Shown here piece after piece: positions 1 to 64,000 of a stretch of DNA of 64,000 bases. Each line of letters opens with the position of its first letter. Positions within the stretch are counted from its first letter, which is position 1. The translations under genes and the position numbers were made by a program. The notes below the pieces were generated by a model. It was not told where the DNA came from. It searched no databases and saw only the letters and a list, made by a program, of their open reading frames with translations. Source of the stretch: Myxococcota bacterium (GTDB lineage: Bacteria; Myxococcota_A; SURF-8; G963663525). The stretch spans positions 32,001 through 96,000 of the forward strand of contig CAXXVK010000012.1 of the NCBI GenBank assembly GCA_963676915.2. The letters are read 5' to 3'.

Positions 1-1
1 A

Positions 2-970
2 CGAAAGCTCTGTCCCGATTGGGAAGGAACGATTGAAACCCCGGAATATCGGTACACCATCCGAACCGACACCTTCGGGATGCGCTCGCCCCAACCCGAA
101 AAAACAGACACGCCGCGACTGCTCGGGCTTGGCGATTCCTTCGCCTTCGGTCAGGGCGTGCAACAAAAAGAAACGTTTTATGCTACTTTGCACGATCGTT
201 TAGCCACATCGTTTCCCGATGCGGCAGTCTACAATGCCGCTTGTCCTTCCTGGGGACCACCTCAGCAGGCAGAAGTTGCCTCCCGCAGCCTAAAATCCCT
301 TCGGCCAGATCTCGTAATTGTGGCGTTTTACAGCGGCAATGATTTATTCGATACCCTATTGTATCGCGATCCCCGCTCGGCAGTGGTTCGGGAAACATTG
401 ATTCAAGATCAACCTTTTTCGGAAACGTTTTCCTGGTTTCAACGCTTGTGGATTCATCGCTTTTTCGAAACCTCCGTCATTCCCCGCTTACCTTCCGCGT
501 TGGGCGCTCTGTTTCTTTCCGAACGAGACCGGGCCTTGGGTGCTTCTCCCACAACGACTTTGGAATGGACGCTGTTTTCCAAGGAAAAAGATGAAACAAT
601 CGAGCGTGGTTGGAAAGAGGTGCAGACCGATTTCAAACATTTGAAATCATTAACAAAACAATCCGAATCGCAATTATTGGCCGTTTATATTCCGACCGAT
701 GCCGAAGTCCGCCTGCAACGGTGGCAAGCTTTACTCGAACGATCGGAAAAAAACGCCGAAGCTCTTGACGACTCTCTCCCCCGAACCCGGTTTTCCAAAC
801 TGTGTCGTGCTTTGGATATCCCCATGGTTGATCCGTCCGAGGTACTGCGGGCCAGCTCAACAGAACCGTACTATCGTCTCGACCGTCACCTCAACGCAGA
901 AGGACACCGTATTGTGGGAGAACAGATCTATTTGTATTTAACGAGTGATTCCTGGCTTTCACGTCCGTGA
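2..970 (+). CDS. SGNH/GDSL hydrolase family protein (5' partial)
   Basis: LGDSFAFG block-I motif, GND block III and DRHLNAEGH (DxH) block V. The frame is open from position 2, so the real start lies upstream of the window. Confidence 0.85.
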   Translation, partial: RKLCPDWEGTIETPEYRYTIRTDTFGMRSPQPEKTDTPRLLGLGDSFAFGQGVQQKETFYATLHDRLATSFPDAAVYNAACPSWGPPQQAEVASRSLKSLRPDLVIVAFYSGNDLFDTLLYRDPRSAVVRETLIQDQPFSETFSWFQRLWIHRFFETSVIPRLPSALGALFLSERDRALGASPTTTLEWTLFSKEKDETIERGWKEVQTDFKHLKSLTKQSESQLLAVYIPTDAEVRLQRWQALLERSEKNAEALDDSLPRTRFSKLCRALDIPMVDPSEVLRASSTEPYYRLDRHLNAEGHRIVGEQIYLYLTSDSWLSRP

Positions 971-1057
971 CAGATTTCCCATACAACGTTGAAAACGGGT
1001 GCATCACAAAATGGTGCGAATTGGCCCAACAATATTGAAGCATTCATTCGTTTGGTT

Positions 1058-1152
1058 GTAGCGGCGAGGCCTAAGCCCGCCGAAAAGGGAGATTGGGGGT
1101 ATAAAAGCAACTTTCAAAAGGCAAAAACGGCGGGCTTACGCCTCGCCGCTAC
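1058..1152. repeat. GTAG-family REP doublet (two inverted 25-bp REPs with a 45-bp spacer)
   Basis: GTAGCGGCGAGGCCTAAGCCCGCCG at 1058-1082 and its reverse complement (24/25 identical) at 1128-1152. Each copy is GTAG followed by a bulged hairpin, located between convergent genes. Confidence 0.8.
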
Positions 1153-1223
1153 GAAAAAAAAGAGGATTTTACGAAAGTCGCTATATCTTGTGATGCACCC
1201 GTTGAAAACACTACCGCTTTTTA

Positions 1224-4200
1224 TCACTCGCACCAGGGTGGTATGTTCGAGTAAACCTGCTGGCACGTCTTTCCGTCGCTGCTGATAACATCGGTAATTT
1301 TGTCACACCAGATCGAACGTGGGTTGACGCAATCCAGCGGATCGAACGGACCGCTAACCGCCCAGAAGGGATTGGCGTAGTGTTCCACCGTCAGGTCCGG
1401 AACGGGAACTTCGGCGGTCTCCGGTGTAGTGGAAAGAACTTCGATTTCACCATCTCCAAGTAGATCTAAACCTTCCACCTGTTTCTCGGCGTCCCAGACA
1501 ATGTCCGCAACTTTCCAATACGTCAGGGTTTTTGTAAATTTTAACTTGATAGCTTCATCCGTGAACTGACCCGTGGCCGGATCGAAGTAGATTTTGGCGT
1601 TTGCATTGATCAATATTTTTACATATGCCGTCACGGGAGATTCTGGAGATACATCCATCAATGGATCACTGAACAGACGCACGACTACCCGATACGTGCC
1701 ACTTGCCGGATTTTCAAGAGAAATGACCTCCGGTCCCCAGCCATCTACATCGTCGATATCCAAGCTGGGATCGTCGTCCTCCTCGTTTTTGACTCCCCAA
1801 TCCGGTTGATGATTTTGGAAGAAGCACGTATCGTTGATCACGTCTTCGGTATGCTCCGCGCACACGTACTTCGGGCTACCCCCCTGAGAGTCTTGCCAGG
1901 AACGACAATAACCGTCCTTAATCGCGCAAAGTTCCTGTGAAGGCTGACATGTTGCTCCATCACCGCAATCGGAATCATCGCCGCAATAGTTATTTTCATC
2001 GTCGGTGCAAATGCCACAATAGATCGACAGGGGAGGATAAGGTTCATCCCCGGTCGGTGGTCTATCGAAATACAATGCACATTTGTCATCCGAACAAAAA
2101 TACCCGTAGGCATAATCGAAACACTGCCGATCGTTCGTGCAAATCTTGTCACAAAAATTCATGTTTTGATCGCAATGAAAACCACCCGTGCAATCACTAT
2201 CGTCAGAACAACTCAGAGAGCGCCAGGAATCTGATTGGATACGATCGTCTTTGGCCTGACTCACAGCGAACGTTCCTTCGTCGCGCTTTCGAACGAGGTA
2301 TAAGTCCATATCCACCCCACGTAGCCCGTCACCACCTTTGTCCCAGACAAGCTCGACATATAGTTTTTTCGAGGGTCGTACCACCACCTCACGTGTGGCG
2401 TACTCTTCGCATTGCGGACAATCTTCGCTCGGACCGGAAACCATCCCTGCGCTGTCTTTCACCTTCAGACGAAACTTGTAGGTTCCAGCCGTGGGGAAAA
2501 AGATTTTCGTCTCTCCACAATCGGTGAAATCATCACCACCGCTTGTGATGTCGTTTTCGCTGTCGTAATCGTTGTTTTGAATATCGCAAACCAGCACGGC
2601 ATCCGTCGCAGAAGCCGGACGTCCGCCCGGCGACCAGGACCACTGGTAGGTCAGCGGCTCACGGATCTCCCCGTAAGGACTGAAGGACTGCAACCCGCTC
2701 ATTTTGAATTCGCTCAATGGCTGCGGAGAAGCATAAACATCATCCACAACAATGCTGGGTACGGGAGGACCGCAGTTTTCCACGCATTCCACCGGACCAA
2801 TGTCTTCCGTTTCGAATGAGCTACAGAAATCGAAGAACCCACCATATTGGTTACCAATGGGAGGCATGTAGACCTCGACCGTGTTCAGTGGAAACCCGTA
2901 ATTCCGGATATCTGCCCCACCGGCAACCAGCACGTTTCCATTGTCGAGCGCTGTTACGGTGAAATCTTCTCGCGCCACCTGCATCGAGGCCGTACCGAAG
3001 GGCGAGTTCGCCCGAACACCGCCGTTGCTTTCGCTTGCCACCGCACGAACCTGAATCGGTTTCAAATCCCAAACTCCCTGACAGGATTCGTCCCCTTCAC
3101 TATACGAAAAACGATAGATCTGGGCGCTTCGCTCGGTGGAATCGGTCAAACCGTTTCCTGTTCCAACAACGAACACAGAGTGGGTATCGGCATTGAGAAT
3201 GTCCCAATCAACCTCGTACAACGGCATTTTACCTGCGCCAAATACCTGGCAGGTGATTTTTCCATTTGCATCGATGGAAGGGTAGCCCTCGACATTGCCG
3301 TAGGTGGGAAACACACCGCTTTCGCACTGGTTTACACCACCAACCAAAACCGCCCGAGCCTGGTAAAGACGCTCTGGGTCGGGTTGGCCGTCAATCTGGG
3401 GAAACAGCGGAATCGCCGCATGTTTAGCCCGCCTGGCAAAGGTGTTTTCGCTTTCGCTTCGGCATCGTTTTTGACAGGGATCTTCAAGGCAACTTTCGGT
3501 TTGCGTATCGTAGGTAAAGCAGGAAAACTCCTGATTTGTCACGGAAAACACCTCTACCAGCGAAATGGTCGAAGGAATCTGAGTCTCGCCGTTTTCGATG
3601 ACTGTAACACCACCGGTGACAAGAACGTTCCACGTTTGAGAATCATCCTCTCCCGCCACTGGCAACACCGTCATAGCGTGACCGTAACGCGGTTCGTACA
3701 ACGTGGATTCCAACGGAACGACGTTATAGGTTTCGTAGTCGTAGTTCACCAAAACAGCTTGATTGCTGGCCAACCCTTCGGCGGTTAAACCTCCTGTTAC
3801 CAGTACTGATTTCGTCCCAGGAATTTTCACGGCTCGAGCATGAGTCACCGCAACCGGTAAACGCCCCAACGGCACGATAATTACACCTTTGTTCCCTTCG
3901 ATGTACTGTCCTAACAGTACCTCGTTCAAAAACGCTCCATCTGCGGTTCTACCACCTGCCAGCAGGAAAAAGGTCTGCTCTACACCCTCCTCCGAATCGT
4001 AGGGGAACGGACTATCGATTTCGCAAAACGCGAAATACGCCCTCCCTTCCTTCCAGCTTTCGCTATCGACATTCAAGGTTTCGTAACCATTGGTTTCAGG
4101 ATTGAACAAGTCCAACTCACGTGGTGCGATTTCGATGTTGTTTTCATTTGCCACGCCCCCGACAAACATCACTTTGCCGTTTTCCAGCTTCAGGGCGGCA

Positions 4201-4733
4201 TGACCCCTGCGAGCATGAGACATCATCGAAGGAGCAACGGCCACCCCTTTTTCAAGTTGGGGTGCGAGGTTGAAACTGTCGGTCTGCATTACAAAAAAAG
4301 CGAGCATCAACGGCGAATTATCGCTCGTGCCGATAAAAGAATTGGAAACGGCCCGAGAGCGAATATTGCCTAAATCGTCGGCCAGTTCGATCACCATTCG
4401 GTAGGTTTTTCCCGCTTCAGCTTTTTTCTGTAGAGCTTTGGCACGAGGAACAACTTCGTCTTTTAGAATTCCACTTTCATGCGCCCATTCATTCGAGGCC
4501 ACCAGCCCAGGCATTTCTCCATCCGTAGACACTTCGAACAACCCCAAACGTATGTTCTCGATTCCGACGAGATGATTGAACGATGTGTTTTCCTCATAGC
4601 CGCTATATACGCGGATTACGTCCCCCGAATTCGTATCTACACTCAGGCAACGAACGGAACCACACATCACGACTATGCTTGACAAGAACAGCAAGCGCAA
4701 ATATCCACTTTTGTACTTCGGTTTCGAAGGCAT
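1224..4733 (-). CDS. Large secreted/lipoprotein: Kelch beta-propeller, PKD/Ig-like domain, Cys-rich YfaP-like C-terminal domain
   Basis: About six Kelch repeats (e.g. ARRGHAALKLENGKVMFVGG, PRYGHAMTVL..VLVTGG, AREDFTVTALDNGNVLVAGG), LTYQWSW..GTYKFRLKVKDS, and VELVWD..DMDLYL..DIDDVDGWGPEVISL. Start moved to ATG 4733 (MPSKPKYK), which has a GGGGG SD and a signal-like N-terminus. Confidence 0.8.
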   Translation of the reverse strand: MPSKPKYKSGYLRLLFLSSIVVMCGSVRCLSVDTNSGDVIRVYSGYEENTSFNHLVGIENIRLGLFEVSTDGEMPGLVASNEWAHESGILKDEVVPRAKALQKKAEAGKTYRMVIELADDLGNIRSRAVSNSFIGTSDNSPLMLAFFVMQTDSFNLAPQLEKGVAVAPSMMSHARRGHAALKLENGKVMFVGGVANENNIEIAPRELDLFNPETNGYETLNVDSESWKEGRAYFAFCEIDSPFPYDSEEGVEQTFFLLAGGRTADGAFLNEVLLGQYIEGNKGVIIVPLGRLPVAVTHARAVKIPGTKSVLVTGGLTAEGLASNQAVLVNYDYETYNVVPLESTLYEPRYGHAMTVLPVAGEDDSQTWNVLVTGGVTVIENGETQIPSTISLVEVFSVTNQEFSCFTYDTQTESCLEDPCQKRCRSESENTFARRAKHAAIPLFPQIDGQPDPERLYQARAVLVGGVNQCESGVFPTYGNVEGYPSIDANGKITCQVFGAGKMPLYEVDWDILNADTHSVFVVGTGNGLTDSTERSAQIYRFSYSEGDESCQGVWDLKPIQVRAVASESNGGVRANSPFGTASMQVAREDFTVTALDNGNVLVAGGADIRNYGFPLNTVEVYMPPIGNQYGGFFDFCSSFETEDIGPVECVENCGPPVPSIVVDDVYASPQPLSEFKMSGLQSFSPYGEIREPLTYQWSWSPGGRPASATDAVLVCDIQNNDYDSENDITSGGDDFTDCGETKIFFPTAGTYKFRLKVKDSAGMVSGPSEDCPQCEEYATREVVVRPSKKLYVELVWDKGGDGLRGVDMDLYLVRKRDEGTFAVSQAKDDRIQSDSWRSLSCSDDSDCTGGFHCDQNMNFCDKICTNDRQCFDYAYGYFCSDDKCALYFDRPPTGDEPYPPLSIYCGICTDDENNYCGDDSDCGDGATCQPSQELCAIKDGYCRSWQDSQGGSPKYVCAEHTEDVINDTCFFQNHQPDWGVKNEEDDDPSLDIDDVDGWGPEVISLENPASGTYRVVVRLFSDPLMDVSPESPVTAYVKILINANAKIYFDPATGQFTDEAIKLKFTKTLTYWKVADIVWDAEKQVEGLDLLGDGEIEVLSTTPETAEVPVPDLTVEHYANPFWAVSGPFDPLDCVNPRSIWCDKITDVISSDGKTCQQVYSNIPPWCE

Positions 4734-5020
4734 GTTTCCCCCGATCATCCAGTTTTCTTTCCACTTGTGCGTCAAATCGGCAACTGCAAAAATGATTGTA
4801 GCCAACTTTGACATATCGTCAATCGAAAAAGGTGAATGAGTTCTTCCCTTTGAAAGAACTTCACCCAAGAATTGCGACGTATGTATAACTTTAGACGATT
4901 AGGAAAAGCCGAAATATAGCTATCCAGAACAAAAAAGATGCCTAATACAGCTTCTGAGAACTGTTCTAAAAATAAACACATCATCAAAAGTCTTCTTGTT
5001 TGAGCAATTTTTTTTTCAGC

Positions 5021-5086
5021 GAGAAGCTATCCCAAGGATTTCGAGGCAATATAGAGACGAATTCGTCGTTGGTGAGGCGCAGGATA
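5021..5086 (+). mobile_element. Degenerate partial copy of the 166-bp MITE-like element
   Basis: GAGAAGCTATCC..AGGATTTCGAGGCAATATAGAGACGAATTCGTCGTTGGTGAGGCGCAGGATA aligns with the left half of the copies at 44775, 46192 and 48531. Confidence 0.6.
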
Positions 5087-5152
5087 AAAAATCCTGCTCC
5101 CTTCATATCCGTTCAGCGGTCCTGAAAACAGATGGCAAAATGACGCCATTTT

Positions 5153-6007
5153 TCAGCATTTGGCGGCAGCTTTGAGTTTTTGCAGCAGTTCGTAAGGAAT
5201 ATTCAGGTTGCCTTTCCCAACACCCAAACGTGTATCGGGTTTGGCTTCACCATGAAAATCCGAGCCGCCCGTAACCAGCAGTCCCAAACGTTCGGCCAGC
5301 GAAATGAAGGTTTGCGTCTCTTTTTCGGAATGGTCCGTGTAGTGACATTCCAAGCCATCCAAACCGGCATCCGCCAGAGATTCCACAAGGCGTTCCAACT
5401 CCTTGCCTTCCGCTTTGACCCATTTCGGATGAGCCAACACGGCCAGGCCACCGGCCTGGTGAATCAACGCTACGGCTTCTTCCGCTGTGGCACGGCGTCG
5501 CTCGGCATAAGCCGGACGGTTTTTGCCCAAATAGCGGTCGAAGGCTTCGTTGAAAGACACCACCGCACCTTTTTCGATCATCGCCTTGGCGAAATGAGGA
5601 CGCCCTAAAGAGCTTCCTTCGTCCTTATCGTCTTTCTGCCGCAATACGTCTTCCAAGGTAATTTCGATACCGAGATCATTTAACTTTTGGATAATTTTGA
5701 CGTTTCGTTCGTCCCGGCTGTTTTTGAAATCTTCAAGGCTTTCGTTGAGTTCTTTGTGATCCGGGTCGAAAAGATAACCCAGCATATGGGCTGAACCGTT
5801 CCCCAGAGATACCGATATTTCAACACCGGCAATGCATTCGATGCCTATCTCTTTCGACGCATCCAAGGCTTCCCGAACGCCGGAAATCGTATCGTGATCG
5901 GTCAGCGCAAAAGCTTGCAAGCCTGCATCGAAAGCCATTTTCACCAATTGAGACGGACGAAACGTGCCATCCGACGCCGTGGAATGGGTGTGCAGATCGA
6001 TCCCCAT
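5153..6007 (-). CDS. PHP domain phosphoesterase (TrpH/YciV-like)
   Basis: DLHTHSTASDG, LTDHDT, GVEIS, AHP and GGSDFHG motifs. ATG 6007 is preceded by an AGGGGAG SD. Confidence 0.92.
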   Translation of the reverse strand: MGIDLHTHSTASDGTFRPSQLVKMAFDAGLQAFALTDHDTISGVREALDASKEIGIECIAGVEISVSLGNGSAHMLGYLFDPDHKELNESLEDFKNSRDERNVKIIQKLNDLGIEITLEDVLRQKDDKDEGSSLGRPHFAKAMIEKGAVVSFNEAFDRYLGKNRPAYAERRRATAEEAVALIHQAGGLAVLAHPKWVKAEGKELERLVESLADAGLDGLECHYTDHSEKETQTFISLAERLGLLVTGGSDFHGEAKPDTRLGVGKGNLNIPYELLQKLKAAAKC

Positions 6008-6035
6008 AACTCCCCTTTTCATTTTAAATTTCGGA

Positions 6036-6515
6036 TTACGAGCGTCGCTCTAGTTTACCGAGCAAGGCTTCGATCTTTTTCTTCCGGTTTTTCTTCAGAT
6101 GCTCGACGAGATTCTTTTCGAGTTTCCTTCCGATCACCGGAATGGGAATATCAAACACGCCCTTTTCAAGAAACTGACAGCTTTCATCGTCGTTTTCGAT
6201 GATTTTCGTCGTTCCCTCAACGCGAGCACGTGCGCCCACACCTTCGGATTTGCGAATCCAGGTACTGAACCGCTGGGCAACATCCCATTCGGTAGTCATT
6301 GTGGCCTTGATCACGCCGATTCCCATCGGCAACGGCTCTTCATAGACCAGTTTCGTCAGCAGGCGATGCTCCGTTTTCTCCACCACCGTGCAGTTCGGGT
6401 TTTCTCCACCCAAAACCCAGGTCCATTCTTCAATGAATTTTGGGTCCGTAACGGTTTCGAAAACTTTTTGTGCAGTGTAAGGAATCGTTTCGTTGAATTC
6501 CCAGTTCCTGGCCAT
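6036..6515 (-). CDS. SRPBCC/START-like (DUF2505-like) protein
   Basis: IPYTAQKVFETVTDPKF N-terminus and IPIPVIGRKLEKNL C-terminal helix typical of this fold. Confidence 0.6.
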   Translation of the reverse strand: MARNWEFNETIPYTAQKVFETVTDPKFIEEWTWVLGGENPNCTVVEKTEHRLLTKLVYEEPLPMGIGVIKATMTTEWDVAQRFSTWIRKSEGVGARARVEGTTKIIENDDESCQFLEKGVFDIPIPVIGRKLEKNLVEHLKKNRKKKIEALLGKLERRS

Positions 6516-6548
6516 AAATACAACCTCGTAGAAAGTGAGAATGCCGAT

Positions 6549-7385
6549 TCAGCGCCGCTTTCGGACTTCTTCGACCAACAGGGGTAAAATATCGCTTGTG
6601 GACCCTTCAAGATGCAACGTTTGAGGATTGTGACTCAAATGCGTGCTTTCCAAGTTGATTTCGATCAACCGCTTGCCTTTTTCGATCAACAGTTGAGGCA
6701 CCATATTGGCCGGAGCAACCTGGGCGCTGGTTCCGGCAACGATCATCAATTCCGCTCGCGTGGCATAGGCTTGTGTTTCCAGCAAAGCCACGGGGGGAAT
6801 CATCTCGCCGAAAAACACCACGTCCGGCTTGAGGATCTGACCGCAGGAGCATTCCGGCGGGTCGCCAAGCGATTTGACCTCGCTCTTGCTATACGATTTT
6901 CCGCAGGCGATACATATCAACCGTTTGGCATTGCCGTGGAATTCGATAACCTTTTGACTTCCCGCATCCTGATGAAGATTGTCGATATTCTGGGTAATGA
7001 TGGCTTCGAGCAGACCCATGCTTTCCAGGTCGGCCAACCCACGATGTCCCGGATTCGGGTCTTTCCCTTCCATCAATTCGTTCATTTCGCGGATCATCGT
7101 CCAGACCCGGTGCGGATCGGCCCGAAAACTGTCGATGTGGGCGTAATCGAAAGGATCGTATTTGGCCCAAAGGCCGTTATGAGAACGAAAATCCGGTATT
7201 CCCGAATCCACGGAGATTCCCGCCCCCGTCAGGGCAAGTGTCGAGGAAGATTCGAGAATCAAATCCGCCGCTTCACGGATTTTATCGTTTTCGTCCCGTA
7301 TACCGCTCATCCGCGTCCCTTTCGCCCACCGCTGCGAAATCGTCTTCCGTATGGCGTTTGACAACCTGCGGATCGACAAGGCCAT
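6549..7385 (-). CDS. cobB: NAD-dependent protein deacylase, Sir2 family
   Basis: LTGAGISVDSGIPDFR, ITQNIDNLH, EFHG, CxxC..CxC Zn site, KPDVVFFGE and GTS motifs. Alternative start at 7310. Confidence 0.95.
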   Translation of the reverse strand: MALSIRRLSNAIRKTISQRWAKGTRMSGIRDENDKIREAADLILESSSTLALTGAGISVDSGIPDFRSHNGLWAKYDPFDYAHIDSFRADPHRVWTMIREMNELMEGKDPNPGHRGLADLESMGLLEAIITQNIDNLHQDAGSQKVIEFHGNAKRLICIACGKSYSKSEVKSLGDPPECSCGQILKPDVVFFGEMIPPVALLETQAYATRAELMIVAGTSAQVAPANMVPQLLIEKGKRLIEINLESTHLSHNPQTLHLEGSTSDILPLLVEEVRKRR

Positions 7386-7416
7386 GATTCATCCCTCTTT
7401 CAAAGGTACAACATCT

Positions 7417-9495
7417 TCAATCCGGATCGCAAGCCTCACTACAATATTGCACGATTTCGCCCTCTTTAAGGAAGGTTTTTGTTTGATTAAGTACATGAGG
7501 CAACAAGCAGACATCGGTGTGCACGCCGTTGTCGTCGGTGGCCGGAACGTTGGTATTGGGAGGGAACGGATCTTGCGACTGCTCTATCATATGAACCTGA
7601 GACATCACCGATCCATCCTCGGACGCCTCGACGGTTTCCAAACCGTAAATGTCGTAAACGGAAGGCGTCAGCAACTGGACTCCCATACCGCGAGCCAGCA
7701 TTTCCGTTGTCATATTGGGAACTTGAGAATCTCCAATCGCTTCCTGAAGGATTACTCGCCGCCCTTCGGGGGCATCGTCGAGAGGATCTTTGAACATCAG
7801 TTGCGTGAGGTTGATGGGGTCGGACAAATCGAAACGGGTCTGAATGAACGCCTGCCCCATCTGCTGCACCAAAGGATCGGGATATTGCAGATCGAAAAAG
7901 GTTTTGATCGAATTCCACACCGTCGAGCGCGGCAGCATATTCGACCACACCGAGCCCGGCACGGCCAGGACAGCGCGGGTAATTCTATGGGAAATCGATA
8001 CCAGGCTGGAACCTTGAATGCCTCCCAGACTGACTCCGTAGTACAAAACTTCGTCCGTCTTGATCAAATCCCAATCGCCTAGCTTGACCCTGGAATCGTA
8101 TTGGAGAGTTCCAAGCGTCAGTTCGATCAAGGTCAGGTTGTTGATCAAAGACTGCTGCAAACGGTCGGTTATCAAACCGATGTTGTTGATATCGGGAACG
8201 ACTTTTTCCAAAATCACGTTGTAATCGCTCTTGGAAAGGCCAATCCAGTCGGTTGCCACGATTACAGCCTCGTTTTCCTGTGCCAGCGGCTGGATATACT
8301 GCGGTCCCGGCCAGTTCTTAAGATACCCTACTCCGTCACCGAAGATTCCATGCCCGAAGAGAATCAACGGCAGGGGTTCTTTTCTTTCCTCGGCGACTTT
8401 CGGAATCAGCATGGCAAAGGGAAACGTCAGGTTTTCGGATTGACGCACAGGGCGGTTCTGCTCGTCGTAGTCGAAGATGCTGTCTTCATTAATGAACGTC
8501 GGCACCTCGAATTCACCAATGACGATGCGGGCGATGTTTTCGCTAATGTCGTCCTTCGTCTGTTCCTCATCGATGGTGTATCCCAAACCGACACCTTCCA
8601 TCTCATCCAACGCCGTTTCTCGCATGGAAAGCACCGAGCCAAGCAAACGATCCTTGCTGGCCACCATATAATCCCAAGCTAAAAGAAGGTCGTTCCGTTC
8701 GTAACCATGTTCATCCAGGAAATCGAACATTTCGTTGTAATGTCCTCTGGAGGACTCGACCCAGTCGTTGGTGGTGGGAATGCCGTCTCTCAGGGCCTCG
8801 AAAGCCTTGGGACAGGGGACGGGAACCCCTTCGGTGTCGGTGATGTCGTTGGTGAAAACCACGATATGACGATGCCCCATTGCAAGCGGTTCCATAGGCC
8901 GAACGATCAAGGCATACCGGTTGGGGTAGTCTTCGATCCGATCCCGATTCATGTCCATTTCGGACAGGATGGCGATACGCTTCCCGGTGTCCCAATCAAA
9001 CAACGCGATGGGTGCGCCATCTTCTACCGTATCGGCGAGCGAATACTGATCCGACAGGAAATCTTCGTGAATATCGTAGCCCATATGCAGCAGGATCGGT
9101 CCGGCGGGACTGTAACCGTCGGAAAGATTGGCGCTGCTGATATCGAAAAACTTTTCTCCGCTTTCATCTTTGAGGGAATCGAGCGGATAATTTCCTCTAA
9201 TTCCCGTTGTGGTGTCCGTATCCTCCACTTCATAGTAACTGGAAGGAATCGGCAAAATGCATTCGTCACTCGTTGCGAAAGGATTGCATCCTTCTTTAAT
9301 CACCAGATCGATCGGTTCGACATCCTGAAGATCGTAGGCGTCTTCCTCCGAACCATCGAGTTCCGAAGCGATTTCTTCGCCATCCTGATCCCCGTGGTGA
9401 ATGGTGCTTTGCTTGTTGTCATCCGTACAAGCAATGACAAAAGCAAACAATGAGATCCAAAGCAGCCAAAAGTTCTTTTTGATTGTGCGTGACAT
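7417..9495 (-). CDS. Lipoprotein with alpha/beta-hydrolase (extracellular lipase-like) domain
   Basis: Lipobox VIAC, acidic linker, LFGHGIFG oxyanion motif, YYGVSLGG nucleophile elbow, GDSQVPN and a C-terminal His. Confidence 0.8.
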   Translation of the reverse strand: MSRTIKKNFWLLWISLFAFVIACTDDNKQSTIHHGDQDGEEIASELDGSEEDAYDLQDVEPIDLVIKEGCNPFATSDECILPIPSSYYEVEDTDTTTGIRGNYPLDSLKDESGEKFFDISSANLSDGYSPAGPILLHMGYDIHEDFLSDQYSLADTVEDGAPIALFDWDTGKRIAILSEMDMNRDRIEDYPNRYALIVRPMEPLAMGHRHIVVFTNDITDTEGVPVPCPKAFEALRDGIPTTNDWVESSRGHYNEMFDFLDEHGYERNDLLLAWDYMVASKDRLLGSVLSMRETALDEMEGVGLGYTIDEEQTKDDISENIARIVIGEFEVPTFINEDSIFDYDEQNRPVRQSENLTFPFAMLIPKVAEERKEPLPLILFGHGIFGDGVGYLKNWPGPQYIQPLAQENEAVIVATDWIGLSKSDYNVILEKVVPDINNIGLITDRLQQSLINNLTLIELTLGTLQYDSRVKLGDWDLIKTDEVLYYGVSLGGIQGSSLVSISHRITRAVLAVPGSVWSNMLPRSTVWNSIKTFFDLQYPDPLVQQMGQAFIQTRFDLSDPINLTQLMFKDPLDDAPEGRRVILQEAIGDSQVPNMTTEMLARGMGVQLLTPSVYDIYGLETVEASEDGSVMSQVHMIEQSQDPFPPNTNVPATDDNGVHTDVCLLPHVLNQTKTFLKEGEIVQYCSEACDPD

Positions 9496-9572
9496 GGTGT
9501 TTTCCTAACGGTCGAAAAAAAAGGCAAAATCGACAGATTCCTTTTTGTCTTGGTTTGACATAAAAAAAACGA

Positions 9573-9601
9573 ACTATAGCCGGAATTGAATTCTCTTGCA
9601 A
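9573..9601 (-). promoter_or_regulatory. Putative sigma70 promoter
   Basis: TTGCAA-17 bp-TATAGT on the minus strand, about 80 bp upstream of the hydrolase ATG. Confidence 0.5.
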
Positions 9602-9697
9602 CTACGTGAACACGAAAAGGTCAACACGCTCTGTAATCGACAAAAACTCAAATACAATTCGCCCCCCAACCATTGAATTTTCTATTTTTTTTAAGAA

Positions 9698-10402
9698 TCA
9701 CTTACCCGATAGCAGGTCTTTTCTACGGTGGCGGGTGCGTTCCAACGCAATCTTTCGCTTCCATTCAGCCATGGCGGCATGATTGCCGGAAAGCAGTTCC
9801 TGTGGAACTTCCCGGCCTTCGAAAATACGAGGTTTGGTGTAAACCGGGCCTTCGAGCATCCCGTTAACAAAGCTCTCATTGCGATTGGATTCTTTGTTCC
9901 CCAGCACTCCCGGTACATAGCGGGCCACGGCGTCAACGACCGTCAAAGCGGCCAGTTCTCCACCGGAGAGGATGAAATCCCCGATGGACACCTCTTCGTC
10001 GATGTCCCGCTCTATGGCACGCTCGTCCACGCCTTCGTAACGACCACAAAGGAAAATCAAGTGCTTATAACCGGACAAACGACGGGCTTCGACATCGTCG
10101 AAGCGTTTTCCCTGGGGAGAAAGGTAGATCGAACGGCTTGGATTGCGTCGCTCGATCGAGTCGAAAGCTTTGGCGATCGGTTCGGGGCGTAATACCAGCC
10201 CTTCCCCGCCACCCGCCGGGCTGTCGTCGCAAATCTTGTGTTTACCCATTCCGAAATCGCGCAAAGCAACGATATTGACACGAACGATTCCGTTCCGAAT
10301 GGCTCGCCCCAACACACCTCCCTGCAACACGGATTCGACACAGGCAGGCAGTAAGGTCAGGATATCGACACGCAAAGCGGGAGGTTCAAGTTTCGGTTTC
10401 AT
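9698..10402 (-). CDS. trmD: tRNA (guanine-N1)-methyltransferase
   Basis: DDSPAGGGEG, YLSPQG, LCGRYEGVDER, SIGDFILSGGELAA and LLSGNHA motifs. Confidence 0.97.
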   Translation of the reverse strand: MKPKLEPPALRVDILTLLPACVESVLQGGVLGRAIRNGIVRVNIVALRDFGMGKHKICDDSPAGGGEGLVLRPEPIAKAFDSIERRNPSRSIYLSPQGKRFDDVEARRLSGYKHLIFLCGRYEGVDERAIERDIDEEVSIGDFILSGGELAALTVVDAVARYVPGVLGNKESNRNESFVNGMLEGPVYTKPRIFEGREVPQELLSGNHAAMAEWKRKIALERTRHRRKDLLSGK

Positions 10403-10925
10403 CGTTCCTGTATAACTCCAAAAGACCTTCGGGAGGACGCACGCGCATCGTCCGTTCGGTTAAATTCACTTCGAGAATCACGTCCGCGATGGCAGGAAGA
10501 AGAATCTCGCCTCGGGAATCGTTCACGACATAGCAATCATGCGCCCCGGTTTCCCATACTCGAGCGAGTTTTCCCAAACAGTCACCGCTATCTGCATCGA
10601 TCACGTCCAGGCCGATCAGGTCGGTAATGTAGTTTTCCCCAGGCGGAAGATCGGGAAACAGGCTTCGTTCAACATGAACGGTGGCGCCTTTGAGGGCTTC
10701 GGCGGCGTTGCGGTCGTCAACCCCTTTGAAGCGAACCCTCCACCCTTTGTTCAACGGAGATACGGAGCGAATCTCCAGTTGTTTCGATACCTTGCCCGAC
10801 AACGTAACGGCAGAAACATTCGTCAGCAAATCGCTGTCGGGATTGAATGTCATAACCACCACATCCCCGCGAATTCCGTGGGGGCGTCCGATGTATCCTA
10901 TATCGATGGAATCGTTATTTTTCAT
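10386..10925 (-). CDS. rimM: 16S rRNA processing protein RimM
   Basis: IGYIGRPHGIRGDV, DRNAAEAL, YITDLIGL, ETGAHD and LLPAI motifs. True start is ATG 10925 (MKNNDS); the longer ORF-track extension is antisense to the radical SAM gene. Confidence 0.93.
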   Translation of the reverse strand: MKNNDSIDIGYIGRPHGIRGDVVVMTFNPDSDLLTNVSAVTLSGKVSKQLEIRSVSPLNKGWRVRFKGVDDRNAAEALKGATVHVERSLFPDLPPGENYITDLIGLDVIDADSGDCLGKLARVWETGAHDCYVVNDSRGEILLPAIADVILEVNLTERTMRVRPPEGLLELYRNDETET

Positions 10926-11057
10926 CTCGTGCCATTCTTTCCAAACGTTCTCTTTCTTCTTATCCCATGATTTTGCATCATTGCCAATCGCTTTCGGCTG
11001 TGCAAGATAGAGAAAAACAGCTTCGTTTGCAAAAAAGTTGCGCAAAGGACAACACTC

Positions 11058-12164
11058 ATGACCCAAAGAATGGAATACGAAGTCGGCCCTATACGTCCCC
11101 CGAGTGAAGCACGCAGCCTGCTGGTCCGCGTGACACGCAATTGTCCTTGGAACCGCTGCCGATTCTGTACGGTCTACAAAGGAACCCGTTTCAGTCGTCG
11201 CAAGGTCGAAAACGTACTTGCCGACATCGACACCATGGCCCAGCTCGCCGAACGCCTCGAAAGCACATCCCAAACGCTGGGATATGGCGGGAGAATCACA
11301 CAGCCGGTGTTGGACGTACTCGCCAGCGAGGGGATTCCGGTAGATCTGACCTACCAGATCGCCCTTTTTCTGGCCGATGGCGCACACTCCGTATTTTTGC
11401 AGGACGCCAACAGTCTGCTGGTCGCCAACGGGGAATTGATTCCCATTCTTCAAAGACTTTACGAACGTTTTCCCAACATCGACAAAGTAACCACCTACGC
11501 CCGCTCGAAAACACTCGTACGTAAAACGTCGGAAAAACTGAAGATGCTGCACGAAGCCGGACTGACCCGCGTTCATGTGGGTATGGAATCCGGTTCCGCA
11601 GCCGTATTGGAACGCATCGAAAAAGGCGCAACGCCCGACGACCATATCCGGGGAGGACGCGCCGCCGTGGAAGCGGGATTGGAGTTGTCCGAGTACGTCA
11701 TGCCCGGTCTCGGCGGACGGGATCAGAGCGAGGAACACGCGATAGAAACAGCCCGAGTCAACAATGAAATCCGGCCTCACTTCATTCGTCTGCGCACGTT
11801 TGCGCCGTTACCCGGAAGTGGCATGCGCGAAGATGCCGAAGCGGGACGTTTCGAACTCATGACGCCAGTGGAAACAGTCAAGGAAATCCGTACGTTTATC
11901 GAACATCTCGACCTTCCCGGCGGGCGACTCGTCAGCGATCACGACTACAATCTGTTAATGGAAGTGGAAGGAGATTTTCCAGAGGAAAAACCCGACATGC
12001 TGGAGATTCTCGACCGTTTTCTGGAACTCGACGAGAAAGAACAGTTCCTTTTCGCGGCAGGCAGGCGACTGGGCTATTTCCATGCTCTCGACGACCTGAA
12101 GTACAGCCCCAATCGCGCCATGGTGGAAAAATTCGTGGAAAGCGGCAAGTTCCGATTCAAATAA
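11058..12164 (+). CDS. Radical SAM protein, function unknown
   Basis: GPIRPPSEARSLLVRVTRNCPWNRCRFC (CxxxCxxC), FLQDANSL, HVGMESGS and YVMPGLGG. Confidence 0.9.
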   Translation: MTQRMEYEVGPIRPPSEARSLLVRVTRNCPWNRCRFCTVYKGTRFSRRKVENVLADIDTMAQLAERLESTSQTLGYGGRITQPVLDVLASEGIPVDLTYQIALFLADGAHSVFLQDANSLLVANGELIPILQRLYERFPNIDKVTTYARSKTLVRKTSEKLKMLHEAGLTRVHVGMESGSAAVLERIEKGATPDDHIRGGRAAVEAGLELSEYVMPGLGGRDQSEEHAIETARVNNEIRPHFIRLRTFAPLPGSGMREDAEAGRFELMTPVETVKEIRTFIEHLDLPGGRLVSDHDYNLLMEVEGDFPEEKPDMLEILDRFLELDEKEQFLFAAGRRLGYFHALDDLKYSPNRAMVEKFVESGKFRFK

Positions 12165-12229
12165 TTACCGTTTCAGGAAAACGATTACATTTTCAACCGA
12201 CTCGATACATCGTTTCCTGTATATTTCAT

Positions 12230-12258
12230 AAAAAAAGAGCGGGATCATACCCGCTCTT
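12230..12258 (-). terminator. Rho-independent terminator
   Basis: AAGAGCGGG-ATCATA-CCCGCTCTT stem. The A-run gives a U-tail on the minus strand, just downstream of the Cys-rich gene. Confidence 0.75.
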
Positions 12259-12286
12259 AAAATCTCTAGAATAACGCAGGAGCTAT

Positions 12287-12628
12287 TTATTTTTTATATT
12301 GCTCCCACTCGCAATCCATTTTGCAAACGTCGCGAAGTTCGTCACAACGACTCTCACACTTTTTATTGTTTTTACCCGAGCAATAGGTTTTGCAAGAACG
12401 CGCCGTATCTTTGCATACGTCGATACATTTCGCGCATGTATCTTTGCATTTTCCGGTTTTCTTGCAACGATCCGGACAATCATCCCCGATAGCAGTCGGT
12501 GTTATATCCTGTCCTGACACGATTTGCAGATCCGCTTTTGTCAAATCATCAAGCACTTCAGCGCGCACTCCCGTAGAAAACGACATTACGCACACCAAGA
12601 CTCCGAGTCCAACGAACCACAGTTTCAT
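12287..12628 (-). CDS. Small secreted Cys/Lys-rich protein with six CxxxC motifs
   Basis: AGGAGGG SD, signal peptide ending VRA, 12 Cys arranged as 6x CX3C, own terminator. Confidence 0.75.
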   Translation of the reverse strand: MKLWFVGLGVLVCVMSFSTGVRAEVLDDLTKADLQIVSGQDITPTAIGDDCPDRCKKTGKCKDTCAKCIDVCKDTARSCKTYCSGKNNKKCESRCDELRDVCKMDCEWEQYKK

Positions 12629-12755
12629 CGCATCCCTCCTGATCATCTTTCAAACTTTAACGAATTAATAATTTCCACACTGTAGTTTGTCTACACTACA
12701 GCTTGCTAACTGGTCAAGAAAAAACATCTGCAGCCATACACATACAATTAGCGCA

Positions 12756-14225
12756 TTATATTGCTACGGGAAAACGCAGCCGAAACGTGGTTCCGACATT
12801 CTTTTCGGATTCTACGTCAATGAAACCGTTGTGGCCTTCGACCACTTTTTTCACCACCGAAAGCCCCAGACCCGAACCTGTAATGCTGCGGGTTTCCTTG
12901 CCTTTCACGCGGAAAAAGCGATCGAAAATATGGGGCAGATCCTCTTTACCGATCCCGATGCCGCTATCACGCACCTCAATCGTTATCAAACCGGATTGAT
13001 TCTTTACCGACACCTCGACCGTGCCGCCCTCCGGTGTGTATTTGATGGCGTTGCCTACAACATTCATGAACGCGCTTTTGATGTGGTCGTGATCGGCCTG
13101 GAACCACCAATCCGTCCCTAACGATTTGTATTGAAAAGGTATTCTCTTCTTTTCAGCCTGCACCTGCAAAACTTCCAAGACGTTTTCGAGGATCTCGTTG
13201 CCTTTCAAGCGTTCCAGATTGAAAACAATCGCCCCTGATTCCAACTTGGAAAGACTCAACAGGTTGGCGATAAGTTGCAGAAGCTCTTTCGTCCGTACCG
13301 TCATGCGCTCATGGAGCCGTTCGCAAGGCGTCCCGTCCAGGGTGTCGCACCCGGCGCGCATGGCGTAAATCATCTGTTCGATGGACGCCAGCGGAGCACG
13401 GAGTTCGTGGGACACCATCGCCACGAACTCGGACTTCTGCCGATCGATCATCTTGTGGGTGCTAATATCCTCGAATACCGAAACAGACCCCAAGACCTCG
13501 CCATCCGATGACAAGACAGGCGAGCAATGCGCCCGAAGATAGTATCGTGAAATACTGCCCGGTTCGAATTCGCGAGTCACGGTTTTCGCATCATCGATGG
13601 CTTCGCGTACCATCGAAACGGCGTTGGCGTCCCGAATGGACAACGCCAGCGGCTTTCCAACGAAAGGATCGGTCTGGATCTGTAATATGTTGACCGCTGC
13701 CGGATTGTGGTGAACCACCACAGCATCCCGATTGGTAACAAGCACCGCCTCGATCATACAGGCGAACACGGTTTTCAGACGGCTTTGTTCCTCCGCTATC
13801 GTCATCAGATCTCGTGCTTTTTCTTTCTTTAACTTCTCCGTTTCGGCAACGAGAGAGCGTTTTTCCAAGGCGCGACCCACGACGATACGAATGTAGTCGG
13901 GTGTAAACGGCTTGCCAACAAAATCGAAAGCGCCTTGTTTCATCGCCGCTACCGCTTTGGATACAGTGGCGAAACCGGTAATGACAATCACCTGTATTTC
14001 CGGCTGGTTGGCTTTGATCCAGGACAGCACCTCGAAACCATCGATTCCCGGCATCATCAGATCCAGCAGTACAACATCGAATCGCGATTCCTTCATCCGT
14101 TCGATGCCGAGCGTCCCGTTTTCGGCTTTGACGATATCGAGAACCAAGCCCCGCAAAGAGCGCTCGCACCCCTCTCGAATCACCTGCTCGTCATCGATGA
14201 TCAACAATCGGGCGTTTTCGGTCAT
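12756..14225 (-). CDS. Hybrid receiver-PAS-histidine kinase
   Basis: LIIDDE..LLDLMMPG..KPF receiver, PAS, VSHELRAPL H-box, NAIKY, DSGIG, FDRFFR and GSGLGL. Confidence 0.93.
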   Translation of the reverse strand: MTENARLLIIDDEQVIREGCERSLRGLVLDIVKAENGTLGIERMKESRFDVVLLDLMMPGIDGFEVLSWIKANQPEIQVIVITGFATVSKAVAAMKQGAFDFVGKPFTPDYIRIVVGRALEKRSLVAETEKLKKEKARDLMTIAEEQSRLKTVFACMIEAVLVTNRDAVVVHHNPAAVNILQIQTDPFVGKPLALSIRDANAVSMVREAIDDAKTVTREFEPGSISRYYLRAHCSPVLSSDGEVLGSVSVFEDISTHKMIDRQKSEFVAMVSHELRAPLASIEQMIYAMRAGCDTLDGTPCERLHERMTVRTKELLQLIANLLSLSKLESGAIVFNLERLKGNEILENVLEVLQVQAEKKRIPFQYKSLGTDWWFQADHDHIKSAFMNVVGNAIKYTPEGGTVEVSVKNQSGLITIEVRDSGIGIGKEDLPHIFDRFFRVKGKETRSITGSGLGLSVVKKVVEGHNGFIDVESEKNVGTTFRLRFPVAI

Positions 14226-14294
14226 GGCCGTTCCCCGCTAACCCGTATCCTTCGAATGAAACCGGCCCGGATAATCCGGACCGGGGCGATACCG

Positions 14295-14681
14295 TCAGTT
14301 CAGCCAGTGCTTGATCCGATCGAGCAATTCCTGCGGTTCGACAGGCTTGGGAATATAGTCCTCCGCCTCGCTTTCCAGCATGTCGCGGTGGGAATACGTG
14401 CTCGAAGAGACGTGATCCGCCACGGCAGTCAGCAGAATTACCGGAATATCCGCCGTATTGGGATCGCTTTTGATTTTGTCGCAGGCGGCGTGGCCGTCCA
14501 TTACCGGCATCATGACATCGAGAATCACGAGATCCGGATCGAAACCGGGAAGTTTTTCCAACCCTTCCTTGCCGTCATAGGCGACTTCGACTTTGTAACC
14601 GCCTTTTTCCACAACGGTTTTGATGGCTTCCACGAAATCCGGATCGTCATCCACCAACAATACTTTTTTCATTTCGCTCAT
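14295..14681 (-). CDS. Single-domain response regulator
   Basis: VLLVDDD, ILDVMMP, LLTA and KP motifs. Confidence 0.92.
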   Translation of the reverse strand: MSEMKKVLLVDDDPDFVEAIKTVVEKGGYKVEVAYDGKEGLEKLPGFDPDLVILDVMMPVMDGHAACDKIKSDPNTADIPVILLTAVADHVSSSTYSHRDMLESEAEDYIPKPVEPQELLDRIKHWLN

Positions 14682-14726
14682 GGTTCACCTCCTGTAGTGC
14701 AGAGTTGCCAAGGGATGGCCTCGCCA

Positions 14727-15653
14727 TCAATCGACTTTCGGACGTGGCAGCAATCCCGCTCTCGATACGATTTCATTGACTTTTTCTTCCCACTCGATCG
14801 CCATGACGTGCACTCCGGCCACGCCTTCGATCTCCTTGACCCGTTCGATCGTTTCAATACACATATCGATGCCCTTTTGGGCCTGTTCCTCTTTGGGAAC
14901 CTCGCTGATGCGAGCAATCACCTCGTCTGGGATATCCATACCCGCGACCATACGTTTCATAAATTTGGCCATTCCGGCAGATTTCAACGGGGTTACTCCC
15001 GCCAGAATGGCGACCCGTTCGTGCAAGCCTTCTTTGCGCAACTCTTCCATGTAGCGCTCGAATTTTTCCAGGTTGTAAATGCACTGGGTCTGCACGAAAT
15101 CGGCACCGGCTTCGACCTTCAGCGACAGGCGAGGAACCCGTATTTCATAGGGATCTGCAAAGGGATTGACCGCACAACCGATAAAAAATTTCGGTGGTCC
15201 GTCGATCTTTTTGCCGGAAGGAAACACGCCTTCGTCTCGCATGGTTTTCACAAGGTTGATAAGCTGCATCGAGTCGATATCGAAGACGTTCTTGGCCTGC
15301 GGATCATCGCCGAAAATCTGGTGATCGCCGGAGAGGCACAGCAGATTCCGAATCCCCATCGCACTGGCACCGAGAATGTCGGACTGCAAAGCGATCCGGT
15401 TGCGATCACGAACCACCATCTGCATGTTCGGTTCGATGCCGTTTTCCTTCAACAGCAGACAACCAGCCATAGAATTCATCCGTACCACCGAAGTCTGGTT
15501 GTCCGTCACATTGCAGGAATCGGCGTTTCCTTGAATGAATTTGGCCTTGCGATGAACGACCTCCGGATCTGCGCCTCGTGGCGGCCCGCACTCGGCCGTA
15601 ACGGCAAAATGTCCCGCAGCCAGCACTTTTTCGAGATTGCTCCCTGATTTCAT
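14727..15653 (-). CDS. metF: Methylenetetrahydrofolate reductase, large subunit
   Basis: TAECGPPRG, NVTDNQ, RDRNRIALQSD, LSGDH and GADFVQTQ. Start MKSGSN overlaps the metV stop (ATGA). Confidence 0.95.
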   Translation of the reverse strand: MKSGSNLEKVLAAGHFAVTAECGPPRGADPEVVHRKAKFIQGNADSCNVTDNQTSVVRMNSMAGCLLLKENGIEPNMQMVVRDRNRIALQSDILGASAMGIRNLLCLSGDHQIFGDDPQAKNVFDIDSMQLINLVKTMRDEGVFPSGKKIDGPPKFFIGCAVNPFADPYEIRVPRLSLKVEAGADFVQTQCIYNLEKFERYMEELRKEGLHERVAILAGVTPLKSAGMAKFMKRMVAGMDIPDEVIARISEVPKEEQAQKGIDMCIETIERVKEIEGVAGVHVMAIEWEEKVNEIVSRAGLLPRPKVD

Positions 15654-16318
15654 TCCTGCAAATCCTTCCTGACGATGCGGCGCGGTCCGCCGTCCCGACT
15701 GGTGCGCCAACGTTTGAACGATTGCAACTTCCGGTAATTATCCAGTTGATTCAACGACTTGAGACGATCGACAATGAGTTGCCAACCACAGTCCACGTTT
15801 TTGTCGATTTCGCATTTTCCGTTGGACGACCCACCGCACGGGCCGTGGAACAGGCTTTTCGAACAACGCGTCACCGGGCAGATTCCACCGGTCAGGTGCA
15901 ACACACAGTCTCCGCAAGCCTGACAGCGTTCGGCCCACTCTCCCTGTCGCTCGGTCACTCCGATAAAAGCGGTGTTGATGCCCGGCAGCACAGGCACTCC
16001 CATGTAACGTTCGGCCATAAACTGCACACCGGCCCCGCAGGCGATGGACAACACGGCGTCGTGGTCCCGGATGTACGAATGCATGGTGTCGAGGTATTCG
16101 GGATCGCATTGACGCTCCAACGTTACCTCTTTGATTTGAATCGGCTTTTTCGCCGTTTCACGAGCCAGGCGGATCGTCGAGGCCAACACCTGAACTTCCT
16201 TTTCTCCTCCGGCGCGGCAGACCGTCACACAGCCGTGGCACCCGGCCAGCACGATGTTCTCGTACGGCTCGATGATGGCCATGATTTCTTCGAAGGGCTT
16301 GGCTTCTCCCATGATCAT
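15650..16318 (-). CDS. metV: MTHFR small Fe-S/Zn subunit MetV
   Basis: GCHGC..C, ERQCD, ACGAG, ERCQACGDC..TGGICP..RCSKSL.HGPCGG..C..CGW. GGAGG SD before ATG 16318. Confidence 0.92.
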   Translation of the reverse strand: MIMGEAKPFEEIMAIIEPYENIVLAGCHGCVTVCRAGGEKEVQVLASTIRLARETAKKPIQIKEVTLERQCDPEYLDTMHSYIRDHDAVLSIACGAGVQFMAERYMGVPVLPGINTAFIGVTERQGEWAERCQACGDCVLHLTGGICPVTRCSKSLFHGPCGGSSNGKCEIDKNVDCGWQLIVDRLKSLNQLDNYRKLQSFKRWRTSRDGGPRRIVRKDLQE

Positions 16319-16322
16319 GACG

Positions 16323-16778
16323 TTATCCCTCCTGGATACTCTGTGAGACAATCGACGACTCGGCCCGAACGAGGTTCAGAGGACTGGGACCGAGCTTCAC
16401 GATGTGTTCGGTCATATCCGCGACATGAGCGGCGAACTTGGCCCCTTCTCCGGCGCTGAGGTTGTACATTCGCGCCCGCTCTTCTCCCTGACCGGCTAAG
16501 GCAAGCAAGGCGGCGGCTCGATTCACTCTCTCTCTGGCTCGCAGATTCCCTTTGACGAAGTGGCAATCGCCCTCAAGACAGCCCACGACCATCACGCCGT
16601 CAGCGCCATTTTCGAAGGCTTTGAGAATCATCACTTCGTCCACGCGTCCCGTACAGGGAACCATGACGATCGACGTGTTTGCCGTGTAATGCCGACGTTC
16701 CGAACCTGCCAGGTCCGCAGCGGTGTACGCTCAATGGCGGCAGGCGAAAATCATCAAATTGGGTTCGAATTGTTCCAT
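16323..16778 (-). CDS. mvhD: Hydrogenase [2Fe-2S] subunit MvhD/FlxD, selenocysteine-containing
   Basis: Reads MEQFEPNLMIFACRH-TGA-AYTAADLAG..VPCTGRV..GADGV..GCLEGDCHF. The TGA (16731-16733) aligns to the conserved Cys of the N-terminal CxxC. Confidence 0.92.
16701..16717 (-). promoter_or_regulatory. Putative bacterial SECIS hairpin
   Basis: CGGACCU-GGC-AGGUUCG 7-bp stem. The loop begins with G, 20 nt after the UGA. Confidence 0.7.
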
Positions 16779-16787
16779 GATCGTTCC

Positions 16788-19700
16788 TTATGGTGCGTTT
16801 TGTTCCATTTCACGCGCCGAAAACGCCGTGATTTTGGAGAAAATACTTTTGTCTTCATAACGGCCCAGGGTAATCGCCTTGGCCGGACATTCTGAAACGC
16901 AAATCCCACAGCCTTGACACAATGCCGGATTGATTTCGGCAGCGTGTTTGTCGTTGATGAACGGCACTCCGTAGGGACAGGCTCGCACGCAGGTCAGGCA
17001 TACCGCGCAATGTTCGGGGTTGACTTTCGACACCACTCCCGACATCCGCAGCTTGTCTTTGGATAGAATCGTCGCCGCCCGCGCCACAGCCGCCGCCGCC
17101 TGGGAAATGGTTTCCGGGATGGATTTCGGACCGTGGGCCATGCCCGCCAGGAACAATCCCTCGCTGGCGAAATCCACGGGGCGCAATTTGGCGTGAGCCT
17201 CGAAAAAGAAACCCTGCGGATTCCTCGGCACACGCAGCATCGACGCCAACTCTTCGTTTTCACTGGCTTCCACACCGGTTGAAAGCACCAGCAGATCCGG
17301 GGTGATACGAAGTTTCCTGCGAATCGACGGATCGACCACAGCGACGGTAAGGCCGTCTTGGGTAACCTCTACTTCGATGGGATTTCGTATGGCGTCGTAT
17401 CGGATGAAATTGACTCCGGCTTCCCGCGCTTTGCGATAGTGCAATTCACTGTGACCATAGCTTCGGATATCGCGGTACAGCACATCCACCCGACACTCCG
17501 GCAACAGCATTTTCAAGCGCAAAGCGTTTTTGATCGCCTGATTGCAGCAGACACGCGAACAATAGGAAAGCCCCTCTTCGCAACGTGAACCGGCACATTG
17601 GATCATGACGACATGGTGGGGATTTCGCTCTTTGAAATCATCTCCCTCTATGCGAACTTCAAGATCAAGTTGCGTCAAAACGTTCTCGAACGCACCCAAT
17701 CCATACAATTCCGGTCGAGATTCCCTGCCGCCCGTCGCTACGATGATCGCACCGTGGCGAACCGTCCGCGCCACACCGGCAGGCGTCATGATCTCGGTTT
17801 CGAAATTACCGACAAATCCCGAATGCTCGACGATCTGCGATCCCGCGAACACCTGTATTTTCGGATATTCCTTGATCTGAGCCATCAATTCATAGAGATA
17901 GCGACTGACGGATAATCCATCGACCGTCCGGCGCAGGCGTCGCAGATTGCCACCGAGGTTCTTTTCCCGTTCGACGAGATACACGCCGAAACCCTGTTTC
18001 GCCGCTTCGATAGCCGCCGTCATGCCCGCCAGACCGCCGCCGATGATTAGAACGTTGGAATTGACCTCGAATTCGTGATCCTGCAACGGCTCGGCCTGAG
18101 CCACGTTGGCAACGGCCATCGTCACCAGTCGTTTGGCTTTTTTCGTCGCTTCCCTGGGTTGATCCTGATGTACCCAGCTACATTGATCGCGAATGTTGGC
18201 CATATCGAACATGTAGCGGTTCAAACCCGATTGCCGCAGCGTTTCTTGAAAGACCGGTTCGTGCGTTCTTGGAGAACAGGCCGCAACGACGAAATGCGTC
18301 AACCCGTACTCGGCAATCAGTTCCCTCATGTGCTCCTGGGTATCCTGGGAACAGGTATATAGCGGATGATCGGCGTAGACGACATCGGGCAACGTCTTGG
18401 CGTACTCCACCACCGATTCCACATCCACCACCGAGGCGATGTTGATCCCGCAATGGCAGACAAACACCCCGATGCGTTTCTCCTCATTCTCGTCGAACCG
18501 ACGTTCGGGCGGAAATTCCTCCTTCGCCACCAGACTTCCACGGGCTTCCCGAAGATTTCCCGCAGCCACCCCCGCCGCCCCACTGGCTTCGCTAACGGTT
18601 TCCGGGATATCTTTGGGACCGTTGAACATCCCGGAGACGAAAAAGCCTGGACGATTGGTAGCCAACGGACGAAATGTGTCGGTTTGTGCGAAACCGAAGC
18701 GATCCAGATCGATTTCGAGTCGTTTGGCAAGATCTTTCGTCTCTTCGGATACCTGAACCCCCACCGACAGCACGACGAGATCGAAACTTTCTTTCGTAGG
18801 TTTGCCCTCTTCGTCCACGTAACGCAGTTCGAGATCGTGGGTCACGGGATCATCGTACACGCGGCTGACCATTGCCCGAACGTAACGCACGCCGTAATGG
18901 TCGCGTGCCCGGTCTGCGTAGGCGTCGAAATTCTTTCCGAAAGCCCTTAGATCGATATAGAAAATCGCGGCTTCGATGTCCGAATCATGTTCTCGGGCAA
19001 TCACCGCCTCTTTCGTGGCATACATACAACAGACGCTGGAGCAGTAATCCCGGTCGCAGGTGACATCTCGCGAGCCGACACATTGAATCCAGGCGATTTT
19101 TCTCGGGTGCGTCCCGTCGCTAGGGCGCAGTACCTTGCCCGTCGTCGGACCGGAAGCCGACAACAAACGCTCGAATTCGATACTCGTCATGACGTTGGGA
19201 TAAACACCATAACCAAACTCCGCCCGACGTTCGGCGCGGAACATCTCGTAACCCGGCGATAAAATGACCGATCCGATATCGAGTTCGTGGATGATTTCTT
19301 TCTGCGTGTAATCGATGGCTTTGGCATCGCACAACGATTGGCAGGTTCCACACGCCCCTGTATTGAGTTGCACACAGCTTTCGGTATCGATCACCGGAAC
19401 CCGTGGAACGGCTTGCGGATACTTGATATAAATCGGCTTTCGCGGAGACAAGCGCTCGTTGAATTCGGAAAGCAGCGGACGCGGAACGTTGTCGGAAAGC
19501 TCCGTAATATCAAGAAATTCCACCGGGCAAACGGACACACATGCGCCGCAGGCCCGGCAAACGTCCTTGGCAACCTCAATCCCTTCGGACGAAAGCCGTA
19601 GCGCTCCGGTTCCCATCACGCGGTCACACATCATCTGGCACAGACCGCAACGCAGGCAATCGTGTCCCGTTTCGAATTCCTTTTTCAAGCGATCGGAGCG

Positions 19701-20435
19701 TGCCAGCACCGCCGCGCCCATACTTCGCTCGATTTCGGGAACCTCTGAAATCGCAATGGCGGAAAATTTCGGCGGACAGGCAAGATAGCAGGCTCCGCAC
19801 TGAATGCAGCGTTCGGAATCGATACGGGCCGTTTCTTTCTTTTTCCATTCGATCGCCCCAACCGGGCAACGGCGGAAACACATGCCGCACTTTTTGCAAA
19901 GGTCCTCATCGACGGTGAACGTCCAGCCGAATGGCGCTTTTCGGAACGCTTCGTCTACTTTTTTATAAGGAATCAACGAAACGTTTTGGCTATTCTTGAA
20001 TGTCGCAGGTTTGACCTTTTTGTCGGGATCTTGCGCGGGAAAATACGGTTTGTGCGTCACGGGACAGACGATCTCGCATTGTCCGCACCCCGTACAAACG
20101 TTGGGATCGACATAGCGCGGACGCTGCACTACTTTGGCTTTAAAATGGCCCATCTCCCCTTCGATGCTCTCCACCTCGCTGAAGGTCAGTAGGTCGATGT
20201 TTTTGTGCCGCCCAAGTTCCACCAGTTTCGGGGAAATGATGCACATCGAGCAATCGTTGGTGGGAAAGGTCTTGTCCAATTGCGCCATGCGACCGCCCAC
20301 GGCGGGAGAATTCTCGACGAGGTATACTTTGAACCCGGCGTTGGCGAGATCCAACGCGCTCTGCATTCCGCTGATACCGCCTCCGACGACGAGTACCGCC
20401 CCTACGGGAGAATGGGAAAACGAAGCGTTGCTCAT
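16788..20435 (-). CDS. hdrA: Heterodisulfide reductase subunit A-like flavoprotein (two FAD modules plus extra ferredoxin domains)
   Basis: VLVVGGGISG..LDKTFPTNDCSMC, multiple CxxCxxCxxxC, CVGSR..YCSSVCC, IGVFVCHCG, a second VLIIGGGLAG/CAGSR..YCSRVCC, and EAHAKLRPVDF. Confidence 0.95.
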   Translation of the reverse strand: MSNASFSHSPVGAVLVVGGGISGMQSALDLANAGFKVYLVENSPAVGGRMAQLDKTFPTNDCSMCIISPKLVELGRHKNIDLLTFSEVESIEGEMGHFKAKVVQRPRYVDPNVCTGCGQCEIVCPVTHKPYFPAQDPDKKVKPATFKNSQNVSLIPYKKVDEAFRKAPFGWTFTVDEDLCKKCGMCFRRCPVGAIEWKKKETARIDSERCIQCGACYLACPPKFSAIAISEVPEIERSMGAAVLARSDRLKKEFETGHDCLRCGLCQMMCDRVMGTGALRLSSEGIEVAKDVCRACGACVSVCPVEFLDITELSDNVPRPLLSEFNERLSPRKPIYIKYPQAVPRVPVIDTESCVQLNTGACGTCQSLCDAKAIDYTQKEIIHELDIGSVILSPGYEMFRAERRAEFGYGVYPNVMTSIEFERLLSASGPTTGKVLRPSDGTHPRKIAWIQCVGSRDVTCDRDYCSSVCCMYATKEAVIAREHDSDIEAAIFYIDLRAFGKNFDAYADRARDHYGVRYVRAMVSRVYDDPVTHDLELRYVDEEGKPTKESFDLVVLSVGVQVSEETKDLAKRLEIDLDRFGFAQTDTFRPLATNRPGFFVSGMFNGPKDIPETVSEASGAAGVAAGNLREARGSLVAKEEFPPERRFDENEEKRIGVFVCHCGINIASVVDVESVVEYAKTLPDVVYADHPLYTCSQDTQEHMRELIAEYGLTHFVVAACSPRTHEPVFQETLRQSGLNRYMFDMANIRDQCSWVHQDQPREATKKAKRLVTMAVANVAQAEPLQDHEFEVNSNVLIIGGGLAGMTAAIEAAKQGFGVYLVEREKNLGGNLRRLRRTVDGLSVSRYLYELMAQIKEYPKIQVFAGSQIVEHSGFVGNFETEIMTPAGVARTVRHGAIIVATGGRESRPELYGLGAFENVLTQLDLEVRIEGDDFKERNPHHVVMIQCAGSRCEEGLSYCSRVCCNQAIKNALRLKMLLPECRVDVLYRDIRSYGHSELHYRKAREAGVNFIRYDAIRNPIEVEVTQDGLTVAVVDPSIRRKLRITPDLLVLSTGVEASENEELASMLRVPRNPQGFFFEAHAKLRPVDFASEGLFLAGMAHGPKSIPETISQAAAAVARAATILSKDKLRMSGVVSKVNPEHCAVCLTCVRACPYGVPFINDKHAAEINPALCQGCGICVSECPAKAITLGRYEDKSIFSKITAFSAREMEQNAP

Positions 20436-21310
20436 GGTGTTCCCTCCTCCATACCGTTGTCACGAGACACGAGACGGGACAACACACCTCCGGCATCGAC
20501 GAGATGCCCTTTCCAAGCTGAAGAGTCGATACGATCGGAAAGAGCGAATTCGATCAATTCGCTCAGGTAGAAAATCGGAATCGGTTTCAGAGATTCATCC
20601 GCTTCCAGCAGATCCAATTGACGCGATTCGAGGTTGGCGTGACACATCGGGCAATCCGTCACAAGGACTTCCGCTCCGGCACGCCGTGCAGCATCCAGAA
20701 TATCACCGACGAGTTGCCGCGAGATATCCGGTCGGGCCATGGTCAGACTTCCGCTGCAACACTCTGTTTTGTGGCTCCACGCCACAGGTTCGGCCTCGAA
20801 CAACGTGACGATTTCTTCCATACGAGTCGGAATTTCAAACTGACTCTCTCCGGTAATTTTCGGGGGGCGCAACGATAAACACCCGTAGTAACAAGCGATT
20901 TTCAATCCTTCCAATCCACGCTGCGCCTTTTCTTTCAGGCGTTCTCTAAGTTCGGGACGATCGAGAAGATTGGAGATATGAACGACCTCGAAAGACGGGT
21001 CATACGCCTCGAATTCCCATTCCAACGGATCTTTTCGAAGCGCGTAATCGGCGGCCTTCAGGCGTTGATAACAGGCCGAACAAGGCACAAGCAGGTCGTG
21101 ACCTTCTTGCGAGGCAATCTCCAGATTCCGCGCCGAAAGTTTCACCGCCAATTCGTGGTTGATCATATGGGCGGACGACGCCCCGCAGCAGTTCCAATCG
21201 TCCAGTTCCACAAGTTCGATGTCCAGCAGTCCGGCGAGGTTCCGTACGGATTCATCGTATTCGCGGGCGGTGCCGGTAAGTGAACAGCCGGGATAGTAGG
21301 TCAGTTTCAT
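20432..21310 (-). CDS. hdrB: Heterodisulfide reductase subunit B (CCG domains)
   Basis: YYPGCSL, DWNCCGA, PCSAC, YYGCL, ECCSGS and DCPMCHANL. Start MKLTYY with an AAGGAG SD. Confidence 0.95.
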   Translation of the reverse strand: MKLTYYPGCSLTGTAREYDESVRNLAGLLDIELVELDDWNCCGASSAHMINHELAVKLSARNLEIASQEGHDLLVPCSACYQRLKAADYALRKDPLEWEFEAYDPSFEVVHISNLLDRPELRERLKEKAQRGLEGLKIACYYGCLSLRPPKITGESQFEIPTRMEEIVTLFEAEPVAWSHKTECCSGSLTMARPDISRQLVGDILDAARRAGAEVLVTDCPMCHANLESRQLDLLEADESLKPIPIFYLSELIEFALSDRIDSSAWKGHLVDAGGVLSRLVSRDNGMEEGTP

Positions 21311-21312
21311 GC

Positions 21313-21870
21313 CTACTTCTCCTTTGTCGTGCGAGCAAAGATCTTGCGAACGTCTTTTTTGCCCCGAATCGAGGGAGGAATCAGTTTCAGTTTCCCCTTG
21401 CCGAACATCCGCATTCCCAGTTTGAAATCGCCGAACCAATCGCCGCTACGCAGCTTGTACTCACCGATCATTCCCAACTCGTAGGTTCGACCTCCCCGAC
21501 GCACCGAATGAAGGAACGACCGGTGGAAAGCAACGATGTTCGGTTCGGCGGGTTCATAACCGCGATCCACGGACCATTGGCGCAAAAAGTCCATCGTTCC
21601 GGCGATGTCGATGTCGTTCGGGCATCGCGTCGTACAGGTTTCGCAAGAAGCGCACAACCAGATGGTGTGACTGGTCATCACGTCTTCTTCCATGCCATAC
21701 GCGCACATGCGAATGATTTCCATCGGCAGCAAATCGTAAAACGTCGCCAGCGGACATCCCGCCGAGCAGCGTCCGCATTGATAACAGGCGCTCACGTTCA
21801 ACCCGGCTTCGTCCAGGGCACGCCGGAATTTTTTACTCCCGCTCAACGGGGTTAGTGTCGATTCGTTCAT
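21313..21870 (-). CDS. hdrC: Heterodisulfide reductase subunit C
   Basis: CYQCGRCSAGCP and IWLCASCETCTTRCP. Start overlaps the upstream kinase stop. Confidence 0.93.
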   Translation of the reverse strand: MNESTLTPLSGSKKFRRALDEAGLNVSACYQCGRCSAGCPLATFYDLLPMEIIRMCAYGMEEDVMTSHTIWLCASCETCTTRCPNDIDIAGTMDFLRQWSVDRGYEPAEPNIVAFHRSFLHSVRRGGRTYELGMIGEYKLRSGDWFGDFKLGMRMFGKGKLKLIPPSIRGKKDVRKIFARTTKEK

Positions 21871-23420
21871 CCCGTTTCTCCGGTCTTGCATTGCTCGGTC
21901 ACGGTGAATTTGAGGCTGAATGTTGCGCCTTCACCGGGTTTGGAAGAAAGGTGAATGCTTCCCTTGTGTTCCTTGACGATGGCATAAGAAACGGAAAGCC
22001 CCAGCCCGGTGCCTTCCCCATGCGCCTTGGTTGTGAAAAACGGATCGAAAACCAGCGGCAGGTCTTGCTCGGCGATACCGGGACCATCGTCCTGGATGAT
22101 GATTTCCACGATGTCGCCCTGGCTACGGTGTCGGCTTTGCAGGAAAAGCCTGCCCTTCCCTTCCATCGCCTGAGCGGCATTGACGATGATATTCATGAAC
22201 ACCTGGTTGAGCCGTGCGGCGTTGCCACAGATGTTCGAAAGATCCTGTGCGAGATCGAGTTCGATTCGAATATTGTGAAAAAGAGGCTGTTTTTCCAACA
22301 ATGCCAGAGTTTTGAGCAGTATCTCGTTAAGATCCACGGTGGACATGTCGTAAGAGGTCTGGTGAGAGAACTCCAATAGATCCGTCACGATCACTTTGCA
22401 GCGTTCCGCCTCGTGAATGATCGTTTCCATGTCGGTAGCCAAAGGATGCTCGTCTCCCAGTTCCTCTTTTACGAGATTGGCGTACAACATGATGCCGGAC
22501 ATCGGATTGTTGATTTCGTGAGCCACTCCGGCAGATAAACGACCCAGACCGGCCATTTTCTCGGACTGCTGCAGCATCTGGTAGGTTCGCTCCAGATCTT
22601 CTTCGATTTTCTGGATACCCCGCAGGTCGGTAAAAATTCCGAACGTCGCGATTTCTTTGTCTTTTTCGTAAATAATGCCACCGGAAAAACTCATCGGAAT
22701 CTGGTGGCCGTCCTTGGTGATGGACAGCAATTCATGACGCAACAATCGCCCTTTGCCGCCGTACTCGTTACTGCGCATTCGTTGGATGATTTCGTAAGCA
22801 TCCCCTTCGGGATACAGGCGGGTGACATGCAGACTTCCGATGGCTTCCACCTCGGAATATCCCAAAATCGATTGAGCACCCTGGTTGAACAGGATGATAT
22901 TGCCTTTCATATCGGAGGCGATGATTCCATCCACCGAGGAATCGATCAAATTGCGAAAAAACGTATTGGAACGGATCAATTCGCGTTCGAGTTGCAAGCG
23001 GCGGTCGATGTCGATGAGAATGATACAATAGTAGTCGTATCCCCTTTCAGGAGCTATCGCCACGAATTCCGTGGAACGCATGGCATTGCTGACCTGATTG
23101 CGCAAGCGGATTTCCCGGCGAAACTGATCAGGAGCCTGTTTCGTGGACACAAAACGCACGAGATCGAGCATCAACTTCGGATCGTCGTCTAAAGGCAAAA
23201 GCGAAGGGAGACGAAGTTCCTGAAAACGGTCGAAAGAAAGTCCGGCAAAACGGCAGGCTGCCGGATTGGCGTAGAGGATGCTGTGGTCCTTTCCCACCAC
23301 CAACACCCCGTTGGGTGTCGCTTCGATGATCGTATACAGCACCAGATTCGATCCCATCCGGGAAACGAGTCTCGAAAGGGTGTTGGTCTGTAATTCGCTG
23401 TGGGTCGGTGTTTCGTTCAC
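21867..23420 (-). CDS. PAS-PAS sensor histidine kinase (NtrB-like)
   Basis: Two PAS domains, GVAHEINNP, NAAQA, DDGPG, FDPFFTTK and GTGLGL. Likely GTG start at 23420, right after the upstream stop. Confidence 0.9.
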   Translation of the reverse strand: MNETPTHSELQTNTLSRLVSRMGSNLVLYTIIEATPNGVLVVGKDHSILYANPAACRFAGLSFDRFQELRLPSLLPLDDDPKLMLDLVRFVSTKQAPDQFRREIRLRNQVSNAMRSTEFVAIAPERGYDYYCIILIDIDRRLQLERELIRSNTFFRNLIDSSVDGIIASDMKGNIILFNQGAQSILGYSEVEAIGSLHVTRLYPEGDAYEIIQRMRSNEYGGKGRLLRHELLSITKDGHQIPMSFSGGIIYEKDKEIATFGIFTDLRGIQKIEEDLERTYQMLQQSEKMAGLGRLSAGVAHEINNPMSGIMLYANLVKEELGDEHPLATDMETIIHEAERCKVIVTDLLEFSHQTSYDMSTVDLNEILLKTLALLEKQPLFHNIRIELDLAQDLSNICGNAARLNQVFMNIIVNAAQAMEGKGRLFLQSRHRSQGDIVEIIIQDDGPGIAEQDLPLVFDPFFTTKAHGEGTGLGLSVSYAIVKEHKGSIHLSSKPGEGATFSLKFTVTEQCKTGETG

Positions 23421-23421
23421 G

Positions 23422-24294
23422 TCAACGTCCGATACGATCCAGGAATTGGGGCAGACGCGCACCCCAGCCAAGCGAATGCAGCACCGCTCCGTCACAGACA
23501 TCTTGGATGTCCCGGTAAAAATCTGCGGCGATCGACAATCCGGCCTCGGCTTTGATTTTGGCGTCCAGCATGTCCTTGAGATATTCGTTGGGAACCGAGG
23601 GCACACCCGCCAGCCCATTGAGGTAACGGATCATTCCCACGGATTTAAGCAACATAAGCGTCGAAAAGACCTTGATTCCGGCTTCCTCCGCTTTGGGAAG
23701 AAACAGGTCGAGGATATTTTTGTCATAGGTAGGTCCAAGTACGATGAAACGAACTCCGTACTCGGCGTAGCGCAGAATATCGTCCGCACGTTTGCGATTG
23801 ATATTGATATCGTCGGACAGATCGAAACCGACGCCAAACGTAAACGCGGTCTTGCCTTCGATCTCTTCGCCACCAAGGTCTTTTCCCAGGTTCAACGCCG
23901 AAAGGCATTGCAGCATGGTTTCCAGCGATAAATCGCCACTCGAACGCACCAACGGTTGGTCCCCCCAATCCGGGTCGATACCTTCCTTGACAACCACGTT
24001 GCGAATTCCCAGCGCCCAGGCGGATAACAGTTCGGCTTGCAGGGAAATGCGGTTGCGGTCGCGCCCATTCATCACGATGACGGGATCTCCCCCGGCTTCG
24101 ATAAGATTTCTGGCGGGAGCCAACGGCGACATACGCATTACGGCATGTTCGCAATCCGTCACGGCCAGAGCATCGACTCGACCTTTGAGACTCGACACTC
24201 TCTCCATAAAAGTATCGAGCAACACGCCTTTGGGTGGATCGACTTCGGAAATCAAGGTGAACGAATCGCGTCGAAGCTGTTCGGCAAAACTCAT
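23422..24294 (-). CDS. Divergent MetF/MTHFR-like protein
   Basis: SEVDPPKG, AVTD..AVMRMSP and RDRNRISLQAEL are clearly paralogous to metF, but GDH is changed to GID and QTQ to LGP. Confidence 0.85.
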   Translation of the reverse strand: MSFAEQLRRDSFTLISEVDPPKGVLLDTFMERVSSLKGRVDALAVTDCEHAVMRMSPLAPARNLIEAGGDPVIVMNGRDRNRISLQAELLSAWALGIRNVVVKEGIDPDWGDQPLVRSSGDLSLETMLQCLSALNLGKDLGGEEIEGKTAFTFGVGFDLSDDININRKRADDILRYAEYGVRFIVLGPTYDKNILDLFLPKAEEAGIKVFSTLMLLKSVGMIRYLNGLAGVPSVPNEYLKDMLDAKIKAEAGLSIAADFYRDIQDVCDGAVLHSLGWGARLPQFLDRIGR

Positions 24295-24597
24295 CGAGCT
24301 TCCTCCTGCAAAAGTGGATGGGTTAAAAACCGAGCAGGACTCAGATGAGAGTGGAACCGTATTTTCGAGCGCAGATCACCCCGCGTTACTTCCTACAGGA
24401 AAAGCAACGTTCGCTGGAAGGTGGAACTTTCGCGTATTTCAAAATCACTATGTCAGGATATCAGGAGAAACCGGTTTCGTCAAGCTTTGTTATATAGGTT
24501 TGAAAATAAATTGCCGGTATTGCAGGAAATAATAAGTAAATGTCTGATTTTTCCACAACATACCAGCCATTACCTGTTACTTTCTATGATATTTCGA

Positions 24598-26178
24598 TCA
24601 GAATCCCTCTTCGTGCATTTTCTCGACGATCCCCCGATAAAATCCCAGGTGGTCGAAATCGCCGGATTTCAACTGCCCGATTTCATCGGCATGATCCGCA
24701 TTGACGTATCCCATGTATGTTCCCCATTGGGCACTATAGACAGGAACCATCCCGTCATTGGGACCATATCCTTCGTCTTCCGGTCCATTCTTGATCAGAT
24801 TGTACGTTAAAGACAACGCGGTGTTGACACGTTCATCGTCGTGTGCATTGCGGCAATCGAAATCTAGCATTCCGCAGGTATATCCCGACCATGACCAATA
24901 GGTTACTCGTTGGTCGTCGGGATGGGCCGGGTTGAATTCCCCTTCCATTTTGGCAATGGAAATCTGCTTGAGTGCTTCACGGATATCGCTTTCGGAACCG
25001 TCGATCAGATTACCGAAAAAGTCGATAATCGACGCTATCACGTCTTCGGAAACGCCCGTTACCGTGCCTAAAATCATATCGCCAAGAATCACGCCTCGGT
25101 TCGGCGTCGCCACCATGGCGAGCAAAGCCACCTCGTGACCATGATCTCTTCCGCTGATGAAAATCCGTGAATCTATGCCTCCCTGACTGTGGGCCAGCAG
25201 GTTCAGCTTTCTCGCACCGGTTTGGGTGAGAATATCCATGAACTGGCCTTCGATTTCGTCGGCGCGGTACTCGGAATTGTTGAACATCGCCGTTTCGGTG
25301 GTATGGATATCATAGCCGTATTCTTTGAGATGATCGGATACCCCATTGAAATAATTCAGCAACCCGAGCGCCGAATCGAATCCTGCCATCCCATGAACGA
25401 GAACCACGGGAAAACGTGTAAACCGACGGTCGCAATTCCCCACGCAGGAAGCATATACCCGGTAACGGCCCGTCGTCTGGTAAGCGGCACCGGACACCAT
25501 CAGCAGATATTCTCCGGAATACGGAAGATCCAGTTCGTAATCGATAATTTTGGGATTGCCTTCGCTATCTTCCTGGGACGTGTTGTCGTACAGCCAGACA
25601 GGCGCTTTACGTCCCGATGCTCCGGCGATATCGGTCAGCATGATCCGTCCCCGCAACGGATTCCCCGCCGTATTTCTCGGTTCGAGACGTATTTTGATGC
25701 GCATATCCGCACCACCGGCGATAAAAAACGCATCCGTTTGGCAATTTTCGGTAATTTCTCCGAAATATTCCCACCCGCTTTCACGAAATGTCGGGGTTGC
25801 CACCTCGGTAAACAATTCGAAAGGTTCGGTTCTCCACGTACAGACTCTTGCAGGCTCTTCCTCTTCGGCCTCTTCCTCGATTTCTTCCTCGTACTCGGGA
25901 GCCATTTCTTCTTCTTCCGGTTCGTCCTCGACCACAGGTTCCTCGTCGAGATCCGCCGGAGGAAGTTCCTCATCGAATTCGCCCGCCTCTTCCTCTTCAA
26001 CTTCCGAAAGGATATCCTCTTCCGGTTCCTCGTCGGCCTGTTCTGCCGGAAGATCGATATCCGTATCTCCGTTTCCATCCAGTGAGCCGGTCGAGCCGGA
26101 GGAATCACACCCCCACGCCAGCATTGCGATCCATAGCAGGAAAAACGCCCATCCCTTCCATGTCGATCCAATATTCAT
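24598..26178 (-). CDS. Lipoprotein triacylglycerol lipase (family I-like) with acidic linker
   Basis: Lipobox AWGC, Glu-rich linker, PVVLVHGMAGF, LLAHSQGG, TPNRG, NDGMV and ADHADEIG. Confidence 0.9.
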   Translation of the reverse strand: MNIGSTWKGWAFFLLWIAMLAWGCDSSGSTGSLDGNGDTDIDLPAEQADEEPEEDILSEVEEEEAGEFDEELPPADLDEEPVVEDEPEEEEMAPEYEEEIEEEAEEEEPARVCTWRTEPFELFTEVATPTFRESGWEYFGEITENCQTDAFFIAGGADMRIKIRLEPRNTAGNPLRGRIMLTDIAGASGRKAPVWLYDNTSQEDSEGNPKIIDYELDLPYSGEYLLMVSGAAYQTTGRYRVYASCVGNCDRRFTRFPVVLVHGMAGFDSALGLLNYFNGVSDHLKEYGYDIHTTETAMFNNSEYRADEIEGQFMDILTQTGARKLNLLAHSQGGIDSRIFISGRDHGHEVALLAMVATPNRGVILGDMILGTVTGVSEDVIASIIDFFGNLIDGSESDIREALKQISIAKMEGEFNPAHPDDQRVTYWSWSGYTCGMLDFDCRNAHDDERVNTALSLTYNLIKNGPEDEGYGPNDGMVPVYSAQWGTYMGYVNADHADEIGQLKSGDFDHLGFYRGIVEKMHEEGF

Positions 26179-26384
26179 GATTCGCTTAACCCTTCGAATC
26201 GTTGAAACTTGCTGAATTTTTCGCGATTTTTCAATTATTTCTCAGTAAAAATTGAGTTTACTTCAAAAGTTGTCATTTCGTCCAATTTTGTTCTCAGTCC
26301 CTTCATTTTTCTACAAATGAAATTTCGTAGCTTTGCGTCTGGAGTCGTGCTAGTTTCCGTCGGCTTCGATGGAGATTGTGCCTG

Positions 26385-27110
26385 ATGGATATCATTATTT
26401 TGTCGCTGATTGTCTTCGTCGCTTACGGCATCGGTGCAACCACCGGTTTCGGCGGGTCGATTCTTGCCTTGACGCTTGCCGCTCACTTTTTTCCTTTAGG
26501 GGACATGGTAGCCATCGTTGTCCCACTCAATGTCACGGCTACACTTTACCTGGCTTTGCGCTACCACAAACACACGGATATCCGTCTGCTTTTCCGTTAT
26601 ATTCTGCCGTTTACGGCTCTAGGGTTGCCGGTTGGATTGGTGATATTCAACATGGTGGAAACCAACCATCTCAAATTGCCCTTCGGTTTGTTCGTTTCCT
26701 CGCTGGCGTTATGGGAGTTGATTCGGCATGTACGCTCAAACGGAAACGGAAACAAAACCACAACACCGCTTTGGTTGCTGGCAGGTGGAACGATCCACGG
26801 ATTGTGGGCCAGCGGAGGGCCGTTGATCGTCTATTGGGTGGGGCGCAATCTGACAGACAAACACCGCTTTCGCGCCACTCTGATAGGAATGTGGGTGCTG
26901 CTCGATGCGTCCATGCTGGTTAGTCACATCTGCACCGGAAAGATCGACATGCGAACGGGCATGGATTCCCTGTGCCTGTTACCGGCTTTGGCAGTGGCAA
27001 CGGCTTGTGGCGAACTGCTGCATGGAAAACTGAACGAATTCGCCTTTCGGCTTGTCGTTTTTACGGTGCTGTTTCTTGCAGGAGCTTCCGTGGTATTCCA
27101 CGAGATCTAA
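26385..27110 (+). CDS. TSUP (TauE/SafE) family membrane protein
   Basis: TGFGG and GGP motifs, about 8 TM helices; GGAG SD. Confidence 0.85.
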   Translation: MDIIILSLIVFVAYGIGATTGFGGSILALTLAAHFFPLGDMVAIVVPLNVTATLYLALRYHKHTDIRLLFRYILPFTALGLPVGLVIFNMVETNHLKLPFGLFVSSLALWELIRHVRSNGNGNKTTTPLWLLAGGTIHGLWASGGPLIVYWVGRNLTDKHRFRATLIGMWVLLDASMLVSHICTGKIDMRTGMDSLCLLPALAVATACGELLHGKLNEFAFRLVVFTVLFLAGASVVFHEI

Positions 27111-27329
27111 GTCTTTTGGAGTATTTATGCCAAATTCTTTGATTCGAAACTCCTCCCGCTCTCTCTCCACAAACGATTTTTCGAAAACATACCTCTTTTC
27201 GAATGAAAATCTTTCGTTTTTCTGAACCTTTTTGGTATTCTTTGTGGAGTTTTGACGCATGAAAAATCAAAAAGGAAATTCAAACTCCTTTTCGGGATTT
27301 GAAGAGGTTTCACCTTGGAGGAATACGCA

Positions 27330-30300
27330 ATGAAACGCTCGTTTTTCGGCAGGCTTGCCGTTTTTCTTTTTTTGCTGATCGTATTCACAGGATTCGGTCT
27401 ATCCCATATGGCCTGCAGCAAAAAGAAAAGCAACGTCGAGAAAATCACCGCCGCGTTGGCGAATCGTTTGACCGAATCTTTGAGTTTCAGTGGAGATGTG
27501 GAACTCAAAGAGGGAAATCCTCCCAGTTCATCCAATTCCCCCGATGCACCGCAAATCACCAAGATCGACGCTCCAACTCGCTTTAGTGCTTCATCCCCAT
27601 TCCAGATCGTTCTAAAGACCGACTACCGCTATCCTTCCGAAATCGATTTCACGATCATTCACGTAGAAAACGCCTCGAAATACATTCTCGTCAAGCAACC
27701 GTTTTCCAAGGTAAAGCGCTTGCTACGGTCTAAAACTTTTGCTGACATCCTGGATTCGTCAACACGACTGACCGGAAGTATCGGCGACAATGAAGACATC
27801 AAAGAGCTTGATTTCGTCTTGTTTTTCGCTCTGCGCAACAAAGATGGACAAATCGGCGACTATCGACCCAGCGATTTCAAAATCCCCGAAGACCCACCCG
27901 ATTGCACCGATGAAAACTGCTGCAACGCCGGATTCTGGGTCGAGGCCGGATCGTCCTGCACCTCGGGGACCGACGAGTCCGACTGCACCGAAGACAAATG
28001 CAACGCCGAGCACGTATGCCAGAGCATTCCCGTCGTGGACGGCACGCTTTGCAACGCCGGTTTCGGTGTGGATTCGGGAGAATGTATCGAGGGAATTTGC
28101 GAGGAAATCGCCAATTATCTTCCAAACCTGCTAGCCGAAGCTCTGGAATACCAGACCGAAGGCGCTGTAAAACAAGGAGAGCCGCCGGAAACCAGTACGG
28201 AAGACAATCTGCCGAACATCTCCGAAATCATTCTTCCCGACGAACTTCGAGTCGGTTCCGATTTCAAAGTCATTTTGAAAACGGACTACGAAGCCACGGA
28301 AGAATTGGCCAAAGTCATCGTTCATGTCGTCGGTTCGGATCAATATATCGAATTCGCCAGTAACCTAACCACCGTTGACGGTGTGAGTGTCATCACATTG
28401 GCCGGGTTGATGAATCTGACACTCGAACTGAAAGGAATGGAATTCCAACTCTCGTTCGCTCTGCAAACGACACAAGGAGTTACGGGAACCTACAAAACGG
28501 TAAAAATCGTGATCCCGGAAGAGGAACCGGAATGCGGCATCGGAGCGTGTTGCAACGGCGGTTCGTGGGTCGCCGATGGTGACCCTTGCCTGACGGCCGA
28601 CGGTGAATACTGCACAATCGACACCTGCGATGCAAACCATAAATGTGTCTACAATGCTCGTCCCGATGAAACCTCCTGCAACGACGGCAACGACGAAACC
28701 GTCGGAGACCGCTGTGTCAACGGAATGTGTGCAGGAAGCGAATGCAATTGCTCGGGTGAAAACACTTGTTGCGACGGCTGCAAGTCCATCAACGAGGGAA
28801 ACACCTGTGATGATGGCGACTTATGCACCGAAAACGACACCTGCCGCTCCGGTGCCTGCCGATCGGGTAGCGACGTTGAATGTCCTACACCGGAAAATCC
28901 CTGCCTTGACGCAGGATATTGCCAACCGGAAAACGGCGAATGCACCTATCCCGAACCCAAAGCGGACGGATCGACCTGTGCGCTTAGCGACGAAGAAAGC
29001 GGCTTGTGTGAAAACGGAACATGTATTCGTCCTCCGGCTTTGCGAGTCGAATTGACCTGGGAAACCACCGATGCCACAAGCGAAGCAGGCTTCGACCTGT
29101 ACCTCGTCCGCAAGCGATCTCGAGGAACCTTCGGGCTTTCCCCGAAACCCGTCAGCGATCCCGAACCCATCTCCTGCGGAATCTGCAAAGACACCGAGGA
29201 AGCCTGTACTTCGGATTCGGACTGTGCAACCGACTCCGTGTGTCTGCCTAGTGCAACGATTTGTCTGGAACATGCAAGCTTCTGCCGCGCCGTCAACGAA
29301 CTCAACCCGGACGGCGAACCGCTCGTCACATCACTGGGATACCGTTGCGTACAACCGGATGACGGCATAGACGATACCTGCTGGATTGGAAATCCCGAAC
29401 CGACATGGGGAGAAACCGAAGCGAATCCGGTGTTTTCTTTCACCTCTACAGCAACCACCGGACGGGAAATTATCGAGATTACCAAACCAACGAACGACGA
29501 CGCCTACCGTGTTGTAGTCGCCCGAAGACAGATTGCGAACGAAAGCCAACCGGTAGAGGCCAAACTTGCATTTTACGTCGATGGTGTCGCTCATCAATAC
29601 ATCTCTGCAAATGACCAGACGGCAACCGACGGTCCACTGGTTCAAGCCATTTCCACAAACGGTTCATACTGGAAAGCCACCGACATTGTTTGGAGCGTAA
29701 TGGAAATTCGACAGATTCCGGTACACGATGAAGAAGCCGGACTTTCCGAAGAACCTTTCGCCAATCCGTTTTTGTTGTCCGATAGCACCTATGCGGTGCT
29801 CAATCCGAACGATTGTGACCAACTTCGCTCGATTTGGTGCGATTCTTCGGAAGATTTCGTGAACGAAGAAGAAACCGCCAGTTGCAACGATCTTTACTTC
29901 AATGACGTAACATGGTGCGTCTGCGAACCTTCCTGTGCGGAAAACGCTTCCTGCGTTGAAGGCGAATGCGTCTGTGATGAGGGTTTTTCCGGCAATCCTT
30001 ACGAATCCTGTACGGAAATTTCAGGAGGGGATGAGGATAGCGGAGACGTGGAAATTACCCCGACTCTCTGCCGGAACGACAACGACTGTTCTCCCGAGCA
30101 ACGTTGCGGAAAACCTCTGTACGAATGTGTTTCCCAAGAGTGCCCCGAAAACCTCGACTCCACCTGTCAGGCTCTTTATCCCGACAGCGACTACCAGATC
30201 CAATGCGACGAAAACCAGATGTGCGCTCCCGAAAAATGTACGGAAAACTCCTGGTGCGACACAGGATACGTCTGTGTTTCGGGACAATGTCGCCAGCCCG

Positions 30301-33300
30301 ACGATCCGGCGTCTATCACTTCAATTGAAATCAACGAGCCAGGCGAATTTCTGCCTCTTGGCGTCACTCGCAAACTAAGTTTCACGGCCTACGATTCCGC
30401 CGGAAACCCGCTGGCACTATCCGATTCTTTCGCGGTGAACTGGTCCTCCACCCAACCCACACAACTCAGTGTCACTCCACAAGGAGAAATCACAGCGTTG
30501 GCCGCAGGAAACGAAATTGAAATCAGCATCTCGGTACCGGAGCGTCAAGAACTTACGGATACAGTGCCATTCTCGGTGCTTTCTCGTTCAGGCGAAACAG
30601 CCGAACTGGTCGTCGTGAACGCCAGTACCGGCGATGTCATCGAAACTGCCACCGTGCTCCAGGGAACCGAACCTTGCACATATAGCTCTACGAGTCATAG
30701 CTACGTTTGTTCATCAACCTGCGCAGCCGTTCCCTGCAACTTCCATGTGTTTCACTCTGAGTACGAATACGTTTCGATCTTCCAAACCTCAAGTGAATTC
30801 GTGCACATACCGCTGACACCCAACGAAAACCTTGGGGAAGTATCGGGCGTGCAGGGAAAAATGGACATTACTTCGCTCCCGCAAGTATTGCTCAATGAGG
30901 ACATGCTGACCACCCAGTCCGGTTTTGCTCTGAACGGCAACTGGATGAACCGTGGTTTCCGAAATTTCCTGAGCGAATCGGTGAACACTCATCTGGAAAT
31001 TGGCTCTTTTATCAATCAACACCTCGACTTCTCCTCAGGGGCAGAATTGGAGATAGGTACTTATTCCACCCGTACAAAATTCCAAATCGTCACCCCCTTC
31101 CAATCGAATGGCTCGGCATCCATTTGGGGATTTGGCGGACGTATGCCCCTTTTGGACGTAATCAATATTATCACGCCGAACATCAGCAACGAGTTAGATC
31201 TACATACTCTTCTAATAAATATTGAACCATTGTTCTGGGAGAATCTCTGGCATGCGGCAACCGGACTACCCACCGAAAACCACAGCAAACAATGGGATGA
31301 TTTCAGTCAAATCAACTACCTGGACGACCTCTCCGAATTCGAAACACTCTCCAATGGAGCATCGTTACAGGCTGTCATGCCGTTAACCGGCGAGGCCGAC
31401 TTGGAATTTGGTTCCATGCCTTACCTGCCAACGGAAACAGAAGAAGAAGCCTGCTCGCAGATAGCTTTGACCTTGGTGGCGGCCCAGCATCCTAAGTACG
31501 GACTTGTGCCGTTGGGCTTCGGTGTCGGACCCGACGACGATTCCCTTTGCGGTGATGGAGCTTCGTTCCATCAAATCGTGCGATTCGCCCCGCAACACGG
31601 CAACTTGTACGGTTTCCCCTACGTACTCATCACGCTGGCCACGTTTAACGACAGCACGGATATTCTGGGAACGGAAGATTGGTATACCTTCGGATTGTTC
31701 GATTTCGCCTCTACATTCTTCAACGTTTTGGCGCTGCATTCGGCGGCCAGCTTTACCGTGCAGCGCTCGCAGACGATCCCTTCGGGAATTCTTTCTACAC
31801 CTGAATTCGCCCCTTCCGTCACCAATGCCACCTACGACGACGAAACAAAGGCATTTGGTGCATCCACCGACTCTGAAGCAACGTTTGCCCGCGTAACGTT
31901 TTCCAACGAATACGACCAATTCACGTCATTCTGGCAAAAACGGCGCTGGACCGTCTACAGCCCCGCAAGCGATCAAATCGCTTTCAACCTACCGCAAAAC
32001 CTCGATGGGGTGGATTATACGAGAATCTCGAAAATCGAAGCCGGAACCGCCCGTCTGAAAGACGGGACAACATCCTTGACCTACAACGATGTATTCAACT
32101 TCAACGGCACCGATCTTGCAAACATCAATTCTCTGCTCGAAAGCTTCAGTTCTACTCCTCTCCCAATAAATACCTGCGCAAACGTATCCTGCGGACAAGA
32201 AGCTTATTGCGACCAGGAAACCGGCGAATGCGTCTGCTACAATTCCGACTGGGGCGGCAATCCTTACGACTACTGCTACGATCTCTGCGTTTTCGTTGAA
32301 TGCGTAAATAATGCCTCCTGTTTCCGTGGCGAGTGCTCCTGTGACGCCGGATACGAAGGAGACCCCGAAACCGAATGCCTGCCGCGAGAAGATTTCGTCG
32401 CCACCATTATCGATTTCGGCAGCGGAACGCCGGTTCCTTCGATGCGAGTCAATATTCTCGAGCACTTGGGCGAAGAATTCGGCTTCGAAGAACCGATTGT
32501 CGCCGACGAAAACGGAAAGGTCGTCATCAGCTATCCCGTTTACACGGATGAGTTGTATCCTTTCCTGGCCGACTTCCTTGTGTATGGCGATTCAACCAGC
32601 GTCGATACCTATCAGTTCAGCTATCCTTCCTTAAGCGACGACTCTACGCTTTACAGTGTCTCCCAGATAACCTATCAAACGGCGCTTATCACGGCAGGAG
32701 GGGAAATCGAATCGAATACCAACCATGTTTTCGGAATGCTTCTGTGGGAGGACTCGGAGGGCGAAGAGCAGCCCGTAGGCTGCGCGACCATTTCCATTAC
32801 CTCCGCAAATGGCAATTCAGGCAGCGAAGCCGTTCGGTATTTCGGAGACAACGGCTTGCCTACGACGTTGGCAAACCAGTCTTCCATCAACGCCAATCAT
32901 GGGGGATTCCTGATCGGTAACGTGCAACCCGGCGAAGCAACCATCCAGGTCATGACCTACGACAACGAGATCTATTCCCTGGATATTCTTGCCCGTTCGG
33001 ACGCCGCAACCGTGGCCCATATCGTATTGCCCCACGGTCAGTTCTCGGAAAACCCCGGTCCCTGCTCCGGAGGGGTCACCTGTCAAACAGGATATGTCTG
33101 GGCTGAGGGAGAATGCCGAATTGCCGGATTCAGCGGTGAATGCCTGGAAAACTGCACCAATGAAGATTGCATCGACAACAGCGGCATGTGTACCCAGGAC
33201 AACGGCGAGTGCATGCCCGTGTACTGTCGTAGTCATGACGACTGCGCAGACCTCTGGCGCTGCGATGGTCCCGACACCTGGCCGGGGTGGTTCGGCTGCG

Positions 33301-36300
33301 ATTACGTGACGCGAAAATGCTACCGTGGCGTAGGTCCGGACCCTGATTTCTGCGAAGACTACGACGGCGGGCATTATTGTTGCCAGAACGACGATCCTTG
33401 TGGATGGGGACAAAACGGCATTTGCGATTGTGAAACCACCTGCGAGTGGGACATTTCCGACTGTACCGATTACTGCCAGGGTGTAACCTGCGCGGCGCAC
33501 GCTCACTGTGAAATTATCGATTACGACGGCGTCTGCGTCTGTAACAACGGATTCACAGGCGATGGCGCAACCTTGTGTGAACCAGAACACGACTGCAACG
33601 AAACCGGCTTCGAATGCACGGTAGAGAATTCCTATTGTACGACGGAGGGATACTGCGAATGCAACGAAAGCTATGAAGGCGATGCCTACGACCAATGCAA
33701 ACCGAATCCCTGCTTTGAGGTGCAATGCGGTGAAAATGCCACTTGTAACGAAGGTATCTGCTATTGCAACGATGGCTTCGAGGGCGACGCTTCCACGCTT
33801 TGCACTTTGATGTTGCTGTACTGCGACGAAGAAGATGAATGCCCCACGGGCTACCCCTGCCATGACATCGAGCATCGATGCAGGGAAACGGAATGCGACA
33901 CCACAACAGAGTGCGAAAACCGCTATCCGGTGCTCGAACCCGGAGACGCAGCCATGGAATGCGGCGAAGACAATCTCTGCTACCCGCGGCCCTGCCGCAG
34001 CGATGGAGAATGCACCAGCGGATTTACCTGCATGGCGGCTCGCTGTGTCAAAACCGCAGAAGTCGTCCAAGTCTTTTACCTTGAAATCCTCAACGGTTCC
34101 AGCCCCTTACCCGTTGGTGCTTCGATACAGCTTCATGCTGCTGCTTATGACGAGGGAGACAAAATCCTTCCCTTCGACGCTTCGCAATTCGAATGGTCAA
34201 CGACGAATACCAACGGCTCGGTGACAGCGGACGGCCTGTTTACCACCGTATCGGAAGGTTCGGTCAGTGTTGAAGTCTCGGTATCAGGAACGGTGGAACG
34301 TTCTGCCACGGCAACGTTCCGTATCGTCGGGAATGCTACAGCCGACACCGTACGCGTTCAGGTGATCGAGGAACATACGGGGGAGATCATCTCCGATGCG
34401 CACGTCTACCAAGGAGAAACGCAACTGACATACGATGGGCAAAGCGCTTACACAGGAGCCGCCTGTCCGCAATACACCTGTGATTACCATATCTTCCACC
34501 CGGACTACGCCCACGTTTCGATCATGAAGACCACAGCCGAAGACCTGTTGATCCCTCTTGAACCGAACCAGAAACTAGGACAAGTAGAGGGACTTCGAGG
34601 AAACATCGACATGTCGGCCTACCCCGAAGTGTTGCGAGGACAAGACGTTTTCTTCACTCAATCCGCTTTCGCCATGAATGGCAACCTGATGAACCACGAT
34701 TTCGGCTCGATATTGGGAGAACTCGTGGATACCCCCATTCATTTAGGATCGCTCATAAGCGACGACCTGCCTGTTTCCTCTGGATATGTCGGTGGTTTGG
34801 CAAACTCCAACTTCCGCGAGGAGTTCGATATTGTTGGAAAGCCGTCTTCCTTTCCTCGCTACGCCTGGACGCTTGGAGGATATACCGACCTGAGCAGCGT
34901 GATCGACATCATTAGCTCAGACGAAAGCGAAGGAAATCCGGCGTACATGTTCTCGGCCCTCCATCAGCTTTTGGATGGAACCCTCTGGCACGGCACGTCT
35001 GTTTCCAGCGATTTATCTGAAGTTTCAGGTAGTTGGGACACCGAAAACAACAACCAGCCTCTCTATTTCGGTAGTTTGCCGGAACGCTCCATGGCTGTAA
35101 CCGAACCCACAAGCCAGAGAATCTCGGTTCAGGTTCCTGCCCAGTCTTCGATTCCTACCCTCGAAAGTTCCTTATGCCCGGACGTGCTGCTTTCCGTCGT
35201 GACCGCCAACCGCTTCGGATACGGTCAAATTCCACTGGGATACTCCATATCGCAACTGGAAACGGGCTGCACGAGCGGACGAACCCTCGACATCGGCTAC
35301 GCTCCTCAGCACGACGGCATGGACGATTTCCCCTACAATATCATCGTAATGGCGCTGAATCTGAACGAAGCTTTAGCCGATGAAAGTATCGATACACTCT
35401 ACTATTACCTGTTCTTCGAGCCAGCATTTATGTATTACTATTTCCCGCTGGTTACGTCTTTCGGTTCGATGTCCGTCTACCGCGTACAGGCTGGAGAAAT
35501 GCCACCTCCCAGCCTCGACGCTCCCCCTGCTTCGAAGTACGTCGCCAATGCCGTATGGAATCCAAGTACGTTGCAATTCACGGCAGAGGGCGTTCCCGGT
35601 GAATCCCTTACCCGCGTAACCTTCAGCAAGGATTTCGATGCCTACACCAGCGTTTGGGAACGGAAACGGTGGATTGTCTATTATCCCAACAGCCTGACCG
35701 TGGACTTTACCCTTCCCACTGGATTGGAAGGTTCGGAATCCACACGTCTGTACAGCCTCGAAGACAACGCCATCGAAGCCCAATCAGCACGAATGACTCT
35801 GGAAAACAGCGGTGCTCTCATTGGCTACGACGCGCTGCTGGAATTCAACCAAACCAACCTCGACCGAGTAAACCAGTGGTTGGAATCCACCAGTTACTTC
35901 CCGGTTGTCCAGGATGAATACGTAGATCCCTGCGAGTCGGTTTCCTGTGGCACAAACGCCCATTGCGTCGAAGGCCACTGCGTCTGCGATACGGGCTATG
36001 AGGGAGATCCCACCACCGAATGCACAGCCGTCGTTCTGCATGATTTCAGTGCAACGCTTATCAATGCTTCAGGCTCGAACGTCAGCAACATTCCGGTGCA
36101 AATCTATTCAACGGCAACAGGAACGGAACTGACAAGCGAGCCGTTGATTTCCGATGCAGAAGGAAAAATCTATTTCGATTATGCAGAACAACAAAGCGGT
36201 ACGATAGATATCCTTGCTTCGGGCAACGACATGTATCGGAATTCATCCACGTATTCCCTGGACCCGTACTCGCAAAACGTCGAGTTGCTTTTGTATGAAA

Positions 36301-37115
36301 CCTCAACAGTTTCCGCGTTGTACTCCATGTTGGGAGTCACATCGGAAGAAGGAACCTCCATGGTCATCGGCCAGTTATTCTGGACCGATTCTCAAGGAGA
36401 AAAGGAACCGATTGCCTGCGCAAAAATAACAACGAACGATATGACGGGAACCGAAGATTCCGGCTACCTGGCTCGCGTCCGCTATGCCGATGAATCAAGT
36501 AACCTTGTTTCGCTGGAACAACAGGATTCCACAAGTACGGCTGCCTTATTCATCATTTTCAACGTTCCGGCCGGAGAAACCACATTCAACGTGTGGATTT
36601 CAGGCGAGATCCTCACATCGTTCACCCTACGGATCATCGGTGATTCAACGGCCTTTACACCCTTTATCCTGCCGTACGAACAGTTCTCAACCAATCCATC
36701 GACCTGCACACCAAGTTGCCAGGATGGCCAGGTCTTTGCGGACGACGATTGCCGGACGATCGGCTTTAGTTCCTGTCAGGCGGGTTGTTCGAACGTAAAT
36801 TGCCCAGGAACCTACGAAATGTGCACCGTGGACAACGGAGAATGTCAACCCGTGTACTGCACCGCAGATACCGACTGCTACAACCTCTGGCAATGCGATG
36901 GAGAAGAGACCGTATCCACCCAATGGTTCGGCTGCGATACGAGCGTCAACAAATGCCTGCGAGGCGGAGGGGAATCACCCGATTTCTGTACGGGATATAC
37001 CGGTTCCCATTACTGCTGCCAAGCCCACAATCCTTGTGGATGGGCAGAAAACGGCACATGCGATTGCGAAGATACCTGTTCATGGGAAGCAGGAGAATGC
37101 GGCCTGACAAGGTAA
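27330..37115 (+). CDS. Giant (3261 aa) Cys-rich surface lipoprotein with EGF-like, Big_2/Ig-like and YfaP-like domains
   Basis: GGAGG SD, lipobox HMAC, many CxCxxG[YF]xG EGF repeats, CDDGDLCTENDTC repeats and internal duplications. Confidence 0.88.
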   Translation: MKRSFFGRLAVFLFLLIVFTGFGLSHMACSKKKSNVEKITAALANRLTESLSFSGDVELKEGNPPSSSNSPDAPQITKIDAPTRFSASSPFQIVLKTDYRYPSEIDFTIIHVENASKYILVKQPFSKVKRLLRSKTFADILDSSTRLTGSIGDNEDIKELDFVLFFALRNKDGQIGDYRPSDFKIPEDPPDCTDENCCNAGFWVEAGSSCTSGTDESDCTEDKCNAEHVCQSIPVVDGTLCNAGFGVDSGECIEGICEEIANYLPNLLAEALEYQTEGAVKQGEPPETSTEDNLPNISEIILPDELRVGSDFKVILKTDYEATEELAKVIVHVVGSDQYIEFASNLTTVDGVSVITLAGLMNLTLELKGMEFQLSFALQTTQGVTGTYKTVKIVIPEEEPECGIGACCNGGSWVADGDPCLTADGEYCTIDTCDANHKCVYNARPDETSCNDGNDETVGDRCVNGMCAGSECNCSGENTCCDGCKSINEGNTCDDGDLCTENDTCRSGACRSGSDVECPTPENPCLDAGYCQPENGECTYPEPKADGSTCALSDEESGLCENGTCIRPPALRVELTWETTDATSEAGFDLYLVRKRSRGTFGLSPKPVSDPEPISCGICKDTEEACTSDSDCATDSVCLPSATICLEHASFCRAVNELNPDGEPLVTSLGYRCVQPDDGIDDTCWIGNPEPTWGETEANPVFSFTSTATTGREIIEITKPTNDDAYRVVVARRQIANESQPVEAKLAFYVDGVAHQYISANDQTATDGPLVQAISTNGSYWKATDIVWSVMEIRQIPVHDEEAGLSEEPFANPFLLSDSTYAVLNPNDCDQLRSIWCDSSEDFVNEEETASCNDLYFNDVTWCVCEPSCAENASCVEGECVCDEGFSGNPYESCTEISGGDEDSGDVEITPTLCRNDNDCSPEQRCGKPLYECVSQECPENLDSTCQALYPDSDYQIQCDENQMCAPEKCTENSWCDTGYVCVSGQCRQPDDPASITSIEINEPGEFLPLGVTRKLSFTAYDSAGNPLALSDSFAVNWSSTQPTQLSVTPQGEITALAAGNEIEISISVPERQELTDTVPFSVLSRSGETAELVVVNASTGDVIETATVLQGTEPCTYSSTSHSYVCSSTCAAVPCNFHVFHSEYEYVSIFQTSSEFVHIPLTPNENLGEVSGVQGKMDITSLPQVLLNEDMLTTQSGFALNGNWMNRGFRNFLSESVNTHLEIGSFINQHLDFSSGAELEIGTYSTRTKFQIVTPFQSNGSASIWGFGGRMPLLDVINIITPNISNELDLHTLLINIEPLFWENLWHAATGLPTENHSKQWDDFSQINYLDDLSEFETLSNGASLQAVMPLTGEADLEFGSMPYLPTETEEEACSQIALTLVAAQHPKYGLVPLGFGVGPDDDSLCGDGASFHQIVRFAPQHGNLYGFPYVLITLATFNDSTDILGTEDWYTFGLFDFASTFFNVLALHSAASFTVQRSQTIPSGILSTPEFAPSVTNATYDDETKAFGASTDSEATFARVTFSNEYDQFTSFWQKRRWTVYSPASDQIAFNLPQNLDGVDYTRISKIEAGTARLKDGTTSLTYNDVFNFNGTDLANINSLLESFSSTPLPINTCANVSCGQEAYCDQETGECVCYNSDWGGNPYDYCYDLCVFVECVNNASCFRGECSCDAGYEGDPETECLPREDFVATIIDFGSGTPVPSMRVNILEHLGEEFGFEEPIVADENGKVVISYPVYTDELYPFLADFLVYGDSTSVDTYQFSYPSLSDDSTLYSVSQITYQTALITAGGEIESNTNHVFGMLLWEDSEGEEQPVGCATISITSANGNSGSEAVRYFGDNGLPTTLANQSSINANHGGFLIGNVQPGEATIQVMTYDNEIYSLDILARSDAATVAHIVLPHGQFSENPGPCSGGVTCQTGYVWAEGECRIAGFSGECLENCTNEDCIDNSGMCTQDNGECMPVYCRSHDDCADLWRCDGPDTWPGWFGCDYVTRKCYRGVGPDPDFCEDYDGGHYCCQNDDPCGWGQNGICDCETTCEWDISDCTDYCQGVTCAAHAHCEIIDYDGVCVCNNGFTGDGATLCEPEHDCNETGFECTVENSYCTTEGYCECNESYEGDAYDQCKPNPCFEVQCGENATCNEGICYCNDGFEGDASTLCTLMLLYCDEEDECPTGYPCHDIEHRCRETECDTTTECENRYPVLEPGDAAMECGEDNLCYPRPCRSDGECTSGFTCMAARCVKTAEVVQVFYLEILNGSSPLPVGASIQLHAAAYDEGDKILPFDASQFEWSTTNTNGSVTADGLFTTVSEGSVSVEVSVSGTVERSATATFRIVGNATADTVRVQVIEEHTGEIISDAHVYQGETQLTYDGQSAYTGAACPQYTCDYHIFHPDYAHVSIMKTTAEDLLIPLEPNQKLGQVEGLRGNIDMSAYPEVLRGQDVFFTQSAFAMNGNLMNHDFGSILGELVDTPIHLGSLISDDLPVSSGYVGGLANSNFREEFDIVGKPSSFPRYAWTLGGYTDLSSVIDIISSDESEGNPAYMFSALHQLLDGTLWHGTSVSSDLSEVSGSWDTENNNQPLYFGSLPERSMAVTEPTSQRISVQVPAQSSIPTLESSLCPDVLLSVVTANRFGYGQIPLGYSISQLETGCTSGRTLDIGYAPQHDGMDDFPYNIIVMALNLNEALADESIDTLYYYLFFEPAFMYYYFPLVTSFGSMSVYRVQAGEMPPPSLDAPPASKYVANAVWNPSTLQFTAEGVPGESLTRVTFSKDFDAYTSVWERKRWIVYYPNSLTVDFTLPTGLEGSESTRLYSLEDNAIEAQSARMTLENSGALIGYDALLEFNQTNLDRVNQWLESTSYFPVVQDEYVDPCESVSCGTNAHCVEGHCVCDTGYEGDPTTECTAVVLHDFSATLINASGSNVSNIPVQIYSTATGTELTSEPLISDAEGKIYFDYAEQQSGTIDILASGNDMYRNSSTYSLDPYSQNVELLLYETSTVSALYSMLGVTSEEGTSMVIGQLFWTDSQGEKEPIACAKITTNDMTGTEDSGYLARVRYADESSNLVSLEQQDSTSTAALFIIFNVPAGETTFNVWISGEILTSFTLRIIGDSTAFTPFILPYEQFSTNPSTCTPSCQDGQVFADDDCRTIGFSSCQAGCSNVNCPGTYEMCTVDNGECQPVYCTADTDCYNLWQCDGEETVSTQWFGCDTSVNKCLRGGGESPDFCTGYTGSHYCCQAHNPCGWAENGTCDCEDTCSWEAGECGLTR
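30066..37100 (+). repeat. Protein-level duplication of an approximately 1100-aa module (about 30066-33465 and 33820-37100)
   Basis: Paired motifs: FTAYD/AAAYD, HVFHSEYEYVSI/HIFHPDYAHVSI, TQSGFALNGN/TQSAFAMNGN, FAPQHG/YAPQHD, WFGCD, HYCC..PCGW..NG.CDCE.TC.W. Confidence 0.85.
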
Positions 37116-37141
37116 CATTTGTGAAGAGAGGAAAGTTCAGA

Positions 37142-38092
37142 TTACAAATCTAGGTGCTTTTTCCGACAGCAGGTTTTGAACTGTTGGGTAACGTCCAAGA
37201 CACCTTCTAAAATACCGGTGGTATCTTCTGCGTTTGTATCGAGCAAGACTAACAGTCGGTCGAAGGCTTCCAAAGCGGGGGTCATGGAAGCATCGAAATG
37301 GTTGTGGTCGTGCATCCGCTCTTGAATAAGACGACCGGAGCGGAGCATCGCCGGAGAAACACCCTCCCCCACTGCCTGAGATGCCGTCATAGCGCTCCAG
37401 AATCCCAAGAAAAACAAGGTGCTATCCTTGCTTGTCTCTTTGGAAAACCAACGGACCAGTTCCAAATGACATTGAGCGAAGGCTTCGGGATTGCGATGGC
37501 CCCGTTCATAGTGAAACAAGGCCTGCTCCATGGCTGTCACGAGTTTTTCGGGGAGCCAGGCATTTTCCTTTTTCATAAGACGTTTGATGGCCAGACTGTT
37601 GGACACACGACTTTCACGGTCCAACTCATCCAATAGGGGAGCAACGGCGAGCATCAGTCCCACCGAGAACGCCTCCCACTCGGGATATTGCCGTTTAAGG
37701 CTTCTGCCGTTTTTGAGCCAGAATCCCGTGCTCTCTTGATACAGCTTTCTAAAAACTTCTCTGTTCTCTTCACTTAAGCGATCCGAACAGAATGTAGAAA
37801 CCCATTGCAAAGCACTCCAGGCGTCGCTTTGCGCAAGGCAGGGCACAGGAATCACTACGGCGGTTTGTAATGTGGAAGAAGCGGATTCAGTCGCCTCGGT
37901 AGTAGTGGTGTCCATAGTTGGAGTTTCAGGGATCGAAACAACCTCAGAAGAGGTTGGAGATTCCTCGGTTTGGGCTGAAGCAAGGTTGAATCCGGCAACC
38001 ATCACTGACACAGCAAGCATTCCACCGAGGATGAAATGACCCGAAAAGGATGAAAAATAAAGATCTCGACGCGAAAAAGGAAAACGTTTCAT
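37142..38092 (-). CDS. Hypothetical exported protein
   Basis: Signal/TM segment, Ser/Thr/Glu-rich linker and helical C-terminus; no family recognised. Confidence 0.6.
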   Translation of the reverse strand: MKRFPFSRRDLYFSSFSGHFILGGMLAVSVMVAGFNLASAQTEESPTSSEVVSIPETPTMDTTTTEATESASSTLQTAVVIPVPCLAQSDAWSALQWVSTFCSDRLSEENREVFRKLYQESTGFWLKNGRSLKRQYPEWEAFSVGLMLAVAPLLDELDRESRVSNSLAIKRLMKKENAWLPEKLVTAMEQALFHYERGHRNPEAFAQCHLELVRWFSKETSKDSTLFFLGFWSAMTASQAVGEGVSPAMLRSGRLIQERMHDHNHFDASMTPALEAFDRLLVLLDTNAEDTTGILEGVLDVTQQFKTCCRKKHLDL

Positions 38093-38121
38093 AATTTTTT
38101 CCGAATGATAAGAGTCGCGGT

Positions 38122-39201
38122 TCAGGGTAACACCTCTTGCTGCGGTACAGGTTTCGATGTGGTTGGAGGCTGCGACCAATTCACCCGCTGCAACGAAAAG
38201 TCAAAGCAGAAGGGTGTCTTGGCGCTCTCCGAGTTCGAAACCGACATACGATTTCCGGGTACTTTATCGAGCGTAAAGGTGACCTGTTTTTCACCCATGA
38301 CAATTTCTTTGAAGCGGGTTTGCTCTCCGCAATTCATCGAGAACGTGTAAAAAACTTCCGCATTTTGTGGAGTAACGGTGGCAACAACATCAACCGCTTC
38401 AGTCATCTCGAAAGGAATATCCGCTTTTGTTCCAGGAGGCAGGCAAATGTTTTTCTGTTCCAGGTATTGGGAAGACCGAAGATTTTCCGTTGCTTCCGAA
38501 AAAGCGCTGTTTAAAGCGACAGGTGTGGGAGAAAACGCCGCCACCGCCTCTTTAGCCGACCAAACAGGTGTGAGCCAGCGTTGTCCATTCGGAAGAGCTT
38601 CCCCTCGGGACAATCCGACGAACGTCCCGTTTGCATACGCAAAGGCCACGCTGTCTATAGACGAAGAAGCGGAGGAATTGGTAATCCGCAAAGCTTCCAA
38701 ACCTTCGGCTGTCTCCAGTCGAAGCACTTGGTTATCATCGGTAACCGATAGTGTACCTTCCGAATTTAATGAAACAAGAAACAGATGGACATTGCGCAAT
38801 CCGAAAGAATCGAGAGGCTTTTTCAACATTCTAGGAGCGGGGTGGCGGCAATCGTCGCCATACAATACCGCCAGATCGAGTTCGGGATCGACCCAAAGAA
38901 GTCTGGAATACGTGCAACTTCGATCGGAAAGATCGCGCCCCACGATGCTTTTGGCACGAATCACTGTAGAGGCATGCGACAGCAGCAGGTTGTCCTTGAA
39001 TACGACACCTAAGCCGGTCCATTTTGCAGTCTCGCTATGGTCCCCCTCGAAACGAAATCCTTCGACATCGAGAATCTGCACCCATTCCCGCCATTCATGA
39101 GACGAAGAACGAGGATCGAGATTTTTCGGAGCGCAGGCCGAAAACAGCAATACAAGCCAAATCACAGAAAAAACCGGCCAAACCAAACGATTGCGGGTCA
39201 T
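38122..39201 (-). CDS. Lipoprotein with degenerate trypsin-like (HtrA-type) domain
   Basis: Lipobox FSAC. TGLGVVF..LLLSHASTV..VDPELDLAVL follows the GSGF..TNAHVV..D..DLAL pattern but lacks the catalytic His and the GNSGG motif. Confidence 0.6.
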   Translation of the reverse strand: MTRNRLVWPVFSVIWLVLLFSACAPKNLDPRSSSHEWREWVQILDVEGFRFEGDHSETAKWTGLGVVFKDNLLLSHASTVIRAKSIVGRDLSDRSCTYSRLLWVDPELDLAVLYGDDCRHPAPRMLKKPLDSFGLRNVHLFLVSLNSEGTLSVTDDNQVLRLETAEGLEALRITNSSASSSIDSVAFAYANGTFVGLSRGEALPNGQRWLTPVWSAKEAVAAFSPTPVALNSAFSEATENLRSSQYLEQKNICLPPGTKADIPFEMTEAVDVVATVTPQNAEVFYTFSMNCGEQTRFKEIVMGEKQVTFTLDKVPGNRMSVSNSESAKTPFCFDFSLQRVNWSQPPTTSKPVPQQEVLP

Positions 39202-39577
39202 ACCACTATCTCCAAAACAGGATTCATCACGTTTTCCAACATTGAACCGTAAAAAAGGGATCACGGGAGCATTGTACTCGTCCGTCGGAAACATGCAAGC
39301 CAGTGAAGAAAATGATGAATGCGGAAAGAGGGGAATGAAATCTCTAAAAGTACTTTGTTGTGATAATTCGAGAGAAAACCAATAATAAACGAAAACCTAG
39401 CTCCTTGGTTAAGACCAGTATTTCCACGCAAAAACATGAAGTTGCAAAAACGAATCACGATTTTGGAACTTCGTAGGAAAAAAATCGAAATCGAAAGCTT
39501 CTTTTTCTAGTCTCCAGAGGACTTTGTGGTAGGATAAATGCCTCGAAAACGATCGAAACGCAACAAGGAGACAATAC

Positions 39578-40054
39578 ATGCCTGCGGAAGATTTCCGACT
39601 GCTGAAAAGTTTTCTCGAAGAACGCCCCGTAGCTGTTCGAGCTGCCGAACCACTAAAAGATGGTACGATTTTTCAAATGAACATCGTCGGCGACGATGCT
39701 TCTTACTACGTCGAGCGTGAGGCCAAACGTACGGTTCTCAAAGAGGGCACCCTACCCCGAAACCCGGATATTACGTTCACAATCAGCCAGGCCGCCATCA
39801 AGCGACTGCATGATTTCGACTCCAACAATATCGGAGCCTATGGCGTCGAATTCTTTAAAATCATGGTTTCCGACGACCCGGAACTGTCACTGGATGCTAA
39901 GCTGAATATCGGCTTTTTCAAACTGACAAGACTGGGTGTTTTCAAGATTCTGGCCAAAGGTGGACCGGAAGTCATGTCCTTTCTTGCAACACGAGGCTTG
40001 GGCAGTCTGAAGGCTATCGGCAAAGCCATCAAAAAACTGACGGGTAAAAATTAA
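39578..40054 (+). CDS. SCP2 sterol-binding-domain-like protein
   Basis: FQMNIVG..YYV..VLKEG..PDITFTIS pattern; AAGGAG SD. Confidence 0.6.
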   Translation: MPAEDFRLLKSFLEERPVAVRAAEPLKDGTIFQMNIVGDDASYYVEREAKRTVLKEGTLPRNPDITFTISQAAIKRLHDFDSNNIGAYGVEFFKIMVSDDPELSLDAKLNIGFFKLTRLGVFKILAKGGPEVMSFLATRGLGSLKAIGKAIKKLTGKN

Positions 40055-40083
40055 TTCCCCAGCGATCAAGTGGGTCAGGAAAC

Positions 40084-43000
40084 ATGGCACGATACAAACT
40101 CCTCATCGTAGATCCGGACAGGGATTTCGTAGACCAACTCAAAGAGGACTTCGAATCCGCACCGGTGGTTATAGAATACGCAGAATCCGGTCGAAAATGC
40201 ATGGAAGTTGCGCAACGTGTGGAACCGGATGTCGTCATTCTTGAAATGAACCTTCCCGACACGACAGGATTCAACCTGTTTAAAGGCATCAAAATCCTAC
40301 CGGCCACGCGACAGTCGACGGTCGTAATAATGGGAAGCGACGTCCACCCGAAAACCTTTGAGGAGCATCAAAAGCTCTCCCGCCATGCCGATGTGTATCT
40401 GCATAAACCGTTTACAGCCGCACATCTCTATTCCGAACTAAGTCTGATTCTGGGTTGGGAACCTTGGGGAGATTCACCTCCGCAGACCTTGGAACAAACT
40501 GTGGTTTCCCTCGATCAAACATGGATCGACCATTCCGACGACTTGGCCAAAACCGACATTCAGGGACTGCAAAGCGAAGCCAGCACATCAGTTAGTTATC
40601 TTGCGCCTGAAGGTTCCGTTCCTTCCGGAGACGACAACGACGAAATCATTGCCAAGCTTCGAGAAGAACTGGCTCTTAGTCTTCATCAACGAGCTTCTGT
40701 AGAAGAAAAGCTGGAAGCCACCGAGCAAAGCAACCGGGAACTTTCTCAACGCATTGAAGAACTCGAATCGAAAAAGACCAGTGAAAACGGTGAAGAACGT
40801 AAAGCACTGGAAAAACGTATCTCCGAATTGGAGCGGGAACGAGACCAGTATCGCCGAACCTGGCAGGAAGAAAAAACCAAGTATCAACGAACGGAAGAAC
40901 TTCGCCGTTCGGCTGTGGAAAAAGCGAAATCCTTTGCGGAGAACGCCCGCAAAGCCCAATCGCTGTACAAAACCGCCAAACAGAAATACCAGGAGGAAAA
41001 CTCCCGTTCGATCGAACTTGCAAAGAAATTGAGCGATGTGGAATCCACGCTCTCTTCCCAAAGCCTCGAACTCGATCCGATTCGCCTCGAACTCGAGCAG
41101 GAACACAAGCGATTCGAGGCACTGGAAAGCGACCTCACCCGTCAACAAGAAGAACTAGACAACAGCCGTCAAGAAGCACAAGCCGCTCGGGATGAATTGA
41201 CCGAAACACAGGAACGTGCCGAAACACTGGAAAACAACCTGGAAACCGTGCGTGCGGAACTTTCGGAACTACAAGAAAAGAACGCAGAACTCGTCGAGTT
41301 GTCCGAAGAGTTGAAAACCCAACTAGAAACACGCAACCAGGAACTGGAAGCACGGGAATCGGATATCGCCGGTGTTCGTTCCAAAGCCTCCACCGCTGAA
41401 GAAGAAGCGGAAACACTGCGGATCAAAGTGGAGGAACTCGAGGAAGAAACATCCCGTCTTCGCGACGAGGCAGAGCAAACCCGAAAAGAACTCGAAACCG
41501 AGTGGAGCGAGAAAGTCGAAAACCTGCTTAATGAGAGGGAAAATCTCGTTTCCGAGTGGAAACAGAAGCTGGAAGAAACCGAAGCGGATCGTTCTGAATT
41601 AAAAGAAAAACTCGAAGAAACACAGCAAGACGAAAATTCGCTGAAAACCGAGTTGGAAACGAAACTTACACAGTTGGAACAACAGCTTGCAGAAAAAGAC
41701 GACCAACTGCGTATTGCGAAAGAAGAAGCCGAAAAGCATCTTGAATCCGTTCGTTCGGAATCTACAGTGCAGCTTGAAGATATCGAAAGCCGCCTTGCCG
41801 AAAAAAGCCGTTGGATCGAGGAGTTGGAAAAAGAGTTGGAAACCAGTGGCGAGAAAATCACTTCACTCGAAGAAGATCATCGCCAAGCGCTGGAATCGTT
41901 GCAAAAAGAACTGGAATCCCGCAACGAAGAGTTGGAAATCCTTCGCCAAAAACTGACCGACGCTCCTACCCAGCAGCAACTGAACCAGATCCAGGAAGAA
42001 GCACAAAAACTCGCCGAACAATCCCATGAGGAAACGCAACAAAAAGAACGGGAACTGGAAGATAGCCGGAAACAGTGGGAATTGGAACGGGAACAGTGGC
42101 TCGAAAAGGAGAAAGCACTCGAGACAGAGCGAGACGATCTGAAGCGAGAACTCGCTGAAATCGGGGAGAAAATCCAACAGTTGGAAGACGAAGCCGAAAC
42201 GACTTCCAAAGACTTCAAGGAGCAGTTGAAAGAACGTGAAATTCAACTCGAACACCTGCGCCGAGAATCCGAAGTCAAAGCCGAGGAAACCCAAAAACTA
42301 CTCGAATTACGACAAGAGGAAACCGAGCAACTCGGCGGTCAAATGGCCGACAAACTCAATGAAGTAAAAGAAATTCTAGCCGAACGCGACAAGCAGCTTG
42401 AAGAACTCGAGAACGAGTTGGAAGCTGAAAAAGAAGAAGCCCGTCGTGCCCTGGAAGAAAAGGACAAAGTGCTTGCACAAGCCGAGCAAGATGCCCAGGA
42501 AAAACTTGCTCAGGCTCAAAAGGAAATCATCGAGCGAGAAAACGAACTCACTCAATTGCGAGAAGAAATCAAAACCCTCGAACCGGACGAAGAGCAACTA
42601 GCCGAAAAAGAAGGCGAGTTGTCTCGGCTTCACTCGGAAATAAACGCCCAACGTGAGGAATACGAGCGCCAACTCGAAGAAATGAAGCAAAAGCTGGAGC
42701 GCCGTGAAAAAGAATTGAACGACTTACTGGAGCAATCGAGCGTTCGTCTGATCAATTCCCACGAAAAATTGCAGGAAAAAGCCGAAGTGATCCAGATGCT
42801 CAACGACCGTTTGAAGCGTCGTGAGATGGAATCAAATGCCAGTGATTCCGATTGGCAAAAACGCCTCAAAGAACTGGAAGCCGAGTTGGAGCACGCCCGT
42901 AAAGAAGCGTATAACCACGGAGCACAAATTTTCGAGTTGGAAGACGGTCTTGAAGCCGCCAAGGAACGCCTGGAAGAAACCAACCGTCAGTTGGAAGAAA

Positions 43001-43983
43001 AACGTCAGGCTGTCGAACCTCTGGAAAAAGAAATCGCCGACCTCAAAGCAGCACTCGAAGAAGCCCGGGTAAAGCTTGAAAATCAAAAGGATCAAGGCGT
43101 GGTCTACGCGGAGGAAATCGATACTTTGGAAGCTTCGATCGAGGAAAAAACGGAGGCTTTGGAGGAATCCGAGCAGGCACGTATCCAGTTGGAAGATCGC
43201 TTGCGAGATATGGTCGAAACTCCATTCCCGCAGAAAAATGGCGAAGTACTCGTCAGGCTCAAGAAAGCCAACGAAGAACTTACCCGCAAAGTGGAAACTC
43301 TGCAAAACGAGTTGCAAAATCGTGGAGACGGTGTGCCGCCACTTCCTGCAAGTTTCGGGAATATCACTGTCCCAAACGTCGTGAAAACCTGGCTGATTTC
43401 CAAAGCCGAGGATATCGAGCTACCGAAAGAGATCGAAGCGATTCAGGGGATTGGCCCTCTTAAAAACAAACTGGCGCAGGGTTGGTCGTTGCTTCGCCGG
43501 ATGGAAGACGATTTCCGCCGAGCGCGTGCGATGTTCGATGAAGTCGAGCGGGAGGACGCCGAGCGGATCGAAGAGTTGGAAAGCCGCCTCGATTCCATCG
43601 CTGAAGGCAATGGAGAAGGTGATTCCGTAAATCAAGCGGCTGTAGATATCTACCGGCAGAAAATCGAAGATCAAAAAAAGAAAATCACTCATCTAAACGA
43701 AGAATTGGAAACCGTACGGATGACGTTGTCGCAATCCAATAGCGGGATTGTGATCGGCTCGGAAGACGAAGAATTGGCTCGGGAGAAGATGAAAGGTGAA
43801 ATCGAAGGGTTACGACGTCAGGTCCAGGCTTCCCGCCACCAGATCAGCCAATACGAGGGAAGAATTCGCGCCATGGGTGACGAACGTTTCAAGACCAAGA
43901 GCCAATTGCTTAAAGCCGAGGAAAAACTGAAAGAACTCGTCGAAATCATTCAACGTCACGATCCGAATTTCAAACTGGACTGA
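40084..43983 (+). CDS. Pseudo-receiver plus long coiled-coil protein (AglZ/FrzS-like)
   Basis: Receiver with Glu at the phospho-Asp site (DVVILEMNLP) and FEEHQKLSRHADVYLHKPF, followed by about 1100 aa of E/K/L/Q-rich heptads. Confidence 0.8.
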   Translation: MARYKLLIVDPDRDFVDQLKEDFESAPVVIEYAESGRKCMEVAQRVEPDVVILEMNLPDTTGFNLFKGIKILPATRQSTVVIMGSDVHPKTFEEHQKLSRHADVYLHKPFTAAHLYSELSLILGWEPWGDSPPQTLEQTVVSLDQTWIDHSDDLAKTDIQGLQSEASTSVSYLAPEGSVPSGDDNDEIIAKLREELALSLHQRASVEEKLEATEQSNRELSQRIEELESKKTSENGEERKALEKRISELERERDQYRRTWQEEKTKYQRTEELRRSAVEKAKSFAENARKAQSLYKTAKQKYQEENSRSIELAKKLSDVESTLSSQSLELDPIRLELEQEHKRFEALESDLTRQQEELDNSRQEAQAARDELTETQERAETLENNLETVRAELSELQEKNAELVELSEELKTQLETRNQELEARESDIAGVRSKASTAEEEAETLRIKVEELEEETSRLRDEAEQTRKELETEWSEKVENLLNERENLVSEWKQKLEETEADRSELKEKLEETQQDENSLKTELETKLTQLEQQLAEKDDQLRIAKEEAEKHLESVRSESTVQLEDIESRLAEKSRWIEELEKELETSGEKITSLEEDHRQALESLQKELESRNEELEILRQKLTDAPTQQQLNQIQEEAQKLAEQSHEETQQKERELEDSRKQWELEREQWLEKEKALETERDDLKRELAEIGEKIQQLEDEAETTSKDFKEQLKEREIQLEHLRRESEVKAEETQKLLELRQEETEQLGGQMADKLNEVKEILAERDKQLEELENELEAEKEEARRALEEKDKVLAQAEQDAQEKLAQAQKEIIERENELTQLREEIKTLEPDEEQLAEKEGELSRLHSEINAQREEYERQLEEMKQKLERREKELNDLLEQSSVRLINSHEKLQEKAEVIQMLNDRLKRREMESNASDSDWQKRLKELEAELEHARKEAYNHGAQIFELEDGLEAAKERLEETNRQLEEKRQAVEPLEKEIADLKAALEEARVKLENQKDQGVVYAEEIDTLEASIEEKTEALEESEQARIQLEDRLRDMVETPFPQKNGEVLVRLKKANEELTRKVETLQNELQNRGDGVPPLPASFGNITVPNVVKTWLISKAEDIELPKEIEAIQGIGPLKNKLAQGWSLLRRMEDDFRRARAMFDEVEREDAERIEELESRLDSIAEGNGEGDSVNQAAVDIYRQKIEDQKKKITHLNEELETVRMTLSQSNSGIVIGSEDEELAREKMKGEIEGLRRQVQASRHQISQYEGRIRAMGDERFKTKSQLLKAEEKLKELVEIIQRHDPNFKLD

Positions 43984-44126
43984 TCTTTTTCGTCAACGTG
44001 GGGGATTAAAAACGCGGTATCGTTTGTTTACGAACGGTGCGAATTTGTTACGAATTTGCTTTCGTAATGAGTTCTTCATAAGCTATTCGAAAAAGTAACA
44101 AAAACGATTGCAGAGAGGGTCGAAAC

Positions 44127-44777
44127 GTGGTCGAAAAGCCTCTATTTCCATTGTTTTTAAAATTGGATGGTCGCAAGGTGCTGGTGATCGGTGCGGGGAC
44201 GATCGCTTTACGAAAAATCGAAGCCTTGCTGGAATACGGAGCGCAGGTTAGCGTGATCAGTCGGGACGCGAACGCCGAGATTCAAACAATGGCTTCCGAA
44301 GGAAAAATTCAGCTTGAGCTGGGCGAATTCAAGGAAGAAAGCGTCAAAGACAACATGCTCGTCATCGACGCCACCGGTGACGACGATCTCAGTCCCTGCG
44401 TCGTCGAAACCTGTCGTACGAATGGCGTGTTGCTGAACACCGTGGATATCCCCCCCGCCTGCGATTTCTACATGGCTTCTCGTGTCAGTCGGGGATACCT
44501 GCAAATCGGCATCTCGACAAGCGGCGCGTCTCCGGCACTGGCCAAGCGTTTGCGAGAACATCTCGAACGGCATTTTCCGGCAAAGTGGTCCGACTATCTC
44601 ACCCTGCTTTCACAGGCAAGAGAGCGAATCAAAAAGGCAATTCCCAATAGTCAGAGAGTTCGCAGTTTGGCTGCGGAAGATTTATTGAAGCGCACTATGA
44701 ACGACATGTTCGACGCCACGAAGGATTTAGACGAGGAAAACTTCGAACGCCAATTACGAGCTTTGGAAAAAAGCTAG
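44127..44777 (+). CDS. Precorrin-2 dehydrogenase/ferrochelatase (SirC/Met8/CysG N-terminal domain)
   Basis: FPLFLKLDGRKVLVIGAG, NTVDIP..CDF and IGISTSGASPALAK. Confidence 0.92.
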   Translation: MVEKPLFPLFLKLDGRKVLVIGAGTIALRKIEALLEYGAQVSVISRDANAEIQTMASEGKIQLELGEFKEESVKDNMLVIDATGDDDLSPCVVETCRTNGVLLNTVDIPPACDFYMASRVSRGYLQIGISTSGASPALAKRLREHLERHFPAKWSDYLTLLSQARERIKKAIPNSQRVRSLAAEDLLKRTMNDMFDATKDLDEENFERQLRALEKS

Positions 44778-44940
44778 ATGTCATCCTAAAAATACCGACC
44801 GAAGATTTCGAGGTGATTTCGAGACGAATTCGTCGTTGTCGAGACGCGGAATACCGGGAGTCTTTCAAGTCGAGACCGGCGGCGAAGTCGACCGAAAGCG
44901 TCCGAAAGACGACAGGAGTATATTTTTAGGATGGCTTCTA
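44775..44940 (+). mobile_element. 166-bp MITE-like element, copy A
   Basis: About 20-bp imperfect terminal inverted repeats TAGA(T/A)GTCATCCTAAAAATA..TATTTTTAGGATGGCTTCTA. The left end forms the stop codon of the upstream gene. Confidence 0.85.
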
Positions 44941-44984
44941 ATAAATTCTGTAGCTTTTAGATCACAACTTGGCGCAAATAAAAA

Positions 44985-46013
44985 TCAGCCGAACAATTTT
45001 TGAAGGTTCTCTTTGTAGGGAGCACGAACCACACCCTCTTCGGTGATGATCCCGCTGACCAACTCATTGGGAACGACATCAAAGGCTGGACTCCATACAT
45101 CCACACCTTTCGGCGCCCAGGTGATATCACGATATCCGATGACCTCTTTATGACTGCGCTCTTCGATAGGAATCAGATCGCCGGTTGGAATTTCAAGGTC
45201 GATCGTCGAAGACGGCAAAGCGGCATAAAAAGGAATTTCGTAAAATTTTGCCAGAATGGCCACGCCTAACGTCCCGATTTTATTGCAGACATCACCATTG
45301 GCAACGGTGCGGTCGGAACCAACAATCACTTTCTGGACTTTCCCGGTGGACATCAAACTGGCGGCCATGTTGTCGCAAATCAACGTTACGTCGATACCAT
45401 CCTGCATCAACTCCCAAGTCGTCAATCGCGCGCCTTGCAAGAGAGGACGGGTTTCATCGGCGTACACGTGAATGTTTTTTTCCTGCGCATGGGCGGAACG
45501 AATCACTCCCAACGCCGTTCCCCAACCACCCGTAGCCAAAGCTCCGGCATTGCAATGGGTAAGGATACCATCGCCATCTTCGATCAATTCCGCACCATGT
45601 CGGCCCATTTCCACACACATCGTGATGTCTTCGTCATGGATTTCACGGGCTTCGGCTTCCAGCGCTTCGATCAGGCCGCTCGGGGTACCATCGAAGTCGT
45701 TGTAAACGATACGCATCCTCTCGATCGCCCAGGACAGATTCACCGCCGTGGGACGTGTTGCAAGAAGCGTATCGAGAACTTCTTCAAAGTCTTCGTGCGT
45801 GCATTCACCCTTTTGTTCGGTGATATTGCGCACTTCGACCACGACCCCATACGCTGCAGCAATACCGATGGCCGGAGCTCCACGAACTGCCAACGTACGA
45901 ATGGCGTCGCAAACGATGGTCAGGTTCCGGCAATCCAGATAACTGATCTCGTTCGGCAGGGCGCGTTGGTCGAGAAGGAAAAGCTTTCCATTACTCCATC
46001 CGATGGCTTCCAT
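44985..46013 (-). CDS. mtnA: S-methyl-5-thioribose-1-phosphate isomerase
   Basis: LLDQRALP, VRGAPAIG, TRPTAVNL, LTHCNAGALAT, ETRPLLQGARLT and NKIGT. Start may instead be TTG 46046. Confidence 0.95.
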   Translation of the reverse strand: MEAIGWSNGKLFLLDQRALPNEISYLDCRNLTIVCDAIRTLAVRGAPAIGIAAAYGVVVEVRNITEQKGECTHEDFEEVLDTLLATRPTAVNLSWAIERMRIVYNDFDGTPSGLIEALEAEAREIHDEDITMCVEMGRHGAELIEDGDGILTHCNAGALATGGWGTALGVIRSAHAQEKNIHVYADETRPLLQGARLTTWELMQDGIDVTLICDNMAASLMSTGKVQKVIVGSDRTVANGDVCNKIGTLGVAILAKFYEIPFYAALPSSTIDLEIPTGDLIPIEERSHKEVIGYRDITWAPKGVDVWSPAFDVVPNELVSGIITEEGVVRAPYKENLQKLFG

Positions 46014-46061
46014 GGCGTTCCCCGTTTGTTCTGTTATTCCCGTCAAGATGTTGTGTCACTT

Positions 46062-46090
46062 ATTGTAAACGTGATAGATCTCAAAGGCAA
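46062..46090 (-). promoter_or_regulatory. Putative sigma70 promoter of mtnA
   Basis: TTGCCT-17 bp-TACAAT on the minus strand. Confidence 0.5.
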
Positions 46091-46177
46091 GAGGGATTGA
46101 AATCTTTACGTGTTTTTCATTGAATAACAGTGGAAACCTATAGAAACTCTGAAGTTTTTCAAAGAACGGCAAGCACA

Positions 46178-46560
46178 ATGTGTATTTTCGCTAGAAGTCA
46201 TCCTAAAAATACCGACCGAGGATTTCGAGGTGATTTCGAGACGAATTCGCCGTTGACGAGATGCGGAATACCAGGAATCTTTCAAGTCGAGACCGGCGGC
46301 GAAGTCGACCGAAAGCGTCCGAAAGACGACAGCAGTGTATTTTTAGGATGGCTTCTAGTTTCGTTCCGATTACACTTTTTATCGGCTTGGCCTATCTTGT
46401 GTGGATTCGATTGGATTCACAAAGTGGTCTCAGGAAAAAACTTGGTAACATCATACTGGTATGGCTGCTTGTTTTTTCTTGTATAATACTGGCCGGTTCG
46501 ATACGAGCGACCGTAACGGGCAACGGCCCGCTTACGAAAATCATGGAAATGAACGTCTAA
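46178..46560 (+). pseudogene. Small 2-TM membrane protein gene interrupted by MITE copy B
   Basis: Removing 164 bp (element minus one TA) joins MCIFA to SFVPITLFIGLAYLVWI.. in frame, giving a 72-aa ORF with two hydrophobic helices. Confidence 0.55.
46192..46357 (+). mobile_element. 166-bp MITE-like element, copy B
   Basis: Near-identical to copies A and C; TA at both ends (CTAG context). Confidence 0.88.
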
Positions 46561-46580
46561 CTTTTTAACCGTCCATTGGA

Positions 46581-47525
46581 TCAACGACTTTGCAACAGGC
46601 TTTTCACCTGCTGAACGACCCGTTGGGGCGTTAACCCAGCTTTTTCAAGCATTTGTGCCGGTTCGCCACTTTCCATATAGCGGTTTTCCACACCGATAAT
46701 ACGCATTGGAACGGGTTGAGGTTGGATTACGTTCCATTCGGCCACCGCCGAACCCAATCCACCTGCAACCATGTGTTCCTCGATAGTCACGATCGGTCCC
46801 ATCTGTGCGCAGTTTGAGAGGGTACCGAGATCCAATGGCTTGATCGTGTGCATATTGACCACACGAGGCCGGATGCCTTCCCGGCGCAGGTCGTCGGCTG
46901 CGTCCAGAGCGACGGAAACCATCTGTCCGCAAGCGATCAGGCTGAGATCCTCGCCCTCTTCCAGTACATCCGCCCGCCCCAACTGCCAGTCATCTTCGGG
47001 AGAAGTTACAACAGGAAACTTTTCACGCCCCATACGAAAATAGTATGGATTGGTCCTTTCAGCAGCATCGAGCACAACCTTACGCATCTGGTGGTAATCT
47101 GCCGGAACCACAACCGTCATATTCGGAAGCACGCGCATCAACGCCAGATCTTCGCAGCACTGGTGAGTGGGACCATCTTTGCCTACCGTCACCCCACAGT
47201 GTGCACCAACCACCACAACCCCACACTCGCCGTATGAAAGCTGTTGCCGGGCGATCTCCCATGCCCGACCTACCACAAACATGGCGTAACTTGTCACGAA
47301 TGGTCGCCACCCAGTCAAAGAGAATCCTGCCGCCGTGGCCAGCATCCCCTGCTCGGCGATCCCGAAATCTATGAATCGGTCCGGAAAACGCTCGGCAACC
47401 CTGCTTGTCAATGTCGAGGCAGCTAGATCCGCGTCACAAACCAGAACATTCGGAAATTTTTCACAGGCATCCAACAATCCGTCGGCAAAACCCTCTCGAA
47501 TCAGGCGTTGTTCCCAATTTCGCAT
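46581..47525 (-). CDS. Transketolase, C-terminal (pyrimidine-binding) subunit
   Basis: DADLAAST, DFGIAEQ, GKDGPTHQ, VNMHTIKPLD and TIEEH..GGLGSAV. Confidence 0.95.
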   Translation of the reverse strand: MRNWEQRLIREGFADGLLDACEKFPNVLVCDADLAASTLTSRVAERFPDRFIDFGIAEQGMLATAAGFSLTGWRPFVTSYAMFVVGRAWEIARQQLSYGECGVVVVGAHCGVTVGKDGPTHQCCEDLALMRVLPNMTVVVPADYHQMRKVVLDAAERTNPYYFRMGREKFPVVTSPEDDWQLGRADVLEEGEDLSLIACGQMVSVALDAADDLRREGIRPRVVNMHTIKPLDLGTLSNCAQMGPIVTIEEHMVAGGLGSAVAEWNVIQPQPVPMRIIGVENRYMESGEPAQMLEKAGLTPQRVVQQVKSLLQSR

Positions 47526-47528
47526 GAT

Positions 47529-48402
47529 TCAGACCTCCTTCCGGTACGCTTCGATGAGTTCATCCGGATCACGCTCTTCACCCATAGCTTGCAGACAAAG
47601 AATGGTTTCTTCCTTGGAAGGAGGTTTTCCATGCCAGGATGGATCATTCATGAACGGTTTGATGGGATACATCATCTGTGTACGAAACAGAAGCGCTCTG
47701 GGCTTTCCAGGAGGCGCGTGAAAAGCTTCCTTATACAAATGGTCGATCTGCATGAAATCGTGTCCGTCGGCTTCCCATACCCACCAACCGAATGACCGGA
47801 ATTTCTCGGCCAACGGTTCGATATCCATCACGTCGCTAACCTTGCCATCGATCTGTGCATCATTGCAATCCACGAGCAAATAGAAATTGTCGCTTTTGAA
47901 ATGACCGGCGGCCATGATCGCTTCCCACACAATACCTTCCTGCAACTCACCATCTCCAGCATTGCAGAAAACACGCACGTCTTCCCAACCCTTTTTCCTC
48001 GCTCCCATTGCGATGCCATGGGCAACAGGAATCCCCTGCCCCAAAGAACCGGTGGAAGCTTCCACTCCTGGGACTTTCAATCGATTAGGATGCCCCTGCA
48101 AGGGTGAATCAGCGCTACGAAACGTAGGAAGTACCGAAAGAGGCAAAAGACCCTTTTCAGCCAGCAACGCATAAATCAAACGCCGAGCAATGGCCGTTGG
48201 ACAACACCCAGCGATCTCGTAGTTTCCAGTCGGGGTCTTCCGGGTTCATACGAAGGTATTTCCACCAAAGCACCGTATTGTAGTCCGTCGCACTGAATGG
48301 TCCACCGGGATGTCCTGACCGAGCATGATAGATCATCAAGATGATATGGCGGCGAATACGGGTCGAAAGTTCCAACAATTCCGGGTATGTAATGTTGTTC
48401 AT
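47529..48402 (-). pseudogene. Transketolase, N-terminal (TPP-binding) subunit with a 1-nt frameshift (real mutation or sequencing error)
   Basis: SGHPGG..RDRWVLSNGHCSA in one frame and LIYALLAEKG..LQGHP..STGSLGQG..GDGELQEG..WHGK in the next. One extra T at 48178-48180. Confidence 0.85.
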
Positions 48403-48445
48403 GGCTTGCCGTAAAAGATTGTAAGAGATTGTTATTGGAAAATAT

Positions 48446-48474
48446 AGAATATCTTTAACGAGAATGGATGTCAA
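48446..48474 (-). promoter_or_regulatory. Putative sigma70 promoter of the transketolase genes
   Basis: TTGACA-17 bp-TATTCT, about 45 bp upstream of ATG 48402. Confidence 0.6.
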
Positions 48475-48530
48475 TGGGAAGCAATTGAAATATCGGCCTC
48501 AAACCTGTCCAAATTCCGCCATGATTTCAT

Positions 48531-48696
48531 TAGAAGTCATCCTAAAAATACTGACCGAGGATTTCGAGGTGATTTCGAGACGAATTCGTCGTTGACGAGA
48601 CGCGGAATACCGGAAGTCTTTCAAGTCGAGACCGGCGGCGAAGTCGACCGAAAGCGTCCGAAAGGCGACAGGAGTGCATTTTTAGGATGGCTTCTC
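48531..48696 (+). mobile_element. 166-bp MITE-like element, copy C
   Basis: Near-identical to copies A and B; right end reads CTTCTC (terminal base changed). Confidence 0.85.
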
Positions 48697-48864
48697 GGCA
48701 AATCACTGGAGGAGAGTTTATTTTGGACAACAACGGTATCAGCCTCTAAAAACCGCGTTTCCAGTTGTAATTTTATCAGGATAATTCGTGTGGATCGTGA
48801 CGATACACCGAAAAATTTGGTGTGCGTTTTATGAGGTCGTTTCCGCTTTGTGTGAAAACACGGT

Positions 48865-50610
48865 CTAACTTAAATCGTAGCGCTTCAAATATCGATATAA
48901 TGTTGCACGACCGATACCGAGTCGCGCTGCTGCTTCCTTTTTATTACCATCCGATCGTGCCAGCGCAAGAAGGATCTGATCCTTTTTGATTTTTGCTTGT
49001 GGTCCCGGTTTACGTGGGGGAAAGGTACGTGAAAACGTGATTTCGGGGGGAAGATGTTTAGCAAGGATACTATCCTCGTGGCACTTCACATAAGCAAACT
49101 CAACGGCGTTACGCAACTCACGCACGTTTCCAGGCCAATGGTAGGATGTCAGCAAATCGATAGCTTCTGTAGATGGTGCCAACAATGGACGCCCGGTGTC
49201 TTTGGCGACATATTCCACGAAATGTTCGACCAACATGGGAATATCGAGTCGTCTCTCCCTCAAAGGAGGTAAGCGAATGGGTACGACGCAGAGCCTGTAA
49301 AAAAGATCGCGACGAAAGAGTTTCTTTTCCATTCGTTGGCGAATGTTCTGGTTTGTCGCACTGATAACTCGAACATCTACCCGGACGCTATGTTCACCAC
49401 CCACCGGTTCAAACTGTTTTTCCTGAAGAACTCGTAATAATTTCACTTGCATGGCTGGAGAAAGCTCGGCAATTTCATCCAGGAAAATCGTGCCGCCATC
49501 GGCCAAGGCAAAACGACCATTTTTATCGCGGATTGCACCGGTAAACGCGCCTTTGACGTGGCCGAACAGTTCGCTTTCGAGGATGCCTTCAGGCAAAGCA
49601 CCACAGTTGACAGCAACAAATGGTTTTGATGCCCGATCGCTCAGGTCATGGATGGCATTGGCAACGAGTTCCTTCCCCGTTCCGCTTTCGCCTTCGATCA
49701 GTACCGGGACGCTTGCTTGTCCCACTTCCCGAATCAACTCGAAAAGCGCCAACATTTTCGGGTCTTTGCCCACAAGCCCACCTAAAGAATGATGGTGTCT
49801 CAGTCGCTGTTTTAGAACTGTCAGTTCCGTATTGTCTTTAAACGTGACGAGTGCACCGACATTGCTCCCATCAAAATCGGTCAGCGGCATTGTGGCCATG
49901 TGCAAGGCTCTATGCTCTCCATCGGGGCGTACGAATCCGACGTCATTGTGGCGAACGCCTGTGTTGTCTCTATTGTTGGGAGAACAAAACGAGCAGTTTC
50001 CTCCACAGAATCTTCCAGGGAATACCTCGTGACAGTCGTGTCCTAGGACTTGCTCACGATGATATCCGGTAATGCTCTCTGCGGCTTGATTGAAGTAGAA
50101 AATCCTGCGATTGGTGGTATGAGCCATTACACCATCGAGCATGTTGTTGAGAATCAGTTCAAGGTTGCGACGGGTGACGGATAGTGCATGCAGTACACCG
50201 GAGTTGAAAAGTCTGTCTAATTTTCGCAATAGCTCATCGCTAAGAATCCTGTAATTTTGCAGGGTTATTTCGCTTGGGGACTGTTGTGGAACGAATGAAA
50301 AATCCCAATGTATATGTGGCGGCATACCGGGAAGATTCGGTCGGCAGGCTTGATCGAAATTTCCAAGTGTTACAACGATATCGAACTTGAAAAGCTCGAT
50401 ATCTTCCGGCGTTCGGATGGGAATATCCTCCAAATCTATTCCCTTTTCCTGCATCACCAGAACCGCAAACGGATGCCTTTCGGTGGGAGAAAGTCCCGCG
50501 CTGAGGATGTCCGCACCATTTGGTTCCCATTTTTCAGCAAACGCCTCCGCCATCAGGGCCAGATTGTCCGGCCCGTTCGATAAAAACAGAATGGCGCAAC
50601 GGTTACGCAC
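48865..50610 (-). CDS. Sigma54-dependent activator: degenerate ArsC/LMW-PTP domain, PAS, AAA+, Fis-HTH
   Basis: ILFLS..MAEA..SAGL..VMQEKGIDL..DIVVTL..HWD N-terminal domain, PAS, GESGTGKE, ESELFGHVKGAFTGA, FLDEI, WPGNVRELRN and HTH. Confidence 0.92.
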   Translation of the reverse strand: MRNRCAILFLSNGPDNLALMAEAFAEKWEPNGADILSAGLSPTERHPFAVLVMQEKGIDLEDIPIRTPEDIELFKFDIVVTLGNFDQACRPNLPGMPPHIHWDFSFVPQQSPSEITLQNYRILSDELLRKLDRLFNSGVLHALSVTRRNLELILNNMLDGVMAHTTNRRIFYFNQAAESITGYHREQVLGHDCHEVFPGRFCGGNCSFCSPNNRDNTGVRHNDVGFVRPDGEHRALHMATMPLTDFDGSNVGALVTFKDNTELTVLKQRLRHHHSLGGLVGKDPKMLALFELIREVGQASVPVLIEGESGTGKELVANAIHDLSDRASKPFVAVNCGALPEGILESELFGHVKGAFTGAIRDKNGRFALADGGTIFLDEIAELSPAMQVKLLRVLQEKQFEPVGGEHSVRVDVRVISATNQNIRQRMEKKLFRRDLFYRLCVVPIRLPPLRERRLDIPMLVEHFVEYVAKDTGRPLLAPSTEAIDLLTSYHWPGNVRELRNAVEFAYVKCHEDSILAKHLPPEITFSRTFPPRKPGPQAKIKKDQILLALARSDGNKKEAAARLGIGRATLYRYLKRYDLS

Positions 50611-50681
50611 GGTTGCAATCTTTCTTCAGAGCCTATCCCTGTTTAAGGTTCGATATGCCTTTCGGTGAAAACCTCTTGCGA

Positions 50682-52490
50682 TCATGAAGAATTTTCCTCC
50701 AATTCCGGAAGTCGATTCCTCGGTAATAGAATTCTGAAAGTAGTGCCCTGCCCCGGCTCACTTTCCAGTTCGATTCTCCCACCGTGTTCCTGCACGATTT
50801 TTCGTGTAGTCAATAAACCGAGTCCCGTCCCCCCCAAGCCTTTTGTTGTAAAAAACGTTGTGAAAACCTTCTTTTTTATTTCGTAGTCAATACCGCATCC
50901 ATTGTCGATCACTTCGTAAGACAACACATTGTCTCGTTCGAAAGTCCTGACTCGCACTTTGCAGGTCTGTTTTTTATCGCTCATCTGGCAGGCATCGATA
51001 GCATTGCCGACGAGATTGGTCAGGCTCTCGTGAATGCCGGCCTCGTCCAAAGGAGCGGGTGCCACTGTGCCCAATGTCTCGTATTCAAGGGAAATCCCTT
51101 CTTTTTCCGCATTGGCCGAATACAATTCGACGACATCCCGTGCCACGCTGGCCGGATCGACCAGGGCGACTTCGATTTTCCGTCCCCTTGCGAATCCGAG
51201 AAATGCTTTGACGAATGAAGAGATCCGACCGATATTACGATCCAGAATATCCCAACCTTGGACGATTCTTTCACTTTCCCCCTTGTGGATACCTGTATTG
51301 AGCATATACATGCCGCCTTCGAGACCGGCGATCAGGTTTTTCACCCCATGAGCCAGTCCGGCAACCGTTTCACCAACTGCCGCCAGACGCTCGGCATCAA
51401 GATTGGCTTTTTCCAACTCTTTGATTTTTGAAAGATCTTGGATAGTAAAGGCGCTTCCCAGATACTCTTTATCCGTCACCAGGCGAACTCCTACCAGGCG
51501 GACGGGAATGGGTTCGTGACTCAATGTGGTGATCTTCGTATCGGGCAGGTAGACGTTTCCCGGCCCTCTATTGACCTGTTCCACAAATCCTTTCGGAAAA
51601 ATAGCTTTCAACTCGTTGGCGGTTACATGGTGGCTGGCCGGAATGTGACAGATTTCCCTGGCCGAACGATTGAAAACCTGGACGTGTCCCTCTTTATCGG
51701 TAGCCACGATACCATCGATGGACGTTGCTACGAGGGTTTCTAAAAACGAATTGGCGATCCGTAAATCGCTTTCCAGCTTCATGGTTTGAGAAATATCCAT
51801 CGCCATTTCGACGACGCGATCCACGCTTCCGTCCAATTGCTGAAGTGGAGCGGTCGTCACGAAAAGGTGGACATTGTCTCCATTGCGGCTTTTTACGACG
51901 GAATGACCGGAGTGCACCTGACCATCTTGTAACGTTCTCCAGGCCGGACAATCATGACAGCGCTCGTCGAGGCCTTTTAAAACCTGATAACAGACCTGCC
52001 CTTCGACATCGCCGAATTTTTCACGAATCCGATGGTTCGAACGGACAATATTCAAGTTTTTATCGAGAATGGCAATGTTGCAGGGGACTTGGTCGAAAAG
52101 GAGTTGCAATTCTTTTTTCATGAGATCGAAGTCCGTGATATCCGTGGACATCTCAATCAGAAAAGGAATATCCCCTTTTTCATCGGAGATCGGAACCGTG
52201 TACTTGATATACCTAGTAGGTTTGCCTTCCTTGTTGAAACCCAACTCTTCGTTCATTCGCGGCTGACCATCGCGAAATGCTGCCGAACCGGCGCAACTTG
52301 AACAGATGGAGTCCCGGCTTTTGTAGACTTTGAAACACTTTTTGCGTTGCCATTCGCCGAACATCTGCTCAAAGGCGAAATTGGCTTGGATAATGTTGTA
52401 GTCACGATCGATGACCGCAATGCTCATCGGAACGGCATCGAAAAGTTTCTCGTTGATCCAACCTTTCACATTTACTCTGGGATCATCCAT
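50682..52490 (-). CDS. Multi-PAS sensor histidine kinase
   Basis: Three PAS domains (two with C-x10-C-x2-C), GLAHGVKN, NAIDA, DNGCG, FFTTK and GTGLGL. Confidence 0.92.
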   Translation of the reverse strand: MDDPRVNVKGWINEKLFDAVPMSIAVIDRDYNIIQANFAFEQMFGEWQRKKCFKVYKSRDSICSSCAGSAAFRDGQPRMNEELGFNKEGKPTRYIKYTVPISDEKGDIPFLIEMSTDITDFDLMKKELQLLFDQVPCNIAILDKNLNIVRSNHRIREKFGDVEGQVCYQVLKGLDERCHDCPAWRTLQDGQVHSGHSVVKSRNGDNVHLFVTTAPLQQLDGSVDRVVEMAMDISQTMKLESDLRIANSFLETLVATSIDGIVATDKEGHVQVFNRSAREICHIPASHHVTANELKAIFPKGFVEQVNRGPGNVYLPDTKITTLSHEPIPVRLVGVRLVTDKEYLGSAFTIQDLSKIKELEKANLDAERLAAVGETVAGLAHGVKNLIAGLEGGMYMLNTGIHKGESERIVQGWDILDRNIGRISSFVKAFLGFARGRKIEVALVDPASVARDVVELYSANAEKEGISLEYETLGTVAPAPLDEAGIHESLTNLVGNAIDACQMSDKKQTCKVRVRTFERDNVLSYEVIDNGCGIDYEIKKKVFTTFFTTKGLGGTGLGLLTTRKIVQEHGGRIELESEPGQGTTFRILLPRNRLPELEENSS

Positions 52491-52665
52491 TGGACATCCG
52501 ATTTTTTTGCGTTGAATCCATCGTTTGCATCCAAAATTCCCATTCCTGAATATGGCATTTTAGCCATATCGTAGACCTATTGTCCAGTGTATTTATAGAG
52601 ATGATCCTCTATTGGTACACTTGTAGTACAGGTACCCGCCGAAAATTCAGCCATTTCTAGGGTGA

Positions 52666-53202
52666 TCACCCTTGCTTATCCAGCACTTCTCGAACTTTTT
52701 GGAGGGTCGAAAGATCCACGTTGCGTAGCTTTGTTAACAGGTTTTCCCGGTTCTCTTCTGCGCTACGGTCGAGGAATTCCGACATATCCACGCCGAGTTT
52801 CTCCGAAACCCTACGCACCAGTTCAAAGGTATCCACCGGTTTTTCCATGTAATCTTCGGGAGCTTGCACGTTTTTTCCATACATCAACTCCTGAAAATCC
52901 TCCTGTCCCAGATCGTCGCGGGCATGGGCGGTGATGATCATCACTGGAATTTTCTGCCAGCGAGAGTTCTTGCGCAGTTTTTTGTAAAACAGCACGCCCG
53001 ATTGTCTGGGCATCACGAGATCGAGGGTAATAAAATCCGGCATTCGCTCTTTTACTCGGTTGTATGCCTCATGACCATCCGATGCGGTGACCACTTGAAA
53101 TCCGGCATCTTTCAAAGCCGTGACAAGAACCAACTGCACATCCGGTTCGTCTTCGACCACCAGCACGGTTTTTTCATGTACGTTTTCCATCGCCTTCTCC
53201 AT
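52666..53202 (-). CDS. Response regulator receiver protein with short C-terminal extension
   Basis: VLVVEDE, ITLDLVMP, IITA and KP. Confidence 0.9.
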   Translation of the reverse strand: MEKAMENVHEKTVLVVEDEPDVQLVLVTALKDAGFQVVTASDGHEAYNRVKERMPDFITLDLVMPRQSGVLFYKKLRKNSRWQKIPVMIITAHARDDLGQEDFQELMYGKNVQAPEDYMEKPVDTFELVRRVSEKLGVDMSEFLDRSAEENRENLLTKLRNVDLSTLQKVREVLDKQG

Positions 53203-53274
53203 TTTGTCCGTGGTTTCCCCCAGGGAATGAACGAGCCGGTCAGGTACCTCTCTACAGGCTGCCAGCTCAGAAAA

Positions 53275-54879
53275 TCAGTAATCATCTTCCCAACTGATAA
53301 AGCCGGGATTAACATCCACCATGGCGTTGACGATCAGTTCCACGAGTCCTGCATAGATCAAGCTCTCCTTTTCCTTTAAGTCGTAGTATTCGAAGATATC
53401 CCGAATCTGGCCTTTGCAGTTCGAGCAGGGTGCACATACGTATTTGGGATGCTCCGGTCCTCTACAATCGTCGAAAGCGCTGAGAATTTGTTCCAGTTTT
53501 CGTCGTCCTGCCACTTTGAAACGCCAGTCCTTGATGTTGTTGCGCCCCATGATGGCAAATCCCGATCCTCCTCCGCAGCAGTAGTTATGAGCACCGTGAG
53601 GGGTCATTTCGCGAAATTGTGGACAAAGATAGTTTAAAACCTCTCGTTGAGGTTTGATGATACCCATCAAGCGTGTCAGATTGCAGGGGTCATGAACGGT
53701 GACGGGAAAATCGTTGCGCGACGGATCGAACTTGATTTTTCCTGAAAACACAATGTCCCGCAAAAGAGGGAAACAGCTTTCACGAGGTGTTTTCAACGAT
53801 TCCGGCAACACACGATCGGCAATGACCGTCAACGCCTTGTGTGCATGCCCGCATTCGCCGAGCACGATCTTTTTCACACCAAGCTTTTTGGCCGCTTGGG
53901 CGTGCAATAGTGCGGTACGGGCAAATTGTACGTCATCGTAAAACACGCCGTAATTGATGCTGTCATAGGCGGCCAGATCGCTAGAAAGAGTCCAGCTCAG
54001 TCCTGCGGCATCGAAAATGATGCCGAAAGCCCCGACGTTTTCCGGCCAAGTGAGAATCTCGCCCGCATTGTGGATCAACAGGATATCAGCACCTTCCACA
54101 TCCCAAGGCGTTTCGTATTTATAGCCGGAAACCTCGTTGATATCTTCGTCGATGAAATCCATGTTGTCTTTGACGACGAGCGAATTCATGTTGGTAGACG
54201 ATCCGGATTTCAACTGCAACATCGAGCCTTTTTCGTGCAATTCTGGGGCGGTAATGCCCATCTCCTGGCTGAAAATCTTGCGGATTTCTCTGGCGATCAG
54301 ACCGTTGTCGGCACCGATCGGACAGGTTTGTGCACAACGACGGCAAAGATTGCAACGATACGCCATCTCTCCTAAACGAGCTACGGCCTGCCAGTTAAGG
54401 TCGATATCCCCATGTCGCCATTTCGCGAAAAGGTCTTCTTTGATGTATTTTTTGTAGATTCGGCGGAAAACTTCGCTGCGATAAGTCGGCCTGTACATCT
54501 CGTTTTCACCGGAAGCCTGGTAAATGTGACAAGCCTCGGAGCACGTGTTGCATTTGGCGCAGTGTTCCATCGTCGTGACCAATTGACTGTAAAAGGTCCA
54601 GTTGTCTTCCTTGTTGAAAAGCTTGCGCATTCCGCTGATGAACTTGTTGACGAGTTCTTCTTCCTCTTGCTTCGTTTTCGGCCTGGGAATGGGCAAAATC
54701 GAAGTGTCATCCAGGATACAAGCGTATTTTTCTTTGGTATCCTCCTTCAGAGGAGTCCATTCCGGCTCGTCAATACCGTCGCTTTTCGGCAAGGGTATGA
54801 GGTCTTCGTTATTTACGTGCGAAAGTTGATCCGTGTTTTTGCTTACATCGGTAATTTTTAGTTTTTTATGTTCCTGCAT
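53275..54879 (-). CDS. DsrK/HmcF-like Fe-S oxidoreductase (CCG domain)
   Basis: CAKCNTCSEAC, CNLCRRCAQTCP, GECGHA, HDPCN, YCCGGGSG and PCSNC. Confidence 0.88.
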   Translation of the reverse strand: MQEHKKLKITDVSKNTDQLSHVNNEDLIPLPKSDGIDEPEWTPLKEDTKEKYACILDDTSILPIPRPKTKQEEEELVNKFISGMRKLFNKEDNWTFYSQLVTTMEHCAKCNTCSEACHIYQASGENEMYRPTYRSEVFRRIYKKYIKEDLFAKWRHGDIDLNWQAVARLGEMAYRCNLCRRCAQTCPIGADNGLIAREIRKIFSQEMGITAPELHEKGSMLQLKSGSSTNMNSLVVKDNMDFIDEDINEVSGYKYETPWDVEGADILLIHNAGEILTWPENVGAFGIIFDAAGLSWTLSSDLAAYDSINYGVFYDDVQFARTALLHAQAAKKLGVKKIVLGECGHAHKALTVIADRVLPESLKTPRESCFPLLRDIVFSGKIKFDPSRNDFPVTVHDPCNLTRLMGIIKPQREVLNYLCPQFREMTPHGAHNYCCGGGSGFAIMGRNNIKDWRFKVAGRRKLEQILSAFDDCRGPEHPKYVCAPCSNCKGQIRDIFEYYDLKEKESLIYAGLVELIVNAMVDVNPGFISWEDDY

Positions 54880-54884
54880 TATGT

Positions 54885-55826
54885 TTACTCCTGTTCCCCT
54901 TCCGGACGCATTGGGTTGTACATGGCGACTTCCGCCCAGGTTTTCTTGCCTTCAATTGCAATGTGTTCGGCAGACCACGACACGGGGTAGTTCAAGACCG
55001 TATTGATTTTGGCATCGGTTTCGGGAGTACCGACGTTCGGTTTATCTCCCCAGCGAATGTCGTGGTACAGGAAGTACTTCATGAAGAAATGCGCCATGTG
55101 GGTATTGGGAATGTAGGCAACCAACAGAAAAGCGATTACCAACTGCGCGATAAAAAGCGGATGGGTCAATTCGATGAAATCGAATGTTATAAGACCCGTA
55201 AAAAATCCACTCAACATGCTGAAGGAAGGATCTACGAACAACCAGGTCAGCAAAGCAACAGTGGTTGAGATCATAAATAGCGTCAAATTGAAAAAGTGCC
55301 CAAAGCTTGAGTAAGTACGCATGTCGGGATCTGTCAGCCGTTTAACGAATAACCCAAAAGCTCCGGAAAATGTTAGGATAAGCCCTAATGGTCCAAGGAG
55401 AGACATCAACGCCATCACGACCGAGCCAGGAGCTATTCCGCTTCCCAGCGAAATACCCGCAAGCTGTAGCATGACGCCAACGATGAGGACACCCAAGAAA
55501 GCACAAAGGATGTACAGACCCAAATGAAAAGGATAGGTTACAAACCATAAAGGACGGTTGTGTTCCCATACCGCTTTAAGAAGCAGGATTTCAGGAACCA
55601 TTACTTTCAACTCGCCCACGAGTGAAAATTCCCGTTCTTTTTTCCACCAATCCACCTCTTCGAGATAGCTTCCTCCCCATTCGGCGCGTTTGCCTTCGTG
55701 GGCAACGGGATACAACTCCCAGCGAACGTGAATGGGATTTCTTAAATAGCTGATAAACCGGCCAAGGACCGCAGCGGTAAATACGATTACCGAAAGATAG
55801 GCGATCAGATAGACAAACCAAGTCAT
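54885..55826 (-). CDS. DsrM/NarI-like membrane cytochrome b
   Basis: About 6 TM helices; RWELYPV, FHLGLY, THPLF and YIPNTHMAHF heme-ligand region. Confidence 0.85.
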   Translation of the reverse strand: MTWFVYLIAYLSVIVFTAAVLGRFISYLRNPIHVRWELYPVAHEGKRAEWGGSYLEEVDWWKKEREFSLVGELKVMVPEILLLKAVWEHNRPLWFVTYPFHLGLYILCAFLGVLIVGVMLQLAGISLGSGIAPGSVVMALMSLLGPLGLILTFSGAFGLFVKRLTDPDMRTYSSFGHFFNLTLFMISTTVALLTWLFVDPSFSMLSGFFTGLITFDFIELTHPLFIAQLVIAFLLVAYIPNTHMAHFFMKYFLYHDIRWGDKPNVGTPETDAKINTVLNYPVSWSAEHIAIEGKKTWAEVAMYNPMRPEGEQE

Positions 55827-55870
55827 TGATCTTCTCCTGTTCAGATTCCGCCATGTGCGGGAAAACGTTG

Positions 55871-56251
55871 TTAATCCAATAAATTGCGAGCCATCTCTAC
55901 CAATTCGTTCTTATCGATTGGCTTGGACATGAATCCATCGGGTTTGGGAATCTGTCGGCGGTTGTCGAGGAAATACTTCATTCCGTCACCAATAGCCGTG
56001 ATGATGATGACGGGGATGTTTTTCAATGCCTCGTCTTCTTTGAGATCCCGATAGGTACGAACGCCCGATTGTTTCGGCATCGTCATGTCCAGAGTAATGA
56101 GGTCCGGTTTTTCCTTGCGAGCCATTTCCATAGCCTGGATGCCGTCCAGAGCCGTTACAGTGTCGAACCCGTTGTCACTGAAAAACGCCGCCATGAACGT
56201 GAGCAGATCTTGCTCGTCATCCACGATCAGAATTTTCTTTTTTTCGGCCAT
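55871..56251 (-). CDS. Single-domain response regulator
   Basis: ILIVDDE, ITLDMTMP, IITA and KP. Confidence 0.92.
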   Translation of the reverse strand: MAEKKKILIVDDEQDLLTFMAAFFSDNGFDTVTALDGIQAMEMARKEKPDLITLDMTMPKQSGVRTYRDLKEDEALKNIPVIIITAIGDGMKYFLDNRRQIPKPDGFMSKPIDKNELVEMARNLLD

Positions 56252-56304
56252 GATCGCTAATTCTCCTTGTGTGAATTACGTTTCAAAAAGTATGCTTTTT
56301 GCCG

Positions 56305-56514
56305 TTACGGATCGTTCCGCACGGAGCTTCCATGTTTTTCCAGTTCTTTTTCTGCAAGCCTTCGAATTTTGTAGGCATTGTCCCGTAGCGTACCGAACAC
56401 TACGCCGCAGCCAGCATCCCGACGAGCCTCGTCACCTCGGTCGGCCAATTCCAACATGGTTTTGCTGATCTCCACGACACGGCGAAGGAAATCGTCAATG
56501 GCAGGTGAATCCAT
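56305..56514 (-). CDS. Small helical protein with a GCG motif, first gene of the dsrMK-like operon
   Basis: GAGGG SD; LADRGDEARRDAGCGVVFGTLRDNAYKIRRLAE; lies directly after a sigma54 promoter. Confidence 0.7.
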   Translation of the reverse strand: MDSPAIDDFLRRVVEISKTMLELADRGDEARRDAGCGVVFGTLRDNAYKIRRLAEKELEKHGSSVRNDP

Positions 56515-56553
56515 AGCTTTACCCTCAATATTCGATGAGACACACTTGAATAA

Positions 56554-56570
56554 AGCAAAACGAAGGCCAA
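56554..56570 (-). promoter_or_regulatory. Sigma54 (-24/-12) promoter
   Basis: TTGGCCTTCGTTTTGCT = GG-N10-GC, about 40 bp upstream of ATG 56514. Confidence 0.7.
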
Positions 56571-56709
56571 TATCTTGTTATGAATATGAGGATTTTAAAA
56601 TCATCAATAAAAGCGAGGGGTTGGAAATTTCAATACATATTGGAGCGTGGGAAGAAGCAAATTTGTGTCTCGATCTATATCGAGTCCTGAAGGCAGGTTA
56701 ACAGCAAGC

Positions 56710-56722
56710 TAACTTATTGATT
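56710..56722 (-). promoter_or_regulatory. Putative IHF site
   Basis: AATCAATAAGTTA matches WATCAANNNNTTR, in the AT-rich region upstream of the sigma54 promoter. Confidence 0.5.
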
Positions 56723-56884
56723 TTTAAGAATAAAAATCTATATTATACATAAAGCATACCGATAGGGTGTCTCATTGAGTATCCTGAGAAGAACGTGAAA
56801 CACGAGACACGATCCGATTTCCAATAATCTAGAATCAGAATTCTATCTCTTGTAATCGAACATACGAGAGGAGCAGATCTGTGA

Positions 56885-58669
56885 TTATTGTTCCATTTTC
56901 TCCAGATACCTGAAAATGGTTCGAGGATCTACATCAAGCATTTTAGCAGTCTTGGTACGATTGTTGGCGTTATACCGAAGGGCTTCGAGAATATACTTTT
57001 GCTGAAATTCCTCGCGTGCTTCAGCTAACGTTTTCAGTACGGGTGGCTGGGGATTTTCAAGATCCAGGTCTTCTGCCTCGATGATGCTCTTTTCCGCCAT
57101 GACAATGGCTTTTTTCACTCGGTTTTCCAATTCCCGTACGTTTCCCGGCCAGCTATGCAGCCGGATGGCTTCGGAAGCTTTCGGAGAAAATCCAGTAATT
57201 TTGGCTTTGTATTCTTCTGCATAACGCTTCAAGAAATACTTGGCGATCAGCAAGGTATCGTCGTCCCGATCTTTCAGAGATGGGAGTTCCAGGCCCACGA
57301 CGTTCAATCGATAGTATAAATCTTCCCGAAATTCCTGGGTTTCTACCATTTTTTCCAGAGGTCGATTGGTCGCGGCAATCACGCGAATATCAACCTTTTC
57401 CGGCTTGGTCGAACCGACCGGCAGGATGGTATGTTCTTCCAGCGCCCGCAAGATTTTGACCTGAAGCGCCATCGGCATATCACCGATTTCGTCAAGAAAC
57501 AATGTCCCTTGATGAGCCGCCTTGAATTTTCCGCTTTTGTCGGACACAGCACCGGTGAACGCTCCACGTTTATGACCGAACAGTTCGCTTTCCAGCAGAT
57601 CCTGGGGAATCGCGCCGCAGTTGATGGCAACGAACGGACCTTTCGCCCGATGGGACTGGTTGTGAATCTCATGTGCCACCAGTTCTTTACCGGTCCCGGT
57701 TTCTCCACGAATCAGCACCGGAATATCCGCCTGAGCCACTTTCGAGATCTTACGGAACACATCCTGCATGACTTCCGAGGAACCGATGATCGCTCCCTGT
57801 CGCATCTGATCGATTTGGTCTTTCAACTGCTGCTGATCCAGCTTAAGTTCGTCGATGGCCAATGCGTTTTGAATAACCAAGGCCGCCTGACTGGCGAAAA
57901 TTTCCAGCAATTCCAGTTTATGGGGCGTGAATAGGTTGATGATATCGTTGTTTCCAACGTACAAAATACCGAACAGGTTTTCCCGCACGATCAGCGGTGC
58001 ACACATAACGGAACTCAATTTCAGATCGAGCACGCTGGCAGCGTTTTTGTAGGCATCCTCGTTCATCGCATCGGAAACGATCAAAGCCCGACGTTCCTCA
58101 ATGACTTGTTGGATGATGGTATCCGATACGTAATCCGTTCCGTGCTGGATCGTCTCGCGTTGCACGTTCCTCGCCGCCGTGATGTGAAAACGGTCCGTTT
58201 CATCCCGCAAAATCAGGAAACCGTTGGACGCACCGGTCACTTCGATGACCGTATCCATCAGGTGGTCGAGGATTTCCTCCACCGTGTGTCGGCTCATCAT
58301 CATCGAGGTGAATTCATAAAGTTTTCGATAACTTGCGATCTCCTGATTCACGCTATCGTCCGGCGACATGGCCAACTCGTCGTAGAGGTCAAATAATAAT
58401 TCCACCTCACCTAACGTTACCTTGTCATGATGCACCAGACGTGCGGCTTTTTCCTTTTTACCATTGACGAATACGACGCATTTTTTCGAAACCTGGGAGA
58501 TGTTGTAATGTTTTCCATCGAAATGGATCACGGCGTGATTGCTTTGCACACTGGGGTCATCGAAAACGACATCGTTCGTCGGTTCTTGCCCCAACGTCGT
58601 GATTTTCTTAAATAATTTAACTCTCTGCGAACCTTTCGCATTGGTCGTGGTGAACACGAGAGATGGCAT
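56885..58669 (-). CDS. Sigma54-dependent activator: FHA, GAF, AAA+, HTH
   Basis: TLGQEPTNDVVFDDPSVQSNHA FHA, SVMCAPL GAF, GETGTGKE, GAFTGA and WPGNVRELEN. GGAGG SD before ATG 58669. Confidence 0.92.
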   Translation of the reverse strand: MPSLVFTTTNAKGSQRVKLFKKITTLGQEPTNDVVFDDPSVQSNHAVIHFDGKHYNISQVSKKCVVFVNGKKEKAARLVHHDKVTLGEVELLFDLYDELAMSPDDSVNQEIASYRKLYEFTSMMMSRHTVEEILDHLMDTVIEVTGASNGFLILRDETDRFHITAARNVQRETIQHGTDYVSDTIIQQVIEERRALIVSDAMNEDAYKNAASVLDLKLSSVMCAPLIVRENLFGILYVGNNDIINLFTPHKLELLEIFASQAALVIQNALAIDELKLDQQQLKDQIDQMRQGAIIGSSEVMQDVFRKISKVAQADIPVLIRGETGTGKELVAHEIHNQSHRAKGPFVAINCGAIPQDLLESELFGHKRGAFTGAVSDKSGKFKAAHQGTLFLDEIGDMPMALQVKILRALEEHTILPVGSTKPEKVDIRVIAATNRPLEKMVETQEFREDLYYRLNVVGLELPSLKDRDDDTLLIAKYFLKRYAEEYKAKITGFSPKASEAIRLHSWPGNVRELENRVKKAIVMAEKSIIEAEDLDLENPQPPVLKTLAEAREEFQQKYILEALRYNANNRTKTAKMLDVDPRTIFRYLEKMEQ

Positions 58670-59195
58670 ATTGTGACCTCCGGTTCGGTCGAGCTGAATT
58701 TCTGCACAACAATAATCGCTTCTACGAAAAGATCGTCTCCCCCCGTTCTGTGCGTTCTCGTTACTATAGCAGATTTCCTCGATTCCCAAGCTGAAAACAT
58801 GAAAAAAGCCTTTCACTGCCGAAACGATCTGAGATGCAATGAAGAGTGTAATCAGTCGAGTGGTCATTTTCTAAAGATTTTGAGAAGAAATCGGATCTTA
58901 GGTTTTCTCATAGGAAGGATCGTTAAGTTTCGTTCACATGGCAGAACGATCTGTAAAGGGAAGTTGTCTTTGGGGGAAATCTTGTCAAATATCCAACTCA
59001 TCGCCAAAGGAACGATGTGAAAGCAAATCGAAGACGAAAAACAGAACCTCTCAAAATAAAAGATCTAAAAAAGCGTTATAATTCCAGCATGTTGAAAATA
59101 CTGGACAAGATTTCTCCGTAAAGGCAGGATAAAATAAGGACAAAGAAAAAACATAGTTTTTTCCTTTCCATTTAAATCGAAAGAATATCCGTTTA

Positions 59196-59211
59196 TGGCA
59201 TCGGTTTTGCA
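59196..59211 (+). promoter_or_regulatory. Sigma54 (-24/-12) promoter
   Basis: TGGCATCGGTTTTGCA, near-consensus, 44 bp upstream of ATG 59255. Confidence 0.8.
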
Positions 59212-59254
59212 AAATCTATTGAGACGAGATATTGGATTAAGACATGGAACGGCC

Positions 59255-61372
59255 ATGAAAAACTTTTTAACATTCTCTTTGGTTCTCCTTTTTATCACGG
59301 TGCAAGGCTGCGTCCTGCAATCCAGCGATTCCGTTGCAGGAGTCAACGACGCTGCCGGTGACAACAGGGACGACGAACAAAACGGTACGGGAGACCTTTC
59401 TCCTGATGGTTCCGTAGACGACTCCGAGTATCCCAACAGTTCAGGAGGGGATGAAGAAGAGATCAACGGACAAGAAGGTGATGGTGATCCTTCTTCGTCC
59501 CATGCTGATGATCTGATCCTACCGTTTCTTGTGAATCTTAGCGGTCTGCAAGACCTTTTCGGAGAAGAGCTGACCAGCTACAATATCGATTACGGCGAAC
59601 AAACCGACCTGATGCTGACCGAAACGTCCCCCTACGCCGGCATCACTTTCGACGCTTTGGCAGGAGCCAATATCACCGCAACGGTTTCGGCTCCCTCCGA
59701 TAGCTTCGTAAGCCCTGTTCTTGTCCTGTACGGCCCGAAAAGCTCAACAGGATTGTGGAGCCGAGAAATCGCCATGAAAATCGCCGATGAAGGTCAGCAC
59801 GAAGCATTTCTGTACTCGATTCCCATCGATACCGAAGGCCAATATCTCCTGTTGGCAACGGGACTTCCCATCATCCCGGATACACCCCTGGAAGTCACAT
59901 TGGGTTGCCATGGACAATGCGTCGAGCCGTATTGCCCCGACAACACCTGTCAGGCGTTTTGTCCCGAAGGTTTCCGATTGGACGCCAACGGCTGCCCGTC
60001 CTGCCAATGCCGGGAAGCGACCTGTTCCTGTCTCGAAGACGAAGATTGCCCCCAAGGTCATTATTGTATGGATTGCCAGTGCCTCCCGGAAGAAAATCCT
60101 CCCGATGGCGACGATGACCTTTGCGGATGTCCCGACGATTGGGATCCCGTATGTACCGAGGACGGTACGCAATTCGCCAACGATTGCATAGCGTTATGCC
60201 TGCTTGGTCCAGAGACAACCTTCATGCCCTGCAACGATCCGGGTGACACTTGCGTGACCGATGAAGATTGCATTGAAGGCACCATGTGCGTCGCGGGGGT
60301 CTGCTCGGCCAATACCGATTGCAACTGTACAGGCATTTACGATCCAGTGTGTGGCGTCAACGGCGTAACCTATGCCAACGAATGCGAAGCGTCCTGCATC
60401 GGTGTGGCAATTGCCTACATCGGCGATTGCTCCGACCCCGCAAACCTGATTTGCGAACCGGTCTGTATCAGCGCTTCGGGTACTGAAGCCTGGAACTTCC
60501 CTTGCACGGGAGACGTGGTATTCGATAGCTGTTTGGGCTGTTACGCCTCCTGCGACCAGGCCGAAACTCGTCAGGAAGGTTGGTACGCCCACTGCATCAT
60601 TGACGACATCGGCGAAGAAACGATCACCTTGATTCAGTATGCTGACTGCGTACTCAACTGCGGTTGCCCGGATACTTGGGAGCCTGTTTGCAGTCTCGAT
60701 GGTGTAACCTATCCCAACCTCTGTGAACTTGACTGTGCCGACGCGATGTTCGGCTACGAAGGAGAATGCGAGGAAGGTATTTTCGGATGCCTTGAAAACA
60801 GCGACTGCCCGACCGGAGAAATCTGCATGCTCGACAATCTCGAAGGTTGCTCCGAAGACGATTACGGTTCCAGCCCGGAATGCACCGGCTTTTGCATAGA
60901 GTATCCCGACGTTAACGACATGCCCTGTACAGCCAACGCGGACTGCCCCGCCGGTTATGCATGCGTCGAAGGATATTGTCAGGTTTCCTGGAGCGCGGAC
61001 GACTGCATCATTACGGGGAGACATGGTGAAATCTGCGCGAACGAAGAAGTCACGACGCAATCAGCCTATTCCGACGAATTTGCATGCTATGGACTCTCCG
61101 AATGCACGCTCCTTGAAACCGGCGAGTGCGGTTGGCTGGAGACCCCGGATTTTCTGGAATGTCTGAGTTTCACAGGTCGCACGGAATGCGACTCCGATGG
61201 ACAATGCACAAGTGGCCAATATTGCTCAGCCGAAGGTTTTTGCCAGACAATGGACTGCCAGTGCCCCGGCATCGTGATGCCGATCTGCCTCCCGGACGGC
61301 AACCGATATGCAAGCCCTTGCATTGCCGCCTGCGAAAACATTACGGAAGAGCAAATCGACTTCTGTGAATAG
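59255..61372 (+). CDS. Cys-rich lipoprotein with four Kazal-type domains and an antistasin-like repeat
   Basis: Lipobox VQGC; four CxCxxxxxP[VI]CxxxGxx[YF]xxxC motifs; CPDNTCQAFCPEGFRLDANGCPSCQC. Confidence 0.85.
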   Translation: MKNFLTFSLVLLFITVQGCVLQSSDSVAGVNDAAGDNRDDEQNGTGDLSPDGSVDDSEYPNSSGGDEEEINGQEGDGDPSSSHADDLILPFLVNLSGLQDLFGEELTSYNIDYGEQTDLMLTETSPYAGITFDALAGANITATVSAPSDSFVSPVLVLYGPKSSTGLWSREIAMKIADEGQHEAFLYSIPIDTEGQYLLLATGLPIIPDTPLEVTLGCHGQCVEPYCPDNTCQAFCPEGFRLDANGCPSCQCREATCSCLEDEDCPQGHYCMDCQCLPEENPPDGDDDLCGCPDDWDPVCTEDGTQFANDCIALCLLGPETTFMPCNDPGDTCVTDEDCIEGTMCVAGVCSANTDCNCTGIYDPVCGVNGVTYANECEASCIGVAIAYIGDCSDPANLICEPVCISASGTEAWNFPCTGDVVFDSCLGCYASCDQAETRQEGWYAHCIIDDIGEETITLIQYADCVLNCGCPDTWEPVCSLDGVTYPNLCELDCADAMFGYEGECEEGIFGCLENSDCPTGEICMLDNLEGCSEDDYGSSPECTGFCIEYPDVNDMPCTANADCPAGYACVEGYCQVSWSADDCIITGRHGEICANEEVTTQSAYSDEFACYGLSECTLLETGECGWLETPDFLECLSFTGRTECDSDGQCTSGQYCSAEGFCQTMDCQCPGIVMPICLPDGNRYASPCIAACENITEEQIDFCE

Positions 61373-61404
61373 CTGTTACAAAACAAGCCAAAATACCCAT
61401 AAAC

Positions 61405-61441
61405 AAAAAAGCGGGTCGGATAATTTCTTCCGACCCGCTTT
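61405..61441. terminator. Rho-independent terminator between convergent genes
   Basis: AAAGCGGGTCGGA-8 nt-TCCGACCCGCTTT 13-bp stem with flanking A and T runs. Confidence 0.85.
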
Positions 61442-61473
61442 AAATTTTCAATGCTTCTTTTACCCTTCCCAAC

Positions 61474-62751
61474 TCAACTTTGAGTCTCGGGTATAAGGGA
61501 AATATCGCTGTTGTCATCTTGCAACAGGCGACATATTCCTACGGCTTCCGGGTAATCCGAGGTTTCGTGGTTCAACGTCGCTTCGATAACTTCGGGATCG
61601 GGTTCCTGATAGTTTTCCGGCTCCTGATACGTCGTAATCACCCCTTCGTAATTCCTCAATACGGATTTGCTCCCAGAACAAGAAAGCTGGTAGTTCGGCT
61701 GGACCGGAATTTTTCCGCCACCACCGGGAGCGTCGATGACGTAAACCGGACGAGCATAGCCGCTGGTATGACCGATGAGACTTTCGACGATCTCTATACC
61801 TTTGCCGATCGGAGTGCGGAAGTGATTGAGTCCCTCGGACATATCACACTGGAAAAGATAGTAGGGACGAACCCTGTTCTGTACGAGCAGGTGAACCAGT
61901 TTCTTCATTACGAGGGGAGAATCGTTGACTCCAGCCAGCAGAACCGATTGATTTCCCAACGGAATCCCGGCATCCGCCAAACGAGCCAAGGCTTTCCGTG
62001 AAGCCGATGTAAACTCCCTCGGGTGATTGAAATGCGTATTGATCCACAACGGATGATGCTTTTTCAGCATTGTGACGAGCTCATCATCAATGCGGAACGG
62101 CAACACCACCGGCGTGCGCGTACCAATGCGAACGATCTCCACATGGTCGATTTCCCGCAAACGGGTCAGGATATCGTCCAGAAAATCCGTAGGTAGCATG
62201 AACGGATCTCCGCCGGAGACCAGAACGTCACGGATTTCCGGATTGCTACGAATGTATTCGATTCCTGCAGTGATTCGCTCTTTGCTCGGAATAAAGTCTG
62301 TTTTGCCGACTTTGCGCTTTCGTGTACAGTGGCGGCAGTACATCGCACAGGTATTGCTCACCAGAAACAACACTCGGTCGGGATAGCGCTTCGTCACCCC
62401 GAGAACCGGGCTGTCACGTTCCTCGGCCAACGGATCTTCCATTTCGAAATCCGTCCGCTCCAATTCCTTTGGAGAAGGAAAAGCCTGCTTGAAGATCGGA
62501 TCGACCTCCAAATTTTTCCTATCGATCAACGAAGCATAATACGGAGTAATCGCCAGCGGGAAGGTTTTCAATGTTTTCTCGAACGTTCGCCGCAACTCAG
62601 CCGGTAAAGAAATTCCCAGAGCTTCTTCGAAATCAGGAACTGTTTTTATGGCGTTTTTTACCTGCCATCTCCAATTTTCCCAACGTTCTCGCTCTATTTC
62701 CTGATATCCACGTTCTTCGTTGAACTTAATGTCACCTGTAAGCGTATCCAT
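61474..62751 (-). CDS. kamA: Lysine 2,3-aminomutase (KamA/AblA family radical SAM)
   Basis: [39 protein letters not shown] and [10 protein letters not shown]. Confidence 0.92.
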
Positions 62752-62796
62752 GTCTCCTCACACGTTTTTTCACCCAACCAATCCGGGTGAATGGGT

Positions 62797-63960
62797 TTAC
62801 TGTCGGTTCATCTTCCCGTCAAGCGTTTCCGTTTCCGAAACGAATGAACCGACGGTCTGCGCCGTATCGGCGTGACCTTTTTCACTGTTTATACAAACCT
62901 TTTCTATGTATTTATTGTTCATACAGCGTAAGAGCGCTGAATAAGATAATTTGAATGAAACTTTCGACCCCAACTCCACGCCATTTTTCCGATTTCCGAC
63001 ATTCAACACCGTAATATCGCTGCTCGCTCCGGCAATCTGGTAGCGTGTCTCCAGAGGCGTTAGTCCCGACACATCCGTATCGAGTTGACCGATATTAATC
63101 AAAGCACGATACCCTCTCTGTCCAGGCAAGTGCGAATCGTCCACTTCCATATCAAAAGGTGATGTCTCGCTGTTCGTCTCTCCTAAGGGAACCAAACTTT
63201 TTTCTTTGATTTCGGCAACTTCCGCTTCGAGGATCATCACGTCGTCCCGCAGTTCGGGAAGCAAACCGCCATTGATCAGATCGGTCCCCAGGAACACGGC
63301 TTCTCCAATGCGAAAGTGATTGATTCTCTTGGGTAATTGATTTTCGACCATCAAGGGAAGAACAGCCGTAGTACCGGCGGAAACGAAAGGGATTTTCCGC
63401 TCGAACTTCAACTCCAACAGTTCGTGATACAGTAACAACTGCATCAATTGATCCACTGTTGGCACAACTCCCGTCAAGCACCCGAGATTGGCACCCAAAC
63501 CAACGACTTCGATATTGGGCAGATTAAACACACGTTTGTAAAACGACACCAAATGCCCCGGTAGGATTCCCTCCCGAAGATCGCCCAATTCAATCATGAT
63601 CACGATTTTATGAACTTTTTTGCGTCGCCGCGCTTCTTCATCGAGCAATTCGATAACTTTTGTCTCCGTAACGAGACTGACATCAGCCCATTCAATCACG
63701 CCTTCGACTTCCGACTGAACAGGTGGACGAAGATACCACGTTTCGCATTCTGGGAACACATTTCGAATGACTTCCAGGTTTTCTAGCCTGGAATCGCCGA
63801 GCGATCTGATACCAGACTTCCCCAACGCATGGATTGTATCTTGGTGCCCGCAAAGCACTTTTGTCACGATCGTACAATTTGCACCAAATTGACGCATTTG
63901 CCTTTCGATCACCGAAAGGTTGTGATTCATAGCTTCCAGATCAATGATGAGACGGCTCAT
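62797..63960 (-). CDS. PLP-dependent alanine/ornithine racemase family protein
   Basis: IVTKVLCG (PLP Lys), GDSRLENL, IELGDLREG, GANLGC, RIGEA and GASSD. Confidence 0.88.
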   Translation of the reverse strand: MSRLIIDLEAMNHNLSVIERQMRQFGANCTIVTKVLCGHQDTIHALGKSGIRSLGDSRLENLEVIRNVFPECETWYLRPPVQSEVEGVIEWADVSLVTETKVIELLDEEARRRKKVHKIVIMIELGDLREGILPGHLVSFYKRVFNLPNIEVVGLGANLGCLTGVVPTVDQLMQLLLYHELLELKFERKIPFVSAGTTAVLPLMVENQLPKRINHFRIGEAVFLGTDLINGGLLPELRDDVMILEAEVAEIKEKSLVPLGETNSETSPFDMEVDDSHLPGQRGYRALINIGQLDTDVSGLTPLETRYQIAGASSDITVLNVGNRKNGVELGSKVSFKLSYSALLRCMNNKYIEKVCINSEKGHADTAQTVGSFVSETETLDGKMNRQ

Positions 63961-64000
63961 TGCATCCACCTCATTTCCGCGTGGGTCTGCCTGAATCCGA

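Follow-up and report, generated by a model that had tools for sequence, protein, structure and literature searches.

Organization of the MetFp operon

The window, the whole stretch of 64,000 nucleotides of Myxococcota DNA analysed here, carries on its minus strand an operon of ten genes in the order MetFp, HK1, HdrC, HdrB, HdrA, MvhD, MetV, MetF, stand-alone REC and REC-PAS-kinase hybrid (Table 1). The first-pass annotation had placed the MetF paralog, here called MetFp, at the head of the operon. This position stood, and the operon proved larger than had been proposed, with the REC and REC-HK genes included. HdrC, HdrB, HdrA, MvhD, MetV and MetF are encoded together, as in a 6S-type Hdr-MetVF reductase. 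A second HdrCBA-MetVF cluster of the same genome, on contig C73, was devoid of MetFp, HK, REC and REC-HK genes.

Table 1. Genes and other features of the MetFp operon, in the direction of transcription.
Feature	Positions	Strand	Basis or remark
Promoter candidate, sigma-70-like TTGACG-17-TATCCT, TG before second hexamer	24455..24483	-	Consensus match, ~160 nt 5' of MetFp ATG
MetFp, 290 aa	23422..24294	-	MTHFR-fold paralog without canonical folate and flavin-side residues
HK1, soluble PAS-PAS-HisKA-HATPase histidine kinase, 517 aa from GTG 23420	21867..23420	-	Pfam; 3' end overlaps hdrC start
HdrC-like, 4Fe-4S dicluster domain	21313..21891	-	Profile matches (Pfam, NCBIfam)
HdrB-like, two CCG domains	20432..21310	-	Start set at ATG of MKLTYYPGC; listed ORF reaches 21439
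HdrA, double (fused), 1215 aa	16788..20435	-	NCBIfam HdrA2, 994 bits; Pfam
MvhD (FlpD) ORF, 113 aa	16323..16664	-	108 bits; profile positions 33-123 only
MetV	15650..16351	-	Pfam PF12225 (listed there as DUF5981), 123.8 bits
MetF, canonical catalytic	14727..15653	-	SGDH, QTQ, GVHVM present
REC, stand-alone receiver, 128 aa	14295..14681	-	DDD, D in LDVMMP, T and K positions kept
Hairpin, G+C-rich, 10 pairs, between REC and REC-HK genes	14262..14284	-	Pattern match only
REC-PAS-HisKA-HATPase hybrid kinase, 489 aa	12756..14225	-	Pfam

An AGGAGG motif lies about 8 nt before the ATG of MetFp. At the other end of the gene, the annotated distance of 1 nt to the kinase start was exact: the TGA stop at 23424-23422 is followed by one C and then by the GTG of HK1 at 23420. 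Three sigma-70-like sites were present in 12.3 kb compared to 7.7 expected, and the promoter candidate is a consensus match only. The region upstream of MetFp contained no sigma-54-like site, and no Rfam family matched in the window or in the MetFp leader.

MetFp scored 28.5 bits against the Pfam MTHFR family PF02219 (cut-off 24), compared to 147.3 bits for the metF of the window, and 119 bits against the MTHFR half of NCBIfam PRK08645. The hhalign alignment with canonical MetF reached a probability of 100% (E 1.4e-59), and with the Pfam match it places MetFp among the homologs of the MTHFR TIM-barrel. BLASTP aligned MetFp with the window MetF at 24% identity over 291 columns (E 1e-26), pairing SEVDPPKG with AECGPPRG, RDRNRIS with RDRNRIA, FIVLGPTYD with FVQTQCIYN, and KEGIDPDWGDQP of MetFp with LSGDHQIFGDDP of the window MetF. 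The sequence is that of a MetF homolog that keeps the Glu and RDRNR motifs and has altered GD and QTQ loops, as initially annotated. A PDB sequence search matched no MTHFR, either with MetFp alone or with the MetFp family profile.

A remodelled active site

The QTQ motif was present in 100% of 60 canonical sequences, and MetFp has T/V-L-G at this place; the loss of the TQ Gln concerns the whole family. When aligned with the Thermus MTHFR, the second Gln of the QTQ of the window MetF fell on the Gln of the Thermus ITQ. We take this residue to be E. coli Q183, with a role in folate and NADH binding. In the same alignment, the Asp of the LSGD motif of the window MetF fell on Thermus Asp109, the counterpart of E. 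coli Asp120 according to the available part of Igari 2011. This GD-loop Asp, needed for the folate half-reaction, was absent from the MetFp column, occupied by I106 in the window and by H in 83% of the family. However, the segment G105-x-D107-P108 was invariant in 42 sequences, with the Asp one residue beyond the canonical column, and hhalign placed no gap at the GD loop between MetFp and canonical MetF. The loss announced by the first-pass annotation is thus true of the canonical column, where the residue is substituted, but the Asp is displaced rather than simply absent.

Three further losses, not listed previously, were observed. Q78, the equivalent of Thermus His77 that adjoins the flavin N5, is I/V74 in MetFp; H282, the equivalent of Thermus His270 that is hydrogen-bonded to the catalytic Glu, is V271; T19 is I15. 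T19 and H282 correspond to lost relay partners of the catalytic Glu. The Glu itself (E. coli Glu28, Thermus Glu18) is E17 of MetFp, invariant in 42/42 sequences, and PPKG, T46-D47, RDRNR and G111-D112 were also kept. The substitutions H/I106, L186, G187 and V271 are fixed across the family, and the residue pattern is therefore not due to chance. In the 42 sequences, which are 52-69% identical to the window MetFp, 66 of the 290 columns were invariant, and the protein thus evolves under purifying selection.

MetFp has lost residues that the MTHFR reaction requires. Judging from the alignments, the best explanation is that it is a MetF-fold protein that would no longer catalyse this reaction, with a pocket that was remodelled but conserved. 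Since a mycobacterial MTHFR is reported to be active without flavin (PMC8515935), missing canonical residues do not by themselves prove inactivity.

Linkage between MetFp and the HK1 kinase

Pfam identified HisKA, HATPase_c and two PAS domains in HK1. The H, N, G1, F and G2 boxes were invariant in 42/42 orthologs, as in a two-component histidine kinase. The best solved matches to the PAS region were the heme-PAS domains of FixL and DosP, and were weak (E 1.6e-7 and weaker).

Of 79 loci in which 300 nt or more followed MetFp, 78 had an HK1 ortholog as the next gene. Identities of these orthologs were 45.7-69.0% (52-67% for full-length pairs), and the gap between the two genes did not exceed 20 nt in 63 of 71 pairs. 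Among 101 sampled genomes of the order around G401, the same four possessed MetFp and HK1, always adjacent, and the other 97 had neither. The two genes are co-inherited, and the linkage is as strict as synteny can show, which bears out the co-occurrence with the kinase anticipated at the outset. A MetFp-kinase fusion was not found among proteins of 509-2000 aa, which is weak evidence against a MetFp-HK1 partnership.

A mirror-tree analysis of 50 operons, a crude test sensitive to protein length, gave a raw correlation of 0.80 for MetFp-HK1, the lowest of the MetFp pairs, and a partial correlation of -0.11; the values for MetFp-HdrA and MetFp-MetV were 0.32 and 0.28. The initial proposal of a pseudoenzyme acting as a sensor is in agreement with the residue losses, the strict link to HK1 and the intact kinase boxes. 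It does not extend to a kinase-specific origin of the protein, in view of the mirror-tree result, which showed no special co-variation with HK1, and of the position of the wider clade beside HdrA and its constant association with REC, described below.

The arrangement of the operon is best explained by a Moorella-type HdrCBA-MvhD-MetVF methylene-tetrahydrofolate reductase encoded with its own phosphorelay, made of HK1, the stand-alone REC and the REC-PAS-kinase hybrid. Orthologs of the hybrid kinase are found after metF in loci L084 (67% identity) and L085 (91%) and in 5/5 Desulfobulbales genomes. We tentatively propose, as the single most likely mechanism and a still unproven one, that MetFp is the sensory partner of HK1. 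In this model, MetFp would contact HK1 and, by binding a ligand, would report to it the state of the C1-folate pool, or that of the reductase complex. HK1 would then phosphorylate the stand-alone REC, which would act on the catalytic MetF/MetV module; a fused MetF-REC protein found in nature lends a REC-MetF contact some support.

The clade around MetFp and its receiver companion

MetFp is one member of a wider MetF-like clade, of which no description was found in the literature searched; its nearest sisters are the proteins P0122, P0125 and P0124. Genes of the clade normally lie directly 5' of HdrA-MvhD-MetV-MetF, with no kinase in between. HdrA was present within 400 nt downstream in 29 of the 32 divergent loci listed, and a kinase stood there in only one of these, a MetFp-type locus, so that partnership with a kinase was not the origin of the clade. 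MetV preceded the gene in 0/24 divergent loci versus 24/33 canonical loci. By our own reading of the scan, a kinase match existed within about 2.5 kb upstream in 8 of the 39 divergent loci listed. In L107, a PAS kinase 50% identical to HK1 is located just 5' of a related MetF-like gene, and in L137 a PAS-PAS kinase and a REC-HK are located 5' of another one.

Two kinds of candidates were discarded. The in-frame TGA codons of related MetF-like genes, considered as possible selenocysteine codons, were true stop codons at the gene ends. The intermediate-scoring matches in G051 and G048, from the phylum of the window, turned out to be ordinary MetF genes, of which one comes with MetV.

The constant companion of the wider clade is the stand-alone REC and not a kinase. 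In five Desulfobulbales genomes, the REC gene came right after metF in 10/10 clusters with a MetF-like head gene (five of MetFp type, five of the other type), and was absent from 8/8 clusters without a head gene. In the metagenome loci listed, a REC ortholog followed metF in 10/10 Hdr-linked cases where 450 nt or more of downstream sequence was available, and the head gene was seen upstream in seven of these. REC was 70-73% identical between the window and the Desulfobulbales, more conserved than MetFp or HK1. Fusions also exist: in P0229, a canonical MetF is joined to a REC 44% identical to that of the window, and P0137 is a second MetF-REC fusion. In P0223, an HTH domain is fused to an MTHFR domain, which indicates that the MTHFR fold serves elsewhere as a regulator domain, in keeping with the sensor model.

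The association with REC, the conservation of REC and the MetF-REC fusions lend themselves to a different, rather doubtful reading, in which MetFp would work with the stand-alone REC. Phosphorylated REC would bind MetF-fold proteins, the dead paralog would be a stand-in or decoy under regulation, taking the place of the catalytic MetF in the Hdr-MvhD-MetV complex or blocking it, and the PAS domains of HK1 would themselves provide the sensing. However, clusters that have both genes fell into only two lineages of the MetF tree and those with neither into three, so that the association of head gene and REC rests on few independent events. Moreover, the fusions carry REC on the catalytic MetF and not on the dead paralog, and the coupling of MetFp to HK1 is left unexplained.

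The proximity of HdrA could suggest instead, in line with the alternative offered by the first-pass annotation, that MetFp is a non-catalytic subunit of Hdr-MetVF, such as the inactive member of a MetF/MetFp heterodimer seated on the asymmetric fused HdrA, the kinases merely regulating the transcription of their own operon. We consider this unlikely. It would account for the adjacency to HdrA in the divergent loci and for the co-variation of MetFp, strongest with HdrA and MetV in the mirror-tree analysis, and the available part of PMC9012536 discusses a fused HdrA that breaks the two-fold symmetry. But Hdr-MetVF clusters without such a gene exist, on C73 in the same genome and in the eight Desulfobulbales clusters, and no DNA-binding regulator is encoded in the operon. 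Furthermore, conservation in MetFp appears from the alignment to be highest at the pocket-loop positions, and a protein with only a scaffolding role would probably not require this. An altered chemistry, with MetFp as a flavin-free or differently wired reductase or as an enzyme for another pterin or C1 carrier, might fit the kept Glu, the Asp one position past the canonical one and the mycobacterial precedent, but is improbable given the joint loss of five canonical-invariant active-site positions, the lack of a match of MetFp or its family profile to any solved MTHFR sequence, and the canonical MetF encoded in the same operon.

Going back to MetFp as the partner of HK1, a more general and still more tentative formulation is that a dead MetF paralog and a CheY-like receiver may form a conserved regulatory module through which a phosphorelay controls methylene-THF reductases of the electron-bifurcating type. 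Where the operon is of MetFp type, the paralog would sense the state of folate or of the complex for its dedicated PAS kinase.

Comparison with known systems

The HdrCBA-MvhD-MetVF complex of Moorella thermoacetica is a hexaheteromeric MTHFR (Mock et al. 2014, as described in the available parts of PMC8515935 and PMC8760232). The window operon shares with it the six genes in the same order, hdrC-hdrB-hdrA-mvhD-metV-metF, and the fused double HdrA. It differs by the addition of a dead MetF paralog and a PAS kinase on the 5' side, and of REC and REC-PAS-kinase genes on the 3' side. None of these four is named in the classifications consulted (2S, 3S, 6S and X types). As compared to canonical MetF/MTHFR (E. 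coli, Thermus thermophilus and acetogen MetF), MetFp belongs to the same fold family and shares the Glu together with PPKG, RDRNR and GD(H/Q)P. Other residues stand in place of the GD Asp, of QTQ, of the Gln/His on the N5 side and of the His that pairs with the Glu.

The proposed mode of action of MetFp and HK1 resembles the HoxBC-HoxJ H2 sensor of Ralstonia eutropha, in which, from what is available of PMC6978683, an enzyme homologue and a soluble PAS histidine kinase constitute a cytoplasmic sensor. However, HoxBC still turns over H2, whereas MetFp lacks catalytic residues and its binding to HK1 is putative; a DNA-binding regulator is also missing in the window operon. In the Chloroflexi DscP3 hdrABD-mvhD-metVF cluster, phoBR-like genes flank metF_1 (PMC5736913, in part). 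Two-component genes are thus found inside an Hdr-MetVF cluster there, as in the window and in L103, L115 and L146. In contrast to the present case, the available part of that account mentions neither a dead MetF paralog nor what the two-component genes might do.

Within the Wood-Ljungdahl pathway, energy coupling is least understood at the reduction of methylene-THF. The reviews consulted describe the partner reactions of Hdr-MetVF as still unknown and do not mention regulation of the complex. The MetFp-kinase arrangement at the head of a reductase operon suggests that the one-carbon flux may be sensed or controlled in a manner not described so far. The conserved package of dead MetF, PAS kinase, receiver and hybrid kinase gives a tangible starting point for learning how anaerobes sense this flux or throttle it; if the sensor reading is true, this would be the first two-component system to read the C1-folate pool. 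The operon is present in the cultured Desulforhopalus singaporensis, Desulfopila aestuarii, Desulfoprunum benzoelyticum and Desulfosediminicola flagellatus, and is therefore testable at the bench. The MetF-like proteins of the clade are labelled in databases as ordinary methylenetetrahydrofolate reductase, which can inflate the metF copy counts given in genome papers; as an example of such counts, two metF copies were read as functional in PMC7117923.

Organization of the operon

The operon comprised ten genes, transcribed from MetFp to the hybrid kinase and all located on the minus strand. The first-pass annotation had described a MetF paralog paired with a PAS histidine kinase upstream of a metF; these genes were found, but the operon was larger. 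As it had stated, a single nucleotide separated the MetFp stop from the kinase start (TGA, one base, then GTG). A stop just 5' of the MvhD ORF indicated that this protein is N-terminally short or that its start is unusual. MetFp was preceded by a sigma-70-like match, and the REC gene was separated from the hybrid-kinase gene by a strong hairpin; both were pattern matches only. Riboswitch families and a sigma-54 site were looked for and none was found. The genes rimM and trmD lay downstream of the operon.

Features of the operon and of its surroundings in the window
Feature	Position	Strand	Operon gene	Description
MetFp	24294..23422	-	1	290 aa; AGGAGG just 5' of ATG
HK1	start 23420 (GTG)	-	2	517 aa; two PAS, HisKA, HATPase_c (Pfam)
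HdrC		-	3	
HdrB		-	4	
HdrA		-	5	Fused double HdrA, 1215 aa
MvhD (FlpD)	16323-16664	-	6	Short ORF; only profile positions 33-123 matched
MetV		-	7	
MetF, canonical	15653..14727	-	8	Pfam MTHFR, 147.3 bits
REC		-	9	Stand-alone receiver, 128 aa
Hybrid kinase		-	10	REC-PAS-HisKA-HATPase
Gene upstream of operon	24598-26178	-		526 aa; very acidic low-complexity N-terminal part; weak lipase / alpha-beta hydrolase matches
Giant ORF	27315-37115	+		3266 aa; sole match weak Big_1
ORF	40084-43983	+		1299 aa; Pfam recognises N-terminal receiver domain only; very high AT skew (0.33-0.36)
PAS kinase	50682-52490	-		30 kb from operon
FHA-GAF sigma-54 activator	56885-58867	-		30 kb from operon

Sequence conservation of MetFp

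MetFp barely passed the Pfam MTHFR cut-off (28.5 bits for a cut-off of 24) and scored 119 bits with the MTHFR half of NCBIfam PRK08645. It was 24% identical to the window MetF (E 1e-26), and all the motifs quoted in the first-pass annotation were present in this pairwise comparison. A word-index search returned 499 proteins of about 290 aa; their sources were Desulfobulbales-type bacteria and MAGs with a Myxococcota label, and the named ones were annotated as methylenetetrahydrofolate reductase. Sixty-six columns were invariant in 42 MetFp sequences 52–69% identical to that of the window. MetFp is a conserved family and not a gene in decay.

The columns of 42 MetFp, 36 related divergent and 60 canonical MetF sequences were compared, residues being mapped with a Thermus MTHFR alignment and positions from the available text of Igari 2011. 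The GD-loop residue D110 (Thermus Asp109, E. coli Asp120) corresponded to H/I106 in MetFp, the QTQ motif Q188-T189-Q190 to T/V-L-G, and Q78 (Thermus His77, next to the flavin N5) to I/V74. H282 (Thermus His270, hydrogen-bonded to the catalytic Glu) was V271 and T19, the relay partner of this Glu, was I15; the canonical-invariant N48, K179 and G219 were also replaced. Normal MTHFR chemistry by MetFp is therefore unlikely, as judged from these residues. E17, PPKG, T46-D47, RDRNR and G111-D112 were retained, and an invariant Asp, D107, was located one residue past the canonical Asp position. The best-conserved parts were the loops that in normal MTHFR form the pocket, and these may form a pocket in MetFp.

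Linkage with HK1

In a one-genome-per-species scan yielding 187 relatives, the best 80 loci of the 187 were used. Of the 79 with 300 nt or more downstream, 78 had an HK1 ortholog starting directly after MetFp; the 79th, with 431 nt, showed a weak N-terminal match only. The gap was at most 20 nt in 63 of 71 complete pairs, and 49 loci carried complete MetFp, HK1, HdrC, HdrB, HdrA and MetV in the window gene order. Among 101 genomes evenly sampled from the order around genome G401 (14 kinase candidates scored per genome), MetFp and HK1 orthologs occurred side by side in the same four and neither in the other 97. True MetFp (>450 bits) was found in 5/401 genomes of the window's phylum, all within the window's own order, and the operon therefore probably moved between phyla.

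A wider clade of divergent MetF-like genes

When 1.84 billion representatives were searched with a profile, 3317 matches were obtained. A quick 117-row tree was divided by a branch of 99% SH-aLRT support into 85 rows, mostly canonical MetF, and 32 rows that mostly lacked the TGD Asp and QTQ; MetFp was nested among these 32. The metagenome scan, an arbitrary sample, provided at least 39 divergent and at least 41 canonical loci among the matches listed. Among these matches, HdrA lay within 400 nt downstream in 29/32 divergent loci (with at least 600 nt downstream) versus 0/33 canonical ones, and MetV immediately upstream in 0/24 versus 24/33; MetV was found further downstream in 14/17 divergent loci with at least 5.5 kb. 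Of the remaining three divergent loci, one had HdrC downstream, one an Fe-S protein and one, a MetFp-type locus, a kinase. Usually, then, a dead MetF-like head gene comes first, followed by HdrA, MvhD, MetV and MetF, and no kinase intervenes; this wider clade changes the picture. Kinases do recur near divergent head genes in other gene orders: by our reading, 8/39 divergent loci among the matches listed had a kinase match within about 2.5 kb upstream. Just before the head gene of locus L107 lay a kinase with three PAS domains and 50% identity to HK1, and L137 had a PAS-PAS kinase and a REC-HK upstream. At locus L104 (2277-6479), the gene directly after the dead MetF-like gene encoded a fusion protein of 1400 aa in which an NfnB/GltD-like NAD(P)H module is joined to HdrA.

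The receiver as companion of the head gene

The constant companion of the head gene is the receiver. A REC ortholog (40–50% identical) followed the Hdr-linked metF in 10/10 metagenome loci with at least 450 nt downstream, among the matches listed, the head gene being visible upstream in seven. Five Desulfobulbales genomes, each with several Hdr-MetVF clusters, were compared: REC followed metF in 5/5 MetFp-type and 5/5 other-head-gene clusters, and in 0/8 head-gene-free clusters. On the catalytic-MetF tree, clusters with both genes formed two lineages and those with neither formed three, so that the association rests on few independent events. Four Desulfobulbales loci (L176, L179, L181 and L182) represented a third Hdr-MvhD-MetVF cluster type, in which a REC-kinase hybrid lies upstream of HdrA in divergent orientation and neither head gene nor stand-alone REC is present.

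Possible role of MetFp

These data fit a dead MetF-fold protein belonging to the signalling package of an Hdr-MetVF reductase. We tentatively propose that MetFp could be a sensory partner of HK1. Every kinase box was retained by HK1 in 42/42 sequences, and its second PAS domain was highly conserved; a MetFp-kinase fusion was sought among longer proteins and none was found. One protein from the profile search, P0223, joined an HTH DNA-binding domain to an MTHFR domain with canonical motifs kept. The mirror-tree comparison of 50 operons, a crude method in which long proteins are favoured, did not favour this sensor reading: the MetFp-HK1 pair had the lowest raw r of MetFp's pairs (0.80) and a partial r of -0.11.

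An output-side role for MetFp, in partnership with REC, is somewhat less probable. REC kept its phospho-acceptor residues, and the profile search returned a canonical MetF fused to a receiver 44% identical to the window REC (P0229) and a MetF with a degenerate REC (P0137). A structural pseudo-subunit is a rather unlikely third reading; the partial r was 0.32 for MetFp-HdrA and 0.28 for MetFp-MetV. An active enzyme with altered chemistry appears improbable.

In the available parts of the papers covered (PMC7117923, PMC7325909, PMC2702500, PMC10553843, PMC3156243, PMC5736913, PMC9012536, PMC6978683, PMC7911925, PMC8760232, PMC8515935), no account was found of a dead MetF paralog heading Hdr-MetVF clusters or of a kinase tied to one; supplements such as the gene maps of PMC10553843 or the alignments of PMC8515935 may show such genes. 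In a Chloroflexi cluster, phoBR-like genes flank a metF (PMC5736913), and a Desulfobulbus genome has two copies of metF that were read as functional (PMC7117923).

The window genome carries acsB/cdhC and dsrAB. A second HdrCBA-MetVF cluster was located outside the window on contig C73 (approximately 61279-69364), with no MetFp or other MetF-like head gene, kinase or receiver; its MetF was 63% identical to the window MetF.

Follow-up and report, generated by a model that had tools for sequence, protein, structure and literature searches.

For many TA-ended hairpin repeats of bacteria the mobiliser is unknown or guessed, and a 2008 review listed no experimentally shown mobiliser for hairpin repeats of this type (PMC2229807). 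In the enterobacterial ERIC element (also IRU or RU-1), a TA-ended intergenic rod carries purine-rich mismatches and G-U pairs on one strand; reviews report that ERIC has RNase E effects that depend on its orientation and that bcr1 shows compensatory changes (PMC2229807; PMC3184786). TA ends are a hallmark of IS630 and have been used as such for RUP (PMC2229807). A two-ORF layout is described for IS427-group elements of the IS5 family, and most IS427-group rows of a published compilation give a 2-bp direct repeat, as does ISPam4, listed there as IS5/IS427 (PMC3281130, Table 2).

The window (the whole stretch of DNA analysed, 64 000 nucleotides) contains three 166-bp copies of a repeat on the + strand: A (44775–44940), B (46192–46357) and C (48531–48696). 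Both terminal TA dinucleotides are counted in these limits, and the net length would be 164 bp if TA was duplicated upon insertion. The copies are 92–95% identical in pairwise comparisons, lie in flanks unrelated to each other and are retrieved by nhmmer at E of about 1e-61, which bears out the three near-identical, same-strand copies reported in the first-pass annotation. The decayed copy that it placed at 5021 is indeed related sequence, but it is only a 5′ fragment (D, about 5021–5086, + strand): it covers the 5′ third at ∼80% identity, matches positions 25–79 of a profile of the window copies (E = 2.8e-9), starts with GA, shows a 13-nt gap after its first 12 bases, in the left terminal region, and lacks the right half, including the right arm of the hairpin. 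Half of the 14 sites at which A, B and C differ (7/14) are GC-to-AT transitions, in line with drift; these differences and the unique flanks rule out an assembly artefact. All four copies lie on the + strand (4/4, P = 0.125). A covariance model of the element found no additional copy in the window, did not recover fragment D and gave nothing at E < 0.5 in 18 fetched loci; a scan of GTDB species genomes with the interior pattern returned 0 matches, so that no copy was found outside the window.

The element (49% GC) sits in DNA of 38–45% GC between housekeeping genes. A precorrin-2 dehydrogenase/sirohaem synthesis gene (44127–44777, +) ends inside copy A, whose first three bases are its stop codon, and the C-terminus of its product is identical to that of a relative (P0002). 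A methylthioribose-1-phosphate isomerase gene (44985–46013, −), convergent towards A, separates A from B, and genes for the N- and C-halves of transketolase (46581–48402, −) lie between B and C.

The terminal inverted repeats (TIRs) are 21 bp long, with 93.7% of TIR cells paired across copies: 44775–44795 (+) and 44920–44940 (−) in A, 46192–46212 (+) and 46337–46357 (−) in B, where they are best preserved and the target context is C-TA-G, and 48531–48551 (+) and 48676–48696 (−) in C. The earlier description of TIRs of about 20 bp was thus close, but only A and B have the TA terminus at each end; the right end of C reads TC, leaving TA at five of the six ends. Four TIR changes break a pair (1:166, 5:162, 20:147 and 21:146), two of them in the right TIR of C. 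The first-pass annotation cited one pair-keeping change and omitted these four. TA at five of six ends is consistent with duplication of a TA target; a scan of genomes for an orthologous sirohaem locus yielded 575 pattern matches, 0 of them confirmed.

The outer 18 bases, which in A consist of TA followed by an IS427-group-type end, match the ends of IS5-family elements (NF033580, IS427-group type) from Deinococcus and Rhodothermus plasmids at 16–17 of 18 positions. The left TIR of B is identical at 17/18 to the right end of a Rhodothermus marinus IS5-family element, and its right TIR at 17/18 to both ends of a Deinococcus ficus one. The plasmid search with the TIR gave 23 rows, of which 5 were fetched; two of these five matches coincide exactly with the outer end of an element bounded by TIRs, and the other three (L001, L003 and L005) have no partner end and were taken as chance. 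One of the two is a 1383-bp element of D. ficus pDFI1 (L004, 2503–3885) with DUF4096 and DDE ORFs of NF033580; its end score is circular, since it was found via TIR similarity. An A6G slippage motif expected in this element is absent, and its ORF junction carries an A5G5 run. The other is a 255-bp element of R. marinus pRMAR01 (L002, 2501–2755), accompanied by a second copy of 246 bp (L018, 41588–41833); this pair is not annotated as MITEs in the records.

The same end was recovered from elements found by transposase similarity alone: 17/18 at one end of an R. marinus remnant on pRMAR01 (L010), 16/18 at each end of an element of D. deserti plasmid 2 (L006), 15/18 and 14/18 in Leptospira weilii, and 12–14/18 at five further Deinococcus loci (the ends of L006 and L010 were located by BLAST, and the limits of L014 are doubtful). 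Agreement is 12–15/18 in the close clade of the matching elements and falls to 5–6/18 in distant, alphaproteobacterial IS5 relatives. As background, only 3 of 199 928 18-mers scored at least 14/18, two of the three being the IS ends themselves. The matching elements have two offset ORFs, and this layout, together with NF033580 and 37% identity to ISPam4, suggests that they belong to the IS427 group; ISPam4 and ISDds9 are their named relatives. Like the window element, they have a TA boundary, often in a C-TA-G context. They differ in encoding a transposase, in their interior (two 11-mers, E = 0.32, were the best that six IS bodies gave against the interior of the element, and no real match) and in their hosts, which belong to phyla unrelated to that of the window.

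The claim that the window holds no transposase stands: Pfam found none among its 41 main ORFs, and the best tblastn match (E = 0.024) lies within a Kazal-repeat gene. No parent IS was seen in the host either, both genome scans being blank. With a length under 500 bp, three dispersed copies and a fragment in 64 kb and no transposase found in the window, the element is probably a non-autonomous type II MITE with IS5-family (IS427-group type) ends, so that the MITE half of the earlier reading is supported. An exact match to a catalogued MITE or IS end had been named there as a refutation of the proposal; 17/18 to IS5-family ends is largely such a match, though not an exact one.

Most likely, to judge from these ends, an IS5-family enzyme moved the element in trans into TA sites. 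A DDE transposase of IS427-group type, whose gene would lie at another place in the genome or have disappeared since, would bind the outer 16–18 bp of each TIR, and the element would insert at TA in A+T-rich intergenic DNA and duplicate it. Copies would survive where they are harmless, as in A, where the TA falls in the stop codon and leaves the protein end unchanged. The interior is an imperfect rod, symmetric about its centre, whose purine-rich mismatches fall on one strand as they do in ERIC. This rod would fold in co-transcribed copies, with possible effects on mRNA ends; such folding would be a by-product or a secondary constraint and not what moves the element. TA ends would also fit movement by a transposase of the IS630 family, the proposal made for RUP, but only IS5-family ends were matched and no IS630 end occurs among the 23 TIR-match rows, which makes that enzyme improbable.

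The left arm of the inner rod spans element positions 32–64 (+ strand; A, 44806–44838; B, 46223–46255; C, 48562–48594) and the right arm positions 103–133 (A, 44877–44907; B, 46294–46324; C, 48633–48663). In the consensus the left arm has 5 G-U pairs, and its unpaired positions are all purines. The G-U pairs named in the first-pass annotation are present, three U-G pairs in the UUCGUCGUUG/CGGCGGCGAA helix and one in the TIR, as is the stem-keeping change of U-G to C-G in B (pair 59:108). One long hairpin, as it had described, is the minimum-energy fold of B only; the minima of A and C are branched, with the rod 0.2 and 0.9 kcal/mol above them, respectively. That the wobbles work on the + strand only holds for fold-derived helices, in which G-U and A-C oppositions number 6:0 (P = 0.03), but not for an unbiased alignment scored on Watson–Crick pairs only, where the ratio is 5–6:2–3 (P = 0.29–0.51 for 6:2 or 6:3). 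Whole-element folding was significant on both strands (z = −3.37 on + and −4.01 on −), with no strand advantage after composition control. This significance comes from the TIRs: the free energy of the interior is not below that of shuffled sequences on either strand (z from −0.6 to +1.0), and the energy gap between strands lies within about 1 sd of the composition expectation. The interior is nevertheless palindromic, its centre-symmetry exceeding chance with Watson–Crick pairs only (z = 2.2–2.7), with − strand G-U pairs allowed (2.4–2.8) and most of all with + strand G-U pairs allowed (3.2–3.9). Transposase binding accounts neither for this palindrome nor for the TIR pairing, which extends 3–5 bp past the IS-end match.

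An addition compatible with the MITE reading is that purifying selection acts on the inner rod as single-stranded RNA, in the way put forward for ERIC and bcr1, and that copies in 3′ untranslated regions alter mRNA decay in an orientation-dependent manner, shaping which copies and orientations survive. We regard this joint proposal as possible but tentative. The precedents for ERIC and bcr1, the symmetry, the 6:0 ratio and the start of copy A at a stop codon on its own structured strand speak for it, as does the inner helix, with 0 broken pairs, one neutral change and fewer variable sites than elsewhere (1/56 versus 13/110; Fisher P = 0.036, post hoc). However, two-sided (compensatory) changes occur at 0 of 49 pairs, three near-identical copies having almost no covariation power; a 48-nt invariant run has P = 0.10; and the interior energies and the unbiased alignment given above do not favour it. 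The genes flanking B, C and D lie on the − strand, the less structured one, so that the G-U strand is antisense to them at three of four copies, and B and C precede promoter-like sites of the next gene and may escape transcription. The conclusion of the first-pass annotation, that a single-stranded structure is selected or that the element is a mobile ncRNA, is accordingly neither shown nor refuted. A structured ncRNA gene in its own right, or movement of the element through RNA, would fit the stable fold (z = −3.4) and the shared orientation of the four copies, but it is very improbable given that the significance of the fold stems from the TIRs, that the ends are of DDE type, that copies A–C contain no promoter-like or terminator-like sites, that Rfam gave no match to the element at the gathering threshold or at E = 10 and that no reverse transcriptase occurs among the 41 window ORFs.

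A further proposal concerns the origin of the core (about positions 17–150), which could be a remote member of the ERIC superfamily, enclosed by IS427-group ends or always having had them. The core is of ERIC size, aligns better to ERIC in the same than in the opposite orientation in 9/9 copies and shares an exact 10-mer (near the right end) and a 7-mer (near the left end) with the E. coli aceF-lpd copy. The summed alignment score, which includes a mis-delimited copy (L026) left out of the pair-type ranges, exceeded both dinucleotide shuffles (z = 3.5, 0/1000) and palindrome-keeping shuffles (z = 3.1, 3/1000). Yet z was <1.6 for 3 of the 9 copies, the ERIC copies are not independent, the core limits were set after the likeness was seen and a common purine bias can inflate same-strand scores. 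Moreover, a profile of the nine ERIC copies missed A, B and C at E = 50 and found D only at E = 16, the window-copy profile missed the aceF-lpd copy, and BLAST of the element against E. coli genomes gave no match. An alignment at z of about 3 is suggestive only, and we consider homology of the core to ERIC doubtful. Its combination with the preceding proposal, an ERIC-superfamily rod kept by single-stranded-fold selection and bearing IS5/IS427-group ends in a Myxococcota-like host, appears unlikely. If true, it would mean that ERIC-type cores reach far outside Gammaproteobacteria, and it would provide a concrete, testable candidate enzyme class for the movement of hairpin repeats. As a MITE, the element represents one uncatalogued family, from a lineage not yet cultured, whose ends indicate its mobiliser with unusual clarity; real covariation of the inner rod across many copies, or homology of the core to ERIC, would give it more weight.

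Whole-element searches of plasmids and phages gave chance matches only (17 records and 2 records, none below E = 0.5). The open +1 frame, searched as a profile among 1.84 billion proteins, found 4 matches, all unrelated repetitive proteins, hence nothing to suggest that it acts as a peptide or has relatives among spurious ORFs. An attC site was rejected (no cassette array, housekeeping flanks and no integrase among 41 ORFs), as was a REP/REPIN (DDE-type ends, no short tagged palindrome). As judged by their descriptions in reviews, the bacterial MITEs RUP, Correia/NEMIS, RPE, Nezha and Chunjie share with the element a size of 100–235 bp, TIRs, a mobiliser deduced from TIR likeness and, where the element is transcribed, long stem-loop transcripts. 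They differ in the mobiliser proposed (IS630-Spn1 for RUP, ISNpu3 for Nezha), and Chunjie has 9-bp direct repeats.

The R. marinus pRMAR01 pair shares the TIR type (17/18, one end), TA ends and lack of genes with the window element and resembles it weakly in the first 50 bases (E = 0.002, most of this being TIR), but is 246–255 bp long, with a non-homologous interior and no purine-strand bias (10 purine–purine versus 9–10 pyrimidine–pyrimidine oppositions). RNAalifold on these two MITEs was uninformative (similar energies and 2 two-sided changes per strand). The same ends without the purine bias suggest that the rod has a separate origin. ERIC differs in length (127 versus 166 bp), in its other and shorter TIR and in sequence, only a weak global-alignment signal being found. 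It agrees in having one open frame through the element, in occurring at gene 3′ ends and in forming a TA-ended rod of which one strand is rich in purines and folds better (advantage 8–23 kcal/mol in ERIC, 6–10 in the window element). The bias is the same in the eight ERIC control copies and is thus a trait of the class rather than a new property; since the pattern recurs in ERIC copies, G-U pairs that work on one strand alone do not in themselves signal a new RNA. The element therefore appears mostly ordinary: gene-less jumping DNA that combines the ends of a known IS group with an ERIC-like one-sided hairpin.

The gene-less 166-bp element is present in three + strand copies, A (44775–44940), B (46192–46357) and C (48531–48696), which are mutually 92–95% identical and lie in unrelated flanks. 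Fourteen of the 166 positions vary among them: four by transversion and ten by transition, the GC-to-AT type accounting for seven of the latter. The first-pass annotation had correctly described three near-identical, same-strand copies; the further copy that it placed at 5021 (D) proved to be a 5′ fragment of ~66 bases that lacks the right arm and is interrupted by a 13-nt gap. Its TA-ended terminal inverted repeats (TIRs) also stand in part: the TIR is 21 bp long and TA is found at five of six ends, the exception being C, which ends in TC. D closes in a perfect 7-bp hairpin (5080–5098) at the spot of the apex of A–C, and this hairpin may represent a sister subfamily's apex instead of a product of decay. 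No further copies were found in the window by nhmmer or a covariance model, and the Rfam search suggested earlier gave no match. The window also lacks a detectable transposase, as had been noted, by Pfam (41 main ORFs, from 188 ORFs of at least 90 aa) or by tblastn with the candidate parent. A 55-codon reading frame stays open across the three copies (46193–46357, + strand), a feature also reported for ERIC, and searches for related proteins found none.

When the whole element was compared with plasmids, phages and E. coli, only chance matches were obtained, and 32-base queries, one per end, returned 14 and 9 plasmid rows with E-values at chance level. Five of these plasmid matches, chosen for having no gene under the match, were examined, and two of the five possess an inverted partner end. 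On Deinococcus ficus pDFI1, the matched ends bound a 1383-bp TA-flanked element (L004:2503–3885) that carries a passenger gene besides a DUF4096 ORF and an offset DDE ORF scoring above cut-off for NF033580 (IS5 family). Both ends of this element are 17/18 identical to the right end of the window element. Its transposase is stop-interrupted and unannotated, and passenger DNA also lies inside the TIRs of a D. deserti IS5-family element (L006:936–2732). On Rhodothermus marinus pRMAR01, the matched ends bound a 255-bp gene-less element (L002:2501–2755) with a second copy of 246 bp (L018:41588–41833). This MITE pair is unannotated, its ends recur on an IS5-family remnant also carried by pRMAR01, and one copy is identical in a plasmid of a second strain.

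To control for circularity, ends were read from loci picked as transposase relatives (11 further loci among 1089 records). Identity reached 17/18 in the R. marinus remnant (one end only), 16/18 at both ends of the D. deserti plasmid 2 element, 15 and 14 of 18 in a Leptospira weilii element, 12–14 in five other Deinococcus loci, 5–6 in two distant alphaproteobacterial elements and 6 in one locus with doubtful limits. As background, 3 of 199,928 18-mers reach 14/18, and two of those three are such IS ends. End likeness thus tracks transposase likeness. PMC3281130 classes ISPam4, a 37% relative, as IS5/IS427 and gives it a 2-bp direct repeat; for the IS427 group it describes two overlapping ORFs and cointegrate formation. 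We infer the IS427 label for the matching ends and a TA duplication on insertion; genome scans yielded neither an empty site nor a transposase from the host. Since the interior (the DNA between the TIRs) matches none of six IS bodies, the element is a type II MITE as PMC10969869 uses the term. Overall, we consider it likely that the element represents a genuine, as yet uncatalogued MITE family whose ends are of IS5/IS427 type.

The first-pass annotation had proposed selection on a single-stranded RNA fold. The base pairs that it named are present: the imperfect hairpin, or rod, comprises 49 pairs in two helices, 6 being G-U on the + strand and none showing a two-sided change among A, B and C, and is the minimum-energy fold in B and at most 0.9 kcal/mol off the minimum in A and C. 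In the TIR helix 4 of 21 pairs are broken; the inner helix has none broken out of 28, one one-sided change and 1 of the 14 variable sites (Fisher P = 0.036 versus the rest and 0.022 versus unpaired sites, post hoc). Like this low variation, the centre-symmetry of the interior favours constraint: it is matched by 6–23 of 1000 shuffles with Watson-Crick pairs only, by 0–4 when + strand G-U is allowed and by 7–20 with − strand G-U. Against constraint, interior energies are not below those of shuffles on either strand. The + versus − energy gap of the interior lies within ~1 sd of the shuffled gap, the whole-element fold z is −3.37 on + and −4.01 on −, and with an unbiased alignment G-U versus A-C drops to 5–6 versus 2–3. 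Wherever a palindrome carries a transition mismatch, one of its two strands necessarily shows it as G-U. The element has an ERIC-like one-sided rod, on which functional constraint seems to us possible but less likely than not.

The flanking genes are housekeeping ones, and flank GC content is 38–45%. The first bases of A are the TAG stop codon of the + strand sirohaem-synthesis gene; its far end lies 45 bases from the stop codon of the convergent mtnA gene, whose closest named relative, at 63%, is from a Myxococcales bacterium and would fit a Myxococcota-like host. Were the element excised together with one TA, that codon would still be a stop (TAA); the C-terminus of the sirohaem-synthesis protein is shared by P0002, a relative at 87%. 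Genes around B, C and D are all encoded by the − strand, and transcripts reading through would therefore contain the strand that lacks the G-U pairs. B and C are each separated from the next gene by a promoter-like site (46090–46062 and 48474–48446, − strand), a weak signal given 6 found versus 3.9 expected. The N-terminal half of transketolase occupies two frames (48157–48402 and 47529–48179); the break (48157–48200, − strand) is apparently a single-nucleotide frameshift within a short run of T, due to sequencing error or recent pseudogene formation.

Elsewhere, a second, unrelated gene-less element of ~208 bp (995–1202) has a 15-bp perfect TIR, a flanking 7-bp direct repeat and facing 27–32 bp GTAG-type arms (1051–1082/1128–1159), presumably REP-like; neither it nor its end matched plasmids. 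Large + strand ORFs encode a 3266-aa repeat protein whose sole match is weak and Ig-like (27315–37115), a 1299-aa protein in which a receiver domain precedes a very long stretch of low complexity, probably coiled-coil (40084–43983), and a 725-aa protein containing protease-inhibitor repeats of the Kazal and antistasin types (59195–61372). A 464-aa ORF (10386–11780, − strand) has RimM domains at residues 294–454 only; its unexplained N-terminal 290 aa may reflect a fusion or a wrong start.

No report on this family was found in the literature covered (subscription journals and ISfinder lying outside it). In the parts consulted of two reviews (PMC2229807; PMC3184786), bacterial MITEs are 100–200 bp, TA-ended and form long stem-loops, co-transcribed ERIC and Correia elements alter mRNA decay, with orientation crucial for ERIC, and the mobiliser was without experimental proof at the time; compensatory changes are described for bcr1 (PMC3184786). 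PMC3049150 interprets pneumococcal repeats, which are enriched between convergent genes, as parasites. With a core motif from the accessible text of PMC2759123, a copy was located in the aceF–lpd interval of E. coli K-12, which we infer to be an ERIC unannotated in its record; eight relatives were added from 287 plasmid records. The core of the window element aligns with same-strand ERIC copies somewhat better than expected by chance (summed z of 3.5 and 3.1 against two nulls, with all nine loci included), but profile searches both ways missed this likeness; by sequence, relatedness would be a lead, not membership. Pair types were compared in the eight well-delimited copies (L026, mis-delimited, was excluded). 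On one strand these have 9–14 purine-purine versus 0–3 pyrimidine-pyrimidine oppositions, with 27 G-U versus 17 A-C in total, and the purine-biased strand folds 8–23 kcal/mol better; the values for A, B and C are 11–12 versus 2–4 and 6–10 kcal/mol. The R. marinus MITEs have the same ends but lack the strand-biased rod, which is thus not required for this end type; ERIC copies share the bias, making the strand-biased rod a trait of a known class.
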